Below are positions 1 through 64,000 of a stretch of DNA of 64,000 nt, one piece after another. A model generated the notes under the pieces. The model was not told where the DNA came from. It made no database searches and saw nothing but the letters and a program-made list of their open reading frames with translations. How positions within the stretch are numbered: the first letter of the stretch is position 1; the number at the start of each line of letters is the position of its first letter. Source of the DNA: a virus; the IMG/VR virus record IMGVR_UViG_3300008267_000780, positions 1-64,000 of that record. One strand, written 5' to 3'. Made by a program: the position numbers and the translations under genes.

Positions 1-130
1 AATAGTGTAAGTTTGTTGTTTATTGTTTGTCATTGCTTAGATTTTGTTTTTAATTGTCCGTACCATTCTGAAAATTTCTTGTTCATATTATTTTTTTATT
101 GTTTGTCATTGTTTACCTCCTTGTATTTTA

Positions 131-394
131 TCACGCATCCATTTTGCGCCGTATTTCAAAATGCATCCATTTTGCACCAAATAAAAATCCCTTGTCCCAT
201 TCATCCATTAATCCATGAAGCGGTTTAATTGCATTTTTAAGTATTTCCTCATCACTTGGTAGTTCGATGGGGGTTAGTGAGTTTACAATATCACATTCTT
301 CTGATGTTATTAGATAATGATATTTGTCTGCCATTTGAATAGCATCTCTCATTTGTTCTTCTGTGTATAGTTTCATTTGTTTATTGTTGCTCAT
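131..394 (-). CDS. hypothetical phage protein
   Basis: 87-aa ORF with ATG start in the leftward block; no recognised domain. Confidence 0.6.
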   Translation of the reverse strand: MSNNKQMKLYTEEQMRDAIQMADKYHYLITSEECDIVNSLTPIELPSDEEILKNAIKPLHGLMDEWDKGFLFGAKWMHFEIRRKMDA

Positions 395-558
395 TTTTTT
401 GATTTTCTGCGTTTAATTTTTCGTTCTTCTTTGTATTCTTTGATTCTTAAAATCTTGCTTTTTGCTTGGTTTTCTTTGGTTTCTTGGGCCCTCATAAAAA
501 CTAAAAGGGCCCCAAATATTTCACCATTTATTTTCATCCAAAACTGAACCCGAGATTT

Positions 559-1155
559 TTAATATACACCCTGTTGAAGTTTTTCCAATTCCTGTTGATG
601 TAGAGTGATATTGCTGATGACCTCATAAAGAACCGTTATCAAGCCGCCATTTGTGATTTCTACAGAAACTCCCAAATTTGGGTGTTCGGGTAAATCAAAC
701 CAAAGGCTCGTCCACGTTGCATTATCGTTTTCAATCGCTTGAAGTTCGTATCCATCACCCTCGTAATATGGGGAACTGAAGTATTCATACTTTTCACTAA
801 TGGGACCGTACTTTGATTCCAAAACACCCACCATAGAATTGTACTTGGTTTTTGATGATTCCCACGTTTCCGTGCCTGAATAAATAATCAACAGTTTTCT
901 GACCTTTTTAGAAGTGATAGTGTGATACACCGTAACGGTGACTTGTTCGTTTACAAGTTTTCCTTTCAAACTTGTGTAACTACCGTCAGTTTTGTTGACC
1001 ACGAAGCCTTTCGAAACCAATGCATTGATGACCAAATTTTTGTGTTGGTTCAATTGGATTCCATAAAAAACCTGTGAACTGAGTTGAATTGGCATCCATA
1101 TACAAACGATTGCAAGGAGCACTGATTTTTTGAGATACATTTTGAGTGTTTTCAT
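559..1155 (-). CDS. exported hypothetical protein with signal peptide
   Basis: basic N-terminus plus hydrophobic stretch SVLLAIVCIWMPIQLSSQ ending at a Q, typical of Bacteroidota secreted proteins. Confidence 0.65.
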   Translation of the reverse strand: MKTLKMYLKKSVLLAIVCIWMPIQLSSQVFYGIQLNQHKNLVINALVSKGFVVNKTDGSYTSLKGKLVNEQVTVTVYHTITSKKVRKLLIIYSGTETWESSKTKYNSMVGVLESKYGPISEKYEYFSSPYYEGDGYELQAIENDNATWTSLWFDLPEHPNLGVSVEITNGGLITVLYEVISNITLHQQELEKLQQGVY

Positions 1156-1859
1156 ATTTTGTTTTTGTGTTTTACGTGGTGGATGTAATCGGGCAACAAT
1201 TTGCGGAATGAATAAGACTGAACGAATTCTTTGAACATCTGCTCAAAAAACTCATATTGCTTGATTTTGTGTGAGCGCAAAAGAGTGTTAAAACTGTCTC
1301 CTAAGTCTTGGGGGTATGTAAAGGCAAAAGACGTAGACTCTCTTTCGGTATTCGCGATGCGCTCGGATTGTTTGATACGGTCAATAATCATATTTCTATA
1401 TCGGGGACGTTCTATAGCAATAAGCATCATTCCACGGGCAACATCAGAAAGTTTATATCCTGAATCTTTTAATTGACGGGCAAACATCGTTGCAATCGCA
1501 GGGTCTACACAAACTTGTGTTCCTTTTTTCTGAATCTTCACCTTTGGATTAAGGGATAATCCTACTTCATTTTCGGGATTCGTTTGGACATAGGATTCGA
1601 TTGGAGCCTTTGTAATATCCGAAAATTCATCCTTGTTAATATTGGCTTCCACGGATAAAGCAATGTTCAAATTGTGATTTTTCGTTTCGAGTTGCTTGAT
1701 TTCAGCCCTTAGCATAATGTTCTCTTCAACCAATTGACGATTGTAAATAAGCATTTCCCTAATAATCATAGGGGTTTCAGAATTTAGTGTTTCACTTTCC
1801 TTGTGGCTCAAGTCAAACAGCGGGGTTTTGCGAATGTGGTGTTCCATTTGATGTGTCAT
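1152..1859 (-). CDS. hypothetical protein with coiled coil, possibly DNA-binding
   Basis: 235-aa ORF overlapping the next gene by 4 nt; heptad-like segment LVEENIMLRAEIKQLE. Confidence 0.6.
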   Translation of the reverse strand: MTHQMEHHIRKTPLFDLSHKESETLNSETPMIIREMLIYNRQLVEENIMLRAEIKQLETKNHNLNIALSVEANINKDEFSDITKAPIESYVQTNPENEVGLSLNPKVKIQKKGTQVCVDPAIATMFARQLKDSGYKLSDVARGMMLIAIERPRYRNMIIDRIKQSERIANTERESTSFAFTYPQDLGDSFNTLLRSHKIKQYEFFEQMFKEFVQSYSFRKLLPDYIHHVKHKNKI

Positions 1860-2051
1860 TTTTGTTTGTTATCTATTTGTTTTCTCTATGCAAGATTAGT
1901 GCGTCTATTTTATTTCTGCAATAATGTTGATAAAAAATCTTCGTTGATGTTTGTGAATGGACAAAAATGTTTGTGAATGGTTTTAATATGTTTAGAAAAT
2001 AGCAAACAGGCTGAGATTTTAAGAAAATACGATTTGACAAAAATGGGCTTG

Positions 2052-2149
2052 GTAACATTATATGTAACGTCAAAAGTAATGAAATATAACAATATAGTCA
2101 AACAGTTAAGTAACATTATCGTAACGGTAAGTGGAACGATACGGGTAAC
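2052..2149. repeat. phased array of GTAAC-like pentamers
   Basis: GTAAC at 2052, 2064, 2110, 2121, 2145, with variants at 2076, 2086, 2099, 2133; spacing 10-13 bp. Confidence 0.55.
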
Positions 2150-2230
2150 GGTGCAAAATACTTTACAGATTAGCCAAATGTGAATAAAGAAGAATTGCTG
2201 TTTTGAAAAAGTTAGCGTAAAATTGCACTT

Positions 2231-2446
2231 ATGGAAGATTCAACTTACGAAGAAATCTACAACATTGTAGAATTTGCGATTGACGATGCGATTATCACAT
2301 ACGACATCGATGAAAGGCCAATTATGGATAAGGTCAAATTACACGAAGTGATTACAGAAATAATTATGAAGCGCGAAAAGGCCCTGAGGAAACGCTTGAA
2401 CAAGGAAATAAATGAAAGTGTAAAAAATATTTTGGAAAATAATTGA
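2231..2446 (+). CDS. hypothetical protein
   Basis: 71-aa ORF, first gene of the rightward block. Confidence 0.6.
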   Translation: MEDSTYEEIYNIVEFAIDDAIITYDIDERPIMDKVKLHEVITEIIMKREKALRKRLNKEINESVKNILENN

Positions 2447-2472
2447 CTTATTTCCTAAAATAATTATTTTTG
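2443..2472 (+). promoter_or_regulatory. Bacteroidota-type sigma-A promoter
   Basis: TTG (2443) - 19 nt - TATTTTTG (2465-2472) matches the -33/-7 TAnnTTTG consensus; ORF starts at 2493. Confidence 0.6.
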
Positions 2473-2492
2473 CCCCTACAAGCATAACAACT

Positions 2493-2654
2493 ATGAGTAT
2501 AATTGAGCCATTTCCCGAAGGTTTTGACCAACAGGACCATTATGAAAAACTGTTTAATAGCGATGACAGTCAAGAGTTTTGCAATTGTGACATTAGCGAA
2601 GAATTACAGGATGAAGATGGGGTGTGTAGCGTTTGCGGATATAAATATGAATAA
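2493..2654 (+). CDS. small acidic Zn-ribbon-like protein (53 aa, not in ORF track)
   Basis: read by hand: MSIIEPFPEG...FCNC...GVCSVCGYKYE. Confidence 0.55.
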   Translation: MSIIEPFPEGFDQQDHYEKLFNSDDSQEFCNCDISEELQDEDGVCSVCGYKYE

Positions 2655-2666
2655 ATACGAATAAAT

Positions 2667-3050
2667 ATGAATATGGATACAATAACATCACAGCCATTTT
2701 TGACTACGGTAAGCGCACTATTAGTCATTGGATTAATTAGGGTATTAAAACAATTAGCCTCAGAAAAAAGACATCGTTTAAAAGAACTTGAGTCTTTGGA
2801 TGAAGACGAGGACGATGAATATGACCCCGAAACCGAATTGGGTATTGGTGCTTATCAGAAGCCAATTGCGTTCAGTCAAAACGAAATAGTTTTGAATCAT
2901 TTGGCGAGCGGTTTAATGTGTGATAAAGAAATGGCCAAGAAACATAAAATCAAGAAGTTATCGGCTGTCATATCCACGCTGAAGAAAAAAGGTTATGTAA
3001 TCGACTACGTGAAGGTTGGAAGCCGCAAGGGGTATGTATTCAAAAATTAA
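2667..3050 (+). CDS. membrane-anchored protein with C-terminal winged HTH
   Basis: N-terminal hydrophobic helix; SQNEIVLNHL...KLSAVISTLKKKGYVI wHTH pattern. Confidence 0.6.
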   Translation: MNMDTITSQPFLTTVSALLVIGLIRVLKQLASEKRHRLKELESLDEDEDDEYDPETELGIGAYQKPIAFSQNEIVLNHLASGLMCDKEMAKKHKIKKLSAVISTLKKKGYVIDYVKVGSRKGYVFKN

Positions 3051-3052
3051 AA

Positions 3053-3277
3053 ATGGCAATCACTAAATTGGCAAAACTGCTCATTCTGAAAGGGATGACG
3101 CAACAGGAATTATATAACCTTGTTCAACAAAAAACGGGAAAAGCGATACAATTGTACCGTATAAGTACAATGGTGAATGGTAAATTGACTGATTACAAAG
3201 TAAGCACAGCGCGAACTTTGGCAAAAGCCTTAGAAGTTTCAACCGATGAAATAATCGAAGACCACTTTGAAAATTAA
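3053..3277 (+). CDS. Cro/C1-type HTH regulator
   Basis: KGMTQQELY...ISTMVNGK...TARTLAKALEVSTDEII. Confidence 0.8.
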   Translation: MAITKLAKLLILKGMTQQELYNLVQQKTGKAIQLYRISTMVNGKLTDYKVSTARTLAKALEVSTDEIIEDHFEN

Positions 3278-3917
3278 AGACTTCTTTAAACGGGTAGTTA
3301 GTAAAGGTGAGCATCATATGATGGTGTGGGTGGTTGTATTTGCAAATCTTGATGAACCAATTTCCTTATCGAAGATTGGTCAAAAGGTGCGCATTTCTAA
3401 AACCCACGTTTTCAGGATTATTCAATGGGGAATCGATGTTTTGAAAGAATTGGAAGTGGAGTGTCAATACAGTAGTGACTCTAACGGAATCACGGTCAGT
3501 GTTGGAAAAGCCGCAGTGAAAACAAAAGAAATTTCAAAAGTCGCGCAAGAAACAAAATCAATGCCGACAGCAAAAAATACCGAAACTACCATTCAGATTA
3601 TTCTGTACCTGAATGAAAAAGCAAACAAGAATTTTTCAGTTGAAGCAAAAGAGGCTAAAAGATGCATCAATGCGCGTATTTCAGAAGGATACTCACTGAA
3701 TGATTTTAAAAAGGTGATAGATATAAAAGTCAGCAAATGGCTAAACACCCCACAGGAAGACTACCTCAGACCCATAACTTTATTCGGAACCAAATTCAAT
3801 TCTTATTTAAATGAACGACCCCAAAACGAACAAATCACTAACCAAAGTAACATCGCAAGAACAATCGCTGTCGCTAACAAAGTCGCAAGCGAACTTAGCG
3901 GTATGGACTCGGAATAG
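3267..3917 (+). CDS. phage replication initiator-like protein (N-terminal HTH, conserved phage C-terminal domain)
   Basis: ILYLNEKA...INARISEGYSLNDFKKVID...YLRPITLFGTKFNSYLNE matches the Phg_2220_C-type motif. Confidence 0.75.
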   Translation: MKIKDFFKRVVSKGEHHMMVWVVVFANLDEPISLSKIGQKVRISKTHVFRIIQWGIDVLKELEVECQYSSDSNGITVSVGKAAVKTKEISKVAQETKSMPTAKNTETTIQIILYLNEKANKNFSVEAKEAKRCINARISEGYSLNDFKKVIDIKVSKWLNTPQEDYLRPITLFGTKFNSYLNERPQNEQITNQSNIARTIAVANKVASELSGMDSE

Positions 3918-4698
3918 TGTTGAAAAGGAAGTAGTGCTCGCGGCCTACGGAAAGCAAATTGGAAACTACACAACCACGGAGGACTTGACCAAATTGATTG
4001 GGATGGTAACGAAGTGGCGCATTATGTTGGGTCTGAGTAAGGAAATGAGTGAAGAGGAACTGAAAATAAACGTACAGTTCATCAAAACCAATTATCCAAA
4101 ATTTACCCTAAAGGACATTGATATAGCAATCAATTGGTCCTTGCAAGGCAAACTTGGAGTAACTGTAGAACCGTATGGCGCGTTTTCGCCTCTGTACATC
4201 AGTCGTATCTTGAATGCCTATGGTGCTAAGTCCGAAGAAATGATTAACGAAGTGCTTCAACGGAAAAAGTTGGAGGCTCGATTACAAGCATCAGAAAAGA
4301 CCGTTTTGACCTACGATGAAAGTGTCAAACAACGGAGGGAATACATCGTTTGGTTTATCAATAAAATCAAAAATGAAAACAAATACATTGGTGACTTTGA
4401 CAACATTATGTGGGATTTCGTAACCAAATACAACCTGATAAAAGTCAATGAAAAATGGACTGAGCAAGCGAGTGAATTTGCAGATGGTGAAATTTTGCGC
4501 GAAAATATGGATGAAGGCTATGCCAAATTTTATGACAAATTGAATTTCAACGATAAGAAGGTCGAAATGAAAAAGCGTCGTGAAATGTATGGACGTTACT
4601 ATCTCCTAAAGAAGTATTTTGACACCATTGAAAACCCTGCGAATTGGATTTCCCGATACGATGACAATATGTTAATAGCACCACCAAAAAACAAGTAA
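3811..4698 (+). CDS. hypothetical protein, possible helicase loader
   Basis: 295-aa ORF overlapping the initiator gene; role inferred from position only. Confidence 0.5.
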   Translation: MNDPKTNKSLTKVTSQEQSLSLTKSQANLAVWTRNSVEKEVVLAAYGKQIGNYTTTEDLTKLIGMVTKWRIMLGLSKEMSEEELKINVQFIKTNYPKFTLKDIDIAINWSLQGKLGVTVEPYGAFSPLYISRILNAYGAKSEEMINEVLQRKKLEARLQASEKTVLTYDESVKQRREYIVWFINKIKNENKYIGDFDNIMWDFVTKYNLIKVNEKWTEQASEFADGEILRENMDEGYAKFYDKLNFNDKKVEMKKRREMYGRYYLLKKYFDTIENPANWISRYDDNMLIAPPKNK

Positions 4699-4699
4699 A

Positions 4700-5335
4700 A
4701 TGGACGAATTTAGCACCCTTTGTTTGGGTATTCCAACAATAAACCAAGCGGAACTTTTGAATAAAGCCCTTGAGACCTACAAAGACACGTTCTACGGTAG
4801 GCACATTTTCATAGTAGATAACGGAAATCAAAAAATCAATAGGGTTTCTCAGGGAATGAAAATTATGCTCCAAAAGCAAAACATAGGAGTTGCTGCCTCT
4901 TGGAACCTGATTTGTAAAATGGCGTTTTCTCAGGGATACACCCACGTAGCAATAATGAATGATGATATCGTTTGTGAAAAATATGCTGACGACCTTGAAG
5001 ACTTCATTGATATTACAGGAGCGGGAATATATACAGGGTATAAAAACTTCTCAGTGTTTATCATTTCATACGAAACATATAAGTACATTGGACCTTTTGA
5101 TGAAGACTTTATAGGAGCCTATTTTGAAGACAGCGATTACTTGTACCGATGCAAATTGAAAGGGGTATTTATCGAGCAAACAGAGTTGCTTAATCCTGAA
5201 GTTTACAACCAATCAATGAGTATTCGTAAAGACCCACAACTGAATAAAAATTTTGAGGAAAACAAAGCCCGTTACCTAAAGAAATGGGGCGGTGTTCCAA
5301 CTGAAGAAAAATATTTAACCCCCTACAACCAATAA
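4700..5335 (+). CDS. glycosyltransferase family 2
   Basis: IVDNG, NIGVAASWN, MNDD (DxD-like), FDEDF..AYFEDSDY. Confidence 0.85.
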   Translation: MDEFSTLCLGIPTINQAELLNKALETYKDTFYGRHIFIVDNGNQKINRVSQGMKIMLQKQNIGVAASWNLICKMAFSQGYTHVAIMNDDIVCEKYADDLEDFIDITGAGIYTGYKNFSVFIISYETYKYIGPFDEDFIGAYFEDSDYLYRCKLKGVFIEQTELLNPEVYNQSMSIRKDPQLNKNFEENKARYLKKWGGVPTEEKYLTPYNQ

Positions 5336-5336
5336 T

Positions 5337-5612
5337 ATGAACAATCAAGAAAAAAGAATCCAACCGTCAATATTTGATTGGATGGTCAAATTGTTTGAGT
5401 TCCCTGCAACACTGATTATTTCAATGATGTGGGCCCTAAGATTTATTTATTTGGCCAAAAAAAGGCAATTCGACACGGAGGACTTCAGTATCTCACTGTT
5501 AAGGGTTTGGAAAGAGAATGTCGATTACGCAAGTTTTCACCTTTTTCTTTGGAAAATGCCCGTGACCATCATTTTTTATGTATCATTAATCCTATTTATG
5601 ATTTTTTTATGA
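5337..5612 (+). CDS. hypothetical membrane protein
   Basis: two hydrophobic segments; coupled to neighbours. Confidence 0.5.
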   Translation: MNNQEKRIQPSIFDWMVKLFEFPATLIISMMWALRFIYLAKKRQFDTEDFSISLLRVWKENVDYASFHLFLWKMPVTIIFYVSLILFMIFL

Positions 5613-5914
5613 AATTCAGAGACCCCAAAATTTATGCTGTAGAAATACACAGTAAAGACCCTTTAAGAAAGGTCAGTAGCCCGTTTGAATATTTGTACGA
5701 ATACTCAATTAAAGACGGATGGTACAATGGTTCAAAGCAACCTGAATTTGCAAAAAAAATGTCTTTGTCTGAGGCGAGTATGTTCATTTCCACATTCTCC
5801 AAAATGTATCCCGAATTTTTCCATATCACGTTGATTAAATCATACAATGTGCCCGTGGAATTAGGTAAAAACAACACTATCGTATTGGAATCAGCAATGA
5901 ATTCGATGGAATAA
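5609..5914 (+). CDS. hypothetical protein
   Basis: ATG at 5609 overlapping the previous stop (ATGA). Confidence 0.55.
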   Translation: MKFRDPKIYAVEIHSKDPLRKVSSPFEYLYEYSIKDGWYNGSKQPEFAKKMSLSEASMFISTFSKMYPEFFHITLIKSYNVPVELGKNNTIVLESAMNSME

Positions 5915-5948
5915 TCAATTTCAAAAAAATATTTTAGAAAATATAATT

Positions 5949-6284
5949 ATGAGCGAAGAAAAAAAAGCCCCCGCACCTATTCAGATTTCACACACCTACA
6001 GTCTTGTCGAGTACAATGTGGTGAAAAAAGCCAAAATGTTACAAAAGGATGGTTTTATGGTAAAATGCCATAAATGCGGCCCTCAGTTGATTCCAAACAA
6101 TCAATTGGGCACATTGGTCCCCCTTTACGAACATTGTTCTACACACTGCTCGAGAGCGTTAATTGGTGTTGAAAATGACAAGGTAGTCTACATTCAAACT
6201 TGTGAAGTACAGAATCAAAAGTTTGTGATTGATAACGCAAACATTTCAACTGAAAAGGAAAGCCCCTTGTTTGTAAGTCGATGA
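5949..6284 (+). CDS. hypothetical Cys-rich protein
   Basis: CHKC and CSTHC motifs. Confidence 0.6.
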   Translation: MSEEKKAPAPIQISHTYSLVEYNVVKKAKMLQKDGFMVKCHKCGPQLIPNNQLGTLVPLYEHCSTHCSRALIGVENDKVVYIQTCEVQNQKFVIDNANISTEKESPLFVSR

Positions 6285-7504
6285 AGAGAATCTTAGCGTA
6301 TATGGACTTTGACTGCCCTACGGGGTTCGGCAACGTGTCCAAAAACCTTTTTGAGAGACTCACGCCATTCTTCGAAAAGAATGATATTCAAGTGGACGTG
6401 TGCGCAACGAACTATGGCAATAAGGAAACTTTACACTACCACAAAAATGTGACTGTATATAATGCGAAATCATTTGCCAAAAATATGAGTGACAAATGGT
6501 ATCGCGATGGGTTTTTAAAATTATTGCAAAGCAAACCTTACGACCTCGTATGGATGATGAATGATTTGCCCGTTATCGATGCATTTATGTCATTGATGCC
6601 CGTGATTAGGGAAAGTAAGGTCAAGTTGATGCATCCTGAGTTCAAACTATTGTTGTACACACCCATCGATAGCAATCCCGACCCATCTTGGTTTAAACAC
6701 GCAAAAGATTTTGACCAAATAATCACTTACACCAAATATGGTTTTGATGAAATACAAAAAATCAAACGGTTGAAAAACCTTGAGGTTATCCCTCACGGAT
6801 TTGACACTAAGAATTTTTTCGAACAATCAGGTCAGAAAGAAGAGTGCAGGAAACGCGTAGGGATACCTCAGGGTAAATTCGTCATCGGGACGGTGAACAA
6901 AAATCAGCCACGAAAAGATATGGCTAATGCTTTAATTGCGTTTGCTGAATTTAAAGACACTTTAACCAAGGGACATAATGTGTGTTTGTATCTGCACACA
7001 TATTATGACGACCCAACAGGGGTGAATTTACGAACAGTAGGAGATAAATTGGGGCTTGTTTGGGAAAAGGATTATACAATGCCGATGCACAAAAAGTACA
7101 CTGACGGGGCCTACACGCTTTCCGATATGAATGATGTTTACAATTCTTTCGATGTGTTTTTGACCACGTCTACGGCAGAAGGGTGGGGATTAACTTTAAC
7201 TGAAGCCATTTGCTGTAAACTTCCAATCATATTTGGATATCACACGTCTCAAAAGGAAATAGCGGCACCTTTGAAGTCGGGAAAGTGTATTGAATTGACG
7301 AAGAGCGTTCAAATTCACGATGGTAACGCAATTCGTTACAAATTGAATCCTACCGAGATTGCTAAATGGATGAATTTATTCTACAAGCAATATCAAGCAG
7401 GGGAGAAGGAGAATTTTGATAAGTATGACGAAGTGATAAAAAAGTACAATTGGGATTCAATAGCAATTGAATGGTCAGTGATTATTGCTAAATTGCTTAA
7501 ATGA
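6281..7504 (+). CDS. glycosyltransferase family 4 (GT-B)
   Basis: TGFGNV, VIPHG, NKNQPRKD, EGWGLTLTEA (ExFGxxxxEA motif). Confidence 0.9.
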   Translation: MKRILAYMDFDCPTGFGNVSKNLFERLTPFFEKNDIQVDVCATNYGNKETLHYHKNVTVYNAKSFAKNMSDKWYRDGFLKLLQSKPYDLVWMMNDLPVIDAFMSLMPVIRESKVKLMHPEFKLLLYTPIDSNPDPSWFKHAKDFDQIITYTKYGFDEIQKIKRLKNLEVIPHGFDTKNFFEQSGQKEECRKRVGIPQGKFVIGTVNKNQPRKDMANALIAFAEFKDTLTKGHNVCLYLHTYYDDPTGVNLRTVGDKLGLVWEKDYTMPMHKKYTDGAYTLSDMNDVYNSFDVFLTTSTAEGWGLTLTEAICCKLPIIFGYHTSQKEIAAPLKSGKCIELTKSVQIHDGNAIRYKLNPTEIAKWMNLFYKQYQAGEKENFDKYDEVIKKYNWDSIAIEWSVIIAKLLK

Positions 7505-7641
7505 ATTGGGAAACCTACTTGACTACATTATTGGTGATATCGAACATCACTTGGCTTTTGTTATTTAGAGTCGTTCATAAAGTTGCTGAATCAAGACGTG
7601 ACATTATCAATCAACTTTTGGAGGAAAAGAAAAGGGCGTAA
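7501..7641 (+). CDS. small membrane protein (46 aa, not in ORF track)
   Basis: MNWETYLTTLLVISNITWLLLFRVVHK...; ATGA overlap with the GT4 stop. Confidence 0.5.
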   Translation: MNWETYLTTLLVISNITWLLLFRVVHKVAESRRDIINQLLEEKKRA

Positions 7642-7656
7642 CATTCCGCTACGCCC
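7625..7656 (-). terminator. intrinsic terminator
   Basis: minus strand GGGCGTAGC-GGAAT-GTTACGCCC-TTTTCTTTT. Confidence 0.7.
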
Positions 7657-7702
7657 ACTCCTCAGCCGAGTTTGTTCAGACAAACTTGATACAAGTCGTT
7701 AA

Positions 7703-7810
7703 TTAACGATTCTTGTAAACCAAGTAAGCGAGCAAAGCAATGGTAACGGTGTTGTGAACATTCACTCCACCCAACCAATTGGGGCTTTTGATGTCGAAAA
7801 ATCCATTCAT
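7703..7810 (-). CDS. 35-aa membrane peptide (not in ORF track)
   Basis: MNGFFDIKSPNWLGGVNVHNTVTIALLAYLVYKNR followed by its own terminator. Confidence 0.5.
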   Translation of the reverse strand: MNGFFDIKSPNWLGGVNVHNTVTIALLAYLVYKNR

Positions 7811-8008
7811 AGTTTTTTTGTCATAAATTTGACTCTACAAATATCAATTACAAATTCATTGAATATGTAAGGTGGTTAATTGTAGTAAAATAAAATCAAT
7901 CAATTTGCTACAACTAAATCAAAATCAATCACTTACGCGTAATCAATAATGAATAATTGATATTAAAGGAAACTTAAAACCACTTTAATACATTCAATTT
8001 ACATCATT

Positions 8009-8395
8009 ATGAGAAAAGGTCGTAAGTCTTTATCGCAAACACCCGCACCAAAAAAGGAACAAATAAGGGGTAGTAAAACCAATCCCGCAGGAAGTGCTTC
8101 GAGTAAATCGAGTGCTAAATCTATTCAGTTTAGCGATGCGACTGAAAAAACCATCCGCGCGAAAGTGGCAGCACACAACCTGAAATACCCAAGCAAGAAA
8201 ATTACGGTGGCTACAGCCAATGCCGTTGTCCGTAGAGGGATGGGAGCATATTCGGTAAGCCACAGGCCCACAATAAGCGGTGGGGCCCCAAATTCGCGCA
8301 CAGCGTGGGGAATTGCAAGGCTAAATAAGTTTATGGAAAAGAAAGTCGGAAAGCCCGTAAAGGCCGCTTATGTTCAAGATGATGACTTACTTTGA
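8009..8395 (+). CDS. basic protein, DUF5824-like
   Basis: VVRRGMGAYSVSHRP...AWGIARLNKF resembles a motif I recall from giant-virus proteins. Confidence 0.6.
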   Translation: MRKGRKSLSQTPAPKKEQIRGSKTNPAGSASSKSSAKSIQFSDATEKTIRAKVAAHNLKYPSKKITVATANAVVRRGMGAYSVSHRPTISGGAPNSRTAWGIARLNKFMEKKVGKPVKAAYVQDDDLL

Positions 8396-8451
8396 GATAG
8401 ATATGGCTATATGTTTGAATTATAAGAAAAATACACCAAATTTGTACTAAT

Positions 8452-10959
8452 ATGTCATTCAAAGACAGTTTAAATAAACATTACGCTCACACTCAAAATT
8501 CGGTGAAAAAATACGAAGTGGGTGGTAAGGTAGTTACCAAAAAAGGGGCTACCAATGATGCGAAGAAAGGAGGTTATTTCGATGGTAGGCCGCACTCACA
8601 AGGTGGTATCAAGGCCGTGAACATCGACAATGACCAACCTATAGAAGTAGAAGGTGGCGAAGTCGTTATTACAAAACGCGCAGTAGCCGACGATACAAAA
8701 AAAGAATTCCAAGGCAAGATGATGACTAACAAGGAAATCTTGTCAAAAATAAATGAATCAGGTGGAGGGGTATCTTTTGCAAATGGAGGCGAAGTCAAAT
8801 TGGAGGAAGATGAATATTATATTTCTGATGATGATTTGAATTTTGATATTGATGAAAAGGAATTTGCAGATGTTGGAACTATTCCTGAAGATGGATTTGA
8901 TTTCACTCTTGATGAATTACAAACGAGGGTTTTAAAACTAATTGACAATGTAACTGTAAGTGATGGTATTGTTCCTTACGCAGCCTTAGAATCTGTTTTT
9001 GGCGACCAACTGAGAACGGAAAGGACTTTACAACGTTTACTTGCGGATGGTTTAATTGAAAATTATGCAGGTAGGATAGGCGAGTATGTAATTACTTCTA
9101 TGGGCAAAGATTATTTGGCTGCACAATCTACACAGACAGATTCAACCAAGGTCATTCTTCCTGAAAACCAACAGCGTATTTTAGAAATAATGATTAATGA
9201 GGGAAAGTCAGAAATTCCTTATATTCAACTTAGAGATAAGTATATACAAAAATTTCCAAAAAGCAGAGGGGGAGATGATGTTTTGGAAGCCGTGCGTGAA
9301 ATGCTCAGTTCTAATTTGATTATTGATTCTGCAAAAGGCTATACAATTGGTCCTTTAGGTTTTGATAAAATTGATGAAGTACGTCAGTCAAATCGGAATC
9401 AAAATTTGCAAACATCAAATCAAGGTAATCAGTCTCGAGAAATTGAATCAATTCGAGTTAAAATCAAAGATATTCAAGACCCGAATGGAACTAAAAACGG
9501 TATTGTAAACAAATACCGAGGCCCCTATCAGAAAATTTTTGAAAATATAGCAGTATATGAGAATTATGAAGAATATTTTCAAGATTTTGGTAAGGATACA
9601 AAGGGTAGAGATTTGAATGAATTTTATATTAAAATTATAAATCCAAAATTCAAAATTGACTCTGAGTCAGCAATTAAAGAAATAAATAGATTAAATCGAG
9701 TATCGGTTACAGAGGTGATTTACAAAAATTCACCGAGCACTGAAGGAGTTCAAGTAAATCCTTTGTTCGAAGAATTTCCATATTTTGCTCCTGACGCTGT
9801 CAAAGAGTACAATCCTCAGGTTCTTACAGTAGAACCAAGGTCTATTGAGATTGCAAGTTCAGCGGCAGGTTTAAAAAACATAATATCTGAAAAGAAAAAA
9901 ATAATAGAGATTACTTCTCAATTATTACAAGATGTACCTGTTGAAAACGTCTTGGAAAGAGTCGAAATGTCGCTCCTATTAGATGCCGAGCAACAAGAGT
10001 TGAATTTATTGGCAAATCCAAACTTAAAATATTTAAACATACTTGGTACGGGACGCGCATTTGATAAAAATACCTTGGATACACTCATAGAGAATGCTCA
10101 GATAGAACAAAATAATCTTGAAGGACGAAGAAGTATTGCGAATGAAAAAAATATCTTAGGCAAGTTTAAAAGTTTTCTTGACTACTGTGGTGTCAATAGT
10201 GATTCTTATATTGCTAATTGGTTAAGTAATTTTTTTGGTAATTGGATTTTTTATGCTGAATATTCGAATTATGATTATGCACTGTTGAGTGATATAAATA
10301 ACTTACCTGCAGCAATAAGTCGGGTAGGTAAAGTTACAGAAGTTCAAGGAAAAAGTGGTTTAGAGTATATGTATGCTCCTGAAATTGTATTTCAAGGATT
10401 GTCTAAGATTTATGATAGAGTGGGATTTGAGGTTTTCCCAATTTCGTATTACGCAGTAAACTATGATTATGCGGATTGGTTTGCAACCACGAAAGGACAA
10501 AGATTAGGTACGCAAGGGGTTATACTTCCGTGTATTTTGAATATTCGCAGGCCATTAGATTTAAGTTTTTTTGGAATCCAAAAAATAAGCCCTACAAAAT
10601 TTTTTGATGCTGTTTATCTTCAAACAGGATTGTCACCTGAGGACCTGAAGGTGAATCCTGCATTTTTATCAGACAGTACGCCTGACCTTGAGGTTTGGGT
10701 TTATATTAGAAGTAATGTTGAAATGTTAAAAATACTAAAGGAGTCAAAAATCTGTGATGGTATCCATATGTATGAAAATAATCCCGCAGTTGATGTATCC
10801 GATAAGGCTTATCAAACCGAAGTTTGGATTACTTTTTATCCTGAGCAGACCAAAGTTCTTCCGTTATATAAATTTACGGATTTTCTTCAAAACGGGAAAG
10901 AAATGGACAGAGGATGGTTTACTAAATCACAATTTTTAAAAAGTGGAGGTACAATATGA
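8452..10959 (+). CDS. polyvalent protein: 2 winged helices plus ART-PolyVal-like ADP-ribosyltransferase
   Basis: N-terminal GRPHSQGGI..EVEGGEVVI; C-terminal FFGNW...IVFQG...YYA...YADWF...ILNIRRPLDL...DGI...WITFYPEQTK. Confidence 0.7.
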   Translation: MSFKDSLNKHYAHTQNSVKKYEVGGKVVTKKGATNDAKKGGYFDGRPHSQGGIKAVNIDNDQPIEVEGGEVVITKRAVADDTKKEFQGKMMTNKEILSKINESGGGVSFANGGEVKLEEDEYYISDDDLNFDIDEKEFADVGTIPEDGFDFTLDELQTRVLKLIDNVTVSDGIVPYAALESVFGDQLRTERTLQRLLADGLIENYAGRIGEYVITSMGKDYLAAQSTQTDSTKVILPENQQRILEIMINEGKSEIPYIQLRDKYIQKFPKSRGGDDVLEAVREMLSSNLIIDSAKGYTIGPLGFDKIDEVRQSNRNQNLQTSNQGNQSREIESIRVKIKDIQDPNGTKNGIVNKYRGPYQKIFENIAVYENYEEYFQDFGKDTKGRDLNEFYIKIINPKFKIDSESAIKEINRLNRVSVTEVIYKNSPSTEGVQVNPLFEEFPYFAPDAVKEYNPQVLTVEPRSIEIASSAAGLKNIISEKKKIIEITSQLLQDVPVENVLERVEMSLLLDAEQQELNLLANPNLKYLNILGTGRAFDKNTLDTLIENAQIEQNNLEGRRSIANEKNILGKFKSFLDYCGVNSDSYIANWLSNFFGNWIFYAEYSNYDYALLSDINNLPAAISRVGKVTEVQGKSGLEYMYAPEIVFQGLSKIYDRVGFEVFPISYYAVNYDYADWFATTKGQRLGTQGVILPCILNIRRPLDLSFFGIQKISPTKFFDAVYLQTGLSPEDLKVNPAFLSDSTPDLEVWVYIRSNVEMLKILKESKICDGIHMYENNPAVDVSDKAYQTEVWITFYPEQTKVLPLYKFTDFLQNGKEMDRGWFTKSQFLKSGGTI

Positions 10960-12290
10960 ACATTGTTCAAGTAATGAAATTTGGGGGAGTTGATTTAAAA
11001 TATTATAAAAATGCGGCTGCACTTAATGGTAAAACGCTAAATAATGTTCAAATAGATGATGAGTGGGAGAATGCACAATATTATGCTTTAGAGGATTTCT
11101 ATGCACTGCCGCCCGAACAAAAAATACCAATATTGATACAAATATCAAGAGTTTCGGGCAGTAAGATGTTTTTGGTTGGATTTTTTCAACACGAATTTCT
11201 TACAGCAAAAAATTATTCGCGTGACGAAAATGTAAATTTAGAAATGATAATGAATCCTGTTGTCATTCCAAATTCGTATGGCTTTTACTACGAAGAAGAG
11301 GCGTATGATTTCTTTATGGACCTAAATGAGCGTTTTAATCAGCAGCAAACAGGCAATCCACCACCACAACCACCTGAAGAACAAAAAATTTTATTAGGCA
11401 GATTTGATATAAATTCTGATAACATATTATACGTGTTTAGTTCTTCCATACAACCCGATGCGAGCGGTAACTTTATAGGAGAATATGTCACAACTTTAAC
11501 GGATACAAATACGGCTTCGACAAGTCCAAAATCTAAAGAGATAACTACGACTATTAATGGGGAAGAATATGATTTGTTGTTATTGTTTGACCAAGATTTT
11601 TCTGATAAAACATCTTTGCCAATTCCTTCTACCTTTCCACAAGGAGGTGGTGGTCCGAAATCGCAAACTTGGTTTATTATTCCACTGAAAAACGATGGTA
11701 CGGGTCACGGTACCCCACCACCACAAATGCCTTCACAGGGCTCTCAAGGGTCACAGGGCTCTCAAGGGTCACAGGGCTCTCAAGGGTCACAGGGCTCTCA
11801 AGGTTCGGGTGGTTCAGGTGGTTCGGGTGGTTCAGGTGGCTCAGGCGGTTCAGGTGGCTCAGGTGGGTCAGGTGGTTCAGGCGGTTCAGGTGGCTCAGGC
11901 GGCTCAGGCGGCTCAGGCGGCTCAGGCGGCTCAGGCGGCTCAGGTGGCTCAGGTGGCTCAGGTGGCTCAAGTGGCTCAAGTGGTTCGCGAGGTGCAAGTA
12001 CAGCGGGTTCAGCAGGACGTGCAGGAACCTTAAATGGTGGTGGTGATGGTGGTGCTGTTTATGGTAGTACACAAACTTCAGACATACCTCTAATAGAAAT
12101 GATTGCGGACAATCTGAATAAAACGACAAACCAAGTACGTGGTCAATTAAGAACTGCGGGCTCTGCGATGATGTTCCTTGCATCAAATCCACAATCGGTT
12201 GAACCCATTAAACAAAATTTAGGTTTATCGAATTCAAATATCTCGATGAATGAATTGGCAAAAAAAATAATTGAAAAAATAAGAGAATAA
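10956..12290 (+). CDS. hypothetical protein with SQG/SGG low-complexity linker
   Basis: 444-aa ORF translationally coupled to the upstream gene. Confidence 0.75.
   Translation: MNIVQVMKFGGVDLKYYKNAAALNGKTLNNVQIDDEWENAQYYALEDFYALPPEQKIPILIQISRVSGSKMFLVGFFQHEFLTAKNYSRDENVNLEMIMNPVVIPNSYGFYYEEEAYDFFMDLNERFNQQQTGNPPPQPPEEQKILLGRFDINSDNILYVFSSSIQPDASGNFIGEYVTTLTDTNTASTSPKSKEITTTINGEEYDLLLLFDQDFSDKTSLPIPSTFPQGGGGPKSQTWFIIPLKNDGTGHGTPPPQMPSQGSQGSQGSQGSQGSQGSQGSQGSGGSGGSGGSGGSGGSGGSGGSGGSGGSGGSGGSGGSGGSGGSGGSGGSGGSGGSSGSSGSRGASTAGSAGRAGTLNGGGDGGAVYGSTQTSDIPLIEMIADNLNKTTNQVRGQLRTAGSAMMFLASNPQSVEPIKQNLGLSNSNISMNELAKKIIEKIRE
11733..11985 (+). repeat. coding tandem repeat (18-bp SQGSQG units, then 9-bp SGG units)
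   Basis: tcacagggctctcaaggg about 4 times, then tcaggYggY repeats. Confidence 0.9.
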
Positions 12291-12295
12291 ATTAT

Positions 12296-13699
12296 ATGGC
12301 ACAAAGAGGCACATTAGAATATTATCAGGACATTGTAAATGATACAACCAATCCTGAGTTAGTTAGAAATCAGGCACAAAAGCAAATTGACCGTTTGGCT
12401 TCAATTGGCTCTGCACAGGTTCAAACTGCGGCAACTACGGGCAATTTAGACCCTCAAATTCAAGCGGTCCTTAATGCGATGCAAGCGGCAGTAAATGCTT
12501 ATGGGGGTAAATCAGCAAATCCACAGCAAATCAAACAAATTGTAGATGACGAAATTGCTAAAGCAAAAATCGATTTTTCTCAATTAAGCGATGGATTAAA
12601 GGCGATGCTTCAGTCTCAGACGAAAGTCGAATTGACTTTGCGTCAGATGGCTGCTGTGTCTACAAAAGTTGTAAGCAATGCCTTTATTAAGCGTCCACTT
12701 GTTCAAGATTTGTTATCCGACGTACAAGCGCGAAATAACGCTTATTTGTATGGAGGTGCGGGAACAGGAAAAACATATACTGCGGGTGAAATAGCAGATT
12801 TGTTGGATTGGGAATTAATTACTTTGAACTGTAACCAATTTACTTCTCCGATTGATATTATAGGAGGTCAAACCATCGATGGATATCAAGAAGGTAAAGT
12901 CTCTATGGCTTGGGCAAATGAAATCATTTCTCCTAATGGTGATAAAAGAAAAGTTTCAGGAGTTGTCTTATTGTTGGATGAGTTACCTAAACTTGACCCA
13001 AACACTGCAGGTTTGTTAAACGAAGCCTTGGCAAAAGTCAAAGATTTCAAATTTGATAAGGTTACAGGAGCAACAAAGCCACCAACAATTCTAAATGGTA
13101 GAAATGAAAAATTGGTTTTGGGTAACTTAATGGTTATTGCAACGGGTAACGTACCCTTGAATACTGTTGACCCTGATTACGAAGCGAACTTTAAACAGGA
13201 TTTGTCTTTGCAAGACCGTTTTGTGGGAAGCACTTACAAAATTTTCGTGGATTATGAATACGAATTCAATTCTATTATGGAAGGATTTGCATTCATTTGG
13301 ATTTACGGTACCAAATTACGTGAAAAAATTATTTCACTGAATGCTACAGGGCAAGCGTTTGTTTCCATTCGTCTTATGATGAACCTGAAAGAAACTTACA
13401 AGGTTTATAGAGAGGTAGTCGATAAGAATAAGCAAAATGTTGGAAACCAAGCCTTTGATTTAATTACAGACCCTAAAACAGTCGTAGAGTCACTTGTTAC
13501 TTTTTTGGATTTGTTCAAACCTGCAATCAAACAGGCAATTCAAGACGACCCAAATACCAATCTTGACAACTTCAAAATGGTCTTGGACGCAAAAAATAAA
13601 ATGCCATATAATGCTAAAGCACCTGATTTTAACACTCAAGATGAAATTAACGAGGCAAATCGTATGATTACTGCATACGAGGCAAGCAAAAATTCATAA
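12296..13699 (+). CDS. MoxR/CbbQ-like AAA+ ATPase
   Basis: Walker A GGAGTGKT, Walker B LLLDE, sensor IATGN, DLSLQDRF Arg finger. Confidence 0.85.
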   Translation: MAQRGTLEYYQDIVNDTTNPELVRNQAQKQIDRLASIGSAQVQTAATTGNLDPQIQAVLNAMQAAVNAYGGKSANPQQIKQIVDDEIAKAKIDFSQLSDGLKAMLQSQTKVELTLRQMAAVSTKVVSNAFIKRPLVQDLLSDVQARNNAYLYGGAGTGKTYTAGEIADLLDWELITLNCNQFTSPIDIIGGQTIDGYQEGKVSMAWANEIISPNGDKRKVSGVVLLLDELPKLDPNTAGLLNEALAKVKDFKFDKVTGATKPPTILNGRNEKLVLGNLMVIATGNVPLNTVDPDYEANFKQDLSLQDRFVGSTYKIFVDYEYEFNSIMEGFAFIWIYGTKLREKIISLNATGQAFVSIRLMMNLKETYKVYREVVDKNKQNVGNQAFDLITDPKTVVESLVTFLDLFKPAIKQAIQDDPNTNLDNFKMVLDAKNKMPYNAKAPDFNTQDEINEANRMITAYEASKNS

Positions 13700-13704
13700 T
13701 CTCT

Positions 13705-15375
13705 ATGGCTTTATTTGGTAATTGGTCGGGATATCCTATTGTTGGTTGGTCATTTGATGACCAAGAGAAGTTAATTGAAGCCATTAAAAAATTTAAGGAT
13801 GATGGTCGTAGCACACCGACGGCTGCGGACTACGGTCAAAAAGAATATGATGAAGAAATTAGACGTTATAAACGGTTTTTTTATGATACAACCTTCAAAA
13901 AAGTTCTTTTTGATTTTGGTTTAAAATTCCAATTGGGAGGTTCAAAAGATAAATCGCGTATTATAACCACCGATAAACCTCAGGGTATTTTTGATTTTTC
14001 TTTGGCCTCAAAAGGCTTGTATAGGGTACCTGAATATTACTCAGAAAAGTTAGCAAAAGAAAAACCAAATAGGTTTGCTGAGTATGGTACACTCAGTGGT
14101 GTTGTGCCACCAAATTTTGTTCAACAAAGAAGCATTCTTGGTATTCGTCAATTTTACTTTATTGACGAAGACAAAATTGAGTACGTTTGTCAACAATATC
14201 AAAAAGGCACTGTTGCAATTAAGGACAATGTAAAAGGCGCAAAATTGCAATTTGCAACCACTACAAAAAAAGTTTATTTGAAGTTTAAAAGGGTAGGTGG
14301 TAAAGTCAATTATGTTGAAATTTATTCTTTATTTTATTATACAAGTGTTTATGGAGCAGAGGGTTATGCGTTGAGACATTTACCTGCTATTATGGTTTGT
14401 CAATATTTTGAGAGTCTTGGAATTAAGTGTCGTTTTTATCCGACACGATTTGTTGTTTTTAGTTCAGACCATACCATAAGGGAAAAAGATTTGCTGACTG
14501 ATGCAACTTTGCCTATGTATAATATTCGAAATTTTCTGACCGAGCCATATGATTATTTAACGGTACAACCATTTTTGGCAAAAGAATACGGTGAGGAGTT
14601 TGACCCCGCAATTGCTTTAGCAATTTCACAGGAAAGTTCAGGCACAATTTACACCAATGTTATTCAAGAAGCGCAAAAACAAGATTTGGTAGCCGATAAC
14701 TATCCAACAGGAGGTAATCCTGATTGGCAAGAAATTGATTACAGGGTTGGATTTGAGCGTTATAAAAATAAATATCAAGAATATGTCAAGGCAGGTATTT
14801 TTAAGGGTAAGGAAGTGAGACCCGAGGCACAAATACTGTTTCACTCAATGTCAATCAAATATTATCAGGATGTAATTCGTGATACAGCGCGAGATATTTG
14901 GGGGTCGCTTCAAATAGATGAAATTATTACCCTTTCTCCATATTACGGTAAATTTATTGAATGGTGGATGAATTTTTGTGCAATGAAATTGCGGGATTAT
15001 GTTCTATTGTTGAATACAAAAGAACCACGAAAAGAAATGGAATATATTGCAAAAGAAATGAAAAACTTTTTGAGTGAATATGTTTATTATGTAAATAATA
15101 AAAATGTCACTTTTGGGGATACAGAATTTCGTGATAGGGTAATTTTTCGGTATATGGGGTCTATTTGCAATCAAGAATATTTAACATTAAACGATAATGT
15201 AAATAATGGTATTTTGGAAATTAATCCTGATATAAAAGGATATATAAGTAATTTAATAAACGACGTTGCTATTTATGCTGAAAATGAACCATTTCCTACG
15301 CCTGCAGAACAGATTGAAAAAATGGATTTATTAGCAGAAAATTTATATAATGAATTGGAAAGGGTAAACATATGA
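13705..15375 (+). CDS. probable degenerate VWA-like partner of the AAA+ ATPase
   Basis: position after a MoxR-like gene; beta-alpha segment VEIYSLFYYTS...PAIMVCQYFESLGIKCRFY; no clear DxSxS MIDAS. Confidence 0.45.
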   Translation: MALFGNWSGYPIVGWSFDDQEKLIEAIKKFKDDGRSTPTAADYGQKEYDEEIRRYKRFFYDTTFKKVLFDFGLKFQLGGSKDKSRIITTDKPQGIFDFSLASKGLYRVPEYYSEKLAKEKPNRFAEYGTLSGVVPPNFVQQRSILGIRQFYFIDEDKIEYVCQQYQKGTVAIKDNVKGAKLQFATTTKKVYLKFKRVGGKVNYVEIYSLFYYTSVYGAEGYALRHLPAIMVCQYFESLGIKCRFYPTRFVVFSSDHTIREKDLLTDATLPMYNIRNFLTEPYDYLTVQPFLAKEYGEEFDPAIALAISQESSGTIYTNVIQEAQKQDLVADNYPTGGNPDWQEIDYRVGFERYKNKYQEYVKAGIFKGKEVRPEAQILFHSMSIKYYQDVIRDTARDIWGSLQIDEIITLSPYYGKFIEWWMNFCAMKLRDYVLLLNTKEPRKEMEYIAKEMKNFLSEYVYYVNNKNVTFGDTEFRDRVIFRYMGSICNQEYLTLNDNVNNGILEINPDIKGYISNLINDVAIYAENEPFPTPAEQIEKMDLLAENLYNELERVNI

Positions 15376-16736
15376 AAATAAGTCAAAGCGCGTTCAAAAC
15401 GCTACAGGAAATACTAAAAAATTTACAAATTGCAAGCACCAATGGTGCCAAAGTTCAGAACCTTTTGGTTCTACAAAATCCAATTATTCCCGATACTTTT
15501 TTCATCAAGTATGACATTGAATATATGTCAGCGGGTGAAAGAAAATTCGAGCCAAGGCTTACTCAAGTTGACGATGCGGGTCAGCCGATGGATATTAATG
15601 ACCAATTTGATAACGTGTATCAGAGATACGCAAGTCCAAATTGGGGAGCCATCGAATATAAAGATGTTCCATCCTACAGCAAAACAAGTGTAGGGACTAC
15701 GGGAGATGCGTATATAATAAGACAATTTCTCAAACAGTTTTTTCCATTTATAAAAACATCTGTTAATAAATCAAGCCGCTCTGTCAGAGTTAAACTTCAA
15801 GAATTTCAGATAAATTTTATTTGGGAAGAAAATGGTACTCGGAAAAATTTTTTACTTGATGCCAAGCAATTGGACAATATTTTACAGCCCCTATTTGAAG
15901 GTCAAGGGTTTGACGGGATGACAGATTCGTCTTATACAAAGCCTTTGCCGAAAATGTATAATGATGAGGGTTTTGAAGTGAGTTATGGGTACATATATTT
16001 ATTTGTTGACCCTGAGAATCTTAAAAATACTTACGAAGTAGGACTTGACGATTATACTATAACAAAAAAAGGAGTTCGGTCATATCGCTCTAAAGTGGCA
16101 AATGATGGTTCTCAATTGAGGTTTGAGATGCCTGAAAATACCTTTAATTTCATCAAAGGTTTTGCAGGTGCAAATAGTAATGCATCATCACAGACGACCA
16201 ATCAAAGTGATTTAGTGACTTTGGAAAGAGGTGAAGAAAATCAAAATATGACGGATAACGGAGAATCTTTAACGACTTTGGAACAAGAAATAATTGATTT
16301 TTTGGCAGACAAGAATTTGGGTGTGGAGTTGATTAGAATCCGTAATTTTTTCTTAGAGACTACAAATTATGTCGACAGTGATGTTAATCGTGCGATAAGT
16401 GATTTGCTTCAAAAAGAATTAATCAATAATAACCAAAGTAGTAATAGTGGATTATTATATATTCTTACTCCAAAAGGTAAATCATATATTACACCAAAAC
16501 AACCCTCTTTAGATAATCAAAATGACCCTGACCAAATCGTATTTGATAGCAAAAATAAAAGTACATTGACAACAGGCGATATTGCTGCGATTGAGTTTAT
16601 TACACAAAATTATACCATTTTAAAAGATATGGAGAAAGAGTCTCCTGAATTATACAATGGTATTTCTGAGGGGTTAAGATTGATAATGAGCCTAACCAAA
16701 GACGGCACGGGTCAACTCGAGCCTTTCAAACCTTAG
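15372..16736 (+). CDS. polyvalent protein with LPD29-like domain and winged helix
   Basis: IRQFLKQFFPFIKTSV...FDGMTD...YGYIYLF (LPD29 pattern); LEQEIIDFL...AISDLLQKELI...YILTPKG. Confidence 0.6.
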   Translation: MKISQSAFKTLQEILKNLQIASTNGAKVQNLLVLQNPIIPDTFFIKYDIEYMSAGERKFEPRLTQVDDAGQPMDINDQFDNVYQRYASPNWGAIEYKDVPSYSKTSVGTTGDAYIIRQFLKQFFPFIKTSVNKSSRSVRVKLQEFQINFIWEENGTRKNFLLDAKQLDNILQPLFEGQGFDGMTDSSYTKPLPKMYNDEGFEVSYGYIYLFVDPENLKNTYEVGLDDYTITKKGVRSYRSKVANDGSQLRFEMPENTFNFIKGFAGANSNASSQTTNQSDLVTLERGEENQNMTDNGESLTTLEQEIIDFLADKNLGVELIRIRNFFLETTNYVDSDVNRAISDLLQKELINNNQSSNSGLLYILTPKGKSYITPKQPSLDNQNDPDQIVFDSKNKSTLTTGDIAAIEFITQNYTILKDMEKESPELYNGISEGLRLIMSLTKDGTGQLEPFKP

Positions 16737-16741
16737 ATGAT

Positions 16742-18136
16742 TTGGAACTCAATGATGACGAATTAGGCGATGTTGATTTGACCGAATTCGATGAATTATC
16801 TGATTTTGTTGAGTCTGAATTAATGCCGAGTCCTTCACAAAATGACCGTCTTTATGCAATCTTGAAAACTGTGGAATTGATGCAGTTGACAGATAAATTA
16901 ATTATTTCAACCAAGAAAATATTGGAATCAGTAAATTTCAATAATCAACAAAAGTACACTTTGCAAGAAATAGATGTTTTGGAAGACAACGGTTTTATGG
17001 AAAGGTCATCGATTGGTATAACTCTTTCAACCAAGGGGCAAGACTTCATAAATGAATATGAATTAAAAAACAAACAAGTTCCCTCATCAATAATTTTAAC
17101 TTTACCTGTTGATATTGAAAACTTGGATGCTCTTCAAAAGAATATTTTGATGATTTTGGATAAACCGCCTGCTCAAGGCAAAGGCACATTATATAATGAA
17201 ATGGACCAATCTGAAATATGGGCAGAAGTCGACGAGACAATTGCAAATGAATATCTCAGAAATGATGTTAAATATGCATTGGATGTTTTGATTGGATTGA
17301 AATTGGTGACAGAATTAAATCACGTACCCGTAGAATATAGGTTGACCGATGATAAAAGAACAAGTGAAATTATAGCAAACATAAAAAATGAATTATCCCC
17401 GTTGACTCCAACAGTGGAAAAAATACTGCGAATTTTATACCGCTTCACGGGTAAATTATCCGCTGATAATATCAAAGATGATTTATCAAATATGAACATT
17501 ATTCTTCCCCACAAAGCAATATTTAGTCGTTTAATTGCCTTGCGAGATAGGGGATTAGTTCGAGAAATTAATACATCTTATGGAGGTATTGTGTGGCAAA
17601 TTACACCGTTAGGTAACGAATATGTTGACAAACTACCAAAAGAAAAAACAGGCCGACAAATCAGAGAAGAAGAAAAACAAGCGAAAATTGAAAAAGACTT
17701 CGGTTCGCTTGACTATGATTTTTACTTGGTTTTAAAAATTTTAAATGACACTATGGGGATGTTAACTGCAGGAACCGTAACAACAATTCTTCAACAGCAA
17801 TTTAATAAAAAACCAAAGTGGGATGAATTTGCTGTTCTCTCCAAACTTCGTGGATTATTGTCGATGGGATTGGCTTTAGAAGATATTCAAAATTCAACTG
17901 AATATTTTGAAATCAGTGATTATGGAGAAGACGTTTTTAAATATTTGAGCGAACAGGAAAGCAAAGGATTATATCCAAAATCAAAACCAACAGAACAGAC
18001 TGTTGCTGTGCGTCCATCACCGACGGAAAGTGCAACCCTTAATTCTGTTGGGACCATTAAAAAAGGTAACGATGGAAACAATTGGGAAGTCAAAGAGAGT
18101 TCCAAAGGTGTAAAGCGTTGGGTAAAAATTAAATAA
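16742..18136 (+). CDS. four tandem winged helices plus C-terminal RPSP..GNDG..RW domain
   Basis: repeated IL..L...L..L...GL.....[YWF].[IL][TS]..G pattern; weak TTG start, possibly a frameshifted continuation of the upstream ORF. Confidence 0.65.
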   Translation: MELNDDELGDVDLTEFDELSDFVESELMPSPSQNDRLYAILKTVELMQLTDKLIISTKKILESVNFNNQQKYTLQEIDVLEDNGFMERSSIGITLSTKGQDFINEYELKNKQVPSSIILTLPVDIENLDALQKNILMILDKPPAQGKGTLYNEMDQSEIWAEVDETIANEYLRNDVKYALDVLIGLKLVTELNHVPVEYRLTDDKRTSEIIANIKNELSPLTPTVEKILRILYRFTGKLSADNIKDDLSNMNIILPHKAIFSRLIALRDRGLVREINTSYGGIVWQITPLGNEYVDKLPKEKTGRQIREEEKQAKIEKDFGSLDYDFYLVLKILNDTMGMLTAGTVTTILQQQFNKKPKWDEFAVLSKLRGLLSMGLALEDIQNSTEYFEISDYGEDVFKYLSEQESKGLYPKSKPTEQTVAVRPSPTESATLNSVGTIKKGNDGNNWEVKESSKGVKRWVKIK

Positions 18137-18155
18137 ATAACAAAAAAATACGAAT

Positions 18156-21100
18156 ATGAATAATCAAGCAAAAATTAAACTTGAGAAAATAAAGAAACTG
18201 AAACTCCCTGAAAAAGTTAGGGCTACAGCGGACAAAATCGAACAAGGTTTGTCAAGTGCAGACGCGGCTACTCAAAAGAAGGCTGAAGATGCATTGAATA
18301 AACTTTATACGCAAATTAAAGCAGTCGCGGCCAAACAGCGTGAAGAAAAAACGGAAAAAGAAGTCAATGAAAAGACGATTGTTCCGCAGAATTCAGACAT
18401 CGCGGCTCCTGAAGCCAAAAAAGAGTTGACAAAAAAAACGACTGTTGCAGATGACGTAATAGACAAGGCATTAAAAAACGACCCTGAACTTGCGGGATTT
18501 GGACGCTCTGATAAGCGTAGAGACGCAGGTAGAAAGGCTCTTCCCGCAGGAAGGCGTGTTGCACGAAAAGGATGGTCCAATCAGTTTGGTAAGTCGGACG
18601 GTGGTCGCGTTTATTATGAAAACCGTGAAAATCGTAAAGACCGTAAAAGCCCTTCATACAAGTCAGGATACCCATACTTGGCAAAAGGGGGTAAAATTCA
18701 CCCTATGGATGACGAAGACGGAACTTTTTATGTAAACCTTTACAAAACCAAAGGAGACCAAATGATGTCAGTTGATGAGCGCGAATACAGTTCTAAAGCA
18801 TCCGCTATGACCTACGCGATGATGAAGCGCGACTTTATGAAAGAGGGTGAAAGCATATTCGTGATGAATGATGACGGTGATGTGTTATACACATCTATAG
18901 GCACAAAAAAGATGGCTATGGGTGGTAAATTCCCTTATCAAAACGCTCAAGTTGGTGACAGTGCTCGAGTTATTCTTGACAACAAAATGGGAACCATTAT
19001 GGTCACATATGGTCGTCGTTTCCATTTAAAGTTTCCTGATGGTACGGAAAAGACTTATTCGGCTGAAGAATTGGAATTTTATCCTGATGATAATGTGATG
19101 GCCAAAGGTGGTGAATTGAAAAAAGGCGATAAAATTGTCGTGCTTGGTACGGAATTTGAATTTGTACGATATGAAATGGATTCAAGCCAAGGATATGACG
19201 AAGAACGTGTAATATTGAAAAATGAAAATGGTATTCGCTCTTATCCTAAAGATATGGTCGAAGCATATTCCCAATACGAAATGGCCAAAGGCGGCTATAT
19301 GGCGAAAGGTGGTTCCGTATTAAAACCAATAAAAATTTTAATAAAAAACCTTGACGGCAAAATTGTGTATACAACTACAAGTAGTAACAAAGCCGCAGAT
19401 TACTTAGTCCTTCACGATAGAGATAATTTGACTGTAGAAACTGAAGATGGCGAAGTAATATTCGCAAATGGTCAATATATGGCCGATGGTGGATATATTC
19501 CGTATGATGGGGCAATGAATTCGTTTAGAGATTTTCAAGTTTATGTAAAACAACGAATTTCAGAATATCCTGAATTGAAGGAAGAAATTTTGGAGTTTTA
19601 TTATCTTGCACAAAGTGAAATTGAAGAAGGGGGCTCTACGTATAGTGAAATAAGTAGAGGTTTTGAGGATATTGAAGACATAATTCGAGAACAAAAAATG
19701 GCCAAAGGTGGCTATATGGCTGAGGGAGAAAACTATGAGTATGTAAATACGTTCAAGCGTTTTGATAGCAATGTGCCCGTTCCTGATGAGGATTTTAAAA
19801 AATTGGTGGATGCTTATCACAAACAACTTTCGGGTGATAAACTTGCCGTTTCCAAGTATAAGGTTTTGAAACTTCAAATGGGCAACTATTTGGGTCATAA
19901 AACAGTTGAAGAAATGGAAGCGTACATTGAAAAAACCCACAATGCTCACAAAATGGCCAAAGGTGGCTATGTTGATATCGAAGCAAAATTAATCAAAGAA
20001 TTGCAAAAATTACAACGCGATTTAAATAGCAACAGATTAAATACCTATAGAGAAGGAGATAATTCTGATGCCGAAAAGGCTCGACAGAGAGAGCGCGAAT
20101 CTAAACTTGTTAGGTTCAATGAAATTTTAGAATTGCTTCGTGAAAACGACGCGAAGAAAATGGCCAAAGGTGGTACAATTAACAAACTCAAAGCCGATTC
20201 ATACGCTTACGGTTTTATGGAAGATTTTGATAAAACGAGAAGGATTGTCAAGATGAATTTTGGGGATGATACAAGAAAAGAATTTGAAAAAATAGTAAAG
20301 TCTAAGTTCTCTAAACACAAAGTATTTGAAGATGGTGGCTATATGGCTGATGGTGGGGCAATCAAGGGGTCAAATCCATCAACGGGTGAAAAATTTGGGG
20401 TGGTAATAGGCTCATTAAAAAAAGAAGATGGACTTACAACTTTGACAATTCGGAGTAGTTATTCAGCAAGAATCAAATCGTATGAATTAACTTTTGATGA
20501 AAAAGGATTTTTAAGGTCGATTGGGGATTTTGGTCATACTATTGATGGAACTTACCCTGATATGAAGGGTGGTCATTTAAGTGTAAAAAATGTCGATGCT
20601 GACAACAAAAAAGAAAGTATAGACGCACTTGCCAAAATAACAAGCCCATCTTTTGCCAAAAAAGTTTATGATTATGTACAAGAAGAAAAAATGGCAAAAG
20701 GTGGACCAACGGGCGATTACACCAATAGAAGGGACTTGAAATTAATCGTTATTAAAAACCCCAATAAGAGCGGGTCAAAGGATTATTTAACAATTGATAA
20801 AAAGGATTTCCTTGACGGGTTGCACAAATTTGAAGGTGGTGGTAGTTTGTCGAAAGGCTACACCTACATCAAAAGAGCCGATGTTAATCAAGTTGCCTAT
20901 TACGATAAGAATGGCAAGACACAAATTGAGTTCAAACCTAAGAATGGATTTTGGGTGAGCAAAAAAGCACTTGTGGATGCGGGGATGAACGAAAGTAAAG
21001 CCGAACCTAAAAAGACAAGTTTAAATTTTGGCACTACATCAATGCGTAAAACATCAAGTGGTTGGATTGCCAAAAACAAGGTTTCTAATTATAAGGGTTA

Positions 21101-21923
21101 CGATTGGGAAATCACTACGATGAAGAGTATGCGTGGCGATTTGGTTAGTACCGCAGTCGGTGGGAAAAATGAAAAAAGTGGTAGTGGGTACACGATGTTT
21201 ACCTATGTTATGTACCAAGACCCGAATGTTCGTTTGATAACATCAAAGCCATCAAGAATTACCGAAAAGGTTACTTTGGAACAACAAGAGAAAGCATTAA
21301 AAGAGTTTGAAACCAAGGTTACGGATAAATGGTATGCCGATGGTGGTAAAATTGGCTTTGAAGCCCTTTCCAAAAAAGTAGCGTCGCGATACGCAGGTAA
21401 AAAAGTTCAGCCCAAATATCAAGGCGAATATGGAAAGACTTACGATAAGGCTGAAGCAAAGGAAGTTGGCGACAAAGTAGCGGCAAAAGTTTATCGTATG
21501 CAGCAAGGTAAAATGGCTATGGGTGGTAAAATTGAACTTCCTTACGAATTAGACAAATATTTTACCAAGCCTGCAGGGACAATTGAAGTGGAAATGAGTA
21601 AGTTAATTCCTATTCGTGCACGAAAGGAAGGTATTGAAAATGCAGAAGTGTATATGAAGAAGGCTTACGATGGTAAAATGTCCAAGCGTAAACCTATTGA
21701 AATTTACAAAACGCGCAATAAAAAATATCGCGTGAACGATGGTAACAGTACCTATGCTGTGGCTAAAAAGAATGGTTGGGAAACTATTTATGCAACTGTA
21801 GTTTCCAATCCTAATGTCTCAAAACGTGCCGAAAAAAGTACATTTGCAATAGCAAAAGAAATCAGAAAAGAAGGCGAAAAATGGAGTGATGCTGTAAAAA
21901 GAGTAAAGGAAAACAGAAAATGA
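18156..21923 (+). CDS. MAxGG-punctuated polyprotein with C-terminal ParB/Srx-like domain
   Basis: 15 copies of [MFYL]-[AE]-x-G-G; KPIEIY...YRVNDGNSTYAVAKKNGWETIYATV. Confidence 0.75.
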   Translation: MNNQAKIKLEKIKKLKLPEKVRATADKIEQGLSSADAATQKKAEDALNKLYTQIKAVAAKQREEKTEKEVNEKTIVPQNSDIAAPEAKKELTKKTTVADDVIDKALKNDPELAGFGRSDKRRDAGRKALPAGRRVARKGWSNQFGKSDGGRVYYENRENRKDRKSPSYKSGYPYLAKGGKIHPMDDEDGTFYVNLYKTKGDQMMSVDEREYSSKASAMTYAMMKRDFMKEGESIFVMNDDGDVLYTSIGTKKMAMGGKFPYQNAQVGDSARVILDNKMGTIMVTYGRRFHLKFPDGTEKTYSAEELEFYPDDNVMAKGGELKKGDKIVVLGTEFEFVRYEMDSSQGYDEERVILKNENGIRSYPKDMVEAYSQYEMAKGGYMAKGGSVLKPIKILIKNLDGKIVYTTTSSNKAADYLVLHDRDNLTVETEDGEVIFANGQYMADGGYIPYDGAMNSFRDFQVYVKQRISEYPELKEEILEFYYLAQSEIEEGGSTYSEISRGFEDIEDIIREQKMAKGGYMAEGENYEYVNTFKRFDSNVPVPDEDFKKLVDAYHKQLSGDKLAVSKYKVLKLQMGNYLGHKTVEEMEAYIEKTHNAHKMAKGGYVDIEAKLIKELQKLQRDLNSNRLNTYREGDNSDAEKARQRERESKLVRFNEILELLRENDAKKMAKGGTINKLKADSYAYGFMEDFDKTRRIVKMNFGDDTRKEFEKIVKSKFSKHKVFEDGGYMADGGAIKGSNPSTGEKFGVVIGSLKKEDGLTTLTIRSSYSARIKSYELTFDEKGFLRSIGDFGHTIDGTYPDMKGGHLSVKNVDADNKKESIDALAKITSPSFAKKVYDYVQEEKMAKGGPTGDYTNRRDLKLIVIKNPNKSGSKDYLTIDKKDFLDGLHKFEGGGSLSKGYTYIKRADVNQVAYYDKNGKTQIEFKPKNGFWVSKKALVDAGMNESKAEPKKTSLNFGTTSMRKTSSGWIAKNKVSNYKGYDWEITTMKSMRGDLVSTAVGGKNEKSGSGYTMFTYVMYQDPNVRLITSKPSRITEKVTLEQQEKALKEFETKVTDKWYADGGKIGFEALSKKVASRYAGKKVQPKYQGEYGKTYDKAEAKEVGDKVAAKVYRMQQGKMAMGGKIELPYELDKYFTKPAGTIEVEMSKLIPIRARKEGIENAEVYMKKAYDGKMSKRKPIEIYKTRNKKYRVNDGNSTYAVAKKNGWETIYATVVSNPNVSKRAEKSTFAIAKEIRKEGEKWSDAVKRVKENRK

Positions 21924-23035
21924 AACTATTAAAATTAACCAAACAGGAAGTTGCAAAACTTCAAAAGCAATACAAATTTGGGTCTGATTTATCCAAGCAA
22001 GACGTAGTAGTCAAAATATTTAACCCTTATGGTAGGGGAAGATGGTATTTGGTAAATCAAGACCCTAAGGACCCTGATTACATTTGGGCGATTGTAGATT
22101 TAGGGATGGGACCTGAAGTTGGCTCAGTGAGTTTGAGCGAACTGCAGAACCTGCGAATGCCTGTATATGGGTATAAATTCCCGTTGGAAAAAGACAGATT
22201 TACACAACGAAATGCTGTCGAAGTTTTTGAAGGATTGCAGCGCGGCAATTATTTTGCAGATGGTGGAGAAATCAAAGTAGAAGTTGCTCAAAAAGACATT
22301 TACAACAAAAATCATTACAAAGGTATATTCCAAGATTCCGACAAAGACGGTGTTCCTGACATTGATGATGCACAACCGAAAAATCCAAAATTACAGGGAG
22401 AGGTTGAAGAGTTGAAGTTCTCTCAAGTGTTTGATAGGCTAATAAAAACGAAAAGGTCTTTGGACAAAATTATGAGGGCGGCTATCTCAAAACTCAAGGT
22501 GATTTCCCCTGTAGGAAGTACGATTTATGCTCGAACCAAAACGCCTTATTCCATAATCAACAAATTGATTAATAAAAAGTCTACGAGCCTTGAAAGAAGC
22601 AAATTGGGTGATGTTGAAGGTTTGACGGATTTAATTGGAACCACAGTAGTTGTCAAAAATTTGAGTGGTATCGAACAGGTATCAAAAGAATTAGACAAAG
22701 GCGCATTGGGTGAAATATTGGAAAAAAAAGATTATTACGAAAACCCAAAAGCGGGTTATCGTGCAATTCACTACATCACCATTTTTGAGGGTGTTGCTAT
22801 TGAAGTGCAATTGAAAACTTATCGTCAAAAAGAAATCAATGAGGCCTCTCACCAAGCGTACAAATACGAAAATCTTGAAGCGGACCGTTTGTTGTATTTG
22901 ACCAATTTGGCGAATGAGGCTGATATGGGAGACCGAAAAGCCCAAATAGAAATTGACAAAATTTTCCTCGATAAAAAAGCCTTAAAGGAATCTTTGTACA
23001 AAGACAAAGTCAGAGGAAATAAATTACCTTCGTAA
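21920..23035 (+). CDS. DUF2958-like domain plus RelA/SpoT small alarmone synthetase
   Basis: KIFNPYGRGRWY...PEVGSVSLSEL; ARTKTPYSIINK, DLIG, DYYENPKAGYRAIH, EVQLKT. Confidence 0.85.
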   Translation: MKLLKLTKQEVAKLQKQYKFGSDLSKQDVVVKIFNPYGRGRWYLVNQDPKDPDYIWAIVDLGMGPEVGSVSLSELQNLRMPVYGYKFPLEKDRFTQRNAVEVFEGLQRGNYFADGGEIKVEVAQKDIYNKNHYKGIFQDSDKDGVPDIDDAQPKNPKLQGEVEELKFSQVFDRLIKTKRSLDKIMRAAISKLKVISPVGSTIYARTKTPYSIINKLINKKSTSLERSKLGDVEGLTDLIGTTVVVKNLSGIEQVSKELDKGALGEILEKKDYYENPKAGYRAIHYITIFEGVAIEVQLKTYRQKEINEASHQAYKYENLEADRLLYLTNLANEADMGDRKAQIEIDKIFLDKKALKESLYKDKVRGNKLPS

Positions 23036-23049
23036 TAAAATTTACACAT

Positions 23050-23481
23050 ATGAAAAATATAACCACTATCCTACAGGAGAAAAATGTGAAAGTCGACACT
23101 TTGCCCGACAACATTCAAAGTGCAATTGAAAATTCAATGAACCTTTTCGAAGACATTCAAACTTTAGAAGACACGTTGACTGAAGAGTCTACAGATGAAG
23201 AAAAAGCAGAATTCAACGAATTAAAGGAAACCCACGAAGATTTTAACGAACAGATTCTTGGGGCAATTGACAATTTTCAAGAAGAACTTGAAGCAAAGAA
23301 AAAAGCCCAAAATAATGCAAGTCCTGCGCCTGCGCCTGCGCCTGAACCAAAACCTGCAACACCTCCATCATCAAATCCCGAACCCAAAAAAAAAGGAATT
23401 GGATTTGGTACTTTCATTATCGGAGCGGCAGTTTTGATTGTAACTGCAGGTGCTGTTAATATGATGAGAAATAAGAACTAA
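23050..23481 (+). CDS. acidic protein with C-terminal membrane anchor
   Basis: Pro-rich linker, then KKKGIGFGTFIIGAAVLIVTAGAV. Confidence 0.75.
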   Translation: MKNITTILQEKNVKVDTLPDNIQSAIENSMNLFEDIQTLEDTLTEESTDEEKAEFNELKETHEDFNEQILGAIDNFQEELEAKKKAQNNASPAPAPAPEPKPATPPSSNPEPKKKGIGFGTFIIGAAVLIVTAGAVNMMRNKN

Positions 23482-23690
23482 TGGAAAAAATACCCCAACA
23501 CTATTTTGCGTTTAATCCACAGTCTGTCCGTTGGATGGATATGGTGTTTGTTGCACCTATTATGATTTATGCGGGTGTGAAGGGGGATTTTAAACCATAT
23601 GTGAAATTTTCACTCATCGCGATTGGCTCTTTGACTTTTCTTTACAACGGCATTAATTATGTAACCAATTTGCAAAACGGAGAAAAATGA
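23481..23690 (+). CDS. two-TM small membrane protein
   Basis: VRWMDMVFVAPIMIYAG and SLIAIGSLTFLYNG. Confidence 0.7.
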   Translation: MEKIPQHYFAFNPQSVRWMDMVFVAPIMIYAGVKGDFKPYVKFSLIAIGSLTFLYNGINYVTNLQNGEK

Positions 23691-23980
23691 GTTACCGTAT
23701 TACAAGATACACTTTTGAACAGGCTAAAAAATTGGGGGTGACTGTAAAGCCGTCCACAGTTCAAGGCAAAAAGATTGATGTATTCAAGAACGGAACGAAA
23801 TTGGCCTCAGTTGGTGCTATAGGGTACAATGATTATCCAACATTTATGCGATTGGAGCGCGAGGGAAAGGTTCCTTCAGGAACAGCGAATTTGCGTCGGA
23901 AAGCATATAAAATCAGACATCAAAAAGACAGAACCGTCCGTGGAAGTAATGGATGGTACGCTGACAAATTATTATGGTAA
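23687..23980 (+). CDS. Tlr6F-like basic protein
   Basis: KPST..GKK..V...G..GY.DY...RR.AY..RH......G..A..LLW pattern. Confidence 0.7.
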   Translation: MSYRITRYTFEQAKKLGVTVKPSTVQGKKIDVFKNGTKLASVGAIGYNDYPTFMRLEREGKVPSGTANLRRKAYKIRHQKDRTVRGSNGWYADKLLW

Positions 23981-24132
23981 TGGACAAGAAATTAAAAGTA
24001 GTAATCGTGGCCTCAGTAGGTATTGCTGCAATATTGATTGGAGTGTCTTTGCTCTTTATTCAAAGGGGTATTGACCGAAAAGCAATTACAGAAGAAGACC
24101 GAAATGTTTTAAGACAAATTCGAATTTCATAA
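23980..24132 (+). CDS. small membrane protein (50 aa, not in ORF track)
   Basis: MDKKLKVVIVASVGIAAILIGVSLLFIQRG...; TAATG overlap. Confidence 0.65.
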   Translation: MDKKLKVVIVASVGIAAILIGVSLLFIQRGIDRKAITEEDRNVLRQIRIS

Positions 24133-24134
24133 TT

Positions 24135-24860
24135 ATGGAAATCAAGATACCTGCAATTCAAAAGGAGTGGAAAGTCCCTGCAAATCAACCACCTTGGAAA
24201 AGTCAAGCAACGGCTGTGATAAAAAAAATCAAGGCGAATTATAGTGGGCAAATGGCAAAAGCATCGCAATACACAGGGGTTCCTGTGAATATTTTGGTAG
24301 CGTTTGCCGCCACAGAAAGTGGAGGCGCGTTGAATCAAACTTTAAATGGTCCATCCAAAGGAATTATGCAAGTAAACCCTTCTTCGGCTTGGCAAGCACT
24401 ATCTGACCAAATCAAAGTCGATACGATAGGTAGATTCTACCCCCTTTACCAATTGGCCCCTAATGCATTCGTGGTGAAAAAACCCGTTGCTACAAACTCA
24501 GTAGGAAAGGCTACGGATTATTTGACCTTGAAACCTGTAACTACAGCGTCCGCATATCTTGGGCAAAGAATGGTCGCTGATGCGCAATTTGCTATTTATA
24601 TGGGTTCGTTGTTATTGGCACAGTTAATAGCGGGTACAATCGCTAAAACAGGCCAAATCAGACTTGACCACATCATCATTAAATACAATGCGGGTACGGG
24701 ACGATTCAGGCAGGTGGTAACGAGCAGAGGTTTGGAAAGCGCGAGTGTGGACACAACACAGTTGTATAATCAGTTACCAATTCCTGTTTCTCAAGCGTAC
24801 ATCGTCAAAATGATGGGAATAAATGGCTATTTAGATGTTCAAAAACAGGGTTTGGCGTAA
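24135..24860 (+). CDS. lytic transglycosylase (SLT family)
   Basis: ILVAFAATESGG (catalytic E-S), GIMQV, YNAG, YIVK. Confidence 0.85.
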   Translation: MEIKIPAIQKEWKVPANQPPWKSQATAVIKKIKANYSGQMAKASQYTGVPVNILVAFAATESGGALNQTLNGPSKGIMQVNPSSAWQALSDQIKVDTIGRFYPLYQLAPNAFVVKKPVATNSVGKATDYLTLKPVTTASAYLGQRMVADAQFAIYMGSLLLAQLIAGTIAKTGQIRLDHIIIKYNAGTGRFRQVVTSRGLESASVDTTQLYNQLPIPVSQAYIVKMMGINGYLDVQKQGLA

Positions 24861-24930
24861 ATAATATGACGGCATTGAACTGTAGAAAAAACTCACTATT
24901 TTTGTTTTAATCAATTAACTACATAATACT

Positions 24931-25050
24931 ATGGCAAATACTAAATCAGGATTCGTACCAATGGCTGTTGGGATTGCATTGTCTCTTGCAACAATTTATG
25001 TTATCGCATACTTTGCAGGCAAGGGATGGGAGAAAGCAACCGATAAGTAA
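24931..25050 (+). CDS. small membrane protein (39 aa, not in ORF track)
   Basis: MANTKSGFVPMAVGIALSLATIYVIAYFAGKGWEKATDK. Confidence 0.65.
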   Translation: MANTKSGFVPMAVGIALSLATIYVIAYFAGKGWEKATDK

Positions 25051-25052
25051 TT

Positions 25053-25547
25053 GTGAAAGGAATTTTCAAAGAAATATTGGATGCGACCCAAGGTCCGCAC
25101 GCAAATGGAGTTCTCTACGCAGGGGCTGTAGGACTTTTATTGTCCAATATTATTCCAACCCCCGCAGATGCTTTATATTTCCATCGTGAGAAAAAACTCA
25201 AGGAGAAATGGGACAATAAAGAAATCACACCCGAAAAATATTGGCAAAAAACTGCAACCGCCTATTACGTGTATAAACCCGTATGGTGGGGACTTGTAAT
25301 TAGTGCAATGTATTTTACCAAAGGCGATGTCAAGGACAAAGCGAAGATAGGTTTGATGATTGTAGGAGCAGGAGCCGTAGTAGGGATAGTTTACAGAAAT
25401 TACACAAAAGACATTCAAGATGTTCGTCGAGAAGTTTTGACTTCTATGGAGCCAAAGAAAAACATTACAGGTCCAAATAAGCCTGTGAAAGTTGGTCAAT
25501 ACAGGTCAGTTCTTCGAAAAGGAAACGTCTTAAAGTTTGTCGCTTAA
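25053..25547 (+). CDS. multi-pass membrane protein
   Basis: three hydrophobic segments; GTG start. Confidence 0.7.
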   Translation: MKGIFKEILDATQGPHANGVLYAGAVGLLLSNIIPTPADALYFHREKKLKEKWDNKEITPEKYWQKTATAYYVYKPVWWGLVISAMYFTKGDVKDKAKIGLMIVGAGAVVGIVYRNYTKDIQDVRREVLTSMEPKKNITGPNKPVKVGQYRSVLRKGNVLKFVA

Positions 25548-25557
25548 TAAAAAAGAA

Positions 25558-25911
25558 ATGGAAAATTTAACAGGAGCACCCGCAGCAGCCGCAGCACCCG
25601 CTGCCCCCGCAGCCCCCGCTGCACCCGCAGCACCTGCAGCACCCGTAATGGCGCAAGGTGGTAGTGTAGCAGATGCCGCACCGAAAATGGTAGAGGGTGG
25701 CGACGTTTCATCAATAGAAACCAATTGGGGAACTTGGATTGCAATTGGCTTGGTGTCACTTACGCTTGTTTCATTGATTTTACAGATTGCTGTACATCGC
25801 AAAAATTTAAAGAAAGTCGATGCAGACGATGAAGCATTGCAAAAAGATGTCAGGGAACTGAAAATGAATGTGAAAAAACAAATGGGCGAAAAGTATGAAA
25901 CCTTGGCTTGA
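25558..25911 (+). CDS. membrane protein with PAA repeat and MAQGG/MVEGG motifs
   Basis: MENLTG-(PAA)n-VMAQGG...KMVEGG, TM WIAIGLVSLTLVSLILQIAV. Confidence 0.7.
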   Translation: MENLTGAPAAAAAPAAPAAPAAPAAPAAPVMAQGGSVADAAPKMVEGGDVSSIETNWGTWIAIGLVSLTLVSLILQIAVHRKNLKKVDADDEALQKDVRELKMNVKKQMGEKYETLA

Positions 25912-26542
25912 CGAAGTCACGTATGGCAACCCAAATGATGAATTACTTCCCTATTTAGAAAAAGGGGAGTTTGATTTCGTATTCGAAGCACTCAAAAAAT
26001 TCCCACCGCCTAAAAATTCTTCGGAAACTACGCGGGATGAAATGAGAGAACTTATTTCGATTCAGAACTCTCCTGAGCAAAAAAACGAAGAAATTATGTC
26101 ACGGTATTTGAACTATGACAAAAATTTCGGAGATGTATTCAAAACTTATTGCAAAGACACAATAGGGGAAAATATGGATGACGTAATCGACCAAATTACA
26201 AAAGATGGTTTTTACGTCCTGACAAAATTAAAATTCTTTTACCAAAGGCCGCGTCCCTATCAGTTGGCACAATATTTAAGGGCGCGTCTTTTTCCTTATG
26301 CTGCAGCCACCGCTTTGACACCTGCATATCCTTCAGGACACTCGTTTGAGTCATATGCTTTGGCAGAATATATTGGAAGTAAGTATCCCGAACATTATCA
26401 GTTTTTGACTGATTTATCACACGATATATCAATTAGTCGATTATTTCTTGGATTGCATTTTGCCACTGATTTAGATTTTGGCAGATTTGCGGCTAAGAAA
26501 TATGTAGGCTCAAAGCAATTTGCAAGTAAATATGGAATATGA
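25895..26542 (+). CDS. PAP2/haloperoxidase-superfamily phosphatase
   Basis: KFFYQRPRP, YPSGH, SRLFLGLHFATD: all three PAP2 motifs. Confidence 0.9.
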   Translation: MKPWLDEVTYGNPNDELLPYLEKGEFDFVFEALKKFPPPKNSSETTRDEMRELISIQNSPEQKNEEIMSRYLNYDKNFGDVFKTYCKDTIGENMDDVIDQITKDGFYVLTKLKFFYQRPRPYQLAQYLRARLFPYAAATALTPAYPSGHSFESYALAEYIGSKYPEHYQFLTDLSHDISISRLFLGLHFATDLDFGRFAAKKYVGSKQFASKYGI

Positions 26543-26945
26543 ATTTCTCGTAACACCAATCGGCAAGCCGAGAATGACCCAACGGGACAAGTGGTTAAAT
26601 CCACCCCGTAAACCAATATTGAATTACAGAATTGCAAAACACGGTATTCAACATTATGCCTGTGAACAAAATTTTACTTTGCCCGAAATAATTAATGTTA
26701 TTTTTGTTTTACCTGTTTCAGAATCTTGGAGCAATAAGAAAAAAACATCAATGATTGGGCAGCCACATCGCCAAAAACCCGATTTGGATAATATCCTCAA
26801 ATTTTTGATGGATAGCCTTCTCCCAAACGGAGGTGATGAAGTTGTGCATACCATAAACGCCCGTAAAATTTGGGGTGAACACGGTAAAATATTAATTGAA
26901 ACAAAAAATGACTCGACAACGGAAAATCGAAACGAAGCCAATTGA
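26532..26945 (+). CDS. rusA: RusA-like Holliday junction resolvase
   Basis: KPRMTQRDKW, HRQKPDLDNILKFLMDSL..DE. Confidence 0.8.
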   Translation: MEYEFLVTPIGKPRMTQRDKWLNPPRKPILNYRIAKHGIQHYACEQNFTLPEIINVIFVLPVSESWSNKKKTSMIGQPHRQKPDLDNILKFLMDSLLPNGGDEVVHTINARKIWGEHGKILIETKNDSTTENRNEAN

Positions 26946-27342
26946 ACAATTATTCTCGGCATTGAGTGAGACGCTCAATGAAATTGGGTATATGCGAACC
27001 ATTCACCTACTGAGAAAAGGTCAAGAAAACGTATGGAATTCAGACTTGAAAGTTGCTACTGATGCAGTTTGCAAGGTATTTAATATTTCTCCCGATGTGG
27101 TATTTGGTAAATCAAGAAAATATCCCCGAAAATATGCTTTCGCTATTTGGGTTTATTTATCGTACACCAAATTAAATTACACGCTCCCCGATTTAGTGAA
27201 CTATACCCATAAGTCTTTGTCGACAATCAGCAAGGCTAAAGGCAGTATCGATAATCGAAAAAGCGTCACCGCATTTGAAAAGAAAATTAACGAAAAACTT
27301 GATGAATGCATACAAATCATAAATGAAATCAAACCCGAATAA
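26908..27342 (+). CDS. DnaA C-terminal-like HTH protein
   Basis: VCKVFNISPDVVFGKSRK...YTLPDLVNYTHKSLSTISKA. Confidence 0.6.
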   Translation: MTRQRKIETKPIEQLFSALSETLNEIGYMRTIHLLRKGQENVWNSDLKVATDAVCKVFNISPDVVFGKSRKYPRKYAFAIWVYLSYTKLNYTLPDLVNYTHKSLSTISKAKGSIDNRKSVTAFEKKINEKLDECIQIINEIKPE

Positions 27343-27344
27343 TT

Positions 27345-28319
27345 ATGGAAAATACAGAAAATGTGAATTCAGAAATCATTGATGATTTCTCCCCGCTTAC
27401 TCAGGACAATGTAATCCAACGTGATTATACAAAACCAAATGTTGACTTCTCTCAAGTCAATGCAACCCCTATTGAAGAACCTGTATTCGTAGCCCCCTCT
27501 TTTGAGGATATGGATGCTAATTGGAATTCCAAAAATGTCGAAGAAGCACAAATTGTAGATGAAAAAGCAAGTGCTAATCCATATACAGAAAATCTTGACA
27601 AGAAAGACCAAAGAAAAGCATCAGCCGCATTGGTTGAAGCCCTTTTGGATGGATACACTCAATTGAACAAATTTGGGAATAAACTCGTTCAATTCAATCC
27701 TGAAAAAATACAGGGAATGATGCGCTCAGGGGAAATAGACCCTGATTTGACCATTCCAATTAACGGTAGAAATATCGGAGTTCTTGATTATGTGAATGCA
27801 TACAATGAAGAAACTTCCTCAGTTATTTCCGTTGATGATGACTTCAAAGACAAGGTACGTCCATTGTTAATTGAAGAGTTTATGGAGCGCAACATCGGGA
27901 TGACCCGATTGCAATTGATTGGATATTATTTTGGAACTGATTTATTGACTAAGGGAACCTTGGTTTATTCATTGAGGAAACAGAATCAAGCAGTATTGGA
28001 TTCTTTGGTGGAAATTAGTCAAAATAACCGTCCCGCTCCAACACCTCAGGCAAGTCGTGTGCAACAGTCAGAACCAATTAGAGAAGAGGAACCTGTGAGA
28101 AAATCACAACGTGAATTCGTAGAGCCTGAAGAGGAATACGCAGTTGTCGAAGAGTTTGAACCCGTGACGGTAGTAAAAACTGCCAATGACGATGTTAGTC
28201 GCTCAAGAAGACCACAGGCAGGACCTAAGTTTGGTGACTCTGCAATTTTGGAGCAAATGGAACAAATCGCAAATGGTGAGCCTTCAGGTAAGCGTAGAGG
28301 TAGACCAAGGAAAAAATAA
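27345..28319 (+). CDS. acidic protein with C-terminal AT-hook, possible packaging accessory
   Basis: ends KRRGRPRKK; immediately upstream of the packaging ATPase. Confidence 0.55.
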   Translation: MENTENVNSEIIDDFSPLTQDNVIQRDYTKPNVDFSQVNATPIEEPVFVAPSFEDMDANWNSKNVEEAQIVDEKASANPYTENLDKKDQRKASAALVEALLDGYTQLNKFGNKLVQFNPEKIQGMMRSGEIDPDLTIPINGRNIGVLDYVNAYNEETSSVISVDDDFKDKVRPLLIEEFMERNIGMTRLQLIGYYFGTDLLTKGTLVYSLRKQNQAVLDSLVEISQNNRPAPTPQASRVQQSEPIREEEPVRKSQREFVEPEEEYAVVEEFEPVTVVKTANDDVSRSRRPQAGPKFGDSAILEQMEQIANGEPSGKRRGRPRKK

Positions 28320-28327
28320 TATCAAAT

Positions 28328-29149
28328 ATGAGAGAACCATTATTGGGCGTAGCCGTCGGAAAGAAAGGTGTAGGTAAAACCTTTACGACCAATAGGGTCA
28401 TAAAACAATATGTGATGGGTAATCCCGCTTCGGGAATTATGCCAAGAAAAGTTTTGATTTTAGATGCAAACGATGAATATACTGAGTACAAAGCGATTGC
28501 ATTAAAAGATTTGATGTTGTTTAGTGTGCACCCTATGGTAGAAGCAAGAAGAATTAGGCCAATTCACGCGGATGGTAAAAAAATGACCTTGGACGATTTG
28601 GCAACCACTTTGAATTACATTTTGGAAGTTTTTTCGGGTGGACTTTTATTGATTGAGGATATTAATCGTTTCACTTCTGATTTTATGCCTCAAGATTTGA
28701 TGGGAGCAATTGCAACAAATCGACATCGTGATTTGGATATCATTTTGCACTATCAAGGAATAGGTCGTATTGGAACAAAAGTGTGGCAAAACATAAATTG
28801 GCTCAGGATGCATAAAATTACTGAGTCAGCGATGCGACACGCGAAGAAGTTTGAAGACAAATATGAAATAATCCGCATATGCGAATTAATGGTCAATACA
28901 CAATTCTTTGCAGGTAACGAAAGGTACTATCAATATATTGATTGTGAGAATATGTGCTTTCAAGGTAAGGTAGATGAAAAGTTGTTTGCAGAAGCCTGTA
29001 AATTGTTTATTGAAGAGAATTATCGTAGAATTATTTCGCCTCTTTTACAAATTCGTGGAGTGGGTGACAAAAAGAAATTCACGGCTGATACTGCAATGAA
29101 GTCAGAAATGGAAAGATTAAGGAAAATGTACTTGAAAAAACAATTGTAA
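28328..29149 (+). CDS. genome packaging ATPase, A32/P9-like (FtsK-HerA superfamily)
   Basis: Walker A GKKGVGKT near the N-terminus, Walker B LLLIED, NRH...IILHYQ Arg-finger/Gln motif; 273 aa, no nuclease domain. Confidence 0.8.
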   Translation: MREPLLGVAVGKKGVGKTFTTNRVIKQYVMGNPASGIMPRKVLILDANDEYTEYKAIALKDLMLFSVHPMVEARRIRPIHADGKKMTLDDLATTLNYILEVFSGGLLLIEDINRFTSDFMPQDLMGAIATNRHRDLDIILHYQGIGRIGTKVWQNINWLRMHKITESAMRHAKKFEDKYEIIRICELMVNTQFFAGNERYYQYIDCENMCFQGKVDEKLFAEACKLFIEENYRRIISPLLQIRGVGDKKKFTADTAMKSEMERLRKMYLKKQL

Positions 29150-29182
29150 GTTACTTTAAGTCTACTATGTAATCAATAAGCG

Positions 29183-29209
29183 AACCCCCTTTAAAACAGG
29201 GGGTTTTTT
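29183..29209 (+). terminator. intrinsic terminator after the ATPase
   Basis: AACCCCCT-TTAAAAC-AGGGGGTT-TTTT. Confidence 0.8.
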
Positions 29210-29287
29210 ATTTTAAATACTTGTAAATTACTATGCAAAATATATTTTAGGGAATACTTAATAGTTAATAGTCCATTTTATCCAAGG

Positions 29288-29295
29288 TATTTTTG
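29288..29295 (+). promoter_or_regulatory. Bacteroidota -7 element upstream of the capsid unit
   Basis: TATTTTTG 40 nt before ATG 29336; no clear -33 element. Confidence 0.45.
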
Positions 29296-29335
29296 AAACT
29301 GTAAGCAGTCTGAACGGCTTATCAAACAAAAACTT

Positions 29336-29449
29336 ATGAACGTAGAATCTTTAAAAAAAATCGGAGGACAAGTCCTTTTAATTGTAGTCGGTGTATTAAT
29401 TGCTAATGAAGTTCAAAAGCAAATTGACAAACGACGCGCAGCAATGTAA
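29336..29449 (+). CDS. 37-aa membrane peptide co-transcribed with the MCP (not in ORF track)
   Basis: MNVESLKKIGGQVLLIVVGVLIANEVQKQIDKRRAAM. Confidence 0.7.
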   Translation: MNVESLKKIGGQVLLIVVGVLIANEVQKQIDKRRAAM

Positions 29450-29489
29450 ATTCACAAAAACCAAAAACCTTAAAAAAAAAACTTAGACT

Positions 29490-30188
29490 ATGAGTAATAT
29501 CCGTAAATACCTTGCTGACGCACAGAATCGTGCTCACGAGGGCTTCTTGAATGCCGATGGCTTCTTTGATGACGATTTGAACTTCACCGCAGGTGATGAT
29601 TTTATGTCTGCTAATGGCGACCCTATGCCTGCAGCGGCTCCAACCTCTCAGCCTTACATCATCCAAATTGCAAACACAGGTAGTGCTGTTTCCAATTTCA
29701 GTGTGTTGGGTTCATACGAACAGTTGAGTGATACGGCAGCGTTCACTTCAGGTTCGTACACTTCAGGAAACGTGACGATTTCGTCTGCTATTCCTAACGT
29801 GACTTACCAACAGATGCTTTACCAATTTATGAACAACCCGTTCAGCATTGGTTTGACTTACATTCAGTCAGCATCAAGCACTCAGTTGTTGGAAACAATC
29901 AGCGTACAAACACGTGACGCGAATGGTAACTTGGCACAAAAGCCATTGGTGCCAACCGTGGACCCATATCAGTTTCAGACTACAGTCCTTGCTCTCCGCT
30001 TCGGATACAGAATCGATGGTTACACCAAATTGATTTTGAACCAAGTGTTAGCATCGACCACTGTGAAATTGTACTTGTACCCTGCAGACAACATCAATTT
30101 GGCTCGTGGATTGTCAGGTCGCGCTGTATCAAAAGATTTCAGCAGCCCAGGCATTGTGCGTGCTCAAACCGTGAAAATTCAGGGTTAA
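29490..30188 (+). CDS. candidate major capsid protein (single jelly-roll-like)
   Basis: 232 aa, beta-strand-rich; C-ending codon bias (TTC/AAC/ATC/TAC); own terminator-bounded unit next to the packaging ATPase. Confidence 0.65.
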   Translation: MSNIRKYLADAQNRAHEGFLNADGFFDDDLNFTAGDDFMSANGDPMPAAAPTSQPYIIQIANTGSAVSNFSVLGSYEQLSDTAAFTSGSYTSGNVTISSAIPNVTYQQMLYQFMNNPFSIGLTYIQSASSTQLLETISVQTRDANGNLAQKPLVPTVDPYQFQTTVLALRFGYRIDGYTKLILNQVLASTTVKLYLYPADNINLARGLSGRAVSKDFSSPGIVRAQTVKIQG

Positions 30189-30210
30189 TCCCTCTTTTGC
30201 GATTGAATAG

Positions 30211-30248
30211 AAAAGGGGCGAAGGCAAACAGCCTCGCCCCTTTTTTTT
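30211..30248 (+). terminator. strong intrinsic terminator after the MCP
   Basis: GGGGCG-A-AGGC-AAACA-GCCT-CGCCCC-T8, preceded by an A tract. Confidence 0.9.
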
Positions 30249-30271
30249 AATACTCACAAACACAAATATTT

Positions 30272-30442
30272 ATGGCCTACAAAGTCAAATTGGGTAACAA
30301 GGATTACTTCACAGAAGAATTTTCTTCTGAGACGGAAGCAAAAAGAGCAAAGTATCACGCCATCATTGGCGCGAAAACTTTTCGTAGTGCATCAAAATCG
30401 ATGGACACGAAAATTGTAAAAGTTGTAAAAAAGAAAAAATAA
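30272..30442 (+). CDS. small basic protein (56 aa, not in ORF track)
   Basis: MAYKVKLGNK...KIVKVVKKKK; TAATG overlap with next gene. Confidence 0.6.
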   Translation: MAYKVKLGNKDYFTEEFSSETEAKRAKYHAIIGAKTFRSASKSMDTKIVKVVKKKK

Positions 30443-30825
30443 TGACAATCTACGAGTATATCGCGCGAAATAATCCCACAGGTGCTAAAAGGGTGATTGA
30501 ATCTTTTGGTTATGTGGTGACACAACCTAAAAAAATGGGCGATAACCTTCGTATGTTGGTAGCGCAGGAAGGAGAGCCCGCATTAAAAGCGGTGGTAGAC
30601 TTACACCCTGATAAAGACTTGATTTTGGAAGTTTTCGGAAACAGTCAGGGCGTTAAAGGAACAGGAGATAATTTCTTTGGAGCCGACGGCCTACTTCAAA
30701 GCGCAGTTTTGAATAACAACCAACAGCAAAATGATAGCAACAATAAAATGGTGCTTCAAACAAACACATTAATTGTGGCCTTATCACTCCTTGTAGTTGC
30801 AGGGTTAATATTAAAGAATCGATGA
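30442..30825 (+). CDS. virion membrane protein (C-terminal TM)
   Basis: FFGADG motif; TM LIVALSLLVVAGLIL. Confidence 0.7.
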   Translation: MTIYEYIARNNPTGAKRVIESFGYVVTQPKKMGDNLRMLVAQEGEPALKAVVDLHPDKDLILEVFGNSQGVKGTGDNFFGADGLLQSAVLNNNQQQNDSNNKMVLQTNTLIVALSLLVVAGLILKNR

Positions 30826-31364
30826 AAAATTTGAAACCTAACGAAATTTACGCTGTATCAGCGATGACCATCGACAACAATACTGAAGGGGTAAAAACTC
30901 TGATTACAAAGTATGGTGTCATTTTGCCAAAAAATGCAAGTCGCGCAGATGTTGACAAAGCATTTGCGGCACTTTTAAGAAAGAGCAAATCGTTTAGAAA
31001 TGATTTTGCTTTATTGGCTGCGAATGAAAGTCAAAAGAGCGATAACTTCTCCAATTTTATGGAATTTTTAGGTATGTCAGGCAGAGGTATTGGAACCACA
31101 AGTGCTCCTTTAAAAACTCCTGACCCAATTCCTGTGAAGACAAGTTTGCCGAACACAACTGCTAAAAAACCAAGTGCATTTGCTGAAGCGTTTGATGCTG
31201 ATACAATCAGAAATGTCATCAATACAGGATTGAATATTTGGGCTACCCGCTCAGGTACGACAGCCGCAACTACAAATGATTTACAATCAGGTAGGGATTC
31301 ATTGAATCTACAACCTCAAAATGAATCTACACGGGGTATCGGTACTACAGGAATCATCAGTTAA
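30822..31364 (+). CDS. putative virion protein, possibly C-terminally truncated
   Basis: 180 aa; ends GIGTTGIIS just where neighbours begin a TM. Confidence 0.65.
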   Translation: MKNLKPNEIYAVSAMTIDNNTEGVKTLITKYGVILPKNASRADVDKAFAALLRKSKSFRNDFALLAANESQKSDNFSNFMEFLGMSGRGIGTTSAPLKTPDPIPVKTSLPNTTAKKPSAFAEAFDADTIRNVINTGLNIWATRSGTTAATTNDLQSGRDSLNLQPQNESTRGIGTTGIIS

Positions 31365-31370
31365 AAAGTA

Positions 31371-31595
31371 ATGGCAAACGAATTTCAAGACGCTTTAGAC
31401 AATGTAAAAGAACTGAGTGGACAATCTACTCACGATACCTTTTTGAAGCAAAGCAAACGCATTATGAAGGGCAGTGCTACGGGTCTTGTAGTTGGTTTGA
31501 TGTACGGATGGTACACTAAGAAAAATATTTATGTCACTGCGATACTTGGTGTAATTGCAGGAGGTGCAGTTAACTACTTTATTTTTTCAGAATAA
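31371..31595 (+). CDS. two-TM glycine-zipper membrane protein
   Basis: GSATGLVVGLMYG and AILGVIAGGAV. Confidence 0.7.
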   Translation: MANEFQDALDNVKELSGQSTHDTFLKQSKRIMKGSATGLVVGLMYGWYTKKNIYVTAILGVIAGGAVNYFIFSE

Positions 31596-31596
31596 T

Positions 31597-32016
31597 ATGA
31601 CCTTGGATTCAGCAATAAAATATAAAGATTTTTCAAACCCAAGCATAGTGTTGGCAAGGCCCATCAATATCCAATCGGGTGCGGATGGTAGTCTATCGGT
31701 GAGCGGTCCTAAAGGAGCGGTACAATTAAAATTGACCAAACCGTTAACCATAACAAATGCTCAAGGGAAAAATGAAATCATAGAAAAAGGTGGTATTGTT
31801 TGGGGAATGCCATTGCAATCAATAGCCGCGAACAATTCTTATTTGTATGAAACACAAGGAAGGGTTTATGTTTTAACGGTTGGTGTCAATGCTGAATTAT
31901 ACAATCCATCGTCAAGCCCAAGAAAGGGTGAAGAATCGAAAAAAGGTTTTCCTGTTTCCGTAATAGGATTGGGTTTAATTGCAATCGTGATAATTTATAC
32001 AATAAACAAGTTATGA
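31597..32016 (+). CDS. virion membrane protein (C-terminal TM)
   Basis: beta-rich domain plus VSVIGLGLIAIVIIYTI. Confidence 0.7.
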   Translation: MTLDSAIKYKDFSNPSIVLARPINIQSGADGSLSVSGPKGAVQLKLTKPLTITNAQGKNEIIEKGGIVWGMPLQSIAANNSYLYETQGRVYVLTVGVNAELYNPSSSPRKGEESKKGFPVSVIGLGLIAIVIIYTINKL

Positions 32017-32114
32017 AAATTGCTGATGATAAAAAGAAAAAAGGTGGTGCATTGATGCTTGTAGGCTTTGCCTTACTCGCTTATGTTGTTTATAAAATAA
32101 TCGAAAGTAAATGA
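32013..32114 (+). CDS. 33-aa membrane peptide (not in ORF track)
   Basis: MKIADDKKKKGGALMLVGFALLAYVVYKIIESK; ATGA overlaps at both ends. Confidence 0.65.
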   Translation: MKIADDKKKKGGALMLVGFALLAYVVYKIIESK

Positions 32115-32335
32115 AAAAAGAATATATTGAAGCCCTTGTTTTGATTGGAGCCATCGGTTTTGCTATTTATTTGGCAAGTCCCAAAGACTCCGTATTGAAG
32201 AGTGCAAAAGCGAATTCGCCAAATCCCACAGGACCTAAAGGGGGATTTGAGAATTTCACTGCAGACGAATTAACTTATGACGACCATTTGTATGGAAATG
32301 CAGATGGAGGATTAAAAGGTTTAACACTTAAATAA
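32111..32335 (+). CDS. membrane protein (N-terminal TM)
   Basis: TM plus YGNADGG motif. Confidence 0.7.
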   Translation: MKKEYIEALVLIGAIGFAIYLASPKDSVLKSAKANSPNPTGPKGGFENFTADELTYDDHLYGNADGGLKGLTLK

Positions 32336-32343
32336 ATAAAACT

Positions 32344-32433
32344 ATGACAAAAAACACTAAAACAATCTTGACTGTAGCCGTAGTTGCTACCGTTTTGTTC
32401 TTCGTTTTCAAGAAGCCTAAAACTGACGCTTAA
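32344..32433 (+). CDS. 29-aa membrane peptide (not in ORF track)
   Basis: MTKNTKTILTVAVVATVLFFVFKKPKTDA. Confidence 0.6.
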   Translation: MTKNTKTILTVAVVATVLFFVFKKPKTDA

Positions 32434-32444
32434 TTTTCATCAAA

Positions 32445-32927
32445 ATGAATCGTGATGTATTATTGGGCGCGGGGGTCGTTTTGGCCTTTATCGTCCTTGT
32501 AAGCAGAGCCAAGAAAAACCAAGTTTCCGAACCTTCAGGTGGCGGTGGTGGAGGTGGTATGGGCGGTCCTTTCGTTGCAGGAATACCTGCAGGACCTTTG
32601 ACCGTGAATACTATTGTTCAACCCGCACGTCCCGCGAACCAAGGTCAAGTAATTACAACCTTGGGCACAAAAGACACTACTCCAACTGCAGCGGTTACAA
32701 GTTCTACTCAAGCCAAAGCAATTGATACTGCGACTAACACGGGTGGAATTATTCCTATAGGTCAAGGTGGAAGTTCTACTCCCACTTACAGCACAGGAAC
32801 TGTTACTCAAGCGGATTTAAAGTCAGGTGTTGCAGGTAACACGGTTTTCAAGCCTTTCAGCGGAGCATCAATTGATGCAAAATTCTTGGGATTTGTAGGT
32901 TCAAGGCCTAAATTTGAATTCAATTAA
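32445..32927 (+). CDS. membrane protein with Gly/Thr-rich tail
   Basis: N-terminal TM and poly-Gly. Confidence 0.7.
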   Translation: MNRDVLLGAGVVLAFIVLVSRAKKNQVSEPSGGGGGGGMGGPFVAGIPAGPLTVNTIVQPARPANQGQVITTLGTKDTTPTAAVTSSTQAKAIDTATNTGGIIPIGQGGSSTPTYSTGTVTQADLKSGVAGNTVFKPFSGASIDAKFLGFVGSRPKFEFN

Positions 32928-32928
32928 T

Positions 32929-33210
32929 ATGTTGTCAGCAAATAAACTATACAAAGATTCAGGAACCACTTTGTCGTTCAAAGAATGGTTGGAGCGTGAA
33001 AAGGCAAAAGGCAAATTTATTCCTAACGTGCAAGCGATGGAAGAATTTGTAAATGCCGATGGTGGTGTTTCAGAGCAAGCCTCTGAAAAATCTCAAATCA
33101 CAGCCAAATCAGTCGAGAACAAACAACTGTTTACTTCCGTGGCTCGAGTCGGTTTAATTGTTGTATTGGCATATTTCGTTTATCGAACTATCAAAAGTGA
33201 AGTTAAATAA
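32929..33210 (+). CDS. virion membrane protein (C-terminal TM)
   Basis: FVNADGG motif; TM VGLIVVLAYFVY. Confidence 0.7.
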   Translation: MLSANKLYKDSGTTLSFKEWLEREKAKGKFIPNVQAMEEFVNADGGVSEQASEKSQITAKSVENKQLFTSVARVGLIVVLAYFVYRTIKSEVK

Positions 33211-33421
33211 CACTCAAATAAAGCGCATACTGATTGCAGGGGGATTTTTCTTCCTGCTTTTGCGTTTTCGGGGATATTTAAATCCCGCGAAAGAAACTTT
33301 GTCTGCTAAAGACGAATCTTTATCAGCGAGTGGTACGAAAACCGTTATTGATAGGGCGATTGACAAAATTAGAAGTGGCGGGGTAAAAGTTGCAAGCACT
33401 CCATCTGAAATAACAAACTGA
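33197..33421 (+). CDS. membrane protein (N-terminal TM)
   Basis: GTG start assumed; ILIAGGFFFLLL. Confidence 0.55.
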   Translation: MKLNNTQIKRILIAGGFFFLLLRFRGYLNPAKETLSAKDESLSASGTKTVIDRAIDKIRSGGVKVASTPSEITN

Positions 33422-34203
33422 TGAAAGAAGAAAGAATTGCTACCAAATATGCTCCCGTTACGCTTTGTGTGGTTTTGAAAACAGAGTTCCCTACCAAACT
33501 CAATTTGGTAGTGTTCGATGCAAAAAACCCCAAAAGGAAATTCACTGAGCGTTACAAAACTGTTACAGGCGAAGAAACCCTGTATGTTCGAATGCCGTTG
33601 TCTCCTGATAACGCTGTCGTTCAAGTTTTTTCGCACGGTGGAATTGCAAAAAAGAATGACCCAAACTTCAGTATTGTAAGGGTTTACAAAAAAGGTTTGG
33701 AGCGTCGGTTTGATTTGAATGATATTGGGAATCCCCAAATACGCTCATTCGTCAAATTCGCGCAGAAATTTTGTTTTAATGTGAGTGAGTTGGAGCCCGA
33801 AGAAACTTATCGAAGTGATGACGGTGAATACTTTATTCAGTTGAAGCAACAGATAAAAGATGCAAACGGAAAAGTGTTGGGTACGCCCGCACGTATTGGC
33901 CGTAGAACAGGTGTTATTCAAGTGAGTAAAACCCAATTTGAGGCCTTTACAATTCCTATGCGTATGGCAATTTTGCTACACGAATTTTCCCATTTTTACT
34001 TGAATGAAAAAATGGATGATGAAATGGAGGCAGACTTAAATGGATTGTTGATTTACCTTGGTCTTGGATATCCAAGAATTGAGGCTTATCAAGCGTTCCT
34101 CGAAACATTCAAAAATGCACCAAGCAATTTGAATAAGAAACGCTACGATATGATTAATAACTTCATCAACAATTTTGAGAAAATGGACATTGTAATAAAA
34201 TAA
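33421..34203 (+). CDS. zincin metalloprotease, candidate maturation protease
   Basis: ILLHEFSH (HExxH) plus EMEAD third-ligand motif. Confidence 0.8.
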   Translation: MKEERIATKYAPVTLCVVLKTEFPTKLNLVVFDAKNPKRKFTERYKTVTGEETLYVRMPLSPDNAVVQVFSHGGIAKKNDPNFSIVRVYKKGLERRFDLNDIGNPQIRSFVKFAQKFCFNVSELEPEETYRSDDGEYFIQLKQQIKDANGKVLGTPARIGRRTGVIQVSKTQFEAFTIPMRMAILLHEFSHFYLNEKMDDEMEADLNGLLIYLGLGYPRIEAYQAFLETFKNAPSNLNKKRYDMINNFINNFEKMDIVIK

Positions 34204-34205
34204 AG

Positions 34206-34625
34206 ATGGCAGTTACAAATTGGAACACAGCACCTGATTACGATGAATGGGGCCCCGATAAGTCTTGGGGTTGTGAAGATTGGATACAATGGCACAAATT
34301 GCTCAAATTAAAATTTGGCGCAGTTAAAGCCAACTATATTTGGAATTATGCATATGCCCAAGGAACACAGGGAGCGTCCCATTGGAGTTGCAGGACAACA
34401 AATACTATGTTCCGAAATTATGTGGCAAAGGAAGGTTTGAATCCATATGAAAGTGCGGGTGCATTTGCGCCTATTTTGAATGTTATTGGTGGCGCGGGCG
34501 ATGTAGTCAGTGGCACGGGTGATTTACTGTCAGATATTGGTAAGAATTTAAAAATCATCGGGTACATCGCAATTTTGGGTGTAGCCGTGTATGTGGGAAT
34601 AACCGTTTATAAGAAGACAAAGTGA
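34206..34625 (+). CDS. Trp-rich virion membrane protein (C-terminal TM)
   Basis: TM IIGYIAILGVAVYVGITVY followed by KKTK. Confidence 0.7.
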   Translation: MAVTNWNTAPDYDEWGPDKSWGCEDWIQWHKLLKLKFGAVKANYIWNYAYAQGTQGASHWSCRTTNTMFRNYVAKEGLNPYESAGAFAPILNVIGGAGDVVSGTGDLLSDIGKNLKIIGYIAILGVAVYVGITVYKKTK

Positions 34626-34783
34626 TGAAAAAGGAAATATTGTATGCGGGTGGTATTTTGGTTGCTTTGGGAGCGATTTATTTCATTGTGAAGCAATATA
34701 AAAAGAATCAAGATGGGTCAGCCGCGTTGGATGACAAGGAAATCGTTGATTTATTGAAAAAAATTGATTCGGCAAAAAAATGA
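34625..34783 (+). CDS. 52-aa membrane protein (not in ORF track)
   Basis: MKKEILYAGGILVALGAIYFIVKQYKK... Confidence 0.65.
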   Translation: MKKEILYAGGILVALGAIYFIVKQYKKNQDGSAALDDKEIVDLLKKIDSAKK

Positions 34784-35310
34784 GTACGGAAAAAGGATTA
34801 AAATATGGGTTTTTCTTTATCGCAGGGGTTGCAGTAATTCTTGGTGTTGTTCTATTGGGTAAAAAGAAGCCCGATGACGATGACGAAAATCCAAATCCTG
34901 AGCCTACACCAATGGACCCTGTAATTGACCCTGTTCAAGCATCAGTTCCGCAAAATCTTGCAACTATTCTTGCAAGCAAGGACCCTATTGTAGCATTGAA
35001 GGGTAGGAAGATTTATGCAAAAGTTGCCAATGCAAAAGGTAGGAAAACCCCATATGTAAATGACGGTATGGTAAACAACCTTGCATTCGAATCACTGAAC
35101 GGTGAGTATCTTGGGTATCCTACAAGAGTCGGTAACGATTTAAATGGTGCTAAAGATGCATCAGGAAAAGTTTACAAGTGGATTAGAGTTACACTCGACA
35201 CGAAATCGTGGAATAGGTATAACGATACCAAATCATTTTTGACCAAACAAACTTTTATGAATAACGGAAATAACTTTGCGTGGTTCAGGGAGGACGTAAT
35301 TAAATTATAA
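34780..35310 (+). CDS. membrane-anchored SH3b-like protein
   Basis: TM, Pro linker, then AKGRKTP...YKWIRV...AWFREDVI. Confidence 0.5.
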   Translation: MSTEKGLKYGFFFIAGVAVILGVVLLGKKKPDDDDENPNPEPTPMDPVIDPVQASVPQNLATILASKDPIVALKGRKIYAKVANAKGRKTPYVNDGMVNNLAFESLNGEYLGYPTRVGNDLNGAKDASGKVYKWIRVTLDTKSWNRYNDTKSFLTKQTFMNNGNNFAWFREDVIKL

Positions 35311-35858
35311 TGAAAAAGCAAGCAATTGATAAAAATTTGAAATACGGGCTGTACGTTTTGTCGGCCCTTATTGGTGGTTTTGCAGTCGTAAAAATTGTAA
35401 AAGCAATTAAGGATAATGCAGATAAAGGCGATGATGAAAACAAACCTGAGCCTGAGATTAAAACAGTTTATGTAGACACATACCTGTCAAAGTTGCCTTT
35501 AGGGGTGGATAATTTGACTTGGGGCTCTAAAGTACCCGCTAAGTATTTGCCAACTTTTAATGCAAGCACAGCCGCGAGTACAGATGCAACATACAAAGCG
35601 AATGCAATACGCGTTCAAACTTTGTTAAATCAAAGACTTGCCGCTTTGGGAGGTGGATATCCTAAATTGGTAACAGATGGTATCATAGGTGGTGAAACAA
35701 CAAAAGCAATGATTGTAGTTGCAAAGCAGTATGACAAAATGAATTTGTTGCCTTTAACCAAAAAAGAAGACATTAATAATTGGCTGACCTTTTTCAATGT
35801 AAAAACAATATCAGGAGATTCCTCACAAACAGGTGAGTTTCCTTTTTTCAAAAAATAA
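35310..35858 (+). CDS. membrane-anchored protein with peptidoglycan-binding motif
   Basis: VQTLLN...LVTDGIIGGETTKAM (PG_binding_1 pattern). Confidence 0.65.
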   Translation: MKKQAIDKNLKYGLYVLSALIGGFAVVKIVKAIKDNADKGDDENKPEPEIKTVYVDTYLSKLPLGVDNLTWGSKVPAKYLPTFNASTAASTDATYKANAIRVQTLLNQRLAALGGGYPKLVTDGIIGGETTKAMIVVAKQYDKMNLLPLTKKEDINNWLTFFNVKTISGDSSQTGEFPFFKK

Positions 35859-35870
35859 GACGACAAGAAT

Positions 35871-36431
35871 ATGGACATAGATTCTTTTTTCACAGATGGC
35901 GACCTAAGTTTCGGAATGGACGGTTCAAGCCCTAATTTCAAAAACCTTACAGGAACAGGTCAAAATGTTTCTCGCGGTCCCAAATATGGCGAGTATGAAT
36001 TCAATAAGAACCCTGAATATGGGTTTACTGATGATATTTATTCAAACGCTACGGGTACTTCAAGATTAAATCAACCTACGGAATGGTACGTTACCAAGTT
36101 GTCTGATGCAGACAAAAAAGACTGTAACAAATTACAGGGTGTAATGGATAATATCTCCAAGGATATTGATACCAACAATAAAAAAATGGCCACTGCAAAA
36201 CGCGGTGAAAGAAGGGTTCTTGAAGAATATAACAAGGGTTTGGAATTGGCAGGTAAAAAAGTCTTGGAATTGATGAATGCGGCTAATTGCACCGTCATTC
36301 AGCAGGCAGAATTTAATAAAGCGTTGGGTGTAGCGGGTTCCCCATCAAAATCATCAAAGGTGATTTTGTATGTTGGCATTGGCGTTGCTGCATTGGCTCT
36401 TGGAGTGGTACTTTACAAAAAATTTAAGTAA
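35871..36431 (+). CDS. virion membrane protein (C-terminal TM)
   Basis: FKNLTG and YSNATG motifs, helical domain, TM plus YKKFK. Confidence 0.7.
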   Translation: MDIDSFFTDGDLSFGMDGSSPNFKNLTGTGQNVSRGPKYGEYEFNKNPEYGFTDDIYSNATGTSRLNQPTEWYVTKLSDADKKDCNKLQGVMDNISKDIDTNNKKMATAKRGERRVLEEYNKGLELAGKKVLELMNAANCTVIQQAEFNKALGVAGSPSKSSKVILYVGIGVAALALGVVLYKKFK

Positions 36432-37171
36432 TGAGAACAAACATCAGTAAACAGTTAGGATTGCCCGTTGCTCCCCCAAGAGCAAAAGCCCCATCTATAG
36501 AAAAACAGTTGGGTTTTGTGGCCGAATATGATAAGTCTTTGGATTCAAGCAACTTGAATTTCTTTGCGGAAAATGACAAGTATTTTAATGCTTCAGGAGA
36601 AACAAAGAACTTTAATGAGTACTATAAAGGGAGTGAAGCCTCAGTGCGCTCTGTATTAGAGGGCTTAAAAATAAACACGTCTGAAGACTTGGACTATCTT
36701 GAATCTGAGAAAAAAAGATTTCAGGAAGGCAAGGCAACTTTAGAACGCGATATTAACGCCATCAAAATAAATCAAGCGCAAAAAGCATTTGGTACTCAAG
36801 CCTACACTCAGCGTGGAAAATATGTTTCTCAATTATGGTCCGTAGATAAAACAATCGAGGGAATTGACAAAAGAATTGCTGATGTCAAGGTTATTTTGGA
36901 GAAAAAAGCCGCAAAAGCGAAGGCTGATGCAGAAGCCGCTGCAGCGAAAATGAAAGCAGAGGCTGAAGCCGCAAAGCAGGCAAAAATTGCCGCGTTGAAA
37001 AAGCAGATTGCTGATTCAAAAGACCCAAGTGTAAAAAAACAACTTACTGACGAACTCACAGGACTTTTGCAAGAAGGAACTGAAGGGCTTAAATCAAACA
37101 AAATTGTTTTGATTGGTGGAGCCGTGGTTGTAATCGGTGTTTTGTATTACTTTTTTAGGAGCAAGCAATAA
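36431..37171 (+). CDS. coiled-coil virion membrane protein (C-terminal TM)
   Basis: YFNASG motif; Ala/Lys-rich coil; TM. Confidence 0.7.
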   Translation: MRTNISKQLGLPVAPPRAKAPSIEKQLGFVAEYDKSLDSSNLNFFAENDKYFNASGETKNFNEYYKGSEASVRSVLEGLKINTSEDLDYLESEKKRFQEGKATLERDINAIKINQAQKAFGTQAYTQRGKYVSQLWSVDKTIEGIDKRIADVKVILEKKAAKAKADAEAAAAKMKAEAEAAKQAKIAALKKQIADSKDPSVKKQLTDELTGLLQEGTEGLKSNKIVLIGGAVVVIGVLYYFFRSKQ

Positions 37172-37173
37172 TT

Positions 37174-37470
37174 ATGTCAATTCAATATCAAGGTGCGGGA
37201 TACGATTCATTCGATGAATTTATGACTGAAACAGGATTGGATAAAGATAATTTTGTTGACGCTAAGAAGTCAGCAAATACCTTTGGAATTAAGTTCAAAG
37301 AAACTTTCACCACTGAATTTAAAAACCAATTCACAGAGGCTCAAGACAGGGCAAAAAGATTGGATTCTAAGCCAAAGGTATTGAATCCTATTCCTAATAG
37401 CCTTTTGTATTTTGGATTGGTAACAGCGGGTATTTATTTGGCATATTCATTTATTTTCAAATCAGAATGA
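37174..37470 (+). CDS. membrane protein (C-terminal TM)
   Basis: LLYFGLVTAGIYLAYSFIF. Confidence 0.65.
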   Translation: MSIQYQGAGYDSFDEFMTETGLDKDNFVDAKKSANTFGIKFKETFTTEFKNQFTEAQDRAKRLDSKPKVLNPIPNSLLYFGLVTAGIYLAYSFIFKSE

Positions 37471-37979
37471 AGAAAAAACTATTAATTATTGGGGGTGCTA
37501 CAATTGTAGCCGCAATCGCGTTAAGGACGCTGTATAAGAACTTGTATTTGGCAGGTCAGTGGGATTTCAATATGGGGAGTTTTGGCGTTAAGTCATTCAA
37601 GCCCCTTGTTATCACACAAACAATTGACTTTATCAATAAAAGCAATTTGAAATTGACTGTTAAAAACATTAAAATAGGTGTTTACAGCAATAATATTAGA
37701 ATCGGTCAAATTGATAGGGCAAATGAGCAAACGATTGGTCCAAAAGGTATTTCCAAGTTTACCTTGGAATATGCTTTGACACCCACGTTGGGGAATCAAG
37801 CCGCCAAGGATGCAATCACTAAAGTTGCGTCAACGTATTTACAGACAAAAGACTTGCCTGTGGATTTCGTTGGGTCTCTTGACGTTAAAACACCTTTTGG
37901 ATTTGTGACCGTTCCCGTGAGATATTCTTCAACGGGGAAAAATTTATACAAATTGTGGTATGAATATATGAACGGATAA
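37467..37979 (+). CDS. membrane-anchored LEA_2/WHy-like protein
   Basis: TM, then FINKSNLKLTVKNI..VYSNNIRIG beta-sandwich pattern. Confidence 0.6.
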   Translation: MKKKLLIIGGATIVAAIALRTLYKNLYLAGQWDFNMGSFGVKSFKPLVITQTIDFINKSNLKLTVKNIKIGVYSNNIRIGQIDRANEQTIGPKGISKFTLEYALTPTLGNQAAKDAITKVASTYLQTKDLPVDFVGSLDVKTPFGFVTVPVRYSSTGKNLYKLWYEYMNG

Positions 37980-37983
37980 TTGC

Positions 37984-37991
37984 TATATTTG
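37984..37991 (+). promoter_or_regulatory. Bacteroidota -7 element
   Basis: TATATTTG 20 nt before ATG 38012. Confidence 0.45.
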
Positions 37992-38011
37992 AGCAATAGT
38001 TGTGTACATAT

Positions 38012-38389
38012 ATGAATATTAAAAAGGATTTTTTTAAAGGAGTTAGTCTTTACGCCACTGAATCTTCGGTTCAAGAATCAGAAGTTCAAGTGCGATTGAC
38101 TATTGGTCAGAGTGAATCTGAGCCTATCAATTATCAATGGTGCATTAATTGGCAGCCCAATCGTAATACGAATTATAACGAGGTTATGGGTCGCAAAATT
38201 ATCAATATCACTGAGGCTTTAGTGGCACCTATGTTGCATCAAGCAATGGTCAAGTGGGCAAGAACTCTTGACATTTCATTAGAAAATTTTAGTGGTTTCT
38301 TGTTCAAGAAAGACGATGTTATTGGTGTTGCTATCTACGATAAGACAACCCCAAAAAAATTATGTCCAATTGAAGAATTACTTGGATGA
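38012..38389 (+). CDS. hypothetical protein
   Basis: ORF coupled to the fibre gene. Confidence 0.65.
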   Translation: MNIKKDFFKGVSLYATESSVQESEVQVRLTIGQSESEPINYQWCINWQPNRNTNYNEVMGRKIINITEALVAPMLHQAMVKWARTLDISLENFSGFLFKKDDVIGVAIYDKTTPKKLCPIEELLG

Positions 38390-39267
38390 GCGTCAAAGTC
38401 GCAAGAAGTTCCCATTGGGTTATTAGGACTCTCGAGGGGAACGGTTTAGCCGTTTATTTAGGCGAAGACGATGTAATTTATGTAAAGGACCAAAACGGGT
38501 CCATACAGCCGTTAAAGGAACTTATTGGGTCCCTATCGGTGGATGTCCCTGAAGGTGGTTTTCAAAGTGGTACTTCAGGTACTTCGGGAAAAACAAATGG
38601 AACATCGGGTTCATCGGGAACGAGCGGTTCCAATGGGCAAGACGGAACGTCGGGTGAAAATGGATTGGACGGTACATCGGGGTCATCAGGTTCTTCAGGA
38701 AGTTCAGGAACAAGCGGCATTGACGGTTCGTCAGGCTCTTCAGGTTATAGCGGTGTGGATGGAAGTTCAGGAAGTTCGGGAACTTCAGGCGTAAATGGAA
38801 TCGATGGCTCATCAGGAACGAGCGGAAATGGCGGTACAAACGGAACGAGTGGTATCAATGGAACATCGGGCTCTTCAGGAAAAGATGGAGATATTGGGGC
38901 AAAGGGAAGCAATGGAACCTCAGGCTCTTCGGGGGTTTGCGGTTCTTCAGGTACGAGCGGTGTAGGATATTCATTTGAGCAAATTGATAGTCGGTCAAAG
39001 ACATTATTGGATTTTACAAAAAGTCAAATTCTTTTCCTAAATTTGAATAATAACACGACACTAAATTTTGCAGGTTTTCCTGTTGGAATATTTTATCTGA
39101 TAGTAAAGCAAGGTATTGGTAACTACAGTGTTACATTCCCTTATGTCCTTAAACAAGCAAAAGGGTTTGAATATGTTCCAAGCATTTTCCCGAATGCTGT
39201 AGATGTGTTACAATTTATGTGCGATGGCACATCATTTTATGTGATTGACTGCAAAAAAGAATACTAA
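38386..39267 (+). CDS. short collagen-like (G-S/T-S) fibre protein
   Basis: about 130 aa of Gly-X-Y between globular ends. Confidence 0.8.
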   Translation: MSVKVARSSHWVIRTLEGNGLAVYLGEDDVIYVKDQNGSIQPLKELIGSLSVDVPEGGFQSGTSGTSGKTNGTSGSSGTSGSNGQDGTSGENGLDGTSGSSGSSGSSGTSGIDGSSGSSGYSGVDGSSGSSGTSGVNGIDGSSGTSGNGGTNGTSGINGTSGSSGKDGDIGAKGSNGTSGSSGVCGSSGTSGVGYSFEQIDSRSKTLLDFTKSQILFLNLNNNTTLNFAGFPVGIFYLIVKQGIGNYSVTFPYVLKQAKGFEYVPSIFPNAVDVLQFMCDGTSFYVIDCKKEY

Positions 39268-40037
39268 TGACCACAAGCGTTTTAACCACGAGTTTAGCAA
39301 GGAACATAAATACCGTTGAAGGTAATGGTCTTTATATTTTCCTCGATGACTCGGATTATGTGTTAAAGTTAAAAGACGTTGATGGAAATATACAGCCTGT
39401 TTCAGACTTCGTAGGAAGTGGTGGAACAAGCGGTGGTGGTATTCAATCAATCAATGCCTTAACAGCGGCTGCTCAATTTTTGACAACGGGTACTTCGGGT
39501 AGTGATTTTGCCGTACAGTCTTCAGGGAATACACACACTTTCAATTTGCCTGATGCGAGTACGAGTGCACGCGGTGTGGTAAGTACGGGCCCTCAAAATA
39601 TTAAAGGTGTCAAAACATTTACGGACAACGCATTTTTTCAAGGGGATGTGGACATTTTGGGTACGCTCACAGCGGAAGCCAAATCGTTCTTGATTCCTCA
39701 CCCCGACCCCGATAAACAAGGGTGGGATTTACAACACGGAAACTTAGAAGGTGGTGAACACGCGATTTATTATCGAGGCCGCATTCAAGGGACAAATATG
39801 ATATATCTACCTTCATATTGGAAGTTTTTGGTTAGTCAACACAGCATCACGGTGCATTTGACAAGTGCCAAAGGCGACTTCAATTATTTCGTAGAAGATG
39901 TGACTTTAGAAAGTATTCGAATTGCAAAATCCGTAGGAGATTGGTTTTCCTACGATTGCTATTTCATAATTCACGCTGAACGACGAGATATTGGCAAATT
40001 GAAGGTGGAGATTACACCTCAAGAAAAGCAATATTGA
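39267..40037 (+). CDS. fibre/spike protein
   Basis: N-terminal domain shared with the previous gene; QNIKGVKTF and KSFLIPHP...LEG.EH..YYRG motifs of phage fibres. Confidence 0.7.
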   Translation: MTTSVLTTSLARNINTVEGNGLYIFLDDSDYVLKLKDVDGNIQPVSDFVGSGGTSGGGIQSINALTAAAQFLTTGTSGSDFAVQSSGNTHTFNLPDASTSARGVVSTGPQNIKGVKTFTDNAFFQGDVDILGTLTAEAKSFLIPHPDPDKQGWDLQHGNLEGGEHAIYYRGRIQGTNMIYLPSYWKFLVSQHSITVHLTSAKGDFNYFVEDVTLESIRIAKSVGDWFSYDCYFIIHAERRDIGKLKVEITPQEKQY

Positions 40038-42004
40038 TGAAAAGAATACTCCATTTAATACCTCACCTCAGTACGGGTGGGTGCCCCCAATTCGCTTACG
40101 ACTTATTAAGAAAAACCAAAGACACCACAGATGCTTATGTGGTGGAATATGCATTCATTGCTTGGGACTATGTCGTTCAAAGAAATCGAATTATTGATTT
40201 AATGAAAGACAGGTTTTACTCTTTGGGAGAACAGAAAGAGCAACTGTTTGACATTATTGATACGATTAAGCCTGATGTTATCCATATTCAAGAATTTCCC
40301 GAATATTTTATGGACGATGAAATTGCCCGTAAATTGTACGATAATAATCGGGAATATGTAATTGTAGAAACGAGTCACGACAGCGGGTTCAATCCCGCGA
40401 ATAAGCGTTTTTTCTCAGACCATTTAGCATTGATAAGCCAATGGCAAATTGATAAATTTAAAGATTACGATATCCCAATAACTCTATTGGAAAGTGACAT
40501 CGAATACAAAACCAAAACTCAAAATCAGAGAGAAGAAGGGTTGTTAAAACTTGGATTAGACCCAAAGAAAAAACACGTTTTAAACGTGGGGTTATGGACA
40601 AGCAGAAAAAACCAAGCGGAAGTCTTAGAGTACGCAAAAGAACTCGAAAGGTACCCTGACATAGAATTTCATTTTGTTGGAAATCAGGCCCCTAATTTCG
40701 AGAATTATTGGGGTCCACTGATTCACAATCTACCATCAAATGTGCAAGTTTGGGGAGAACGTAGTGATGTAAATAGTTTTTACGAGTGTATGGACCTGTT
40801 CCTGTTTACATCCCGAGGAACCAATGGCGATATGGAAACGAGCCCGTTGGTGCTAAGAGAGGCGACAGGGCACCAAATGCCGATATTGATGTATAACCTG
40901 CCTGTCTACCTCGATTACTACAACAAATTCCCGAATATCAAATATTTAACCGACTTCAAAACAAACGTAAATTTGATTTTGTCGCTATTAAAAATTCAAG
41001 AAGAATTCCCGAGCAAATTATTCAAATTTGATTACGGAATTACGGATAACAAAATCTTCATTAACTATCAAAAAGACAGCAAAATGGAGGTTTGGTTTTC
41101 AATATGCGATACCGACACAAAGCACGCAATTTATGCTTTCAAAGGAGAGTTTGAATACAAATCCTCAATGTGGGTAATTCCTATTCCGAAAGATGCTTTC
41201 GACAATATTTACAATTCAAAAGGAAATTTCAGAGGGTATGAAATATCTGTTTGGGACAGTTTGCAAGAAAACCAATTAGAGAGCGAAATTATTTGGTTAA
41301 ATAAGAATTTACCTATCCCAAATTATAAAGTATTCGAAACTAATCCTTGGAATTTCACTTGGTCCAACTACAATGAAATGTTCATTGATAAATATTATGA
41401 AAAAACAAACATCGTGGTTGGTAAGGTTTGCTTAGATATTGGGGCAAATGATGGTTTATTTACTGAATGGTTACTGAGCCAAGGTTCTGAAAAAATTTAT
41501 GCAATTGAATGCGACCCAAGATGCATAAAATTTTTAAATAAAAAATTCAATTCCAATAAAAATGTGACTGTAATAAACAAGGCTTTATGGAAGGAAAATC
41601 AAAACGAAATGAAACTTTATTACGTTGATGATACTTCGGTGTTTAGTAGTTTGAAAGAAGAGGGAAATTGTAAGGGTAAAAATTATTATGGTGTTTGCTC
41701 TTGGGATTTTACAACTTTGATTAGTAAACACAATATCAATAAAATAGACTTATTCAAAATAGATATTGAGGGCGCAGAATATGAGGTATTTGAATCGATG
41801 ACAAATGAGCAAGTTAATCAAATCAATTCATTCTTAATCGAAATACATTTAAACACTAACGGTCAAGTTTATAAAATAACGGACAGATTAAAAATGTTAG
41901 GTTATGAAATACAGTTCAGAGAGCATAAAAATAACAGTTTGATAAATAATGAATTGGATTGGAAAAATTATGAATGGGCTTATTTAACAGCAACTAAAAA
42001 ATAA
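40037..42004 (+). CDS. GT4 glycosyltransferase-FkbM methyltransferase fusion
   Basis: PHLSTGG, RKNQ, ETSPLVLREA; LDIGANDG, KIDIEGAE. Confidence 0.9.
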   Translation: MKRILHLIPHLSTGGCPQFAYDLLRKTKDTTDAYVVEYAFIAWDYVVQRNRIIDLMKDRFYSLGEQKEQLFDIIDTIKPDVIHIQEFPEYFMDDEIARKLYDNNREYVIVETSHDSGFNPANKRFFSDHLALISQWQIDKFKDYDIPITLLESDIEYKTKTQNQREEGLLKLGLDPKKKHVLNVGLWTSRKNQAEVLEYAKELERYPDIEFHFVGNQAPNFENYWGPLIHNLPSNVQVWGERSDVNSFYECMDLFLFTSRGTNGDMETSPLVLREATGHQMPILMYNLPVYLDYYNKFPNIKYLTDFKTNVNLILSLLKIQEEFPSKLFKFDYGITDNKIFINYQKDSKMEVWFSICDTDTKHAIYAFKGEFEYKSSMWVIPIPKDAFDNIYNSKGNFRGYEISVWDSLQENQLESEIIWLNKNLPIPNYKVFETNPWNFTWSNYNEMFIDKYYEKTNIVVGKVCLDIGANDGLFTEWLLSQGSEKIYAIECDPRCIKFLNKKFNSNKNVTVINKALWKENQNEMKLYYVDDTSVFSSLKEEGNCKGKNYYGVCSWDFTTLISKHNINKIDLFKIDIEGAEYEVFESMTNEQVNQINSFLIEIHLNTNGQVYKITDRLKMLGYEIQFREHKNNSLINNELDWKNYEWAYLTATKK

Positions 42005-42022
42005 ATTATTAAAATTAAATAT

Positions 42023-43786
42023 ATGACAAACATAGAAACCCCTTTATTTAGAGTAGAGTATGTAAAAGACGAAAACAAGATTTTTGTTTACTACAATGAG
42101 AAAAATCCAATTGATGTCAGTATTTCAGTAGCCGATATAGATTCAAAGCACGCGATTTACGCGTTTGATTCTCATTTCAGGGACTATTCAGGATGTTGGA
42201 ATGTTCCCGTTCCCTTGGGCGCATTGCATCACTACAATCGCACGGGATACTTCAGGGGATATGAGGTTTCTATTTACACTGCGGACAGAACTACGCTGTT
42301 GGAACAACATACAATTTGGTACAACGAAAATGCTCCAAAATTTGAGAGAGTTTTGTTCCCGACAGACCCTTGGAATTTGACGTGGATTAACTATACGGAA
42401 ATGTTTGTTGAAGACTTTTACAATCCACTCCAAATGAATATCAAAGGTGTATGCTTGGATATCGGGGCTAACGATGGACTGTACACCGAATATTTGCTGC
42501 GTAATGGAGCGGAAAGGGTTTATGCAGTAGAATGTGACCCTCGAAGCATTAAGTTTCTGAACAAGCGATTCAATGGCGACACAAGGGTTGTAATTGTTGA
42601 CAAAGGTTTATGGAATGCAAACCAAAACGGTGTAAAGTTAGCCTACAAAGAAGATACAAGCACTGTTTCATCCATCAAAACTGAAGTTCATCACTTCGAT
42701 GAAAACAATTATTTCTACATCGATACTTGGGATTATGCAACCCTAAAAAGCAAAATGAATATCAGCAAAGTAGATTTTTTCAAAATTGATATTGAAGGTG
42801 CGGAATATGAGGTTTTCGAATCAATGACCGATGATGACATTTGCGAAATTGAAGGTTTTATGGTTGAAATTCATTGGAACTCAAATGGTCGTATTTATGG
42901 TATCACCGATAGATTGCAAAGATTAGGATACTCAATCGAACTTCGCAGACACACCGTGGACAATGCTGTAATAGAGAACCGTGATGAATGGAAGGACTAC
43001 GACCTGTGCACATTCTACGCTTCAAAAAAAAAAGAACCTCGGAAGTTTAGTTTAGTCATTCATCACTTACAAACGACTCTGTTGACTGATGTTGAAAAGC
43101 AAAGTCGTGATAAAATTGATTTTCTAATTTATTTGTTGAAAAAAGATTCTCGTTTTAGTGAGGTCAAGTGGTATCGTCATATGAATGCTCCTTGGAAAGA
43201 ATTACCCACTACCGAAAATTGCAATAGACCAAATGCGGTGTCTATGGAACAATTTCCAAATGGCACGAATGAATATGGGCAAACTGCCCTAACACCTGCA
43301 CATTATGGTTGTTTTAGAGCATTCAATGATGCCATTCAGATGAAGTTCAATCAGGATTTTTCAGCAACAATGGTATTTGAGGGGGACGCGGACATTCAGG
43401 ATGTGAATCAATACATTGAATGCCTATATGCTGCATTGTGCGAGGCCGACAAAAATCAAATTGACTTCATTTCATTCGGAGGCGCGTATCATTTAGAAAC
43501 AGGCGATTTATTGGCGCATCCTGTAGAACGCATTGATGCTTTGCCTTTTGGGTGGATTTCGAAACACGTTCCTTTTGCGCATTCGATAATTATTCCTCAG
43601 AGATACATCAGACAGATGATGCACGCCTTTGCAAAGGAGCCTTGGGATGTTGCTGATTTATTTTTTATCAATCATTTTAATATGAATCCTGACAGAAGGC
43701 AATTTGTAAGTGAAATTCAACTCAGTCATCAAATTGATGGGTATTCACTAATTGACAAAAAGATTAAAAATTACTTAATCAAATGA
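42023..43786 (+). CDS. FkbM methyltransferase-GT-A (GT25-like) fusion
   Basis: LDIGANDG, KIDIEGAE; HYGC..AF, VFEGDA. Confidence 0.8.
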   Translation: MTNIETPLFRVEYVKDENKIFVYYNEKNPIDVSISVADIDSKHAIYAFDSHFRDYSGCWNVPVPLGALHHYNRTGYFRGYEVSIYTADRTTLLEQHTIWYNENAPKFERVLFPTDPWNLTWINYTEMFVEDFYNPLQMNIKGVCLDIGANDGLYTEYLLRNGAERVYAVECDPRSIKFLNKRFNGDTRVVIVDKGLWNANQNGVKLAYKEDTSTVSSIKTEVHHFDENNYFYIDTWDYATLKSKMNISKVDFFKIDIEGAEYEVFESMTDDDICEIEGFMVEIHWNSNGRIYGITDRLQRLGYSIELRRHTVDNAVIENRDEWKDYDLCTFYASKKKEPRKFSLVIHHLQTTLLTDVEKQSRDKIDFLIYLLKKDSRFSEVKWYRHMNAPWKELPTTENCNRPNAVSMEQFPNGTNEYGQTALTPAHYGCFRAFNDAIQMKFNQDFSATMVFEGDADIQDVNQYIECLYAALCEADKNQIDFISFGGAYHLETGDLLAHPVERIDALPFGWISKHVPFAHSIIIPQRYIRQMMHAFAKEPWDVADLFFINHFNMNPDRRQFVSEIQLSHQIDGYSLIDKKIKNYLIK

Positions 43787-45930
43787 GAATCGCACATATT
43801 CAACCAAGCGTAATTTCAGTCCCCCCAAATGGATGGGGGGCAATTGAAAAAATCATTTGGGAATACAAAATGGTTTTGAATCAGTTAGGACACGTCTGCG
43901 AAGTAGTCAATTTGCAAGATTTAAAGGCCGAAGAATGGGACGTTGTTCATTGCCATATGTTTGACCAAGCATTGTGGTTGGCCGAACAAAAAATCCCATA
44001 TTTCTATTCTCACCACGACCATCATTCGATAGTGTGGGGTGAAGAAAGTGCTAACTATCAATTAAATCTGAAAGCAATGAGACTTGCTGAGGTTGCCTTT
44101 GTTCACGCGAAAAGTAGTATTGAGGTCTTCAAAAATATCCCTTATTATTTGAGTCACGGTGTCAATACTGAATTCTTTAATTTTGTAGAGCCGAAAGGTA
44201 TTGATGAGCCAAATATTATTATTGTAGGAAACAATGGTTTGGCGGGGACTGAGAAAGTATTTGACCGAAAAGGATTCAGATATGCAATAGAGGCGGCACG
44301 TGAATTAAAGTGGTCAATTACTATGGTTGGCCCCAAAGCAACCCAAGAACAGTTTCTTAGGGAAAACCCTGATTTGCAGTATGAAAAATTAAGGTTGGTT
44401 TTTGATGCGGACGAAGAGCAGTTGAAGAAAGAACTACAGAATGCTCATTTAATGATTCACGCTACGTTTGTAGAGGCAGGTCATCCCCCTTTAACACCGT
44501 TGGAAGCAATGTCTTGCGGGGTCCCTGTAATTGGCACACCAATGGGTGACGATGTGCCTCAAATAGTATGTGAAAGAACTACCGAAAGCGTAGTGGAAGG
44601 AATTAAACAATTTGTATTTCAGAGACACGCATTAATTGAAGAAGCACGTCAAATTGCCGAAAATTACGATTGGAAAATTATTGTAGAAAATAATTTATTG
44701 AAATGGTATTTTGAGGTATTGGACCGAAACAATATGGCTAACACGGCCCGTAGAATTTACCATCAATCGACCATCAATAAAGTGCAAGACACTATGATGT
44801 TCAAGTATTTAGATGGTGCAAGGGTTGATTTGGTTGGCAGTAGCGACTTTAAATACAAATCAGAATTATTTATTCAAGACACTCAAGAAGTTATTTACGG
44901 TTGTGAAATAAAATGCGGGATGTTCGCACAATCTGCAAGAAAATATCATCGTAACTATGCTTGGAAAATCACAGATGAAAAGGGGAACGAATTCATTCAA
45001 CCTTACGATGCAAAAAACAAAAGGGTTTACGTGGCCATCGAAAGTTCAAGTTTAGGAGATTCCTTGGCTTGGATGCCGATTATAGAAGAGTTCAGATTGG
45101 TTCACTCCTGTAAATTGATTGTAAGCACTTTTTGGAACGATATGTTCAAGGATGCATATCCTGAAATTGAATTTATCAGGGCAGGTACACCCGTGAATAA
45201 TATTTACGCGATGTACAGAATAGGTTGGTATTATGAAAACGATGGATTGGATGTTCATTTTGGACATCATTCGAGGGATTTTCGCAAATTCTCACTGCAA
45301 GGTACGGCCTGTGATATATTGGGCTTGCCCGACATTGAAGTCAAACCCAAAATAAAAGAAGTTGAAGGTCAAAAATTCAATAAAAAATATGTGGTTATTG
45401 CACCTCACGCTTCGAGTCATTGCAAATATTGGCACAATGAAGAAGGATGGGCTAAAGTGGTCGAATTTTTAAACGACTTGGGATATGAAGTTTGGAACAT
45501 CTCAAAAGAGTCTGCATCAAGCGATTGGGAGAATTCTAAGTTGCCAAAAAACGCCTTAAAAAATGTAATTGATAAGACAGGAGACATACATATAGACGAA
45601 AGGATTTCTCAAATAAAATCCTCATCTTTGTTTATTGGATTAGGGAGCGGACTTTCGTGGTTGGCTTGGGCCTGTAGTACACCTGTTGTCCTAATAAGTG
45701 GTTTCTCAAGGCCTGTAAGCGAATTTACGGATTGTACCCGTGTCTTTAATCAAAATGTGTGTAATGGATGCTTTAACGATTACAGGCTTGATGCAGGTAA
45801 TTGGAATTGGTGCCCTAAATATGAAAATACTGACAAAATGTATGAATGCAGTAAGTCGATTACTCCTGAACAAGTAATTGATGCAATTAGGAAAACACTA
45901 AACAAGCACCAAACAGCACCCGATGGCTAA
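43783..45930 (+). CDS. GT4 domain fused to TibC/Aah-like O-heptosyltransferase
   Basis: GWGAIE, EAMSCG; SSSLGDSLAW, KYW, FIGLGSGLSWLAW, ISGFS.P..EF, iron-finger CNGC...WCP...EC. Confidence 0.85.
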   Translation: MRIAHIQPSVISVPPNGWGAIEKIIWEYKMVLNQLGHVCEVVNLQDLKAEEWDVVHCHMFDQALWLAEQKIPYFYSHHDHHSIVWGEESANYQLNLKAMRLAEVAFVHAKSSIEVFKNIPYYLSHGVNTEFFNFVEPKGIDEPNIIIVGNNGLAGTEKVFDRKGFRYAIEAARELKWSITMVGPKATQEQFLRENPDLQYEKLRLVFDADEEQLKKELQNAHLMIHATFVEAGHPPLTPLEAMSCGVPVIGTPMGDDVPQIVCERTTESVVEGIKQFVFQRHALIEEARQIAENYDWKIIVENNLLKWYFEVLDRNNMANTARRIYHQSTINKVQDTMMFKYLDGARVDLVGSSDFKYKSELFIQDTQEVIYGCEIKCGMFAQSARKYHRNYAWKITDEKGNEFIQPYDAKNKRVYVAIESSSLGDSLAWMPIIEEFRLVHSCKLIVSTFWNDMFKDAYPEIEFIRAGTPVNNIYAMYRIGWYYENDGLDVHFGHHSRDFRKFSLQGTACDILGLPDIEVKPKIKEVEGQKFNKKYVVIAPHASSHCKYWHNEEGWAKVVEFLNDLGYEVWNISKESASSDWENSKLPKNALKNVIDKTGDIHIDERISQIKSSSLFIGLGSGLSWLAWACSTPVVLISGFSRPVSEFTDCTRVFNQNVCNGCFNDYRLDAGNWNWCPKYENTDKMYECSKSITPEQVIDAIRKTLNKHQTAPDG

Positions 45931-48900
45931 AAACATTTTAATCACACCCTATAGGAATTCCACGAATCCTTTAGAGTTACCAAAAATAGACTTCATAAAT
46001 GGCTCTACGGCCATTACGCTTCAAGTTGAAGAAACTACACAGTCGATAACTTATGTTGGTTCTGCAGGCACGCTTTTGCAAATCAATAATGATTTAACAG
46101 GCACAACCGTATCCACAAAAAACATTGCAATTACAGGTGTTATTAAAAACACAGGTATAACCTCGAATTCGGGGTTAAATGATTTTGTGGTAGTTGATAT
46201 TGCTACGGGTCAGTTTTACTACCGTAGTGCACCAACGGGTACTTCAGGTTCTTCGGGTCAAAGCGGCACAAGCGGAACTTCAGGAGCCAACGGCTCTTCG
46301 GGTACTTCGGGAGCCAACGGCTCAAGTGGTACTTCAGGGGCCAATGGTTCGTCAGGTACCTCAGGGGCGAATGGCTCATCAGGAACATCGGCATCAAGTG
46401 GAACTTCAGGCTCTACAGGTTCGTCGGGAACTTCAGGTGCAAATGGTTCATCAGGGACATCAGGTGTAAATGGTTCATCAGGAACATCAGGAACATCGGG
46501 TGAAAATGGTAGTTCGGGAACATCGGGAGAAAATGGCTCTTCAGGAACATCAGGTGAAAATGGTAGTTCAGGAACATCGGGCGAAAATGGCTCAAGTGGA
46601 ACATCAGGTGAAAATGGTAGTTCGGGAACATCGGGTGAAAATGGTTCAAGTGGAAGTTCGGGTACTTCAGGAGCAAACGGAAGTTCAGGAACTTCAGGCG
46701 CAAATGGAACATCAGGTACATCGGGAGGCAGTGGAGCGTCAATAAGTGATGGTTGGGATTGGGGTACACCAATTAATGCAACCAAAATGTATTCAAGCAA
46801 TGGTGCTTTGGATTCATCCTCAGTCTTATTGAATATTTCGGAAACTTCGTTGACATCTCAAAACTATGCGAGTCAATTTTCATTGATTGGTATTGGTTCA
46901 AAAATTACAACACGGGGTGGATTGTTTGGAGCAAATGTGACGGAATGGGAAGTTACATCTGTAACCGATTCAGGCACATATTATGAATTTGGTGTAACTT
47001 ATCTTTCAGGTACTCAATGGACTCCATCAACGGGAGACGATATTTTATGTGATTTTGCTATTGCGGGTCAAGCGGGAACAAGTGGAACTGCGGGAACGTC
47101 AGGTGCCAATGGTTCTTCGGGAACGTCAGGGGCGAATGGCACATCAGGCACATCAGGAGAAAATGGAACAAGCGGAACATCGGGCTCTACAGGTTCATCA
47201 GGAACTTCGGGAGCGGGGGTTGCTAATTATTATGCTCAATATAGCAGTAGCGTATCACAGGCTATTGCAGTAGTTAATACCCCTCAAGTTATCACTTATA
47301 ATACCGTCGAAATAGAAAATGGTATTAGTTTTTCAGGAGGTCAAATAACCGTACAATACTCAGGTATTTACGAATTTAGTTTTTCTCCACAAGTTGAAAA
47401 AACACAGGGTGGTACAGCAGTCAACGTAGATTTTTTCATTAGAAAAAACGGATTTGACGTAATCAGAACAGATTCTATCATTGGATTGGTATCCAATAGT
47501 CAATTACAACTTCCTTTTGTTTCTTTGACTTTAGAGTTGTTACAAAATGACTTTATTGAGTTACTATTTGCATCCTCAAGTACGTTTGTTCAAATAACTG
47601 CGGAAGCCGCTAAAACTACACCATTTGTGGCCCCCGCTGCACCATCTGTAATTGTAAGCCTTAAAAATATTGGTGTTGCAGCGGTGGCTTATACCTCTAC
47701 ATCAGGAAGTTCAGGACAAAGTGGTACTGCAGGGGTTTCGGGAACAAGTGGTTCTACAGGAACTTCAGGTTCTTCAGGCGAAAGCGGAACAGCAGGTACT
47801 TCGGGTATTGCAGGTACTTCGGGTACTTCGGGCGATAGTGGTTCAAGTGGAACGTCAGGAACAGGAGGTTCGTCAGGTTCTTCAGGCGATAGTGGTTCAA
47901 GTGGAACTTCAGGAACAGGTGGTTCAAGCGGTACTTCAGGAACAGGAGGTTCATCGGGTTCTTCAGGAAATAGTGGTTCAAGTGGAACTTCAGGAACAGG
48001 AGGTTCAAGTGGTACTTCAGGAACAGGAGGTTCATCGGGTTCTTCAGGAAATAGTGGTTCAAGTGGAACTTCAGGAACAGGCGGTTCGTCAGGTTCTTCA
48101 GGGAATAGTGGTTCAAGCGGCACTTCAGGAACAGGAGGTTCGTCAGGTTCTTCAGGCGATAGTGGTTCAAGTGGAACTTCAGGAACAGGCGGTTCAAGCG
48201 GTACTTCAGGAACAGGAGGTTCAAGCGGTACTTCAGGAACAGGAGGTTCGTCAGGTTCTTCAGGCGATAGTGGTTCAAGTGGAACTTCAGGAACAGGCGG
48301 TTCGTCAGGTTCTTCAGGCGATAGTGGTTCAAGTGGTACTTCAGGAACAGGCGGTTCAAGTGGTACTTCAGGTTCATCGGGTTCAAGCGGAAGCACGGGG
48401 ACATCGGGCTCAACGGGCTCAAGCGGGTCAAGCGGAAGCGCAGGAACGTCAGGTTCAACAGGTTCAAGCGGAAGTGCAGGAACCTCAGGCTCTACAGGTT
48501 CATCAGGAACGTCAGGCTCTACGGGTTCATCGGGAACATCGGCATCAAGTGGAAGTTCAGGTAGCGCAGGTACTTCAGGAGAAAGCGGTAGCGCAGGTAC
48601 TTCAGGTTCTACAGGTTCAAGCGGTTCAAGCGGAAGCACGGGGACATCGGGCTCAACGGGCTCAAGCGGGTCAAGCGGAAGCGCAGGAACAGGCGGTTCA
48701 AGCGGTACTTCAGGAACAGGAGGTTCGTCAGGTTCGTCAGGCGATAGTGGTTCAAGTGGAACTTCAGGAACAGGCGGTTCAAGCGGTACTTCAGGAACAG
48801 GCGGTTCGTCAGGTTCTTCAGGCGATAGTGGTTCAAGTGGAACTTCAGGAACAGGCGGTTCAAGTGGTACTTCAGGTTCATCGGGTTCAAGCGGAAGCAC

Positions 48901-51900
48901 GGGGACATCGGGCTCAACGGGCTCAAGCGGGTCAAGCGGAAGCGCAGGAACGTCGGGTTCAACAGGAACAAGTGGTAGCACGGGAACATCGGGTTCTTCA
49001 GGAACAAGTGGAAGCACGGGTTCAAGCGGTTCAACAGGTTCAAGTGGTACTTCGGGCTCAAGCGGTACGAGCGGTAGCACGGGTTCAAGTGGTACAAGCG
49101 GTTCTACAGGAACTTCGGGTTCTGCAGGAAGTGCAGGCTCAAGTGGTTCAACGGGTTCTTCAGGAACATCGGGCTCAAGCGGTACAAGCGGTAGCACAGG
49201 TTCTTCGGGTTCTACAGGTTCTTCAGGCACATCAGGTTCATCAGCAACTTCGGGCTCTGCAGGCTCTTCGGGAACTGCGGGTTCTGCAGGTTCATCAGGA
49301 ACTTCAGGGGCAAATGGTTCATCGGGAACAAGCGGAAGCGCGGGTTCTTCGGGTTCTACAGGTTCATCAGGCACATCAGGCTCAAGCGGAACATCAGGAA
49401 GCGCGGGTTCAAGCGGTTCAACAGGTTCAAGTGGTACATCGGGCTCAAGCGGTACGAGCGGTAGCACGGGCTCAAGTGGTTCTACGGGTTCTTCAGGAAC
49501 ATCAGGTTCTACAGGTTCTTCGGGGTCTACAGGAACATCAGGTTCTACAGGAACTTCAGGTTCAAGTGGTTCATCAGGAACTTCGGGCGCAAATGGTTCA
49601 AGCGGAACGAGCGGAAGTGCGGGTTCAAGCGGTTCAACGGGTTCATCAGGAACGAGCGGCTCAAGTGGAACGAGCGGAAGTACAGGCTCAAGCGGTTCAA
49701 CAGGGTCCTCAGGAACTTCAGGTTCTTCAGGAACATCGGCATCAAGCGGAACTTCAGGAACTGCAGGTACTTCAGGAAGTGCAGGAACTTCAGGTGAAAA
49801 CGGTTCTTCAGGAACGTCAGGCTCAAGCGGAAGTGCGGGTTCAACAGGTTCTTCAGGAACCTCAGGTTCAAGCGGAACGAGTGGTAGCACAGGCTCAAGT
49901 GGTTCTACAGGCTCAAGTGGTACTTCGGGTTCGTCAGCAACTTCAGGCTCTACGGGTTCATCAGGAACCTCGGGAGCGAATGGCTCTTCAGGTACTTCAG
50001 GTTCATCAGGAAGTGCAGGTACGAGTGGTTCAACAGGCTCAAGCGGAACCTCAGGTTCTTCAGGAACAAGCGGAAGCACAGGTTCAAGCGGTTCAACAGG
50101 CTCAAGCGGAACCTCAGGTACATCAGCAACTTCGGGTTCTGCAGGTTCAAGCGGTACATCGGGTTCTACGGGTTCATCGGGAACATCGGGTTCTGCAGGT
50201 TCATCAGGAACCTCAGGTTCTGTAGGTTCTTCAGGAACTTCGGGTTCTGCAGGCTCAAGCGGTACAAGTGGAAGCACGGGTTCAAGTGGTTCAACAGGTT
50301 CATCAGGAACGTCAGGTACGTCAGCAACGTCGGGTTCTGCGGGTTCAAGCGGTTCAACAGGTTCAAGCGGAACGTCAGGCTCAAGCGGTACGAGCGGTAG
50401 CACGGGTTCAAGTGGTTCTACGGGTTCAAGTGGTACTTCGGGTTCTACGGGTTCAAGCGGCACTTCGGGTGCAAATGGTTCAAGTGGTACAAGCGGTTCT
50501 GCAGGTTCGTCAGGAACTGCAGGTTCTGCAGGTTCATCAGGAACCTCAGGTGCAAATGGCTCATCAGGTACATCGGGTTCATCAGGAAGCGCAGGCTCAA
50601 GTGGTTCAACGGGTTCAAGCGGAACATCGGGTTCTTCAGGAACAAGCGGAAGCACGGGTTCAAGCGGTTCTACGGGTTCATCAGGAACTTCGGGTTCTGC
50701 AGGAACCTCAGGTTCAAGTGGTTCTTCAGGAACATCGGGAGCGAATGGTTCAAGCGGAACGAGCGGAAGTGCGGGTTCAAGCGGGTCAACAGGTTCATCA
50801 GGAACGAGCGGCTCAAGCGGAACAAGCGGAAGCACAGGGTCAAGTGGGTCAACAGGTTCATCAGGAACGTCAGGTTCATCAGGAACTTCGGCATCGAGCG
50901 GAAGTTCAGGAAGCGCAGGTACTTCAGGAAGTGCAGGAACATCAGGGGCAAATGGTTCATCAGGAACTTCAGGTTCTTCAGGAAGCGCAGGCTCATCGGG
51001 CTCTACGGGTTCTTCAGGAACGTCAGGTTCAAGCGGAACAAGCGGAAGTGCGGGTTCAAGCGGCTCTACGGGTTCTTCAGGAACGAGTGGTAGCGCGGGT
51101 TCTTCAGGCACATCAGGTTCTGCAGGCTCTTCAGGAACATCAGGAGCAAACGGCTCAAGTGGCACATCGGGCTCTTCAGGAAGCGCGGGCTCTTCGGGTT
51201 CTACAGGAAGTTCAGGAACCTCGGGTTCAAGTGGAACGAGCGGTAGCACAGGTTCTTCGGGTTCTACGGGCTCTTCAGGCACATCAGGCTCAAGCGGAAC
51301 ATCCGCATCAAGTGGTTCTTCGGGTACATCGGGTTCCGCAGGTTCTTCAGGAACCTCGGGAGCAAATGGCTCTTCAGGAACTTCGGGCTCTGCAGGTAGT
51401 GCGGGCTCAAGTGGTTCAACAGGCTCTTCAGGAACATCAGGGTCAAGCGGAACATCAGGAAGCACAGGTTCAAGTGGTTCTACGGGTTCGTCAGGAACTT
51501 CGGGTTCTTCAGCAACATCAGGCTCTGCGGGTTCTTCGGGAACGGCAGGCTCTTCAGGTTCTTCGGGAACTTCGGGCGCAAACGGCTCAAGTGGTACTTC
51601 AGGTTCTGCAGGTTCTACAGGCTCAAGTGGTACTTCGGGTTCTACAGGCTCAAGTGGTACTTCGGGTTCTTCAGGAACTTCGGGCACAGCGGGTTCAAGT
51701 GGTACTTCAGGAAGTACAGGCTCAAGCGGTTCTACGGGTTCATCAGGAACGAGTGGTTCTTCAGGCACCTCGGGTGCAAACGGTTCAAGCGGAACTTCGG
51801 GTTCTTCGGGTAGTGCGGGGTCAAGTGGCTCTACAGGCTCATCAGGAACATCAGGTTCAAGCGGTACAAGTGGTAGCACAGGTTCTTCAGGCTCTACGGG

Positions 51901-54900
51901 TTCTTCAGGGACATCAGGCTCATCAGCAACTTCGGGCTCTGCAGGTTCGTCAGGGACTTCAGGAAGTGCGGGTTCATCAGGTACTTCGGGAGCAAATGGT
52001 TCGAGCGGAACAAGCGGTAGCGCAGGTTCTTCGGGTTCTACAGGTTCATCAGGCACCTCAGGTTCAAGCGGAACAAGCGGAAGTGCAGGCTCAAGCGGTT
52101 CTACGGGTTCAAGCGGAACATCAGGCTCTGCAGGTTCAAGTGGCACTTCGGGTTCTGCAGGTTCTTCAGGAAGTGCGGGCTCATCAGGTACTTCAGGCGC
52201 AAATGGTTCAAGCGGAACAAGCGGAAGCGCAGGTTCTTCAGGAAGCACAGGTTCATCAGGAACATCGGGTTCTTCAGGAACAAGCGGTAGCACGGGTTCT
52301 TCGGGGTCTACAGGCTCAAGCGGAACAAGCGGTAGCGCAGGTTCTTCAGGAACATCGGCATCAAGTGGAAGTTCAGGAAGCGCAGGTACATCAGGAAGTT
52401 CAGGAACATCAGGGGCCAACGGCTCAAGCGGTACTTCAGGTTCTGCAGGCAGTGCGGGCTCAAGTGGTTCTACAGGTTCAAGTGGTACTTCGGGTTCATC
52501 AGGAACAAGTGGTAGCACGGGTTCAAGTGGTTCGACAGGTTCATCAGGTTCTACAGGCTCATCAGGTTCTACAGGGACTTCAGGCTCAAGCGGTTCATCA
52601 GGAACTTCAGGAGCAAACGGTTCAAGTGGTACAAGCGGTAGTGCGGGTTCGTCAGGTTCCACAGGTTCTTCAGGGACATCAGGCTCAAGCGGAACATCAG
52701 GAAGCGCGGGTTCAAGCGGCTCTACGGGCTCTTCAGGCACATCAGGTTCTTCAGCAACTTCGGGTTCTGCAGGTTCATCAGGAACTGCAGGCTCTGCAGG
52801 TTCTTCGGGAACTTCAGGTGCAAATGGCTCAAGCGGTTCAAGCGGAACAAGTGGTAGTTCGGGTTCTTCAGGCTCTACAGGTTCTTCAGGAACATCAGGT
52901 TCAAGCGGAACAAGCGGAAGCGCGGGTTCTTCGGGTTCAACGGGTTCAAGCGGTACAAGCGGCTCTTCAGGAACATCGGCATCAAGCGGAAGTTCAGGAA
53001 GCGCAGGCACATCAGGTAGTTCGGGTACTTCAGGAGCAAATGGTTCAAGTGGCTCAAGTGGAACAAGTGGTTCTTCAGGAAGCGCAGGTTCAACAGGGTC
53101 ATCAGGCTCATCAGGAACTTCGGGTTCGAGCGGAACAAGTGGTTCAACAGGTTCAAGCGGCTCTACGGGCTCAAGTGGGTCTACGGGTACATCGGGTTCA
53201 AGCGGTTCAAGCGGAACTTCGGGAGCAAATGGTTCAAGTGGTTCATCAGGAACAAGTGGTAGTGCAGGTTCAAGTGGAACAAGTGGTTCTGCGGGTTCAT
53301 CAGGAACATCAGGCTCTGCAGGCTCTTCGGGAACTTCAGGCACAGCGGGTTCAAGTGGAACATCAGGAACACGTGGTTCTTCAGGTTCATCAGGCTCTAC
53401 AGGTTCTTCAGGGACTTCGGGTTCATCAGGAACAAGTGGTAGCACGGGTTCATCAGGCTCTACAGGTTCAAGCGGAACATCAGGCTCTTCGGGAACATCT
53501 GCATCAAGCGGAAGTTCAGGAAGCGCGGGTACATCGGGCTCAAGCGGAACTTCAGGAGCGAATGGTTCGTCAGGTACTTCGGGCTCTTCAGGAAGTGCGG
53601 GTTCAAGCGGTTCAACAGGTTCTTCAGGCACATCAGGCTCAAGCGGTACATCAGGAAGCGCAGGTTCAAGTGGTTCTACAGGTTCTTCAGGAACAAGCGG
53701 TAGCGCAGGTTCTTCAGGCACATCGGGTTCTGCAGGCTCGTCAGGCACATCAGGTGCAAATGGCTCATCAGGAACATCGGGTTCTTCAGGTAGTGCGGGT
53801 TCATCGGGTTCTACGGGTTCTTCAGGAACATCAGGCTCAAGCGGTACATCAGGAAGCGCAGGTTCTTCAGGCTCTACAGGCTCAAGTGGAACAAGCGGTA
53901 GCGCAGGTTCTTCAGGCACATCAGGTTCTGCAGGCTCTTCAGGCACATCAGGTGCAAACGGTTCAAGTGGTACAAGTGGCTCAAGCGGAAGCGCAGGTTC
54001 AAGCGGTTCTACGGGAAGTTCAGGAACCTCGGGTTCAAGTGGAACAAGTGGTAGCACAGGTTCAAGCGGGTCAACAGGTTCAAGCGGAACGAGTGGTAGT
54101 GCAGGTTCTTCAGGAACATCAGGCTCGGCAGGTTCAAGCGGAACGAGTGGTAGCGCAGGTTCTTCAGGCACATCAGGCACAGCAGGTTCAAGTGGTACTT
54201 CGGGAACACGTGGTTCTTCAGGTTCATCAGGTTCTACAGGAACGAGCGGTTCAAGCGGAACAAGTGGAAGCACAGGTTCAAGCGGCTCTACGGGCTCAAG
54301 TGGTACTTCGGGTTCGTCAGGAACCTCGGCATCAAGCGGAAGTTCAGGAAGTGCGGGTACCTCAGGTAGTTCAGGAACTTCAGGGGCAAATGGCTCAAGT
54401 GGCTCAAGTGGAACAGCAGGTTCTTCAGGAAGCGCGGGTTCTTCAGGTTCTACAGGTTCTTCGGGAACAAGTGGTTCATCAGGAACGAGTGGTAGCACGG
54501 GCTCAAGCGGTTCTACAGGCTCAAGTGGGTCTACGGGAACATCGGGGTCAAGTGGCTCAAGCGGAACATCAGGGGCAAATGGCTCAAGTGGTTCTTCAGG
54601 AACGAGCGGAAGCGCAGGCTCATCAGGAACTTCGGGTTCAGCGGGCTCATCAGGAACGAGCGGAAGCGCAGGTTCAAGCGGAACAAGTGGTAGCGCAGGT
54701 TCAAGCGGGTCAACGGGCTCTTCGGGAACTTCAGGCTCAAGTGGCTCGTCGGGTACATCGGGTGCCAACGGCTCAAGTGGCTCAAGCGGAACAGCAGGTT
54801 CTTCAGGAAGTGCGGGTTCTACGGGTTCTTCAGGGTCTTCAGGCACAGCAGGGTCGTCAGGTACGGCAGGTTCTTCGGGTAGTGCGGGCTCAAGTGGCTC

Positions 54901-57900
54901 TACAGGCTCAAGCGGTACTGCGGGCTCAAGCGGCTCTTCAGGCACATCGGGTGCAAATGGCTCAAGTGGTTCTGCAGGTTCAAGTGGTACTTCAGGAACA
55001 GCAGGTTCAAGTGGTACTTCAGGAACGCGAGGTTCGTCAGGGTCATCAGGCTCTACAGGTTCAAGTGGGTCTACGGGTACGTCAGGCTCAAGCGGTTCAA
55101 GTGGCACATCGGGCTCGAGCGGGTCTTCAGGCACATCAGGAGCGAATGGTTCAAGCGGCTCTTCAGGAACAAGTGGTTCTTCAGGAAGCACGGGTTCAAG
55201 TGGGTCTACGGGTTCATCAGGAACAGCAGGTTCTTCAGGAAGTGCGGGTTCTACAGGGTCTTCAGGCTCTTCAGGAACAGCAGGTTCATCAGGTACATCG
55301 GCATCAAGTGGTAGTTCAGGAAGTGCAGGCACATCAGGCGCAAATGGCTCGAGCGGCTCAAGCGGAACGAGCGGTTCTTCAGGAAGCGCGGGTTCTACAG
55401 GGTCTTCAGGCTCTTCAGGAACAGCAGGTTCATCAGGCACATCGGGTTCTGCGGGTAGTGCAGGCTCAAGCGGCTCTACGGGCTCAAGCGGTACATCAGG
55501 CTCAAGCGGGTCTTCGGGTACATCAGGTGCAAATGGCTCAAGCGGTTCAAGTGGAACAAGCGGGTCTGCAGGTTCAAGTGGTTCTACGGGCTCATCGGGT
55601 TCGTCAGGAACTGCAGGTTCAAGCGGTACTGCAGGTTCTTCAGGTTCTACAGGCTCAAGCGGGTCTACGGGCTCAAGCGGAACTGCGGGTTCAAGCGGGT
55701 CTTCAGGCACATCGGGTGCAAATGGCTCAAGCGGTTCAAGTGGAACAAGTGGTTCTGCGGGGTCTTCGGGAACTTCGGGAACAGCGGGGTCAAGCGGTAC
55801 TTCAGGAACTCGGGGTTCATCGGGTTCATCGGGTTCGACAGGCTCAAGTGGTTCAACGGGTACATCAGGCTCAAGCGGTTCGAGCGGAAGCGCGGGTACG
55901 TCAGGTGCAAACGGTTCGAGCGGAACAAGCGGTTCTTCAGGAAGTGCGGGTTCTACAGGCTCTTCAGGCTCTTCAGGAACAAGTGGTTCAAGCGGAACAA
56001 GCGGAAGTGCAGGTTCAAGCGGTTCTACAGGCTCAAGTGGGTCTACGGGTACTTCGGGCTCAAGTGGCTCAAGCGGAAGTGCAGGCACATCAGGTGCAAA
56101 CGGTTCTTCAGGAACGGCAGGTTCTTCAGGAAGCGCAGGTTCAAGTGGGTCTACGGGTTCTTCAGGAACTGCAGGTTCTTCAGGTAGTGCAGGTTCTACG
56201 GGTTCTTCGGGTTCTTCAGGAACTGCGGGTTCGAGTGGAACTTCGGGCTCATCAGGAAGCGCAGGTTCAAGCGGAAGCGCGGGTACATCGGGTGCAAATG
56301 GTTCAAGCGGAACTTCGGGCTCATCAGGAAGTGCAGGTTCTACGGGCTCATCAGGTTCGTCAGGAACTGCAGGCTCAAGTGGAACATCAGGAACGAGGGG
56401 TTCTTCAGGCTCAAGCGGTTCTACGGGTTCCTCAGGCTCCACAGGAACCTCAGGCTCAAGCGGAAGCGCAGGCACATCAGGTGCAAACGGTTCTTCAGGA
56501 ACGTCAGGTTCTTCAGGAAGCGCAGGTTCAAGTGGGTCGACAGGGTCAAGTGGAACATCAGGTTCTTCAGGAAGTGCGGGTTCTACAGGCTCATCAGGTT
56601 CTTCGGGAACAGCGGGTTCATCAGGAACATCGGCATCAAGTGGAAGTTCAGGAAGCGCAGGTACTTCAGGGGCAAACGGTTCTTCGGGTACTTCGGGCTC
56701 ATCAGGAAGCGCAGGTTCTACGGGCTCATCAGGCTCAAGCGGAACAGCGGGCTCATCAGGAAGCGCAGGTTCGAGTGGCTCTACAGGGTCAAGCGGAACA
56801 GCGGGCTCATCAGGAAGTGCAGGTTCTACGGGTTCAAGCGGTTCTACGGGTACATCGGGCTCAAGCGGTTCGAGTGGAAACACGGGGGCAGCGGGGTCAA
56901 GCGGAACGAGTGGGTCTTCAGGTAGCGCAGGTTCAACGGGTTCGAGCGGGTCTTCAGGAACTGCGGGTTCTTCAGGAACATCGGGCACAAGAGGTTCATC
57001 AGGTTCAAGTGGGTCTACAGGTTCGAGTGGTTCTACGGGTACATCAGGCTCAAGCGGTTCGAGTGGAAACACAGGAGCAGCGGGGTCAAGCGGAACGAGC
57101 GGGTCTTCAGGAAGTGCAGGTTCGACAGGTTCAAGTGGTTCTACAGGTACATCGGGCTCAAGCGGTTCGAGTGGAAACACGGGCGCAGCGGGTTCAAGTG
57201 GAACGAGCGGGTCTTCAGGCAGCGCAGGTTCGACAGGTTCAAGTGGTTCTACGGGTACATCGGGCTCAAGCGGTTCGAGTGGAAACACAGGTGCTGCGGG
57301 TTCAAGTGGAACGAGCGGTTCGAGTGGAAACACAGGTGCGGCAGGTTCTTCGGGAACTTCAGGCTCAAGCGGCTCAAGTGGTAACACAGGTGCGGCAGGT
57401 TCAAGCGGAACGAGCGGTTCGAGTGGAAACACAGGAGCGGCAGGTTCTTCGGGAACTTCAGGCTCAAGCGGCTCAAGTGGTAACACAGGTGCGGCAGGTT
57501 CAAGCGGAACGAGCGGTTCGAGTGGAAACACGGGTGCGGCAGGTTCATCAGGGACTTCAGGTGCAAACGGTGCTGCGGGCTCAAGCGGAACAAGCGGTTC
57601 ATCAGGAACTTCAGGCGCAAACGGAGCGGCAGGTTCTTCAGGAACGTCGGGTACACGAGGTTCATCAGGAACTTCGGGCGCAAACGGAGCAAACGGTTCG
57701 TCAGGAACTTCAGGCGCAAACGGAGCAAATGGTTCGTCAGGAACTTCGGGAGCAAATGGAGCGGCAGGTTCTTCGGGAACTTCGGGCGCAAATGGAGCGG
57801 CAGGTTCCTCGGGAACTTCGGGTACACGTGGTTCAAGTGGAACATCGGGTGCAAATGGAGCAAATGGTTCATCAGGTACGTCAGGCGCGAATGGAGCAAA

Positions 57901-58474
57901 CGGTTCATCAGGTACATCAGGCGCGAATGGGGCGGCAGGTGCTGCAGGTTCATCAGGTACGAGCGGTACGAGCGTAGCGGTGAGCGGTACGACAAACAGA
58001 ATCGTTAAATTCACTGCATCGACCACGATAGGAAACGCAAACGCGTCCGACGATGGAACGACATTCGAAGTATTGAATACGGTTGGATTTAAGGCAGCCA
58101 AATCGTTAGCGGTAGGTGCTTTGTCACCATCCGCAACCACAGGACGAATTGATGCTTCAAACGACATCGTAGCGTTCTCTACATCAGACAAACGATTCAA
58201 AGAAAACGTGAAGCGAATTGAAAACGCTCTCGAGAAAATCAAGACAATCGGTGGATACTCATTCGATTGGCGCGAGGAAGGCTTCGAGGCTCACGGATTC
58301 AAAGGAAGTGATGTCGGAGTAATCGCGCAGGAAATCGAATCAGTGTTGCCCGAAATCGTGAAGGTGAAAGCCAACGGATTCAAGGGTGTACGTTACGAAA
58401 AAATTATCGCCTTGGTGATTGAAGCAATCAAGGAGTTGGATGACAAAGTTGAACAATTAAAGAAGCAACAGTAA
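45923..58474 (+). CDS. giant 4183-aa collagen-like fibre with C1q/BclA-like internal domain and C-terminal peptidase S74 chaperone
   Basis: Gly at every third residue over about 3400 aa; ITVQYSGIYEFSF..FIRKNG; SDKRFKENV...GVIAQE...VRYEKIIALVIEAIKEL. Confidence 0.9.
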   Translation: MAKNILITPYRNSTNPLELPKIDFINGSTAITLQVEETTQSITYVGSAGTLLQINNDLTGTTVSTKNIAITGVIKNTGITSNSGLNDFVVVDIATGQFYYRSAPTGTSGSSGQSGTSGTSGANGSSGTSGANGSSGTSGANGSSGTSGANGSSGTSASSGTSGSTGSSGTSGANGSSGTSGVNGSSGTSGTSGENGSSGTSGENGSSGTSGENGSSGTSGENGSSGTSGENGSSGTSGENGSSGSSGTSGANGSSGTSGANGTSGTSGGSGASISDGWDWGTPINATKMYSSNGALDSSSVLLNISETSLTSQNYASQFSLIGIGSKITTRGGLFGANVTEWEVTSVTDSGTYYEFGVTYLSGTQWTPSTGDDILCDFAIAGQAGTSGTAGTSGANGSSGTSGANGTSGTSGENGTSGTSGSTGSSGTSGAGVANYYAQYSSSVSQAIAVVNTPQVITYNTVEIENGISFSGGQITVQYSGIYEFSFSPQVEKTQGGTAVNVDFFIRKNGFDVIRTDSIIGLVSNSQLQLPFVSLTLELLQNDFIELLFASSSTFVQITAEAAKTTPFVAPAAPSVIVSLKNIGVAAVAYTSTSGSSGQSGTAGVSGTSGSTGTSGSSGESGTAGTSGIAGTSGTSGDSGSSGTSGTGGSSGSSGDSGSSGTSGTGGSSGTSGTGGSSGSSGNSGSSGTSGTGGSSGTSGTGGSSGSSGNSGSSGTSGTGGSSGSSGNSGSSGTSGTGGSSGSSGDSGSSGTSGTGGSSGTSGTGGSSGTSGTGGSSGSSGDSGSSGTSGTGGSSGSSGDSGSSGTSGTGGSSGTSGSSGSSGSTGTSGSTGSSGSSGSAGTSGSTGSSGSAGTSGSTGSSGTSGSTGSSGTSASSGSSGSAGTSGESGSAGTSGSTGSSGSSGSTGTSGSTGSSGSSGSAGTGGSSGTSGTGGSSGSSGDSGSSGTSGTGGSSGTSGTGGSSGSSGDSGSSGTSGTGGSSGTSGSSGSSGSTGTSGSTGSSGSSGSAGTSGSTGTSGSTGTSGSSGTSGSTGSSGSTGSSGTSGSSGTSGSTGSSGTSGSTGTSGSAGSAGSSGSTGSSGTSGSSGTSGSTGSSGSTGSSGTSGSSATSGSAGSSGTAGSAGSSGTSGANGSSGTSGSAGSSGSTGSSGTSGSSGTSGSAGSSGSTGSSGTSGSSGTSGSTGSSGSTGSSGTSGSTGSSGSTGTSGSTGTSGSSGSSGTSGANGSSGTSGSAGSSGSTGSSGTSGSSGTSGSTGSSGSTGSSGTSGSSGTSASSGTSGTAGTSGSAGTSGENGSSGTSGSSGSAGSTGSSGTSGSSGTSGSTGSSGSTGSSGTSGSSATSGSTGSSGTSGANGSSGTSGSSGSAGTSGSTGSSGTSGSSGTSGSTGSSGSTGSSGTSGTSATSGSAGSSGTSGSTGSSGTSGSAGSSGTSGSVGSSGTSGSAGSSGTSGSTGSSGSTGSSGTSGTSATSGSAGSSGSTGSSGTSGSSGTSGSTGSSGSTGSSGTSGSTGSSGTSGANGSSGTSGSAGSSGTAGSAGSSGTSGANGSSGTSGSSGSAGSSGSTGSSGTSGSSGTSGSTGSSGSTGSSGTSGSAGTSGSSGSSGTSGANGSSGTSGSAGSSGSTGSSGTSGSSGTSGSTGSSGSTGSSGTSGSSGTSASSGSSGSAGTSGSAGTSGANGSSGTSGSSGSAGSSGSTGSSGTSGSSGTSGSAGSSGSTGSSGTSGSAGSSGTSGSAGSSGTSGANGSSGTSGSSGSAGSSGSTGSSGTSGSSGTSGSTGSSGSTGSSGTSGSSGTSASSGSSGTSGSAGSSGTSGANGSSGTSGSAGSAGSSGSTGSSGTSGSSGTSGSTGSSGSTGSSGTSGSSATSGSAGSSGTAGSSGSSGTSGANGSSGTSGSAGSTGSSGTSGSTGSSGTSGSSGTSGTAGSSGTSGSTGSSGSTGSSGTSGSSGTSGANGSSGTSGSSGSAGSSGSTGSSGTSGSSGTSGSTGSSGSTGSSGTSGSSATSGSAGSSGTSGSAGSSGTSGANGSSGTSGSAGSSGSTGSSGTSGSSGTSGSAGSSGSTGSSGTSGSAGSSGTSGSAGSSGSAGSSGTSGANGSSGTSGSAGSSGSTGSSGTSGSSGTSGSTGSSGSTGSSGTSGSAGSSGTSASSGSSGSAGTSGSSGTSGANGSSGTSGSAGSAGSSGSTGSSGTSGSSGTSGSTGSSGSTGSSGSTGSSGSTGTSGSSGSSGTSGANGSSGTSGSAGSSGSTGSSGTSGSSGTSGSAGSSGSTGSSGTSGSSATSGSAGSSGTAGSAGSSGTSGANGSSGSSGTSGSSGSSGSTGSSGTSGSSGTSGSAGSSGSTGSSGTSGSSGTSASSGSSGSAGTSGSSGTSGANGSSGSSGTSGSSGSAGSTGSSGSSGTSGSSGTSGSTGSSGSTGSSGSTGTSGSSGSSGTSGANGSSGSSGTSGSAGSSGTSGSAGSSGTSGSAGSSGTSGTAGSSGTSGTRGSSGSSGSTGSSGTSGSSGTSGSTGSSGSTGSSGTSGSSGTSASSGSSGSAGTSGSSGTSGANGSSGTSGSSGSAGSSGSTGSSGTSGSSGTSGSAGSSGSTGSSGTSGSAGSSGTSGSAGSSGTSGANGSSGTSGSSGSAGSSGSTGSSGTSGSSGTSGSAGSSGSTGSSGTSGSAGSSGTSGSAGSSGTSGANGSSGTSGSSGSAGSSGSTGSSGTSGSSGTSGSTGSSGSTGSSGTSGSAGSSGTSGSAGSSGTSGSAGSSGTSGTAGSSGTSGTRGSSGSSGSTGTSGSSGTSGSTGSSGSTGSSGTSGSSGTSASSGSSGSAGTSGSSGTSGANGSSGSSGTAGSSGSAGSSGSTGSSGTSGSSGTSGSTGSSGSTGSSGSTGTSGSSGSSGTSGANGSSGSSGTSGSAGSSGTSGSAGSSGTSGSAGSSGTSGSAGSSGSTGSSGTSGSSGSSGTSGANGSSGSSGTAGSSGSAGSTGSSGSSGTAGSSGTAGSSGSAGSSGSTGSSGTAGSSGSSGTSGANGSSGSAGSSGTSGTAGSSGTSGTRGSSGSSGSTGSSGSTGTSGSSGSSGTSGSSGSSGTSGANGSSGSSGTSGSSGSTGSSGSTGSSGTAGSSGSAGSTGSSGSSGTAGSSGTSASSGSSGSAGTSGANGSSGSSGTSGSSGSAGSTGSSGSSGTAGSSGTSGSAGSAGSSGSTGSSGTSGSSGSSGTSGANGSSGSSGTSGSAGSSGSTGSSGSSGTAGSSGTAGSSGSTGSSGSTGSSGTAGSSGSSGTSGANGSSGSSGTSGSAGSSGTSGTAGSSGTSGTRGSSGSSGSTGSSGSTGTSGSSGSSGSAGTSGANGSSGTSGSSGSAGSTGSSGSSGTSGSSGTSGSAGSSGSTGSSGSTGTSGSSGSSGSAGTSGANGSSGTAGSSGSAGSSGSTGSSGTAGSSGSAGSTGSSGSSGTAGSSGTSGSSGSAGSSGSAGTSGANGSSGTSGSSGSAGSTGSSGSSGTAGSSGTSGTRGSSGSSGSTGSSGSTGTSGSSGSAGTSGANGSSGTSGSSGSAGSSGSTGSSGTSGSSGSAGSTGSSGSSGTAGSSGTSASSGSSGSAGTSGANGSSGTSGSSGSAGSTGSSGSSGTAGSSGSAGSSGSTGSSGTAGSSGSAGSTGSSGSTGTSGSSGSSGNTGAAGSSGTSGSSGSAGSTGSSGSSGTAGSSGTSGTRGSSGSSGSTGSSGSTGTSGSSGSSGNTGAAGSSGTSGSSGSAGSTGSSGSTGTSGSSGSSGNTGAAGSSGTSGSSGSAGSTGSSGSTGTSGSSGSSGNTGAAGSSGTSGSSGNTGAAGSSGTSGSSGSSGNTGAAGSSGTSGSSGNTGAAGSSGTSGSSGSSGNTGAAGSSGTSGSSGNTGAAGSSGTSGANGAAGSSGTSGSSGTSGANGAAGSSGTSGTRGSSGTSGANGANGSSGTSGANGANGSSGTSGANGAAGSSGTSGANGAAGSSGTSGTRGSSGTSGANGANGSSGTSGANGANGSSGTSGANGAAGAAGSSGTSGTSVAVSGTTNRIVKFTASTTIGNANASDDGTTFEVLNTVGFKAAKSLAVGALSPSATTGRIDASNDIVAFSTSDKRFKENVKRIENALEKIKTIGGYSFDWREEGFEAHGFKGSDVGVIAQEIESVLPEIVKVKANGFKGVRYEKIIALVIEAIKELDDKVEQLKKQQ
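47702..57973 (+). repeat. 10.3-kb degenerate 9-bp-period coding repeat (Gly-X-Y; X,Y mostly Ser/Thr/Ala/Asn)
   Basis: directly visible; internal block duplications, e.g. 48361-48450 versus 48870-48960. Confidence 0.95.
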
Positions 58475-59061
58475 TGGCAGTACCAACATCAAATATAAGT
58501 ATGAGCGCAATTTACGGGGAGGCCAACGTAGGTGGCCCCCCGAGCGACTTGGCGGTTAGTGACTTATTCAAATTGTCATATTTTGAAAGTAACGCTTTCG
58601 GTGGTCCCTTGGCATATAATGCTTGGGGTATTTATGGAAATGCGAGTGGCGCAGACAGAATTTATGGACTTTCGGCAAGTAACACCAATAATAACTTTAA
58701 TCAATTTGCGAGCAAAGTTTACTATATGGATAATTCAACGTATGCTAACTATGTAGATGTAGTCAACAATTTAGTAGCACCCCCCCCTCCTGACCCACCT
58801 GATTTGAACGATATAACTGTTTTTTGTAGATTATATGATTCTACAGGTGTTTATCAATATAGTTTGTTTCAGTCCTTAATAGCCGCAGGTGGTAGTGCAA
58901 GTCAAATATTTAGTAACACGACTGAACCTATTTTGGCAGTAGCATATTGGGAAGTTCAGTTTCAGCCATCGAGTCCTATGTTTGCAGGTACAACGTGTAA
59001 TATAGATATAAATAATATTAGTAGCATCAAATTCATCAGGGTACATTGGCACTTACTTTGA
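58474..59061 (+). CDS. fibre tip/adhesin-like protein
   Basis: MAVPTSNISMSAIYGE N-terminus is typical of partners of S74-chaperoned fibres; 3' end possibly frameshifted. Confidence 0.6.
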   Translation: MAVPTSNISMSAIYGEANVGGPPSDLAVSDLFKLSYFESNAFGGPLAYNAWGIYGNASGADRIYGLSASNTNNNFNQFASKVYYMDNSTYANYVDVVNNLVAPPPPDPPDLNDITVFCRLYDSTGVYQYSLFQSLIAAGGSASQIFSNTTEPILAVAYWEVQFQPSSPMFAGTTCNIDINNISSIKFIRVHWHLL

Positions 59062-59086
59062 TATTTCAATAGGTTAAGTAAATTTG
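59057..59086 (+). promoter_or_regulatory. Bacteroidota-type promoter
   Basis: TTTG (59057) - 18 nt - TAAATTTG (59079), ATG at 59107. Confidence 0.5.
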
Positions 59087-59106
59087 AAGTGAATAAAAAT
59101 GTAACT

Positions 59107-59364
59107 ATGGAAAAAATATTATTATCAGAAGAAGAATTAAATGAATCACGAATCATTTCTCAAATTCAAAATGACTTGAATTCTCAAATCGCGACTTTCA
59201 CAAGACAAATTGAATCGTTAAAATCCAAGCGTAAATATGCAATCCAAGAATTCACAGAATTAGAGGAAAAAAACAAAGTCTTTTATGAGCATATTACTAA
59301 GAAATACGGTGTTGGAAGCATTGATTTGGACACGGGTGAGTTTACCCTAATAAATATCAAATGA
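59107..59364 (+). CDS. small coiled-coil protein
   Basis: coil ending KYGVGSIDLDTGEF. Confidence 0.65.
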   Translation: MEKILLSEEELNESRIISQIQNDLNSQIATFTRQIESLKSKRKYAIQEFTELEEKNKVFYEHITKKYGVGSIDLDTGEFTLINIK

Positions 59365-59834
59365 TAGTTGTTTTTTATGGGAAAAGAAACTCAGGCAAGA
59401 CAACTCTTTGCCGTGAGTTTTATGGTTGGGTAAAACAGAATTTGCCTCTCAGATGTCATTACTTAGATGCAGACAAACTTCGGTTTGTTTATGGTCTAAA
59501 AGGATTCTCTGAGCAAACAGAAAGAGCATTGGTACAAAAAGCGATGGAAATATCGCGTTATGAGGAAAGTTTAAATGACGTTGTTTTGATTAGTATTTCT
59601 TTTGCATATAAGGACCAAAGAGAAGTTTTTGAAGAAAACAGGGGAATTTTATGGATACCTTTGACACACGATGAGTCTCAAAGGCCCACGAATAAAAAAG
59701 AATTTGAAAACGCTCAGTTCGAAAAATTGGAAAATGAAATTGACACATCGCAAAATGATGTGAAATCGGCATTAAATACAGTAATCCAACGCTACAAAGA
59801 TTTTTGTGTAACTTCGCAATACAAGGGGAAATGA
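59361..59834 (+). CDS. P-loop kinase, adenylylsulfate-kinase-like
   Basis: GKRNSGKTT and YLDADKLR. Confidence 0.65.
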   Translation: MIVVFYGKRNSGKTTLCREFYGWVKQNLPLRCHYLDADKLRFVYGLKGFSEQTERALVQKAMEISRYEESLNDVVLISISFAYKDQREVFEENRGILWIPLTHDESQRPTNKKEFENAQFEKLENEIDTSQNDVKSALNTVIQRYKDFCVTSQYKGK

Positions 59835-60052
59835 CAACTCAACAGCAACAAAGCGCAATGATTGAAAAATGGGTAAATCGCATACTTCTTGGAATATGCG
59901 CATTTTTCTGTGCTCAATTATTTGCGGATATGAAAACTCAACGTCACGACATAGAAGAAGTGAAATTGAGTAACGCGAGAATTGAAACGGAAATAAAGTA
60001 CATCAGAGAAATGGTGGAGCCGTATCGAAATAATAAAGTAGTTAACAATTAA
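59831..60052 (+). CDS. small TM plus coiled-coil protein, holin-like
   Basis: RILLGICAFFCAQLF followed by a coil. Confidence 0.5.
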   Translation: MTTQQQQSAMIEKWVNRILLGICAFFCAQLFADMKTQRHDIEEVKLSNARIETEIKYIREMVEPYRNNKVVNN

Positions 60053-60058
60053 AAAATT

Positions 60059-60361
60059 ATGCCAATACCTGTAGCAATAGCGGCAGCATTAATCACAACG
60101 GCAGGTAGTACGGCTGTAGGTGGTTTAGATGTTGTCTCAAAACGAAAACTCGAAAAAAACCTTGCTAAATTAAACGCTGCGGAGGCCGAGGCTCTTCAAA
60201 AGCAATTAGCAAAAGAAAAGGATGCTCAAACCAAATTGATTTTACTGCAGGATGCTGCGGATAAAGCGCAAAAAAGAAGCACGACGAATATAATTATTGG
60301 CTCTGCAATCGGCTTAATTGGCTTGATTGCGGCAATTATTGCATTAAAAAACAAAAAGTAA
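60059..60361 (+). CDS. virion membrane protein
   Basis: hydrophobic N-terminus and C-terminal TM plus KNKK. Confidence 0.7.
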   Translation: MPIPVAIAAALITTAGSTAVGGLDVVSKRKLEKNLAKLNAAEAEALQKQLAKEKDAQTKLILLQDAADKAQKRSTTNIIIGSAIGLIGLIAAIIALKNKK

Positions 60362-60678
60362 TGGAGTTTTCAAAAGAAGTAAAAAACGCGGTCATCATTG
60401 CAGTTGCGACAATTACTTTATATGTGCTGTTGAAACCAAAGAAAAATAGTCTTAGCAAGCCTATGAAGGCGACTAAAGACGAACTGAGTCAAAAGCAAAA
60501 TGCTCGAACCATTTTGGATGCTTACTTAAATGCAGTTGATGCAAAAGAATCATCAACAGCACTACAGAAATTGAACGCAATTTTTGCGGACGAATATTCA
60601 ATGAAGGTGTATAAAACAAAGAGTGGCAGTTATGTAGCGCGAACCTTAGACGGTAAAGATGTATTAGTAGCAAAATAA
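60361..60678 (+). CDS. membrane protein (N-terminal TM)
   Basis: AVIIAVATITLYVLL followed by KPKK. Confidence 0.7.
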   Translation: MEFSKEVKNAVIIAVATITLYVLLKPKKNSLSKPMKATKDELSQKQNARTILDAYLNAVDAKESSTALQKLNAIFADEYSMKVYKTKSGSYVARTLDGKDVLVAK

Positions 60679-61127
60679 TGGCCACGTTCAATCCAATCAT
60701 AACGACATATCCAAATGACGCAATCAGAGTTACAAGCGCGTCTGATATTAGTTATGAAACGGTGAACGCAAGTGTGGGTACGGGTTACTATTATGATTTC
60801 AAAAGTTTTTATCAATTTTCATCGGTCTTAGAGCAACTTCTTGAACCCATATACTTGCTGAAATTTAGTAAACAGGGTGACAGGAATGTTTACTATATGA
60901 ATAATACAATTGACCCATATCAGGGTACATCGGCATTGTCTATAGATACCGAATTTCTTGATTACAGGTTTGATTCAAACAACGCTTTCATCCCAAGAAT
61001 TCTTGGAAATACAACCTTGTTTTATCGCTTCGATATTCACGAATTAAGTAATGAAGATTTATTGACAAGGGGAGAAAGTAATTTTGGAATGATAGATTTT
61101 TACGAAGATTACGAAATAGATTTCTGA
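60678..61127 (+). CDS. minor capsid protein, paralogue of the MCP C-terminal part
   Basis: QLLEPI versus QLLETI, TIDPYQ versus TVDPYQ, YRFD versus YRID, ILGNTT versus VLASTT. Confidence 0.7.
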   Translation: MATFNPIITTYPNDAIRVTSASDISYETVNASVGTGYYYDFKSFYQFSSVLEQLLEPIYLLKFSKQGDRNVYYMNNTIDPYQGTSALSIDTEFLDYRFDSNNAFIPRILGNTTLFYRFDIHELSNEDLLTRGESNFGMIDFYEDYEIDF

Positions 61128-61489
61128 TGCCCGCCAAAAAAATGATATTAAATATTGAAAACCATACGCCCTATCCCGCGTATATTTCTCTTTTAGGTGG
61201 TCTTCAGGACCCAAACCAATATAATATCAATGCTCAAACAGAATATTTGTATGATATCGGTAACTACAATTGGGCGACATCAAGCATATGGACTTTACAA
61301 TTCAAAAGGGTTGGAGCATCGACTTTCAGTGTACAACAGGGGCCTACAAACGGAAGTTCACAGGCATTTTTGATAAATTTAAATCTTTCAAGTTTAGGGT
61401 TGTTCAATACGCTTAGAGTGAGTTCAACCATATTTCTTCTGTACACTTTCAATGATTACTACGAGTTTGGTACACTTACAATAAACTAA
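61127..61489 (+). CDS. minor capsid protein, N-terminus resembles the first MCP strands
   Basis: MILNIENHTPYPAYISLLG versus YIIQIANTGSAVSNFSVLG. Confidence 0.55.
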   Translation: MPAKKMILNIENHTPYPAYISLLGGLQDPNQYNINAQTEYLYDIGNYNWATSSIWTLQFKRVGASTFSVQQGPTNGSSQAFLINLNLSSLGLFNTLRVSSTIFLLYTFNDYYEFGTLTIN

Positions 61490-61511
61490 AAACCACCCCG
61501 AAAGGTGGTTT
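61489..61511. terminator. hairpin between convergent blocks
   Basis: AAACCACC-CCGAAA-GGTGGTTT. Confidence 0.6.
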
Positions 61512-61605
61512 ACAGTCTGAAGGAACAGTCACTTCTCAATAGAATCTTTAAAATCGTCGAATTCAAAATACTTTAATATTTTGCAACAACGACACGAATT
61601 TAGTG

Positions 61606-62391
61606 TCAATCATCTGTATAAGCAAGTTTTGCATAAAGGCCCTTTTTTGTGGGCTTTTTGTCGTTTATAATGATGACTCTTTCTTCATCATCAAGGGTCA
61701 AAACTGCACCTCCTTCAACTTGGTCGTCAAAACTTAAAGCCCTTGAACCCAAGGAGTCTTTTGGCAGTAGTTTAGACAACTGTTTCAACACGATTTTCTT
61801 TAGCATCCAAAATTGACTGTCTTTTGCGTCATTGAAATACAGTTCGTTTCTATTTTGAAGATTCTCCACAATCGTTTCCAATTCTTTCTTAGACATCACC
61901 TTGAAGACCTTTTCTTCATCGCGCGTTTTGACCATCGCGTAAATGTGAGTTAAAGAAATCGATGTTCTCAAATCGTCTTTGGGTTTGTGACGTAGAATTG
62001 GGTCAAGTCCAAGTTCATAATCGAAGTCATCCGCCTCGTGCACAGACTCACACCAAATTGATTTTACGCCATTATTTCGCATCAAGAGTGTGATTACACC
62101 TTTGTAGCCTAAAATAGGCTTAATTTGGCCCTTGTAGGGCAAAAAGAAAAACTCTCCGACTGATGGATTGGGGCTCAAACCCAATTCTGCACAATGAATG
62201 ATTGCCGCAAACAGGTTGCGAGGATTTTTTTGGAATGCAAACAGCATTTCTTCATTTCTCCTGACTTCAGTTAAAACAACTTGTTTGAACTGAGCGGGCG
62301 ATATGGAATGATTTTTCAACAAATCGACCAATACCTTTTGTTCAAAAGTGTCGAGTTGAATACTAAATTTTGTTAAAAGGGCGTTATCCAT
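61606..62391 (-). CDS. recT: RecT-family ssDNA annealing protein
   Basis: CAELGLSPNP..GEFFFLPY, ILGYKG, MLKKIVLKQLSKLLP. Confidence 0.9.
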   Translation of the reverse strand: MDNALLTKFSIQLDTFEQKVLVDLLKNHSISPAQFKQVVLTEVRRNEEMLFAFQKNPRNLFAAIIHCAELGLSPNPSVGEFFFLPYKGQIKPILGYKGVITLLMRNNGVKSIWCESVHEADDFDYELGLDPILRHKPKDDLRTSISLTHIYAMVKTRDEEKVFKVMSKKELETIVENLQNRNELYFNDAKDSQFWMLKKIVLKQLSKLLPKDSLGSRALSFDDQVEGGAVLTLDDEERVIIINDKKPTKKGLYAKLAYTDD

Positions 62392-62398
62392 TGGTTTT

Positions 62399-62614
62399 TT
62401 ATTTTGATTTAATTAGGGTTAGGGCTTCTTTCATCATCCTGACTTTTTTCAAATCTGAGGGCGTGTAGCCGTGTATGTCAAGCAACCTATTAAAAGTTGC
62501 TATTCTCTGTTCAATCAGAATTACAGATTCGTCTTTGGTGTGATTTGGAAGCAACTCATTTACAATTTCAATAGCATCTTTTGCTTCGGGAAAAGGAATA
62601 AAGGTTTCGTACAT
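62399..62614 (-). CDS. hypothetical protein
   Basis: 71-aa ORF coupled to neighbours. Confidence 0.6.
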   Translation of the reverse strand: MYETFIPFPEAKDAIEIVNELLPNHTKDESVILIEQRIATFNRLLDIHGYTPSDLKKVRMMKEALTLIKSK

Positions 62615-63888
62615 TATGGTTTTGGATTGATGTCAACAAGTGATTTCTGACCTATGTGAATGAATAAATTTTCTTTGGTTAAAATTTGTTGTCTGTTTGG
62701 ATATTCATCGGCAAATTTCAATTCCCATCCGTGGTCTTTGTGAAATATTTTGTTCTCAAAAACGCGTCTGCGAAAAATTGAAGGGTTGTTACCATAATTG
62801 TTCATTTTTACCTCTTGCCATTTTAAAAATCCATTTTGCATTTCATAAAAGTGCCTGTAATTTTTTGGGAAAGGGTTTTTCCAATAATATTCATTCAAAG
62901 AAGTTTCTGACTTGATTTCGTCGGATTGAATTTCAAATACCTGAGAGAACATAATTTGGTCAAATGCGGAATGCTTTTTCAAATAATTGATGTGTTTGCC
63001 TAAATCGAGGGGTTTCACTGATTCCCAATCGTCTTCAAGCAAAAATACAAATTCGCTTGGTCCCATTAGGTGTTTAATCATATTGAACTTATCTACATAA
63101 TCAAATTGACCATCACTGTTAAAAGTTACTACGTGCGCTTTTTTACCGAACAAGGCATCCAAATACAATTCCATTTTATATCGCTCCTCAGAAGTACTTC
63201 GGTCATCCAAAACCCAAACCTCATTGAACATAGTCCTGTAGTTTGGATTGTGTTTCTGAAGAGATTTCAGTGTGCGCAGGAAATAGTCAAAACGTCTGCC
63301 TGATGAAATTATCAAATTAGGGGCCACGTGAGGCTCGTAATTGATGTAATAGCCATATTCGTCATCTCCATACAATAACTTCAAATTAGGATACCTATTG
63401 GCCATAACTTCAGGTGTTAAATCAGGTTGATGGTGAGTCTCATAAATGTTTCCCTCATATTCGCCCCTGTGCTCCAAATATGGAACAGCCACCAAGCATT
63501 TAATATTGTAGGTTTCTATTGTACCCATCAACAAAGTTGCATCAGATGGTGTGAGATGCTCAAGTATGTCGCCTAAAATGATGTAATCATACATCAAAAT
63601 GTTAACGGTCATAATACTTTGCTGATAAATGGTATTGTATTTTGCTGCAAGGTTAAATTGAGGAATGTAGGGGTCCCAAATTTCCACTGCGTCCATTGGA
63701 ATTTTTAAAAGGTCCGCATAGGTTCCTGAGCCCGCTCCAACGTCAAGGACGCGGGGATTAGAGGTGTTCTGTAGTTCTAAGAGAATGTGCTCTCGAACAT
63801 TGTGTTTGAATTTGTTATTTGAATAGGGCATTTTAGTAGAATACTTGTTTGATTTTAGGTAAAAGGGCTCTTTGTTCGCAAGTTTCAT
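62614..63888 (-). CDS. class I SAM methyltransferase-GT2-like fusion
   Basis: VLDVGAGSG, GDILEH; VLDDRS, FLLEDDW. Confidence 0.8.
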   Translation of the reverse strand: MKLANKEPFYLKSNKYSTKMPYSNNKFKHNVREHILLELQNTSNPRVLDVGAGSGTYADLLKIPMDAVEIWDPYIPQFNLAAKYNTIYQQSIMTVNILMYDYIILGDILEHLTPSDATLLMGTIETYNIKCLVAVPYLEHRGEYEGNIYETHHQPDLTPEVMANRYPNLKLLYGDDEYGYYINYEPHVAPNLIISSGRRFDYFLRTLKSLQKHNPNYRTMFNEVWVLDDRSTSEERYKMELYLDALFGKKAHVVTFNSDGQFDYVDKFNMIKHLMGPSEFVFLLEDDWESVKPLDLGKHINYLKKHSAFDQIMFSQVFEIQSDEIKSETSLNEYYWKNPFPKNYRHFYEMQNGFLKWQEVKMNNYGNNPSIFRRRVFENKIFHKDHGWELKFADEYPNRQQILTKENLFIHIGQKSLVDINPKP

Positions 63889-64000
63889 TTAGGTGGCACT
63901 TGTTACACCTTTTGAGTTCGGGATATGCTTTCCAACCGTTTGGAGATTTCATTTCTCTTTTTAGTGCTTGAGAAACATTTTTGACTCCCTCCAAGTGTTC

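What the first reader, a model, noticed from the sequence alone, without database searches (positions are those of the whole stretch)
18156..21923. Polyprotein built from small domains punctuated by 15 M-A-x-G-G motifs: candidate cargo addressing/processing system
Seen: LAKGG, MAMGG x2, MAKGG x7, MADGG x2, FEDGG, FEGGG and YADGG separate unrelated modules of roughly 50-170 aa. The same motif sits at domain borders in 8452 (YEVGG, FANGG, LKSGG), 10956 (MKFGG), 21920 (FADGG, exactly between the DUF2958-like and SAS parts) and 25558 (MAQGG, MVEGG). Known: adenovirus and ASFV proteases cut virion precursors after Gly-Gly. Inference: a phage polyprotein strategy in which effectors are packaged as a chain and released at GG sites, or the motif is a capsid-loading tag. 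I found no Ulp1-like protease in this window.
Basis: partly seen in the sequence, partly recalled or inferred. Interest (0 to 1): 0.85.

Follow-up and report, generated by a model that had tools for sequence, protein, structure and literature searches.

The report
Cassette protein joined by Gly-Gly seams
A freshwater phage gene encodes a 1255-residue string of small, swappable protein modules, each joined by one conserved seven-residue peptide ending around Gly-Gly. The seam is real and apparently undescribed, and related phages exchange modules at it, but nothing shows that it is cut by a protease.

Summary
ORF 18156-21923 (1255 aa) holds 15 copies of [MFYL]-[AE]-x-G-G, against 0.25 expected by chance. 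All 15 fall in low-confidence linkers between folded segments of an AlphaFold model.

The full grammar, from 354 dereplicated junctions in 120 homologues, is [M/Y/F]-A-[K/D]-G-G-x-[I/V/M/L]. Homologues keep the N- and C-terminal modules constant. The C-terminal module has a ParB/sulfiredoxin fold. The middle modules are shuffled.

Proteins 95-98% identical differ by whole-module insertions whose ends both lie in the motif. Variant contigs in the same lake samples also diverge at the seams. Codons inside the motif are more uniform than amino-acid conservation requires, and the phage encodes RecT.

My reading: this is a polyvalent (multi-effector) protein, and its seam is an exposed junction for in-frame cassette exchange that also carries a peptide-level signal.

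No Ulp1, adenain or C39 family was found. The zincin at 33421-34203 is real, M48-like and core to the lineage, but its neighbouring genes carry a different motif that could be its substrate.

This scan has reported the same seam before on other phage DNA, including a relative of this phage.

The parts
18156..21923 (+). Gene for the 1255-aa modular (polyvalent-type) protein P0001
   Evidence: Single open frame. 460 homologues at E<=1e-3, all metagenomic or viral. No Pfam or PHROG family match.
18156..19112 (+). Constant N-terminal modules (residues 1-319: module clusters 0, 1, 4), including a strongly conserved basic stretch around residues 120-170
   Evidence: Present in 61-108 of 120 homologues, in the same order. 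Nearly invariant columns in alignments A1 and A2.
19113..20705 (+). Variable middle (residues 320-850): nine small cassettes plus two 6-residue tandem seams. Residues 320-375 form a small beta barrel (weak Tudor/CarD-like match, Z about 6).
   Evidence: These module clusters occur in only 2-48 of 120 homologues and in varying order. Fold.
20706..21920 (+). Constant C-terminal modules (residues 851-1255: clusters 6, 2, 3, 0)
   Evidence: Present in 47-108 of 120 homologues, in the same order.
21570..21818 (+). ParB-N/sulfiredoxin-fold domain (residues 1139-1221) in the last module
   Evidence: Foldseek probability 1.0 to Noc, ParB, KorB and Srx. VIA-align: 5x0b Z 9.3 (rmsd 2.4, 79 aligned), Noc 7ol9 Z 8.2, ParB 7bnk Z 7.9. 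pLDDT about 90.
18678..18692 (+). Seam 1, LAKGG (residue 175)
   Evidence: in model segment 99-129, pLDDT<50.
18912..18926 (+). Seam 2, MAMGG (253)
19098..19112 (+). Seam 3, MAKGG (315). A co-occurring variant contig diverges from 19087.
19281..19313 (+). Seams 4 and 5, the tandem MAKGG-Y-MAKGG (376, 382)
   Evidence: Tandem 6-residue units are common across the family.
19479..19493 (+). Seam 6, MADGG (442)
19698..19712 (+). Seam 7, MAKGG (515). Site of whole-module insertions in 95-96% identical relatives.
19953..19967 (+). Seam 8, MAKGG (600)
20160..20174 (+). Seam 9, MAKGG (669)
20325..20357 (+). Seams 10 and 11, the tandem FEDGG-Y-MADGG (724, 730). Variant contigs in two studies join a different upstream module here (ending ...YYAK, then GG at 20334).
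20691..20705 (+). Seam 12, MAKGG (846)
20829..20843 (+). Seam 13, FEGGG (892)
21333..21347 (+). Seam 14, YADGG (1060)
21513..21527 (+). Seam 15, MAMGG (1120). Variant contigs in two studies carry a different module from 21531 on.
   Evidence: Two alternative last modules (131 or 178 aa) occur in homologues.
21920..23035 (+). Overlapping downstream gene: DUF2958 + RelA/SpoT nucleotidyltransferase, with FADGG (22253-22267) between the two domains. It is fused to the modular protein in several relatives.
   Evidence: Pfam hits. Fused forms L018, L025, L028 and L041.
8452..12290 (+). Two further seam-bearing genes. 8452-10959 has YEVGG, FANGG and, 2 residues before its stop, LKSGG. 10956-12290 has MKFGG at residue 7.
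   Evidence: The 8452 family is motif-bearing in relatives.
25537..25911 (+). Small membrane protein with a Pro/Ala-rich leader followed by MAQGG and MVEGG
   Evidence: Homologues in relatives keep a leader plus one seam although the surrounding sequence has diverged.
33421..34203 (+). Candidate protease: N-terminal beta sandwich (1-95) plus M48/minigluzincin-like domain with invariant HEFxH and E/D ligand candidates. It is the only peptidase-like gene conserved across the lineage.
   Evidence: Alignment A3. AlphaFold pLDDT 89.5. BepA 6sar Z 8.8, 3c37 Z 6.8, Ste24 Z 6.4, proabylysin Z 6.0. Present in 20 of 20 relatives.
61606..62391 (-). RecT-like single-strand annealing protein, a possible agent of recombination at the seam
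   Evidence: phrog_148, E 5e-45. Its link to the seam is inference.

Best explanation
P0001 is a polyvalent-type, multi-effector protein of an uncultured freshwater phage. It has a constant N-terminal part and a constant C-terminal part that ends in a ParB/sulfiredoxin-fold domain. Between them lies a fast-changing middle built from small independent cassettes.

Every joint carries one seven-residue seam, [M/Y/F/L]-A-[K/D]-G-G-x-[I/V/M/L], often doubled in tandem with the hydrophobic residue shared.

Shown here:
- The seams lie in exposed, unstructured linkers.
- Related phages gain, lose, replace and reorder whole cassettes in frame, with the breakpoints inside the seam.
- The seam's synonymous codon positions are more uniform than amino-acid conservation requires, and the preferred codon differs between genomes.
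- Free-standing genes of the family begin with the seam or end just after one.

Inferred: the seam DNA (roughly ATG-GCY-AAA-GGY-GG) serves as a short homology for recombination, possibly through the phage's RecT. Any cassette flanked by seams can then be spliced in frame.

Also inferred: the two hydrophobic positions lie outside the near-identical DNA core and use different codons, so the peptide itself is recognised by something. The likeliest candidates are a processing protease or a loading/ejection partner. I put cleavage at roughly 35-40% and consider it unproven.

Virion packaging is inferred only from the gene's fixed slot upstream of the transglycosylase, membrane-protein and ATPase block, and from the precedent of ParB-bearing polyvalent proteins.
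For: Enrichment: 15 motifs against 0.25 expected.

Linker position: all 15 motifs fall in pLDDT<50 inter-domain segments; none of 100,000 random placements reached this.

Family-wide grammar: about 1 motif per 100 aa in 120 homologues. The logo from 354 dereplicated junctions has 1.8 bits at the unconstrained +2 position.

Cassette behaviour: 197 module clusters in 120 proteins, with constant ends and a shuffled middle. Pairs that are 95-98% identical differ by insertions of 86-191 aa whose ends both fall in the motif. Contigs from the same lake samples diverge at 20334 and at 21530 in two studies each, and at 19087; at 20334 the alternative module ends ...YYAK before the GG.

DNA level: MAKGG sites in the window are 0.898 identical against 0.829 expected from codon usage, p about 0.0015. 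Across the lineage the motif Ala is GCT or GCC in about 90% of sites against about 50% elsewhere, with GCC or GCT preferred genome by genome. The first Gly is GGT or GGC in 93% of sites.

RecT is present.

Gene fission and fusion at the seam: downstream halves of split genes start with a short leader plus the motif. ORFs on long contigs start MAKGGK... or end 5-20 residues after a motif.

Polyvalent-protein character: ParB/Srx fold. Zeta toxin, RadC, RelA/SpoT and DUF2958 modules occur in relatives. The gene keeps a conserved slot across the lineage.
Against: No experiment or proteome shows the protein in virions.

The recombination mechanism is inferred from its outcomes. A 14-15 nt core is short for RecT-type annealing.

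Codon uniformity could instead reflect translational or mRNA constraints, for example avoidance of GGAGG at the first Gly.

Low pLDDT at the junctions may partly come from alignment breakpoints in a mosaic family.

About half of the listed variant-contig breakpoints are not at seams, and that table was truncated.

One 86-aa indel has only its right end at a seam.
Confidence: 0.7

Rival explanations
1. GG-directed polyprotein processing. The chain is cut at or next to each Gly-Gly by a viral protease (the M48-like zincin 33421-34203) or a host protease, before packaging or after entry, releasing the modules as separate small effectors.
For: The seams are exposed and flexible, as cleavage sites must be. 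Peptide-level conservation extends to positions outside the DNA-identical core. Free-standing proteins keep a short N-terminal leader plus the motif, like a removable propeptide. An M48-like zincin with invariant HExxH is present in all 20 relatives tested. Iyer et al. 2017 (PMC5512222) propose peptidase processing as the general way polyvalent proteins are separated, and phage P1 DdrB is processed before packaging.
Against: No cleavage data exist. No clan-CE (C48, C5) or C39 peptidase and no MPTase-PolyVal domain was found in this genome or in four complete relatives. No HExxH module occurs inside the family. The zincin sits among genes that carry a different enriched motif, [FY]x[NSG]A[DNTS]G (7 observed, 0.10 expected), which is a more natural substrate. 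Two motif-bearing records, G022 and G034, lack the zincin, though both are fragments. ORFs that begin exactly with MAKGG would release only a pentapeptide.
Confidence: 0.35
2. A passive linker only. The seam is a flexible hinge that lets small domains fold independently and unfold one at a time while threading through a narrow ejection channel. It is not recognised by any partner, and its conservation reflects common descent of the junctions.
For: Gly-Gly gives flexibility. The model shows beads on a string. For crAss001, Bayfield et al. 2023 (PMC10172136) propose that cargo proteins partially unfold during extrusion and report no cleavage.
Against: A passive linker does not need two conserved hydrophobic positions and an Ala. 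It would not be kept at the N-terminus of free-standing proteins or on unrelated small membrane proteins. Nor would it stay this uniform across 354 junctions that are otherwise unrelated.
Confidence: 0.2
3. A capsid-loading or partner-docking tag. Each seam is a short linear motif bound by a virion component or by the conserved MoxR-type ATPase pair encoded upstream, so that the chain and other seam-bearing proteins are loaded together.
For: The motif occurs on several otherwise unrelated proteins of the same phage (8452, 10956, 21920, 25537). The MoxR AAA+ gene and its partner gene are syntenic with the modular gene throughout the lineage.
Against: Fifteen copies per chain is far more than a tag needs. 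No binding partner has been identified, and no virion data exist.
Confidence: 0.12
4. Internal translation starts. The Met of the seam is used as an initiator, so modules are also made as separate products.
For: Met is the commonest first residue (52%). Some free-standing ORFs start exactly at MAKGG.
Against: Tyr, Phe and Leu occupy the same position in 46% of junctions and cannot initiate. The position behaves as a hydrophobic residue, not as a start codon.
Confidence: 0.05

Closest known systems
Polyvalent proteins of phages and conjugative elements (Iyer, Burroughs, Anand, de Souza, Aravind 2017, PMC5512222)
   Same: A very large protein on a mobile element that strings together many unrelated small domains. 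It carries a ParB-type domain. RelA/SpoT, RadC, Zeta-toxin-type and DUF2958 modules occur in it, in its neighbour or in its relatives. Architecture is extensively mosaic between relatives.
   Different: The full text of that paper never uses the words 'linker' or 'glycine', so it does not describe a conserved junction peptide. This protein has no embedded MPTase peptidase. Most modules here match no Pfam family, LPD families included.
Cargo proteins C1/C2 (gp45, gp46) of Bacteroides phage crAss001 (Bayfield et al. 2023, PMC10172136)
   Same: Large virion-borne proteins thought to be ejected ahead of the DNA. gp45 has two seam-like matches, FAEGG 260 and FAYGG 559, each just after one of the two segments resolved by cryo-EM (214-245 and 425-552).
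   Different: No sequence relationship was detected: Pfam crAss_CARG1 gives no match in this genome or in four relatives, although that search rang nowhere, controls included. gp45 has only 2 motifs and gp46 none. This phage is not shown to be crAss-like.
Gly-Gly-specific viral maturation proteases and their substrates (adenovirus adenain, ASFV pS273R); from general knowledge
   Same: A short motif with a hydrophobic residue upstream of Gly-Gly recurs in several proteins of one virus. Three relatives have inverted terminal repeats, as adenoviruses and PRD1-like phages do.
   Different: No clan-CE protease was detected. The hydrophobic residue is one position further from the GG than in the (M/L/I)-X-G-G consensus. 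No protein-primed polymerase family was detected. Cleavage is not shown.
Head-protein processing at short consensus sites in phage T4 (gp21, L/I-x-E) and phiKZ-like phages (S/A/G-x-E); from general knowledge
   Same: Internal or injected head proteins carry short, repeated recognition sites and removable N-terminal targeting peptides.
   Different: The motif and the protease class differ. No prohead protease family has been identified here.
Cassette exchange in polymorphic toxin systems (Zhang et al. 2012, PMC3482391; listed, read only as an abstract)
   Same: Variable domains are replaced by recombination with free-standing cassettes that share a conserved junction.
   Different: In those systems a single C-terminal toxin tip is swapped. 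Here a dozen internal positions in one chain are exchangeable, each marked by the same 7-residue seam.

Membership tests
Polyvalent proteins (Iyer et al. 2017) | A large protein of a phage or conjugative element that combines many (2-15 or more) distinct domains in one polypeptide | tested here: met
   IMG/VR virus record. 1255 aa with at least 12 separately folded segments. 15 module clusters.
Polyvalent proteins (Iyer et al. 2017) | Contains domains from the polyvalent repertoire (ParB-like, RelA/SpoT, RadC, LPD families and so on) | tested here: met
   ParB-N/Srx fold at residues 1139-1221, Z 7.9-9.3. RelA_SpoT in the overlapping next gene, fused in relatives. Zeta_toxin, RadC and DUF2958 in homologues. 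P0001 itself has no Pfam LPD hit.
Polyvalent proteins (Iyer et al. 2017) | An embedded zincin-like MPTase peptidase for self-processing (frequent in the family but not universal) | tested here: not met
   PF18818 gives no match in this genome or in four complete relatives. No module with a conserved HExxH. A separate M48-like zincin gene exists.
Polyvalent proteins (Iyer et al. 2017) | Linked to packaging or late genes and delivered with the DNA | tested here: inconclusive
   The gene has a fixed slot upstream of the SLT transglycosylase, membrane proteins, a P-loop ATPase and a candidate capsid gene. None of the structural genes matches a known family. Delivery cannot be tested with these tools.
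Gly-Gly-processed viral precursors (adenain / pS273R type) | The virus encodes a clan-CE cysteine protease | tested here: not met
   PF02902 and PF00770 give no match at E<=1 in G000 or in four complete relatives. A very divergent protease could escape these models.
Gly-Gly-processed viral precursors (adenain / pS273R type) | Sites fit (M/L/I)-X-G-G|X or (M/L/I)-X-G-X|G | tested here: not met
   The logo is hydrophobic-A-x-G-G-x-hydrophobic. The hydrophobic residue is five positions, not four, before the bond after GG.
Gly-Gly-processed viral precursors (adenain / pS273R type) | Precursors are demonstrably cleaved | not testable with these tools
   No proteomic data are available for this uncultured phage.
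Double-glycine leader peptides / C39 peptidase | A C39 peptidase domain is encoded | tested here: not met
   PF03412 gives no match in five records, while 7 of 14 control genomes rang.
M48/minigluzincin metallopeptidases (for gene 33421-34203) | Zincin fold with HExxH and a downstream acidic ligand | tested here: met
   Invariant H187-E188-x-x-H191 plus E201, E203 and D205 in 17 sequences. Best structural matches: BepA 6sar Z 8.8 (119 aligned, rmsd 4.2), 3c37 Z 6.8, Ste24 Z 6.4, proabylysin Z 6.0. No sequence-level Pfam or PDB hit, so this is fold-level resemblance only.
crAss cargo protein 1 (Pfam PF25725) | Match to the crAss_CARG1 portal-binding domain | tested here: inconclusive
   No match in 10 records, but the model also rang in no control genome.

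The most novel reading that the evidence does not exclude
The seam is a dedicated processing signal. The phage delivers a chain of a dozen small, rapidly exchanged counter-defence or host-takeover modules, and a viral or host protease cuts the chain at every [M/Y/F]-A-x-G-G-x-[I/V/M/L] after entry or during maturation. The same 15-nucleotide element would then serve both as the cleavage code and as the recombination site for swapping payloads. This would be a bacterial-virus counterpart of eukaryotic viral polyprotein processing, joined to a built-in cassette-shuffling system.
Probability: 0.25. Interest if true: 0.85.

Novelty: new variant of a known kind. Interest (0 to 1): 0.62.

Why it matters
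Polyvalent proteins are thought to be how phages and plasmids deliver many host-directed activities at once. How the parts are exchanged and separated is still an open question.

A single short, conserved seam that marks every joint gives a simple rule for finding module boundaries in thousands of unannotated phage proteins. It offers a concrete mechanism for in-frame payload exchange. It also gives a defined peptide to test for cleavage or binding.

The small cassettes (26-170 aa, about 200 types in 120 proteins) are a natural place to look for new anti-defence proteins.

The phage is common in lakes: at least 10 freshwater studies hold the gene. Material for proteomics is therefore likely to be obtainable even without a cultured host.

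Tried and rejected
- **Pfam and PHROGs on P0001:** nothing significant.
- **tblastn against cultured phages:** P0001 and the zincin gave no match, so no cultured relative with virion proteomics was found.
I used the search for related loci instead.
- **Alignment A1** (a fragment aligned to full-length mosaics) misaligned its end and was not used for folding.
- **Complex prediction**, zincin plus zinc with a 40-residue tandem-seam segment: the verdict was 'no answer' (score 0.01; controls not run). This is neither evidence for nor against binding.
- **Tandem-seam DNA pattern scan of IMG/VR:** 34 stretches, several of them chance hits with no motif-rich ORF, including the two complete genomes without the zincin. 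Co-occurrence of the zincin and the seam therefore could not be separated from shared ancestry.
- **Peptidase families:** C48, C5, C39 and MPTase-PolyVal gave no match. M23 appears in only one relative.
- **Virus class:** no Terminase_6N, DNA_pol_B_2 or crAss_CARG1 match. The ATPase profile matched PDB chains only at the Walker A region. The ESM Atlas gave no informative hit for the candidate capsid protein. Other first-reader notes call this a tailless membrane virus; I could neither confirm nor reject that.
- **The joint '20356 to 21507, skips 1150' in read laying:** it has only 23 letters on one side and is not a multiple of three. I treat it as a repeat artefact of the seam DNA, not a real deletion.
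- **Literature searches** for MAKGG, double-glycine polyproteins in phages and polyvalent-protein linkers found no description of the seam.
- **Enrichment of the motif in the first 30 residues of ORFs** was not meaningful with a mixed ORF set. Only individual examples are used.

Full report
**What is there.** The window is the first 64 kb of a 74.7-kb IMG/VR virus record (CheckV 89% complete). ORF 18156-21923 is a single open frame of 1255 residues. It has no Pfam or PHROG family match.

The protein is Lys-rich and 8.4% Gly. It has 20 GG dipeptides where composition predicts 8.9. In 20,000 shuffles the pattern [MFYL][AE]xGG occurs 0.25 times on average and never more than 4 times, against 15 observed.

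The motifs reported in the other genes are present as well. In 21920-23035 the FADGG lies between the Pfam DUF2958 and RelA_SpoT domains.

**The motif is a family-wide grammar.** A search of the 5.8-billion-protein collection returned 460 homologues. All come from metagenomes or viral contigs and almost all are unnamed. The 120 listed carry about one motif per 100 residues. MAKGG, MADGG, YAKGG and FAKGG are the commonest forms.

After dereplicating to 354 junctions with unrelated flanks, the logo is [M 52%, Y 20%, F 18%, L 8%]-A-[K 44%, D 28%]-G-G-x-[I/V/M/L/T]. My search pattern did not constrain the position two residues after GG, yet it holds 1.8 bits. About a quarter of junctions are tandem, with period six, and the hydrophobic residue is shared between the two copies.

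**The motifs are in linkers.** I folded residues 56-1255 with an 80-sequence alignment (mean pLDDT 63.9, as expected for beads on a string). All fifteen motifs fall in segments with pLDDT below 50 between confidently folded elements. None of 100,000 random placements reached that.

The one extra regex match, IEEGG 489, lies inside a helical domain and is not a junction.

One caveat applies: alignments of mosaic proteins break at junctions, and that alone can lower confidence there.

**What the modules are.** The last module (residues 1139-1221) has a ParB-N/sulfiredoxin fold. Foldseek gives probability 1.0 to Noc, ParB, KorB and Srx. VIA-align gives Z 9.3 to 5x0b (rmsd 2.4, 79 aligned), 8.2 to Noc and 7.9 to ParB.

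Residues 320-375 form a small barrel with weak Tudor/CarD-like matches (Z about 6). The other modules matched nothing reliably.

Homologues carry Zeta_toxin/AAA_33, DUF2958, DUF5661, RadC and RelA_SpoT modules.

This is the make-up of the polyvalent proteins of Iyer et al. 2017 (PMC5512222). That paper singles out ParB-type domains in phage polyvalent proteins next to virion genes, and RelA/SpoT as a phage-type module. Its text never mentions a linker or glycine motif. Three further literature searches found no description of the seam.

**Cassette exchange at the seam.** I cut all homologues after each motif and clustered the pieces. This gave 197 module types in 120 proteins.
- The ends are constant: clusters 0-1-4 at the start and 6-2-3-0 at the end.
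- The middle differs in content and in order. Cluster 4, for instance, sits early in some proteins and late in others.

Proteins that are 95-98% identical in aligned columns differ by single insertions of 86-191 residues. Most of these begin and end inside the motif. For example...REQKM|AKGG...EFY|AKGGYMAEGE (P0005 against P0004) is one of three different inserts at this same seam (the others are in P0006 and P0007). One recurrent 86-residue indel has only its right end at a seam.

Natural populations show the same behaviour. I laid contigs of four lake or freshwater runs on the gene.
- Co-occurring variant contigs depart from the window at 20334 in two studies. The alternative upstream module ends ...YYAK and is followed by the window's GG.
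- Variant contigs depart at 21530 in two studies, right after MAMGGK, with a different last module.
- Others depart at 19087 and 20319.
- Several other departure points (18756, 19791, 19823, 20487, 21037, 21633, 21689) are not at seams, and the table was truncated.

I count this as supporting evidence, not as a statistic.

**Fission and fusion at the seam.** In relatives the gene is sometimes split into two genes, or fused to the DUF2958-RelA/SpoT gene. The downstream halves start with a short leader followed by the motif (M-R-K-L-S-K-S-YAKGG..., M-N-K-K-Y-N-F-YAEGG...).

Among shorter homologues on long contigs, some ORFs start exactly at the motif Met (MAKGGK...; P0157, P0209). Others end 5-20 residues after a motif.

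A family of small membrane proteins (25537-25911 and its homologues) keeps a Pro/Ala-rich leader plus one motif, while the surrounding sequence diverges.

**DNA-level signal.** The seven MAKGG sites in this gene are more alike at synonymous positions than codon usage predicts: mean pairwise identity 0.898 against 0.829, p about 0.0015.

Across 33 motif-rich ORFs of the lineage:
- the motif Ala is GCT in 80% of sites, against 40% elsewhere;
- Lys is AAA in 98%, against 84% elsewhere;
- the first Gly is GGT or GGC in 93% of sites.

The preferred Ala codon is genome-specific. It is GCC here and in L016 and L091, and GCT in most others. That looks like homogenisation within each genome rather than a universal translational preference. 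The near-absence of GGA at the first Gly could instead reflect avoidance of GGAGG.

The phage encodes a RecT-like annealing protein. I infer, but have not shown, that the seam DNA acts as a short homology for in-frame recombination.

The two hydrophobic positions use different codons (ATG, TAY, TTY; ATH, GTN, CTN), so they are conserved as amino acids. The peptide itself must therefore matter.

**Is it cut?** Nothing here shows cleavage. The only peptidase-like gene conserved in the lineage is 33421-34203.
- It occurs in 20 of 20 related records at 45-95% identity.
- HEFxH and three downstream acidic residues are invariant.
- It folds confidently (pLDDT 89.5) into an N-terminal beta sandwich plus a domain that best matches M48-type peptidases: BepA Z 8.8, 3c37 Z 6.8, Ste24 Z 6.4, proabylysin Z 6.0.
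- It has no sequence-level Pfam or PDB hit.

Because the zincin and the seam proteins are both core features of the lineage, co-occurrence cannot tie one to the other. In a pattern scan for tandem seams, 10 of 20 records held the zincin. Of the ten without it, most were short fragments. Six of them showed no motif-rich ORF in the stretch fetched, the two complete genomes among these, and two clearly motif-bearing ones (G022, G034) are incomplete and lack the lineage's ATPase too.

The genes around the zincin also carry a second enriched motif, [FY]x[NSG]A[DNTS]G: 7 copies against 0.10 expected, near the N-termini of the candidate capsid protein and of membrane proteins. That motif is at least as plausible a substrate.

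Pfam C48, C5, C39 and MPTase-PolyVal are absent from this genome and from four complete relatives. M23 is present in only one relative. No module of the family has a conserved HExxH.

Against the adenain consensus, the hydrophobic residue is one position out of register.

**Context.** Gene order is conserved across the lineage:
- a first seam-bearing protein;
- a MoxR-type AAA+ ATPase and its partner gene;
- a variable gene;
- the modular protein, with or without the DUF2958-RelA/SpoT part;
- an SLT transglycosylase;
- many small membrane proteins and a PAP2 phosphatase;
- a P-loop ATPase;
- a 232-aa candidate capsid gene.

Three relatives have inverted terminal repeats. I could not classify the virus. 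There is no terminase, type-2 B-family polymerase or crAss cargo match. The ATPase matches solved structures only at the Walker A region.

The gene is held nearly complete by runs from at least ten freshwater or lake studies.

**Comparison with crAss001.** Earlier notes of this scan name the crAss001 cargo proteins as the closest known. I checked the sequences. gp45 has two seam-like matches, FAEGG 260 and FAYGG 559, each just after one of the two segments resolved by cryo-EM (214-245 and 425-552). gp46 has none. The paper reports no cleavage. No homology to P0001 was detected.

**Earlier findings.** The scan has reported this seam several times on other DNA. One report concerns a 1371-residue protein that matches in length the ORF in my locus L020, a relative of this phage. 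Those reports reached the same verdict: the seam is real, modules swap at it, and cleavage is unproven.

- the ParB/Srx assignment of the constant C-terminal domain;
- the genome-specific codon homogenisation;
- variant contigs within the same samples that break at seams;
- the competing motif around the zincin.

**Verdict.** The finding is a new variant of a known kind: a polyvalent protein with a defined, apparently undescribed junction code. My confidence is about 0.7 that the seam is an exposed cassette-exchange junction with a peptide-level function, and about 0.35 that this function is proteolytic processing.

Noticed in passing
window 29490-37171 and 58474-59061: A second short motif, [FY]x[NSG]A[DNTS]G (FLNADG, FMSANG, FFGADG, YGNADG, FVNADG, YSNATG, YFNASG, YGNASG). 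It sits 19-78 residues from the N-terminus of the candidate capsid protein and of several small proteins flanking the zincin gene. There are 7 copies against 0.10 expected in the 23-38 kb ORFs. It may be a propeptide site for the zincin.
   Followed up: partly
window 45923-58474: A 4183-aa protein made almost entirely of Gly-Ser-Ser / Gly-Thr-Ser triplets (collagen-like, no Pro). It has a globular N-terminus and a C-terminal end resembling tail-fibre intramolecular chaperone domains. Its repeats keep several other reading frames open. Glycosyltransferase/FkbM methyltransferase fusion genes lie just upstream (40034-45930).
   Followed up: partly
window 33421-34203: A core lineage gene encoding a beta sandwich (CBM/GOLD-like) fused to an M48/minigluzincin-like metallopeptidase with invariant HEFxH. 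It has no Pfam, PHROG or PDB sequence match.
   Followed up: yes
window 10956-12290: A 444-aa protein with a tract of about 110 residues made of (GSQ)n then (GSG)n repeats. It starts 4 bases before the stop of the preceding seam-bearing gene and has MKFGG at residue 7.
   Followed up: no
window 12296-15375: A MoxR-type AAA+ ATPase (AAA_5) and a 556-aa partner with no family match. The pair is conserved, in this order, upstream of the modular gene in all relatives examined.
   Followed up: partly
window 27345-30188; relatives G002, G010, G027: The virus class is unresolved. No terminase, portal or known capsid family was found. There is a 273-aa P-loop ATPase with only weak HerA/DUF87 and terminase-profile hits, and three complete relatives have inverted terminal repeats. 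Other first-reader notes propose a tailless membrane-containing virus; I could not confirm this.
   Followed up: partly
window 8452-8800: The N-terminus of the 835-aa protein is a dense run of GG-containing short units (YEVGG, KKGG, SQGG, VEGG, SGGG, FANGG) within about 115 residues. A similar run opens its homologue in L005.
   Followed up: no
L104 (crAss001) 11988-14516: The two seam-like motifs of crAss001 cargo protein gp45 (residues 260 and 559) lie directly after the tail-bound helix (214-245) and the portal-bound domain (425-552) seen by cryo-EM. If gp45 were cut there, the two parts could sit on either side of the portal as separate chains. This is speculation.
   Followed up: partly
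window 18156-21923, seam codons: The first Gly of the seam almost never uses GGA (4% against 34% elsewhere in the lineage). GGA there would create GGAGG. This may be avoidance of a Shine-Dalgarno-like sequence rather than a recombination signal.
   Followed up: partly

Follow-up and report, generated by a model that had tools for sequence, protein, structure and literature searches.

Why does a single virus carry the same six-residue peptide on proteins that otherwise appear unrelated? This question arises from a 64,000-nucleotide stretch (hereafter the window) of IMGVR_UViG_3300008267_000780, an uncultured 75-kb virus that is probably tailless, membrane-lined and bacterial. The sequence-only reading proposed that a motif [FY]-x-[NSG]-A-[DNTS]-G is shared by the leader of the putative major coat protein and by several membrane proteins, with an HExxH protease gene embedded among them. 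It interpreted the motif as a virion-wide code for maturation cleavage or assembly, possibly read by a metalloprotease rather than by cysteine proteases like those of eukaryotic jelly-roll viruses. The motif and the protease were therefore examined in the window and in related loci.

Enrichment and conservation of the motif

The motif was confirmed as described: all nine peptides to which positions had been assigned, including the seven core copies, were recovered by translation. In a six-frame scan of the window the pattern occurs eight times, always on the + strand in real genes, and seven of these hits lie within 29.5-36.6 kb. Shuffling the 2581 residues of the proteins encoded at 29.4-37.5 kb yielded on average 0.08 hits and at most 3 in 5000 shuffles, compared to the seven observed. 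As the pattern had been fitted to this sequence, it was applied unchanged to the + strand ORFs of 51 distant loci whose zincin is at most 55% identical. This gave 141 hits against 9.4 expected. Over all open segments, 143 hits against 11.7 expected were found on the + strand, but only 1 against 2.1 on the - strand. The pattern is thus 15-fold enriched in relatives that had not been used to define it, and only on the coding strand, which refutes an origin by chance or composition. Of four proposed variants, two hold. FLGMSG (31065) is located at the alignment column where orthologues harbor YSNAVG or FSNANG, and FKNLTG (35937) is kept as FKNFAG or MNFVGAG in relatives, whereas MENLTG (25558) and FLGFVG are not conserved as a motif.

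A consensus [ED]-x-[FY]-hydrophobic-[NG]-A-[DSNT]-G was derived from 210 unique instances in eight families that do not cluster together by BLAST, although two of them, designated families 19 and 42, share an N-terminal anchor and may be related. The instances show E/D at position -2 in 71%, F/Y in 97%, N/G in 95%, A in 77% and G in 94%. The motif is present in the leader of the coat candidate in 66 of 68 loci, that is, in the window and in each of the 65 related loci with a coat-family ORF in range. It is also present in all 66 members of the family of the protein at 30442, at a single alignment column. Other membrane-protein families gained it independently, clade by clade. Even the outgroup locus L076, whose zincin is 28% identical, retains EKYFNITG in its coat candidate.

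Tagged proteins and the predicted zincin protease

All features described here are encoded on the + strand. A putative packaging ATPase of the FtsK/HerA type (A32/P9-like) is located at 28328..29149, directly upstream of the coat candidate. Its assignment rests on weak matches to Pfam DUF87/HerA (E 0.0013) and AAA_22 and to a PHROG terminase-like ATPase (E 3e-4). The gene was found in 65 ORFs of the related loci. The coat candidate (29490..30188, 232 aa) has an N-terminal helix (residues 3-17), an acidic disordered leader and a predicted jelly-roll body (residues 56-216). The AF2 model has an overall pLDDT of 87.9, with values below 50 in the leader at residues 19-27 and 30-41, and structural alignment (VIA-align) to viral capsid jelly rolls reached Z 5-6.4. 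The designation as major coat protein is plausible but rests only on this fold at modest Z and on gene position. The protein has 1277 homologues (598 representatives at 50% clustering), and its leader keeps two motif copies down to about 30% identity. The first, FLNADG (29544..29561), contains an NADG that is nearly invariant among 120 homologues. In the second, FMSANG (29601..29618), the alanine (A41) is at least 90% conserved in an alignment of 78 sequences.

The remaining core copies are found in membrane proteins. The tail-anchored protein at 30442..30825 consists of a helical N-domain, the motif FFGADG (30673-30690), a spacer and a C-terminal TM helix. The adjacent member of a membrane-protein family (30822..31364) harbors the degenerate copy FLGMSG (31065-31082), where orthologues carry YSNAVG, FSNANG or YANADG, and has lost the C-terminal TM helix that these possess. 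A 74-aa protein (32111..32335) comprises an N-terminal TM helix, a linker, the motif YGNADG (32291-32308) and eight further residues. In the 98-aa tail-anchored protein at 32914..33210 the motif FVNADG (33046-33063) is a clade-specific gain. The core pattern [FYW]x[NSGD]AxG matches 13 of 67 family members at this column and a looser pattern allowing A/F/V/M/I/L/C/T at position 4 matches 22, whereas the other members read EMLNLLG, RINLGID and similar. The 186-aa tail-anchored protein at 35871..36431 contains YSNATG (36039-36056), the variant FKNLTG (35937-35954) and an N-terminus (MDIDSFFTDGDLSF) that resembles the spacer of the coat leader. The 246-aa tail-anchored, coiled-coil-like protein at 36431..37171 carries YFNASG (36581-36598), with YFDATG, FLSADG or FLNAGG in orthologues. 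The motif is thus positioned in a disordered leader ahead of the jelly roll, between a globular N-domain and the membrane anchor, or just after an anchor and a basic stretch. The linker-like setting claimed by the sequence-only reading is shown for the coat candidate, whereas for the other proteins it is inferred from gappy alignment regions of variable length.

A sister motif, hydrophobic-hydrophobic-A-[DNE]-G-G, recurs in the giant multidomain proteins upstream, with five hits in the window against 0.14 expected. A 1255-aa multidomain (polyvalent-type) protein (18156..21923) has three copies, YMADGG at 19476, YMADGG at 20340 and WYADGG at 21330, and relatives carry 1-5 copies per giant protein. 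A DUF2958 + RelA/SpoT-like protein (21920..23035), assigned by Pfam hits, contains YFADGG (22250-22267) just after the DUF2958 domain. This copy is conserved as FFANGG or FYADGG in relatives, where the module is part of ORFs of about 1010-1180 aa. A 124-aa membrane protein (25537..25911) harbors VMAQGG (25645-25662), the MAxGG motif of the sequence-only reading, which orthologues keep as MAHGG, MAQGG or MAEGG.

The HExxH gene was confirmed at 33421..34203. It encodes a 260-aa soluble protein without a TM helix, in which an N-terminal beta-sandwich (residues 1-92) precedes a gluzincin domain with an M48-like predicted fold, HEFSH (187-191) and EMEAD (201-205). Residues H187, E188, H191, E201 and D205 are invariant in 51 sequences, and 1710 homologues were found. 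The AF2 model (pLDDT 91) aligned best with BepA/M48 (Z 8.4, rmsd 4.3 over 121 residues), and also with 3c37, Ste24, ZMPSTE24 and abylysin. No sequence match was found in Pfam or PDB, but the nearest named Atlas clusters carry Peptidase_M48 or U49. The gene lies in the same module in all 67 related loci. However, those loci were found through the zincin, and all related loci were retrieved through the zincin or the coat protein, so this co-occurrence comes without a comparison to genomes lacking one of them.

Cutting or docking

The interpretation of the sequence-only reading is partly supported. The data indicate a real, lineage-wide virion code that is strongly enriched and positionally conserved across a very large virus group and that may be read by the zincin, the coat protein or both. 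In the explanation tentatively preferred here, the motif and its GG-ending sister are short linear recognition signals that mark proteins destined for the particle: the coat candidate, a set of single-pass membrane proteins and, through the sister motif, the giant multidomain proteins. The most likely reader would be the gluzincin, which is proposed to bind these exposed segments and cut at or next to them during assembly. This would remove the coat leader, trim or release the ectodomains of membrane proteins and divide the giant proteins, in the way that T4 gp21, phiKZ gp175 and the adenovirus protease act on many virion proteins through one short consensus. The analysis itself establishes the motif, its enrichment, conservation and independent gains, and the fold and invariant catalytic residues of the zincin. 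In contrast, recognition of the motif by the zincin, cutting at the motif and the identity of the 232-aa protein as the major coat protein are inferences.

A complex prediction of the zincin with coat residues 1-60 lends weak support. The score was 0.51, compared to 0.01 for the best of three controls. That mark was reached by 58 of 80 solved complexes and by 2 of 110 mismatched pairs, but at 0.60 or under only 7 of those 80 reached it, as did both mismatches that passed. In this range passes are more often wrong than right unless the guess was likely beforehand. The runs agree in at least 31% of contacts, the pLDDT of the partner is at least 44, and no interface was given. Several architectures also fit docking better than cutting. 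Some carriers are too small for cutting to make sense, such as a 41-aa member of family 19 (L030_8273) made only of a TM helix, a basic stretch, the motif and four residues, or the 74-aa protein at 32111, where the motif lies eight residues from the end. One relative carries a tandem array of motif-like 17-aa repeats, which looks like multivalent binding. The motif-like N-terminus of the 35871 protein starts at residue 6, and Asn/Gly at position 3 and Gly at position 6 suggest a compact turn presented for binding. Furthermore, known capsid-maturation proteases are serine, cysteine or herpesvirus/HK97-type enzymes, and M48-like zincins are not known among them.

A docking code without cutting is only somewhat less likely and remains a possible alternative. 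In this view the motif is a plug for a pocket on a shell component, most simply the underside of the coat jelly roll or the beta-sandwich of the zincin used as an adaptor. Coat-protein arms and membrane proteins would attach to the same site and tether the inner membrane and its proteins to the shell, and the zincin would have another job. Besides the minimal proteins, the repeats and the turn-forming residues, this is supported by the acidic flanks of the motif and by family 19, which has up to six paralogues per locus, each with a TM helix, KPKxxNSEGFFGASG and a variable C-terminal part. In tail-anchored proteins and in family 19, where a basic stretch follows the TM helix, the motif would lie on the presumed cytoplasmic, shell-facing side, as inferred from the positive-inside rule. 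Repeated independent gains are also typical of short binding motifs. However, no partner was identified, and in the monomer model the coat leader does not dock on its own jelly roll (pLDDT below 50). Two copies on every coat subunit would need an equally abundant receptor, and the invariant active site of a core protease in the module would be left without a substrate.

It is unlikely that the motif is read from outside the particle module, for example by a host chaperone, membrane-insertion factor or protease, or that it is a purely structural element, such as a Ca2+ or lipid head-group contact or a helix-capping turn that recurs for folding reasons. In the coat leader, the aromatic residue of copy 1 appears to continue the hydrophobic stripe of helix 3-17 (Y7, A11, A15, F19), and Gly followed by Phe would fit a helix C-cap, while acidic flanks could bind divalent cations. 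However, a folding element would not be expected in disordered, length-variable linkers of eight families that do not cluster together, nor would it be gained repeatedly only in this module. Position 7 is hydrophobic in a minority of instances, and the pattern is absent from the replication and glycosylation genes of the same genome. An N-glycosylation-type sequon (N-x-S/T) is very unlikely: although many distant relatives read NASG, NATG, NFSG or NVTG and the genome encodes several glycosyltransferases and FkbM methyltransferases, only 52 of 142 instances with Asn at position 3 have Ser or Thr at position 5, where Asp is commonest, Gly replaces Asn in 27% of instances with the same spread of residues at position 5 and hence no N...S/T covariation, and the invariant aromatic residue, Ala and Gly are not needed by a sequon.

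Comparison with known systems

In phage T4, the prohead protease gp21 acts at L/I-x-E sites and internal proteins carry a capsid-targeting sequence, while phiKZ gp175 acts at S/A/G-x-E sites. There, too, one short degenerate consensus is shared by the N-terminal leader of the coat protein and many otherwise unrelated particle proteins, including very large internal ones, and a protease gene lies in the morphogenesis module. However, these are tailed phages with HK97-fold coat proteins and serine-type (herpesvirus/HK97-class) proteases, and their cutting has been shown experimentally. In the present virus the coat candidate is a small jelly roll, most carriers are membrane proteins and the enzyme is an M48-like zincin, for which cutting is inferred only. 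The adenovirus protease, with the consensus (M/I/L)-X-G-G|X and (M/I/L)-X-G-X|G, ASFV pS273R (G-G|X) and poxvirus I7 (A-G|X) belong to jelly-roll-lineage viruses in which Gly-containing sites are spread over many core, membrane and cement proteins. The sister motif resembles (M/I/L)XGG in form. However, these are cysteine enzymes of eukaryotic viruses, no adenain or Ulp1-like gene was detected here by Pfam or PHROGs, and the main motif needs an aromatic residue and Asn/Gly-Ala, which those sites do not.

Zincin-like metallopeptidase domains of phage and plasmid polyvalent proteins share an HExxH helix followed by a Glu-bearing helix, and were predicted to process large multidomain proteins that travel with the DNA (Iyer et al. 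2017, PMC5512222). The present virus has such giant proteins and they carry the sister motif, but its zincin is a separate 260-aa protein with its own beta-sandwich domain in the membrane and coat gene block. The best structural matches of zincin residues 108-255 are M48 peptidases and minigluzincins, namely BepA/YfgC (6sar) as given above and Ste24/ZMPSTE24 and proabylysin (4jiu) with Z 6.2-6.6, which share HExxH plus a downstream Glu. However, there is no sequence-level match to Pfam PF01435 or to any PDB chain, the protein is soluble, and its N-terminal beta-sandwich is not found in those enzymes. Membrane-containing tailless phages and archaeal viruses with jelly-roll coats and an A32/P9-type ATPase (PRD1, PM2, P23-77/Sphaerolipoviridae, STIV) are not known to have a shared motif or protease. 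The gene block of an ATPase, a jelly-roll coat candidate and many small single-pass membrane proteins is common to both, no tailed-phage genes are detectable, and one complete relative has inverted terminal repeats. In contrast, the genome is 72-102 kb instead of 10-30 kb, and there is a single small jelly-roll coat candidate with an acidic leader.

Gene context and occurrence of the motif

The motif was first considered in the context of its genes. Almost all genes from 2.6 to 61.5 kb of the 64-kb window, which is part of a 74.7-kb IMG/VR viral contig, lie on the + strand. Scans with Pfam and PHROGs found no terminase, portal, HK97-type coat or tail genes, and the large ORFs yielded no other coat, portal or terminase candidate. 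Instead, an FtsK/HerA-type ATPase with only weak HerA/DUF87 and terminase-ATPase matches is encoded at 28328-29149, directly followed by a 232-aa coat-protein candidate at 29490-30188 and about 17 single-pass membrane proteins between 30.4 and 38 kb. The same order was seen in related loci. A tblastn search of GenBank phages with the ATPase gave no match, nor did a sequence search of the PDB. An SLT lytic transglycosylase, a PAP2 phosphatase and a RusA resolvase (24135-26945, +) lie between the giant-protein genes and the assembly block. The overall G+C content is about 37%, whereas a single ORF of 4183 codons with collagen-like repeats (45923-58474, +) has about 55%. The opposite strand and the other frames are also open over most of this ORF, as expected for Gly-x-y repeats, and it may encode a giant fibre or surface protein. 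A collagen-repeat protein (38386-39267, +; Pfam Collagen, E 3e-17) is followed by three large glycosyltransferase/FkbM-methyltransferase fusion proteins (40034-45930, +), which suggests glycosylated collagen-like fibres, as on giant viruses. One complete relative of 72,545 bases (the contig of related locus L027) is classed by IMG/VR as 100% complete with inverted terminal repeats, which would fit a linear genome with protein-primed replication, as in PRD1 or adenovirus.

The sequence-only reading had described a shared [FY]x[NSG]A[DNTS]G motif in the coat candidate and membrane proteins, with an HExxH protein in their midst, and this observation holds, as every listed peptide was found where it had been placed. 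The pattern occurs eight times in the six-frame translation of the window, always on the + strand in real genes, and seven of these lie between 29.5 and 36.6 kb. Shuffled versions of the 2581 residues encoded in 29.4-37.5 kb gave a mean of 0.08 hits and never more than three in 5000 trials. As the pattern had been fitted to this window, it was also applied unchanged to 67 related loci that were retrieved through the zincin. In the 51 loci whose zincin is at most 55% identical, it occurs 141 times in + strand ORFs against 9.4 expected. Over all open segments, the coding strand gave 143 hits against 11.7 expected and the opposite strand one against 2.1. The motif is therefore real, specific to the proteins and old. 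Of four looser variants that had also been proposed, FLGMSG and FKNLTG sit where relatives have clear copies, whereas MENLTG and FLGFVG are not conserved.

Alignment of each carrier family yielded 210 unique instances at the conserved columns, from eight families that do not cluster together by BLAST, although families 19 and 42 share an N-terminal anchor and may be related. Position -2 is Glu/Asp in 71% of the instances, position 1 is Phe/Tyr in 97%, position 2 is mostly hydrophobic, position 3 is Asn in 68% or Gly in 27%, position 4 is Ala in 77% and otherwise Phe, Met or Val, position 5 is Asp in 38%, Ser in 20%, Asn in 13% and Thr in 10%, and position 6 is Gly in 94%. The coat candidate carries one or two copies in its leader in the window and in the 65 related loci with a coat-family ORF in range, and this holds across a 78-sequence alignment reaching about 30% identity. 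The 30442 family shows the motif at one alignment column in 66 of 66 members. Other families carry it only in some clades. In the 32914 family, 13 of 67 members match the core pattern and 22 match a looser pattern allowing other hydrophobic residues at position 4, whereas the rest read EMLNLLG or RINLGID. The families of 30822, 35871 and 32111 and two families absent from this window (19 and 35) likewise carry it in some clades only. No concerted change of motif variants across families within a clade was evident. Even the outgroup locus L076, whose zincin is 28% identical, has EKYFNITG ahead of the presumed jelly roll of its coat candidate and FKNFDGG in a membrane protein.

Further details were noted in individual carriers. 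The window copy of the 30822 family (30822-31364, +) stops just before the C-terminal TM helix that all ten compared orthologues have, and the next gene starts 7 bases later, and either the anchor has been deleted in this genome or the assembly is wrong. In L009/L018, the orthologue of this protein (L009 11171-12154) has a tandem array of about six 17-residue repeats (NLMFDGSVGxDGAFKNS) where other orthologues have one motif copy. Homology between the N-domains of the 30442 and 30822 proteins was not supported (BLASTP E 0.11; hhalign probability 4%). The N-terminus of the 35871 protein, MDIDSFFTDGDLSFGMDG (35871-35930, +), is conserved in its orthologues and resembles the spacer of the coat leader, ADGFFDDDLNFTAGDDF, and is a second shared element besides the six-residue motif. 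Family 19, found in the related loci L029, L030, L034, L038 and L048, consists of small proteins with an N-terminal TM helix, KPKxxNSEGFFGASG and variable, sometimes Cys-rich tails, and is amplified to 2-6 tandem paralogues per locus.

The coat candidate and the predicted gluzincin

The model of the coat candidate (29490-30188) is confident, with an overall pLDDT of 87.9 and values above 90 over residues 50-210. It shows a helix at residues 3-17, a disordered acidic stretch at residues 19-41 (pLDDT below 50) that holds both motif copies, and a beta-sandwich from residue 56 to 216. The top VIA-align rows are rich in viral capsid jelly rolls, namely nepovirus (Z 6.4), PR772 penton (5.7), FLiP (5.2), phiCjT23 (5.2) and PBCV-1 (5.1), but all Z values are below 8 and C1q/TNF-like and carbohydrate-binding folds score similarly. 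Foldseek returned nothing at E<=0.001 against the PDB, and BFVD gave only low-TM generic jelly-roll, C1q or collagen-head matches. Thus the designation as coat protein is a well-placed inference, not a demonstrated fact. The family is very large, with 1277 clusters at 90% identity and 598 at 50%. It also occurs as two tandem full-length copies in L044 (5667-7093), as short leaderless paralogues of about 150 aa located about 12.5 kb downstream of the coat gene in L020, L021, L031, L046, L050 and L069, and as proteins of 320-411 aa with two matching stretches in the family representatives P0248, P0301, P0306 and P0316. These forms are relevant to how single jelly rolls become double ones. Among 150 listed representatives, some have basic leaders or none. 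Of the motif-less representatives, P0280 has no relative in the viral contig collection, and P0253 matches ordinary members only over its presumed jelly roll, so that its odd ends look like an assembly or frame artefact.

The HExxH protein at 33421-34203 was modelled with a pLDDT of 91 and comprises an N-terminal beta-sandwich (residues 1-92) and a helical domain. H187, E188 and H191 of the HExxH motif (HEFSH) are invariant in 51 sequences down to 50% identity and lie on helix 178-194. E201 and D205 (EMEAD) are likewise invariant and lie at the start of helix 201-214, which places a Glu as the inferred third zinc ligand on the following helix. The best solved match of the helical domain (residues 108-255) is the M48 peptidase BepA (6sar; Z 8.4, rmsd 4.3, 121 aligned residues), followed by another M48-type peptidase, 3c37 (Z 6.6), Ste24 (6.3), ZMPSTE24 (6.2) and abylysin (6.2). 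However, these Z values are moderate, and Foldseek returned nothing at E<=0.001 against the PDB. No Pfam family was matched at E<=0.1, a sequence search of the PDB gave no match, and only the language-model neighbours, small viral proteins partly annotated as Peptidase_M48 or U49, carry PF01435 on 12-25% of their members. This indicates an M48-like gluzincin by fold that is not a member of the Pfam family. The gene lies in the same block in all 67 related loci, although these loci were found through it.

A sister motif in giant multidomain proteins

The sequence-only reading had remarked that the A-x-G core overlaps an MAxGG motif. A search based on this remark identified hydrophobic-hydrophobic-A-[DNEQ]-G-G five times in the window against 0.14 expected: three times in the 1255-aa protein at 18156-21923, once after the DUF2958 domain of the RelA/SpoT-like protein at 21920-23035 (+) and once in the membrane protein at 25537. 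In five relatives, the giant multidomain proteins (852-2575 aa) that match these carry one to five copies each, often as GG-x-M-A-D-G-G. The site after DUF2958 is conserved. This DUF2958 + RelA/SpoT-like nucleotide pyrophosphokinase is a separate gene here, whereas in two relatives (L078 and L079) its DUF2958 module is part of ORFs of about 1010-1180 aa; it may be a particle-delivered effector. Two window copies, YGNADGG and FVNADGG, satisfy both patterns, and the two motifs were therefore treated as one family. One site, residue 1059 of the 1255-aa protein, coincides with the start of a module that is shuffled between relatives. However, over all sites the association with module junctions is only a trend, as BLAST segment ends lie near the sites 26 times of 250 against 16.8 +/- 5.6 for random sites (P about 0.07).

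Proposed cutting or docking, and comparison with known systems

Two readings of the motif survive, and they are not exclusive. The proposal of the sequence-only reading, a virion-wide maturation-cleavage or assembly code possibly read by a metalloprotease, is partly supported. The motif, its enrichment and conservation, and the invariant residues of the HExxH protein were established by the analysis, whereas the peptidase activity of this protein, its binding to the motif, cleavage at the consensus and formation of the shell by the coat candidate are inferred.

Cutting by the zincin is considered the most likely reading, although only tentatively. An active-looking protease is a fixed part of the module, and the motif lies in exposed linkers between a leader or a globular domain and the rest of the protein. 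The sister motif punctuates giant proteins of the polyvalent type, which were predicted to be processed by zincin-like peptidases (Iyer et al. 2017, PMC5512222). There are strong precedents in T4, phiKZ and adenovirus, where one protease cuts the coat leader and many particle proteins at one short consensus. A complex prediction of the zincin with coat residues 1-60 scored 0.51 against 0.01 for the best of three controls. The mark was reached by 58 of 80 solved complexes and 2 of 110 mismatched pairs, but at 0.60 or under by only 7 of those 80 and by both mismatches that passed. Contact agreement was at least 31%, the pLDDT of the partner at least 44, and no interface was reported. This prediction gives weak support only.

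Docking without cutting is also possible and only somewhat less favoured. Some carriers are hardly more than an anchor and the motif, such as a 41-aa family-19 member that ends four residues after the motif and the 74-aa protein at 32111. The amplification of family 19 to six paralogues in one locus and the tandem array of motif-like repeats in one relative point in the same direction, and the residues at positions 3 and 6 favour a tight turn. In tail-anchored proteins and in family 19, the motif lies on the presumed cytoplasmic side, which by inference would face the shell in a PRD1-like assembly.

Other readers of the motif or a structural role are unlikely. An N-linked glycosylation sequon is very improbable, as only 52 of 142 instances with Asn have Ser or Thr at position 5, and Gly replaces Asn in 27% of instances with no change at position 5. 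A sortase/exosortase-type sorting signal was rejected on spacing and topology, since the spacer between motif and TM helix varies from about 20 to more than 160 residues and the motif also occurs after N-terminal TM helices and in the soluble coat candidate. Chance is practically excluded.

It is possible, although less likely than not, that a large, undescribed lineage of tailless, membrane-lined bacterial viruses matures its particle with a stand-alone M48-like zinc protease, which would read a six-residue code on the removable leader of the coat protein, on membrane proteins and on giant internal proteins. This would be the first metalloprotease-driven, propeptide-type capsid maturation in the jelly-roll (PRD1-like) world of prokaryotic viruses, and the same code may double as the plug that ties the inner membrane to the shell. 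How membrane-containing tailless viruses recruit the right membrane proteins into the particle and couple the lipid vesicle to the protein shell is largely unknown even for PRD1 and PM2. A lineage-wide tag on the coat leader and the membrane proteins offers a concrete, mutable handle on this question, and the invariant putative protease beside it provides a testable enzyme-substrate hypothesis. The tag also predicts which of the many unannotated small proteins of these abundant lake-water viruses are particle components, with about 1300-1700 protein clusters (90% identity) each for the coat candidate and the zincin, and the sister motif may predict where the giant multidomain proteins are divided. 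If cutting were confirmed, capsid maturation by a shared consensus would have arisen with yet another protease class in another virus realm.

No description of this virus group or of the motif was found in a full-text literature search. In its logic, the system is closest to the maturation and targeting codes of T4, phiKZ and adenovirus, with which it shares the use of one short consensus on the coat leader and many unrelated particle proteins and, as inferred from sequence and fold, a protease gene conserved within the morphogenesis module. It differs from them in virus type, with a probable jelly-roll coat candidate and a presumed inner membrane, in its carriers, which are mostly membrane proteins, in the motif itself and in the class of the putative protease, an M48-like zincin.

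Follow-up and report, generated by a model that had tools for sequence, protein, structure and literature searches.

Three consecutive genes at 40037-45930 of the window, the 64,000-nucleotide stretch of viral DNA analysed here, probably encode a viral kit for protein O-glycosylation, which would act on the virus's own Ser/Thr-saturated collagen-like fibres: a giant protein of 4183 aa, and probably a shorter one of 293 aa too. This proposal draws on the family memberships of the enzymes, the conservation of their catalytic residues, their operon-like coupling to the fibre, and a specific pairing of enzymes and fibre that recurs across unrelated virus lineages.

The cluster lies on the + strand, within a run of genes (38386-59061) threaded by overlapping stop and start codons, which we read from the sequence as translational coupling. 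Gene 1 (40037-42004; ORF 40034/40037) joins a GT4 glycosyltransferase domain (~40037-41010) to a β-rich linker (41012-41371) and an FkbM methyltransferase (41372-42004); gene 2 (42023-43786) consists of a linker (42023-42394), an FkbM domain (42395-43030) and a GT-A domain nearest to GT25 (43031-43786); and gene 3 (43783-45930) fuses a GT4 domain (43783-44772) to a predicted TibC/Aah-family protein O-heptosyltransferase domain (44779-45930). Matches to Pfam, NCBIfam and PDB models, together with the fold of an AF2 model for gene 2, agree with the families that an earlier note had read for these three fusion enzymes. The junctions across the cluster are, in order, TGATG, an 18-nt gap, ATGA, and an 8-nt overlap of gene 3 with the giant-fibre start at 45923, bearing out the claim that the last enzyme gene runs into the fibre gene. 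The same note placed the cluster between two Ser/Thr collagen genes, and there is indeed a collagen-like gene on each side, but upstream a non-collagen fibre-like gene (39267-40037) intervenes. Independent assemblies of the cluster region are identical, with zero indels. Skips of 8 kb in the contigs were considered as deletions and rejected: they join Gly-Ser repeats of both collagen genes and are read as an assembly-graph effect of the repeat. From RNA runs, just small shares of the sequence were recovered as contigs. A megablast search with the whole cluster returned zero matches among 50,697 phage records.

The proposed acceptor (45923-58474, +) contains 1196 G-X-Y triplets, including 480 GSS, 303 GTS and 138 GST, and its 4183 residues comprise 1612 Ser, 571 Thr, 14 Pro and 27 Lys. 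Its repeats match PF01391 (90.6 bits, residues 106-272), the triple helix itself being predicted, and its last 170 residues form a C-terminal Peptidase_S74 chaperone (PF13884, 61.1 bits). Upstream, the Ser/Thr-rich 293-aa protein (38386-39267, +), with 41 G-X-Y triplets and matches to PF01391 (62.6 bits) and tail-fibre PHROGs, is a candidate second acceptor and fibre. The intervening 256-aa protein (+ strand) is fibre-like (phrog_28536, E 2e-26; phrog_17490); its N-terminal ~45 aa are similar by eye to those of the 293-aa protein, and it is conserved in two related loci (L003 and L011). Downstream of the fibre gene, a 195-aa protein (58474-59061, +) with zero Pfam or PHROG matches is also found 3' of the fibre in T4-like carriers, at 31-38% identity (tblastn). 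Could the kit glycosylate other virion proteins (the capsid, the 293-aa or 256-aa protein, membrane proteins), and not the giant fibre? Mycobacteriophage glycosyltransferases are said to act on capsid and tail-tube proteins, and the 293-aa collagen-like protein belongs to the same operon; however, gene 3 is translationally coupled to the giant fibre, and the feature that varies in step with the enzymes from lineage to lineage is the giant Ser/Thr collagen ORF, which leaves this alternative quite improbable.

Both GT4 domains match PF00534 and PF13692 (cut-offs 26.4 and 27), with 41.4 and 36.8 bits in gene 1 and 40.9 and 42.7 bits in gene 3; these matches fall in the C-terminal Rossmann half of each copy, and the gene 1 domain carries an ExxxxxxxE motif at residues 267-275. 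The FkbM domains match PF05050 (49.6 bits in gene 1, 52 in gene 2) and TIGR01444 (82 and 66.8 bits; cut-off 37.7), with the SAM-binding motif DIGANDG (DxGAN.G) at residue 467 of gene 1 and residue 146 of gene 2. The linker and FkbM unit had been described as duplicated between these two genes, and the copies are indeed 48% identical over 332 aa (E 8e-111). Kinship of the β-rich linker with the TibC N-terminal barrel was considered and rejected (hhalign probability 0.15%), and an ESM Atlas search with the linker gave no usable match. An unsplit homologue, P0128, is 922 aa long.

The C-terminal domain of gene 2 (251 aa) had been labelled GT25-like. The domain has zero Pfam matches even at E 10, PF01755 (GT25) included. 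Among 31 stand-alone homologues, 8 do match PF01755, the lowest E-value being 1.5e-5, and the homologue in the T4-like carrier L036 reaches 21.6 bits, below the 24-bit cut-off. Its AF2 model (pLDDT 93) has COLGALT1 and homologues as its top six Foldseek rows (E 1e-8 to 8e-8; TMq 0.56-0.61 for COLGALT1), and the acidic metal motif of GT-A enzymes is present as D455-A-D457, with E453/D455 invariant. By modelled fold and transitive homology, we therefore treat the domain as GT25-like.

The TibC/Aah-like domain of gene 3 matches TIGR04414 (hepto_Aah_TibC) at 315.3 bits, where the equivalog cut-off is 200, over model positions 7-373 of 374; relatives in L036 and L008 score 336 and 257.7 bits, respectively. 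Gene 3 also matches Glycos_transf_1/1_4 and GT9 in Pfam, and the TibC structure 4RAP at E 3e-58. In TibC, Asp110 is the catalytic base, Thr226, Lys230, Arg286 and Trp305 bind the sugar, and a 1Fe-0S iron finger is present (PMC4358343). Aligned with 4RAP, the gene 3 equivalents are D426, S544 (Thr to Ser), K548, R607 and W626, positions that are invariant or nearly so in our alignment of relatives (A1), while C660, C663, C677 and C689 align with the iron-finger Cys339, 342, 358 and 370, metal binding being a prediction. Membership of the TibC/Aah heptosyltransferase family, with a Cys iron finger, as the sequence had first suggested, is thus upheld, with a score above the cut-off and with the catalytic Asp and all four Cys kept. 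The 4RAP alignment begins at TibC residue 22, and the N-terminal flattened β-barrel model (PF21129, TibC_1st) gives a weak match (E 8e-4, 19.9 bits, cut-off 27). The TibC ring dodecamer is built via a β-hairpin thumb (Phe265/Val266) and the iron finger (PMC4358343); the thumb tip F265/V266 becomes W582/E583 in gene 3, and the stereoselectivity position, Pro300 in TibC and Ser294 in AAH, is G621. Enzymes of the GT4 and GT-A types have many non-protein acceptors, and another glycosyltransferase pair is encoded at 4700-7504, so one might suppose that the cluster makes a free or lipid-linked polysaccharide, or modifies DNA, without any protein acceptor. We regard this as very improbable, considering that lipid-carrier, flippase and polymerase genes were not seen in the cluster, and that the known characterised members of the TibC family all act on protein serines (PMC4358343).

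The pairing of enzymes and fibre across genomes bears on the choice of substrate. The earlier note had proposed co-occurrence in viromes as a check, and co-occurrence is what we found: among the best 80 of at least 585 TibC-like matches in IMG/VR, which are not a random sample, a collagen ORF (Pro-free, at least 60 triplets, 0.45-0.87 Ser/Thr at X and Y) is present in 41 of the 46 loci in which 5 kb or more precede the match, in 1 of 40 with shorter flanks, and, after dereplication, in 28 of 31 clusters (90% identity) or 10 of 11 (70%). Within the same best 80 of at least 585, the gene 1 GT4 has counterparts in 51 related loci (50% identical), the GT25-like domain is found in 42 and the gene 3 GT4 in 74; the enzyme set travels as a whole with the fibre. 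The pairing holds whether the fibre is upstream of the enzymes or downstream, as in this virus, and in differing carriers, including T4-like ones (L023, L036 and L030). Because it recurs across so many viruses, the giant fibre is probably the enzymes' target. None of the cluster enzymes was found in the examined flanks of S74 fibres with 475 triplets but 14% Ser/Thr, nor in those of non-collagen S74 fibres; the linkage to Ser/Thr-rich collagen fibres, and not to fibres generally, is strongly positive and specific. Among TibC-like loci of prokaryote genomes, a collagen ORF is absent in 68 of 74. A FastTree phylogeny of TibC-like sequences (midpoint root, with long-branch warnings) splits at an SH-like support of 100 into a bacterial, autotransporter-type half of 36 rows, 0 with collagen, and a virus-dominated half of 47 rows, 35 with collagen. 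Gene 3 itself has no autotransporter partner, and its neighbours are collagen-like fibres, a difference that bears on the substrate and leaves the fold of the enzyme untouched.

These data also bear on the directionality of the modification: towards the virion, or towards the host? The enzymes might alter the host envelope, acting on LPS (core or O-chain) or on surface proteins, autotransporters among them, perhaps to keep out superinfecting viruses, with their proximity to the fibre reflecting regional plasticity. According to their family descriptions, GT9, GT4 and GT25 occur widely in LPS synthesis, and in aquatic T4-like phages (pelagimyophages) the glycosyltransferases of the tail-fibre hypervariable region have been read as modifiers of the host O-chain (PMC7029224). 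We nonetheless find this account unlikely, since the TibC domain passes a protein O-heptosyltransferase equivalog model (315 bits, versus 44 for the best LPS heptosyltransferase model), and since the linkage is limited to Ser/Thr-rich collagen fibres and persists across transfer between unrelated virus types.

As for the kind of virus that carries the cluster, its record has no Pfam match to Gp23, an HK97 capsid or Pox_A32, and in PHROG scans of 20 ORFs the sole tailed-phage hallmark was a weak match to a large-terminase family (E 3.4e-4). A conserved 232-aa protein gave a poor model (pLDDT 56.7); the highest-ranking structures found with it are jelly-roll capsids, at Z ≤6.7, a level that the tool itself counts as noise. 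A near-identical virus is present in freshwater and lake metagenomes from at least 10 studies. Within phage records, tblastn with the TibC domain found 4 matches, namely Microcystis phage Mel-JY01 and three huge uncultured phages, and our literature search on TibC or heptosyltransferases with phage, cyanophage or collagen-like proteins found no paper joining them. The only match to a GtfA model was a weak one, from the separate GT4 at 6281-7504 (30.5 bits, cut-off 574.6). No heptose-pathway genes (PF01467, PF13580) were detected in this virus; a 134-aa protein of one complete T4-like carrier has a heptose-1-phosphate adenylyltransferase domain as its top match (rfaE-domain-II-like; 102 bits, below the 181.5 cut-off), which hints at heptose. 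A bolder form of our proposal would have dense, methyl-capped O-glycans, begun by a virus-specific TibC branch, replace hydroxyproline in a Pro-free collagen helix of ~1 micrometre, with T4-like phages and an unrelated freshwater lineage, possibly a tailless one, having exchanged the fibre-enzyme cassette; taken as a whole, we put this forward tentatively and hold it to be rather doubtful.

As for how the proposed kit would work, that the fibre is glycosylated, that the sugar is heptose and in which order the steps occur are all things that we infer from sequence and context. In the host-cell cytoplasm, the TibC/Aah-type domain would glycosylate hydroxyls of Ser, and perhaps also of Thr, at repeat positions X and Y, the sugar most likely being heptose supplied as host ADP-heptose; further sugars would then be added by the GT25-like GT-A domain and by both GT4 domains, which are of the retaining GT-B type, the two FkbM domains would O-methylate the added sugars, and the fibre would trimerise via its C-terminal S74 chaperone. 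GT4 enzymes can also start protein O-glycosylation themselves, as does GtfA of the serine-rich-repeat adhesins, and the order may therefore differ from one in which TibC acts first. Against the fibre reading we count this virus's lack of a detectable heptose-pathway gene, the thumb-tip and stereoselectivity residues that differ from TibC, and the fact that known TibC substrates are folded β-helical autotransporters, not collagen.

If the proposal is true, the TibC/Aah family, so far known solely for modifying bacterial autotransporters in connection with virulence, also acts on viral collagen-like fibres, and gains a large environmental, virus-borne branch (at least 585 IMG/VR matches). It would likewise offer an alternative account, other than host-surface modification, of the 'LPS-type' glycosyltransferases that abundant aquatic phages carry in their fibre regions, and the stability of a Pro-free collagen helix becomes a testable question. 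Considering how widely the near-identical virus occurs across freshwater and lake studies, perhaps the predicted micron-long, sugar-coated fibres matter for host encounter in lakes.

Several known systems resemble parts of this arrangement. The best fold match of the gene 2 C-terminus is human COLGALT1/GLT25D1, the collagen hydroxylysine galactosyltransferase of GT25, yet identity is 14-16%, bacterial LPS galactosyltransferases belong to the same GT25 group, and the acceptor here cannot be hydroxylysine because the fibre has so few Lys. Mycobacteriophage glycosyltransferases reportedly attach O-glycans, within the host cytoplasm, to structural proteins of the phage that encodes them, at the C-termini of capsid and tail-tube proteins. 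That work (Freeman et al. 2023, Cell Host Microbe) is cited in PMC12801897 and PMC12619734. Unlike in our virus, no TibC-type enzyme is known in that system, and its targets are not a collagen-like fibre. GtfA/GtfB and their follow-on enzymes, associated with accessory Sec, form a multi-enzyme, GT4-initiated cytoplasmic system that O-glycosylates a very long Ser-rich repeat protein, whereas here there is no GtfB, there are no accessory Sec genes, and the repeats are different. BclA, in the exosporium filament of Bacillus anthracis/cereus, shares a collagen-like repeat (G-X-Thr) that is heavily O-glycosylated and bears a methylated terminal sugar, but it is bacterial, short and Pro-rich (GPT), and its rhamnose/anthrose enzymes are not known to be related to TibC. 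AIDA-I and TibA are known to carry only single heptoses, whereas the viral enzyme is accompanied by predicted extension and methylation enzymes. Compared with TibC-TibA and Aah-AIDA-I of E. coli (BAHT; TIGR04414; PDB 4RAP/4RB4), the viral domain is fused to a GT4, falls in a separate virus-dominated clade, differs in its thumb-tip and stereoselectivity residues, and neighbours a collagen-like triple-helix repeat in place of a β-helical autotransporter; the family, the catalytic Asp, the Lys/Arg/Trp and the four Cys are nevertheless common to both, and in both the gene adjoins a highly repetitive, Ser-rich surface protein needing many modified sites.

The enzymes proposed to decorate the giant fibre are embedded in a run of seven genes on one strand (38386-59061, +) whose stops and starts overlap or nearly touch, within an IMG/VR virus record of 74.7 kb, of which the window is the opening 64 kb. 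The run begins with a 293-aa collagen-like protein (38386-39267; PF01391) and a 256-aa fibre-like protein (39267-40037; phrog_28536), followed by the three enzyme genes (40037-45930; gene 1, 40037-42004; gene 2, 42023-43786; gene 3, 43783-45930), the 4183-aa fibre (45923-58474; PF01391 repeats, Peptidase_S74 C-terminus) and a 195-aa protein with no assigned function (58474-59061). The successive junctions are TAATG, TGATG (into gene 1), an 18-nt gap (genes 1 and 2), ATGA (genes 2 and 3), an 8-nt overlap, ATGGCTAA, between gene 3 and the fibre, and TAATG. Gene 3 does therefore overlap the fibre start, as an earlier note had described; its placing of the cluster between two collagen genes holds insofar as collagen genes lie on both sides, with the 256-aa fibre-like gene intervening upstream. 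Since independent freshwater and lake metagenome assemblies from at least 10 studies contain 98-100% of sampled words of the enzyme region, and one independent contig spans 40391-46560 with zero differences and no indels listed, the cluster genes are real and intact. By eye, the 293-aa and 256-aa proteins have similar N-terminal stretches of ~45 residues (…EGNGL…L…D…G.IQP…; 38386-38530 and 39267-39400), which may be a virion-attachment module. The 195-aa protein also lies directly 3' of the giant fibre gene in T4-like carriers (loci L033, L040, L044 and L068; 31-38% identity); it is a conserved fibre partner and perhaps acts as an assembly factor or a tip protein.

The fibre itself contains 1196 G-X-Y triplets in 21 runs, dominated by GSS (480), GTS (303) and GST (138). 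Of its residues 1612 are Ser and 571 are Thr, against just 14 Pro; potential O-glycosylation sites make up over half of the total. Given the collagen triple-helix rise of 0.286 nm per residue, it would be ~1 micrometre long if triple-helical. The runs are split ~20 times, mostly by a single Gly->Ala triplet (…GTS-ASS-GSS…) at irregular spacings of 17-148 triplets; these breaks could be hinge points.

All three enzymes are fusions by Pfam/NCBIfam, as first proposed: GT4-FkbM, FkbM with a 251-aa domain, and GT4-TibC/Aah. Membership of gene 3 in the TibC/Aah family is well supported: TIGR04414 (cut-off 200) matches residues 333-704 at 315 bits, well clear of every LPS heptosyltransferase model, and the TibC structure 4RAP aligns to them at E 3e-58. 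We mapped the functional TibC residues of Yao et al. (PMC4358343) onto gene 3 via the alignment. The catalytic base Asp110 becomes D426, the sugar-binding Thr226, Lys230, Arg286 and Trp305 become S544, K548, R607 and W626, and the iron finger Cys339/342/358/370 becomes C660/C663/C677/C689. Compared with TibC, gene 3 keeps the catalytic Asp and all four iron-finger Cys, whilst the residue-300 position governing D,D- versus L,D-heptose choice (Pro300, Ser in AAH; here G621) and the thumb tip for ring assembly (Phe265/Val266; here W582/E583) differ. Elsewhere, four metagenomic relatives (P0018, P0022, P0025 and P0027; 1147-1241 aa) fuse two or three TibC-like domains, or are built as TibC-FkbM-TibC or GT4-TibC-GT25-like-TibC. 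Enzymes with multiple TibC domains are not known from bacteria.

Gene 1 encodes a GT4 domain, a 120-aa beta-rich linker and an FkbM methyltransferase, and gene 2 a like linker and FkbM unit followed by its 251-aa C-terminal domain. The claimed duplication is borne out: residues 327-656 of the gene 1 product (P0001, numbered from the TTG at 40034) and residues 6-336 of gene 2 are 48% identical (E 8e-111), and both FkbM copies keep the DIGANDG SAM motif. Because a 922-aa homologue (P0128) carries GT4-linker-FkbM-GT25-like as one unsplit chain, and some other homologues hold two FkbM domains in one unsplit chain, comparison of these proteins shows tandem domain duplication and then gene fission in the window's lineage. 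The earlier 'GT25-like' description of the gene 2 C-terminal domain survives in part: it has no direct match in the Pfam search, and 8 of 31 stand-alone members among its 155 HMMER relatives match GT25. Its model is confident (pLDDT 93), with human collagen galactosyltransferase COLGALT1 providing the best structural matches (E 1e-8, TMq 0.56-0.61), and E453 and D455 are invariant; 'GT25-like GT-A' is a fair label, short of proven family membership.

Do such enzymes accompany Ser/Thr-rich collagens elsewhere? TibC-like genes abound in viral contigs (at least 585 matches), and we fetched 86 loci, drawing on the 80 best of these matches rather than on a random sample, to look for Pro-free collagen ORFs nearby. 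The co-occurrence that the glycosylation reading predicts was found in 41 of 46 loci where 5 kb or more of sequence precedes the TibC-like match, and in only 1 of 40 with less than 5 kb; the ORFs concerned have 60 triplets or more, and Ser/Thr fill 45-87% of their X and Y positions. Dereplicated, the co-occurrence holds for 28/31 clusters at 90% identity and 10/11 at 70%. In most cases the collagen ORF is found 4-6 kb upstream in the same orientation, and gene-1-type GT4 (~50% identity), the GT25-like domain and gene-3-type GT4 co-travel in 51, 42 and 74 loci, respectively, the usual order being fibre, 195-aa protein, GT4-(FkbM)-GT25, GT4, TibC. Searching with the fibre's S74 tail provided a natural control: a marine/aquatic viral lineage (L096-L104, L110; about 4994-10369) encodes a 1669-aa collagen fibre that shares 58% identity with the window fibre in the S74 tail and has 475 triplets, no Pro and only 14% Ser/Thr; no TibC, GT4 or GT25-like genes are nearby. 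Non-collagen S74 fibres from this search likewise have no such enzymes nearby, and in L112 another Ser/Thr-rich fibre is followed by GT4 and GT25-like genes. The only cultured phage found with a TibC-like domain is Microcystis phage Mel-JY01 (L010, PP395634.1; 3065-8430), where a 1226-aa protein annotated 'methyltransferase FkbM' comprises GT4 and, at its C-terminus, a TibC-like domain. The gene before it encodes a 'structural protein' that is rich in Ser but not collagen-like, and a 639-aa cytidylyltransferase-like protein is encoded 3 kb downstream.

Of 74 TibC-like loci in prokaryote genomes (Burkholderiaceae, Negativicutes, Lentisphaerota and others), 68 lack a collagen ORF. The remaining six are MAG contigs, all within the virus-dominated half of a FastTree phylogeny (47 rows, 35 with collagen), and the two most like the query (Flavobacteriales and Winogradskyella, 47% identity) are placed amid viral contigs. 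The bacterial half (36 rows, 0 with collagen) separates with SH-like support of 100, in a midpoint-rooted tree with long-branch warnings and E. coli TibC left out.

Three other carriers, among those tested, are T4-like by Gp23 matches, one being a complete 164-kb genome in which the cassette adjoins the tail sheath gene. For the window virus, Pfam searches for Gp23, HK97 capsid and A32 gave no match, and its largest ORFs, when scanned against PHROGs, returned a weak large-terminase family match (E 3.4e-4) as the sole tailed-phage hallmark. By these tests it is not a T4-like phage, and the cassette must then have passed between distinct virus lineages. A 232-aa capsid candidate (29490-30188, +), without Pfam or PHROG match, has 1277 homologues, many 63-92% identical, on contigs up to ~130 kb; its weak model (pLDDT 56.7) has a beta-rich core, and its fold matches, mostly jelly-roll capsid proteins, are within noise (Z 6.7 or less). 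Leaving aside the fibre and glycosyltransferase genes, few of the tested ORFs match named families; those that do include a RecT-like annealing protein (61606-62391, -; phrog_148, E 5e-45) and, at 12296-13699 (+), an AAA_5/MoxR-like ATPase. The virus also encodes an alarmone-synthetase-like enzyme, a 371-aa protein (21920-23035, +) in which DUF2958 (51 bits) is joined to a RelA/SpoT nucleotide pyrophosphokinase domain (58.8 bits). A second glycosyltransferase pair, GT2-like (4700-5335, +; phrog_29879 'galactosyl transferase') and GT4 (6281-7504, +), is separated by 33 kb from the fibre cluster; neither member has a relative in the 86 TibC-linked loci.

We consider it probable that the cluster O-glycosylates, in the cytoplasm, the Ser/Thr collagen fibres of the virus itself: the TibC-type domain would initiate on fibre Ser/Thr, the GT4 and GT25-like domains would extend the glycan, and the FkbM domains would methylate it. 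The published alternative, that such enzymes modify the host O-chain (PMC7029224), leaves the specificity for Ser/Thr-rich collagen unexplained. As for the first sugar in fibre glycosylation, heptose is a likely candidate, at roughly even odds. In its favour, gene 3 retains the sugar-binding residues and an rfaE-domain-II-like gene occurs in one T4-like carrier; on the other side, no heptose-pathway gene was found in the window virus. The gene in question (L089, 1480-1884, from the complete 164-kb carrier of L036) encodes a 134-aa protein that has the HldE/RfaE heptose-1-phosphate adenylyltransferase domain as its best match, at 102 bits (below the 181.5 cut-off), which hints that some carriers supply part of the ADP-heptose pathway. 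Glycosylated Thr stabilises Pro-poor collagens such as Riftia cuticle collagen, so the fibre sugars may have a structural role besides a protective one.

Our literature search found no paper linking TibC-type enzymes with phages or collagen-like proteins. Phage virion glycosylation as such is already known from mycobacteriophages; what sets this window apart is a carrier outside the T4-like group, a linker-FkbM unit that is both duplicated and split, and a fibre that is 4183 aa long and lies downstream of the TibC gene, with which it is translationally coupled.
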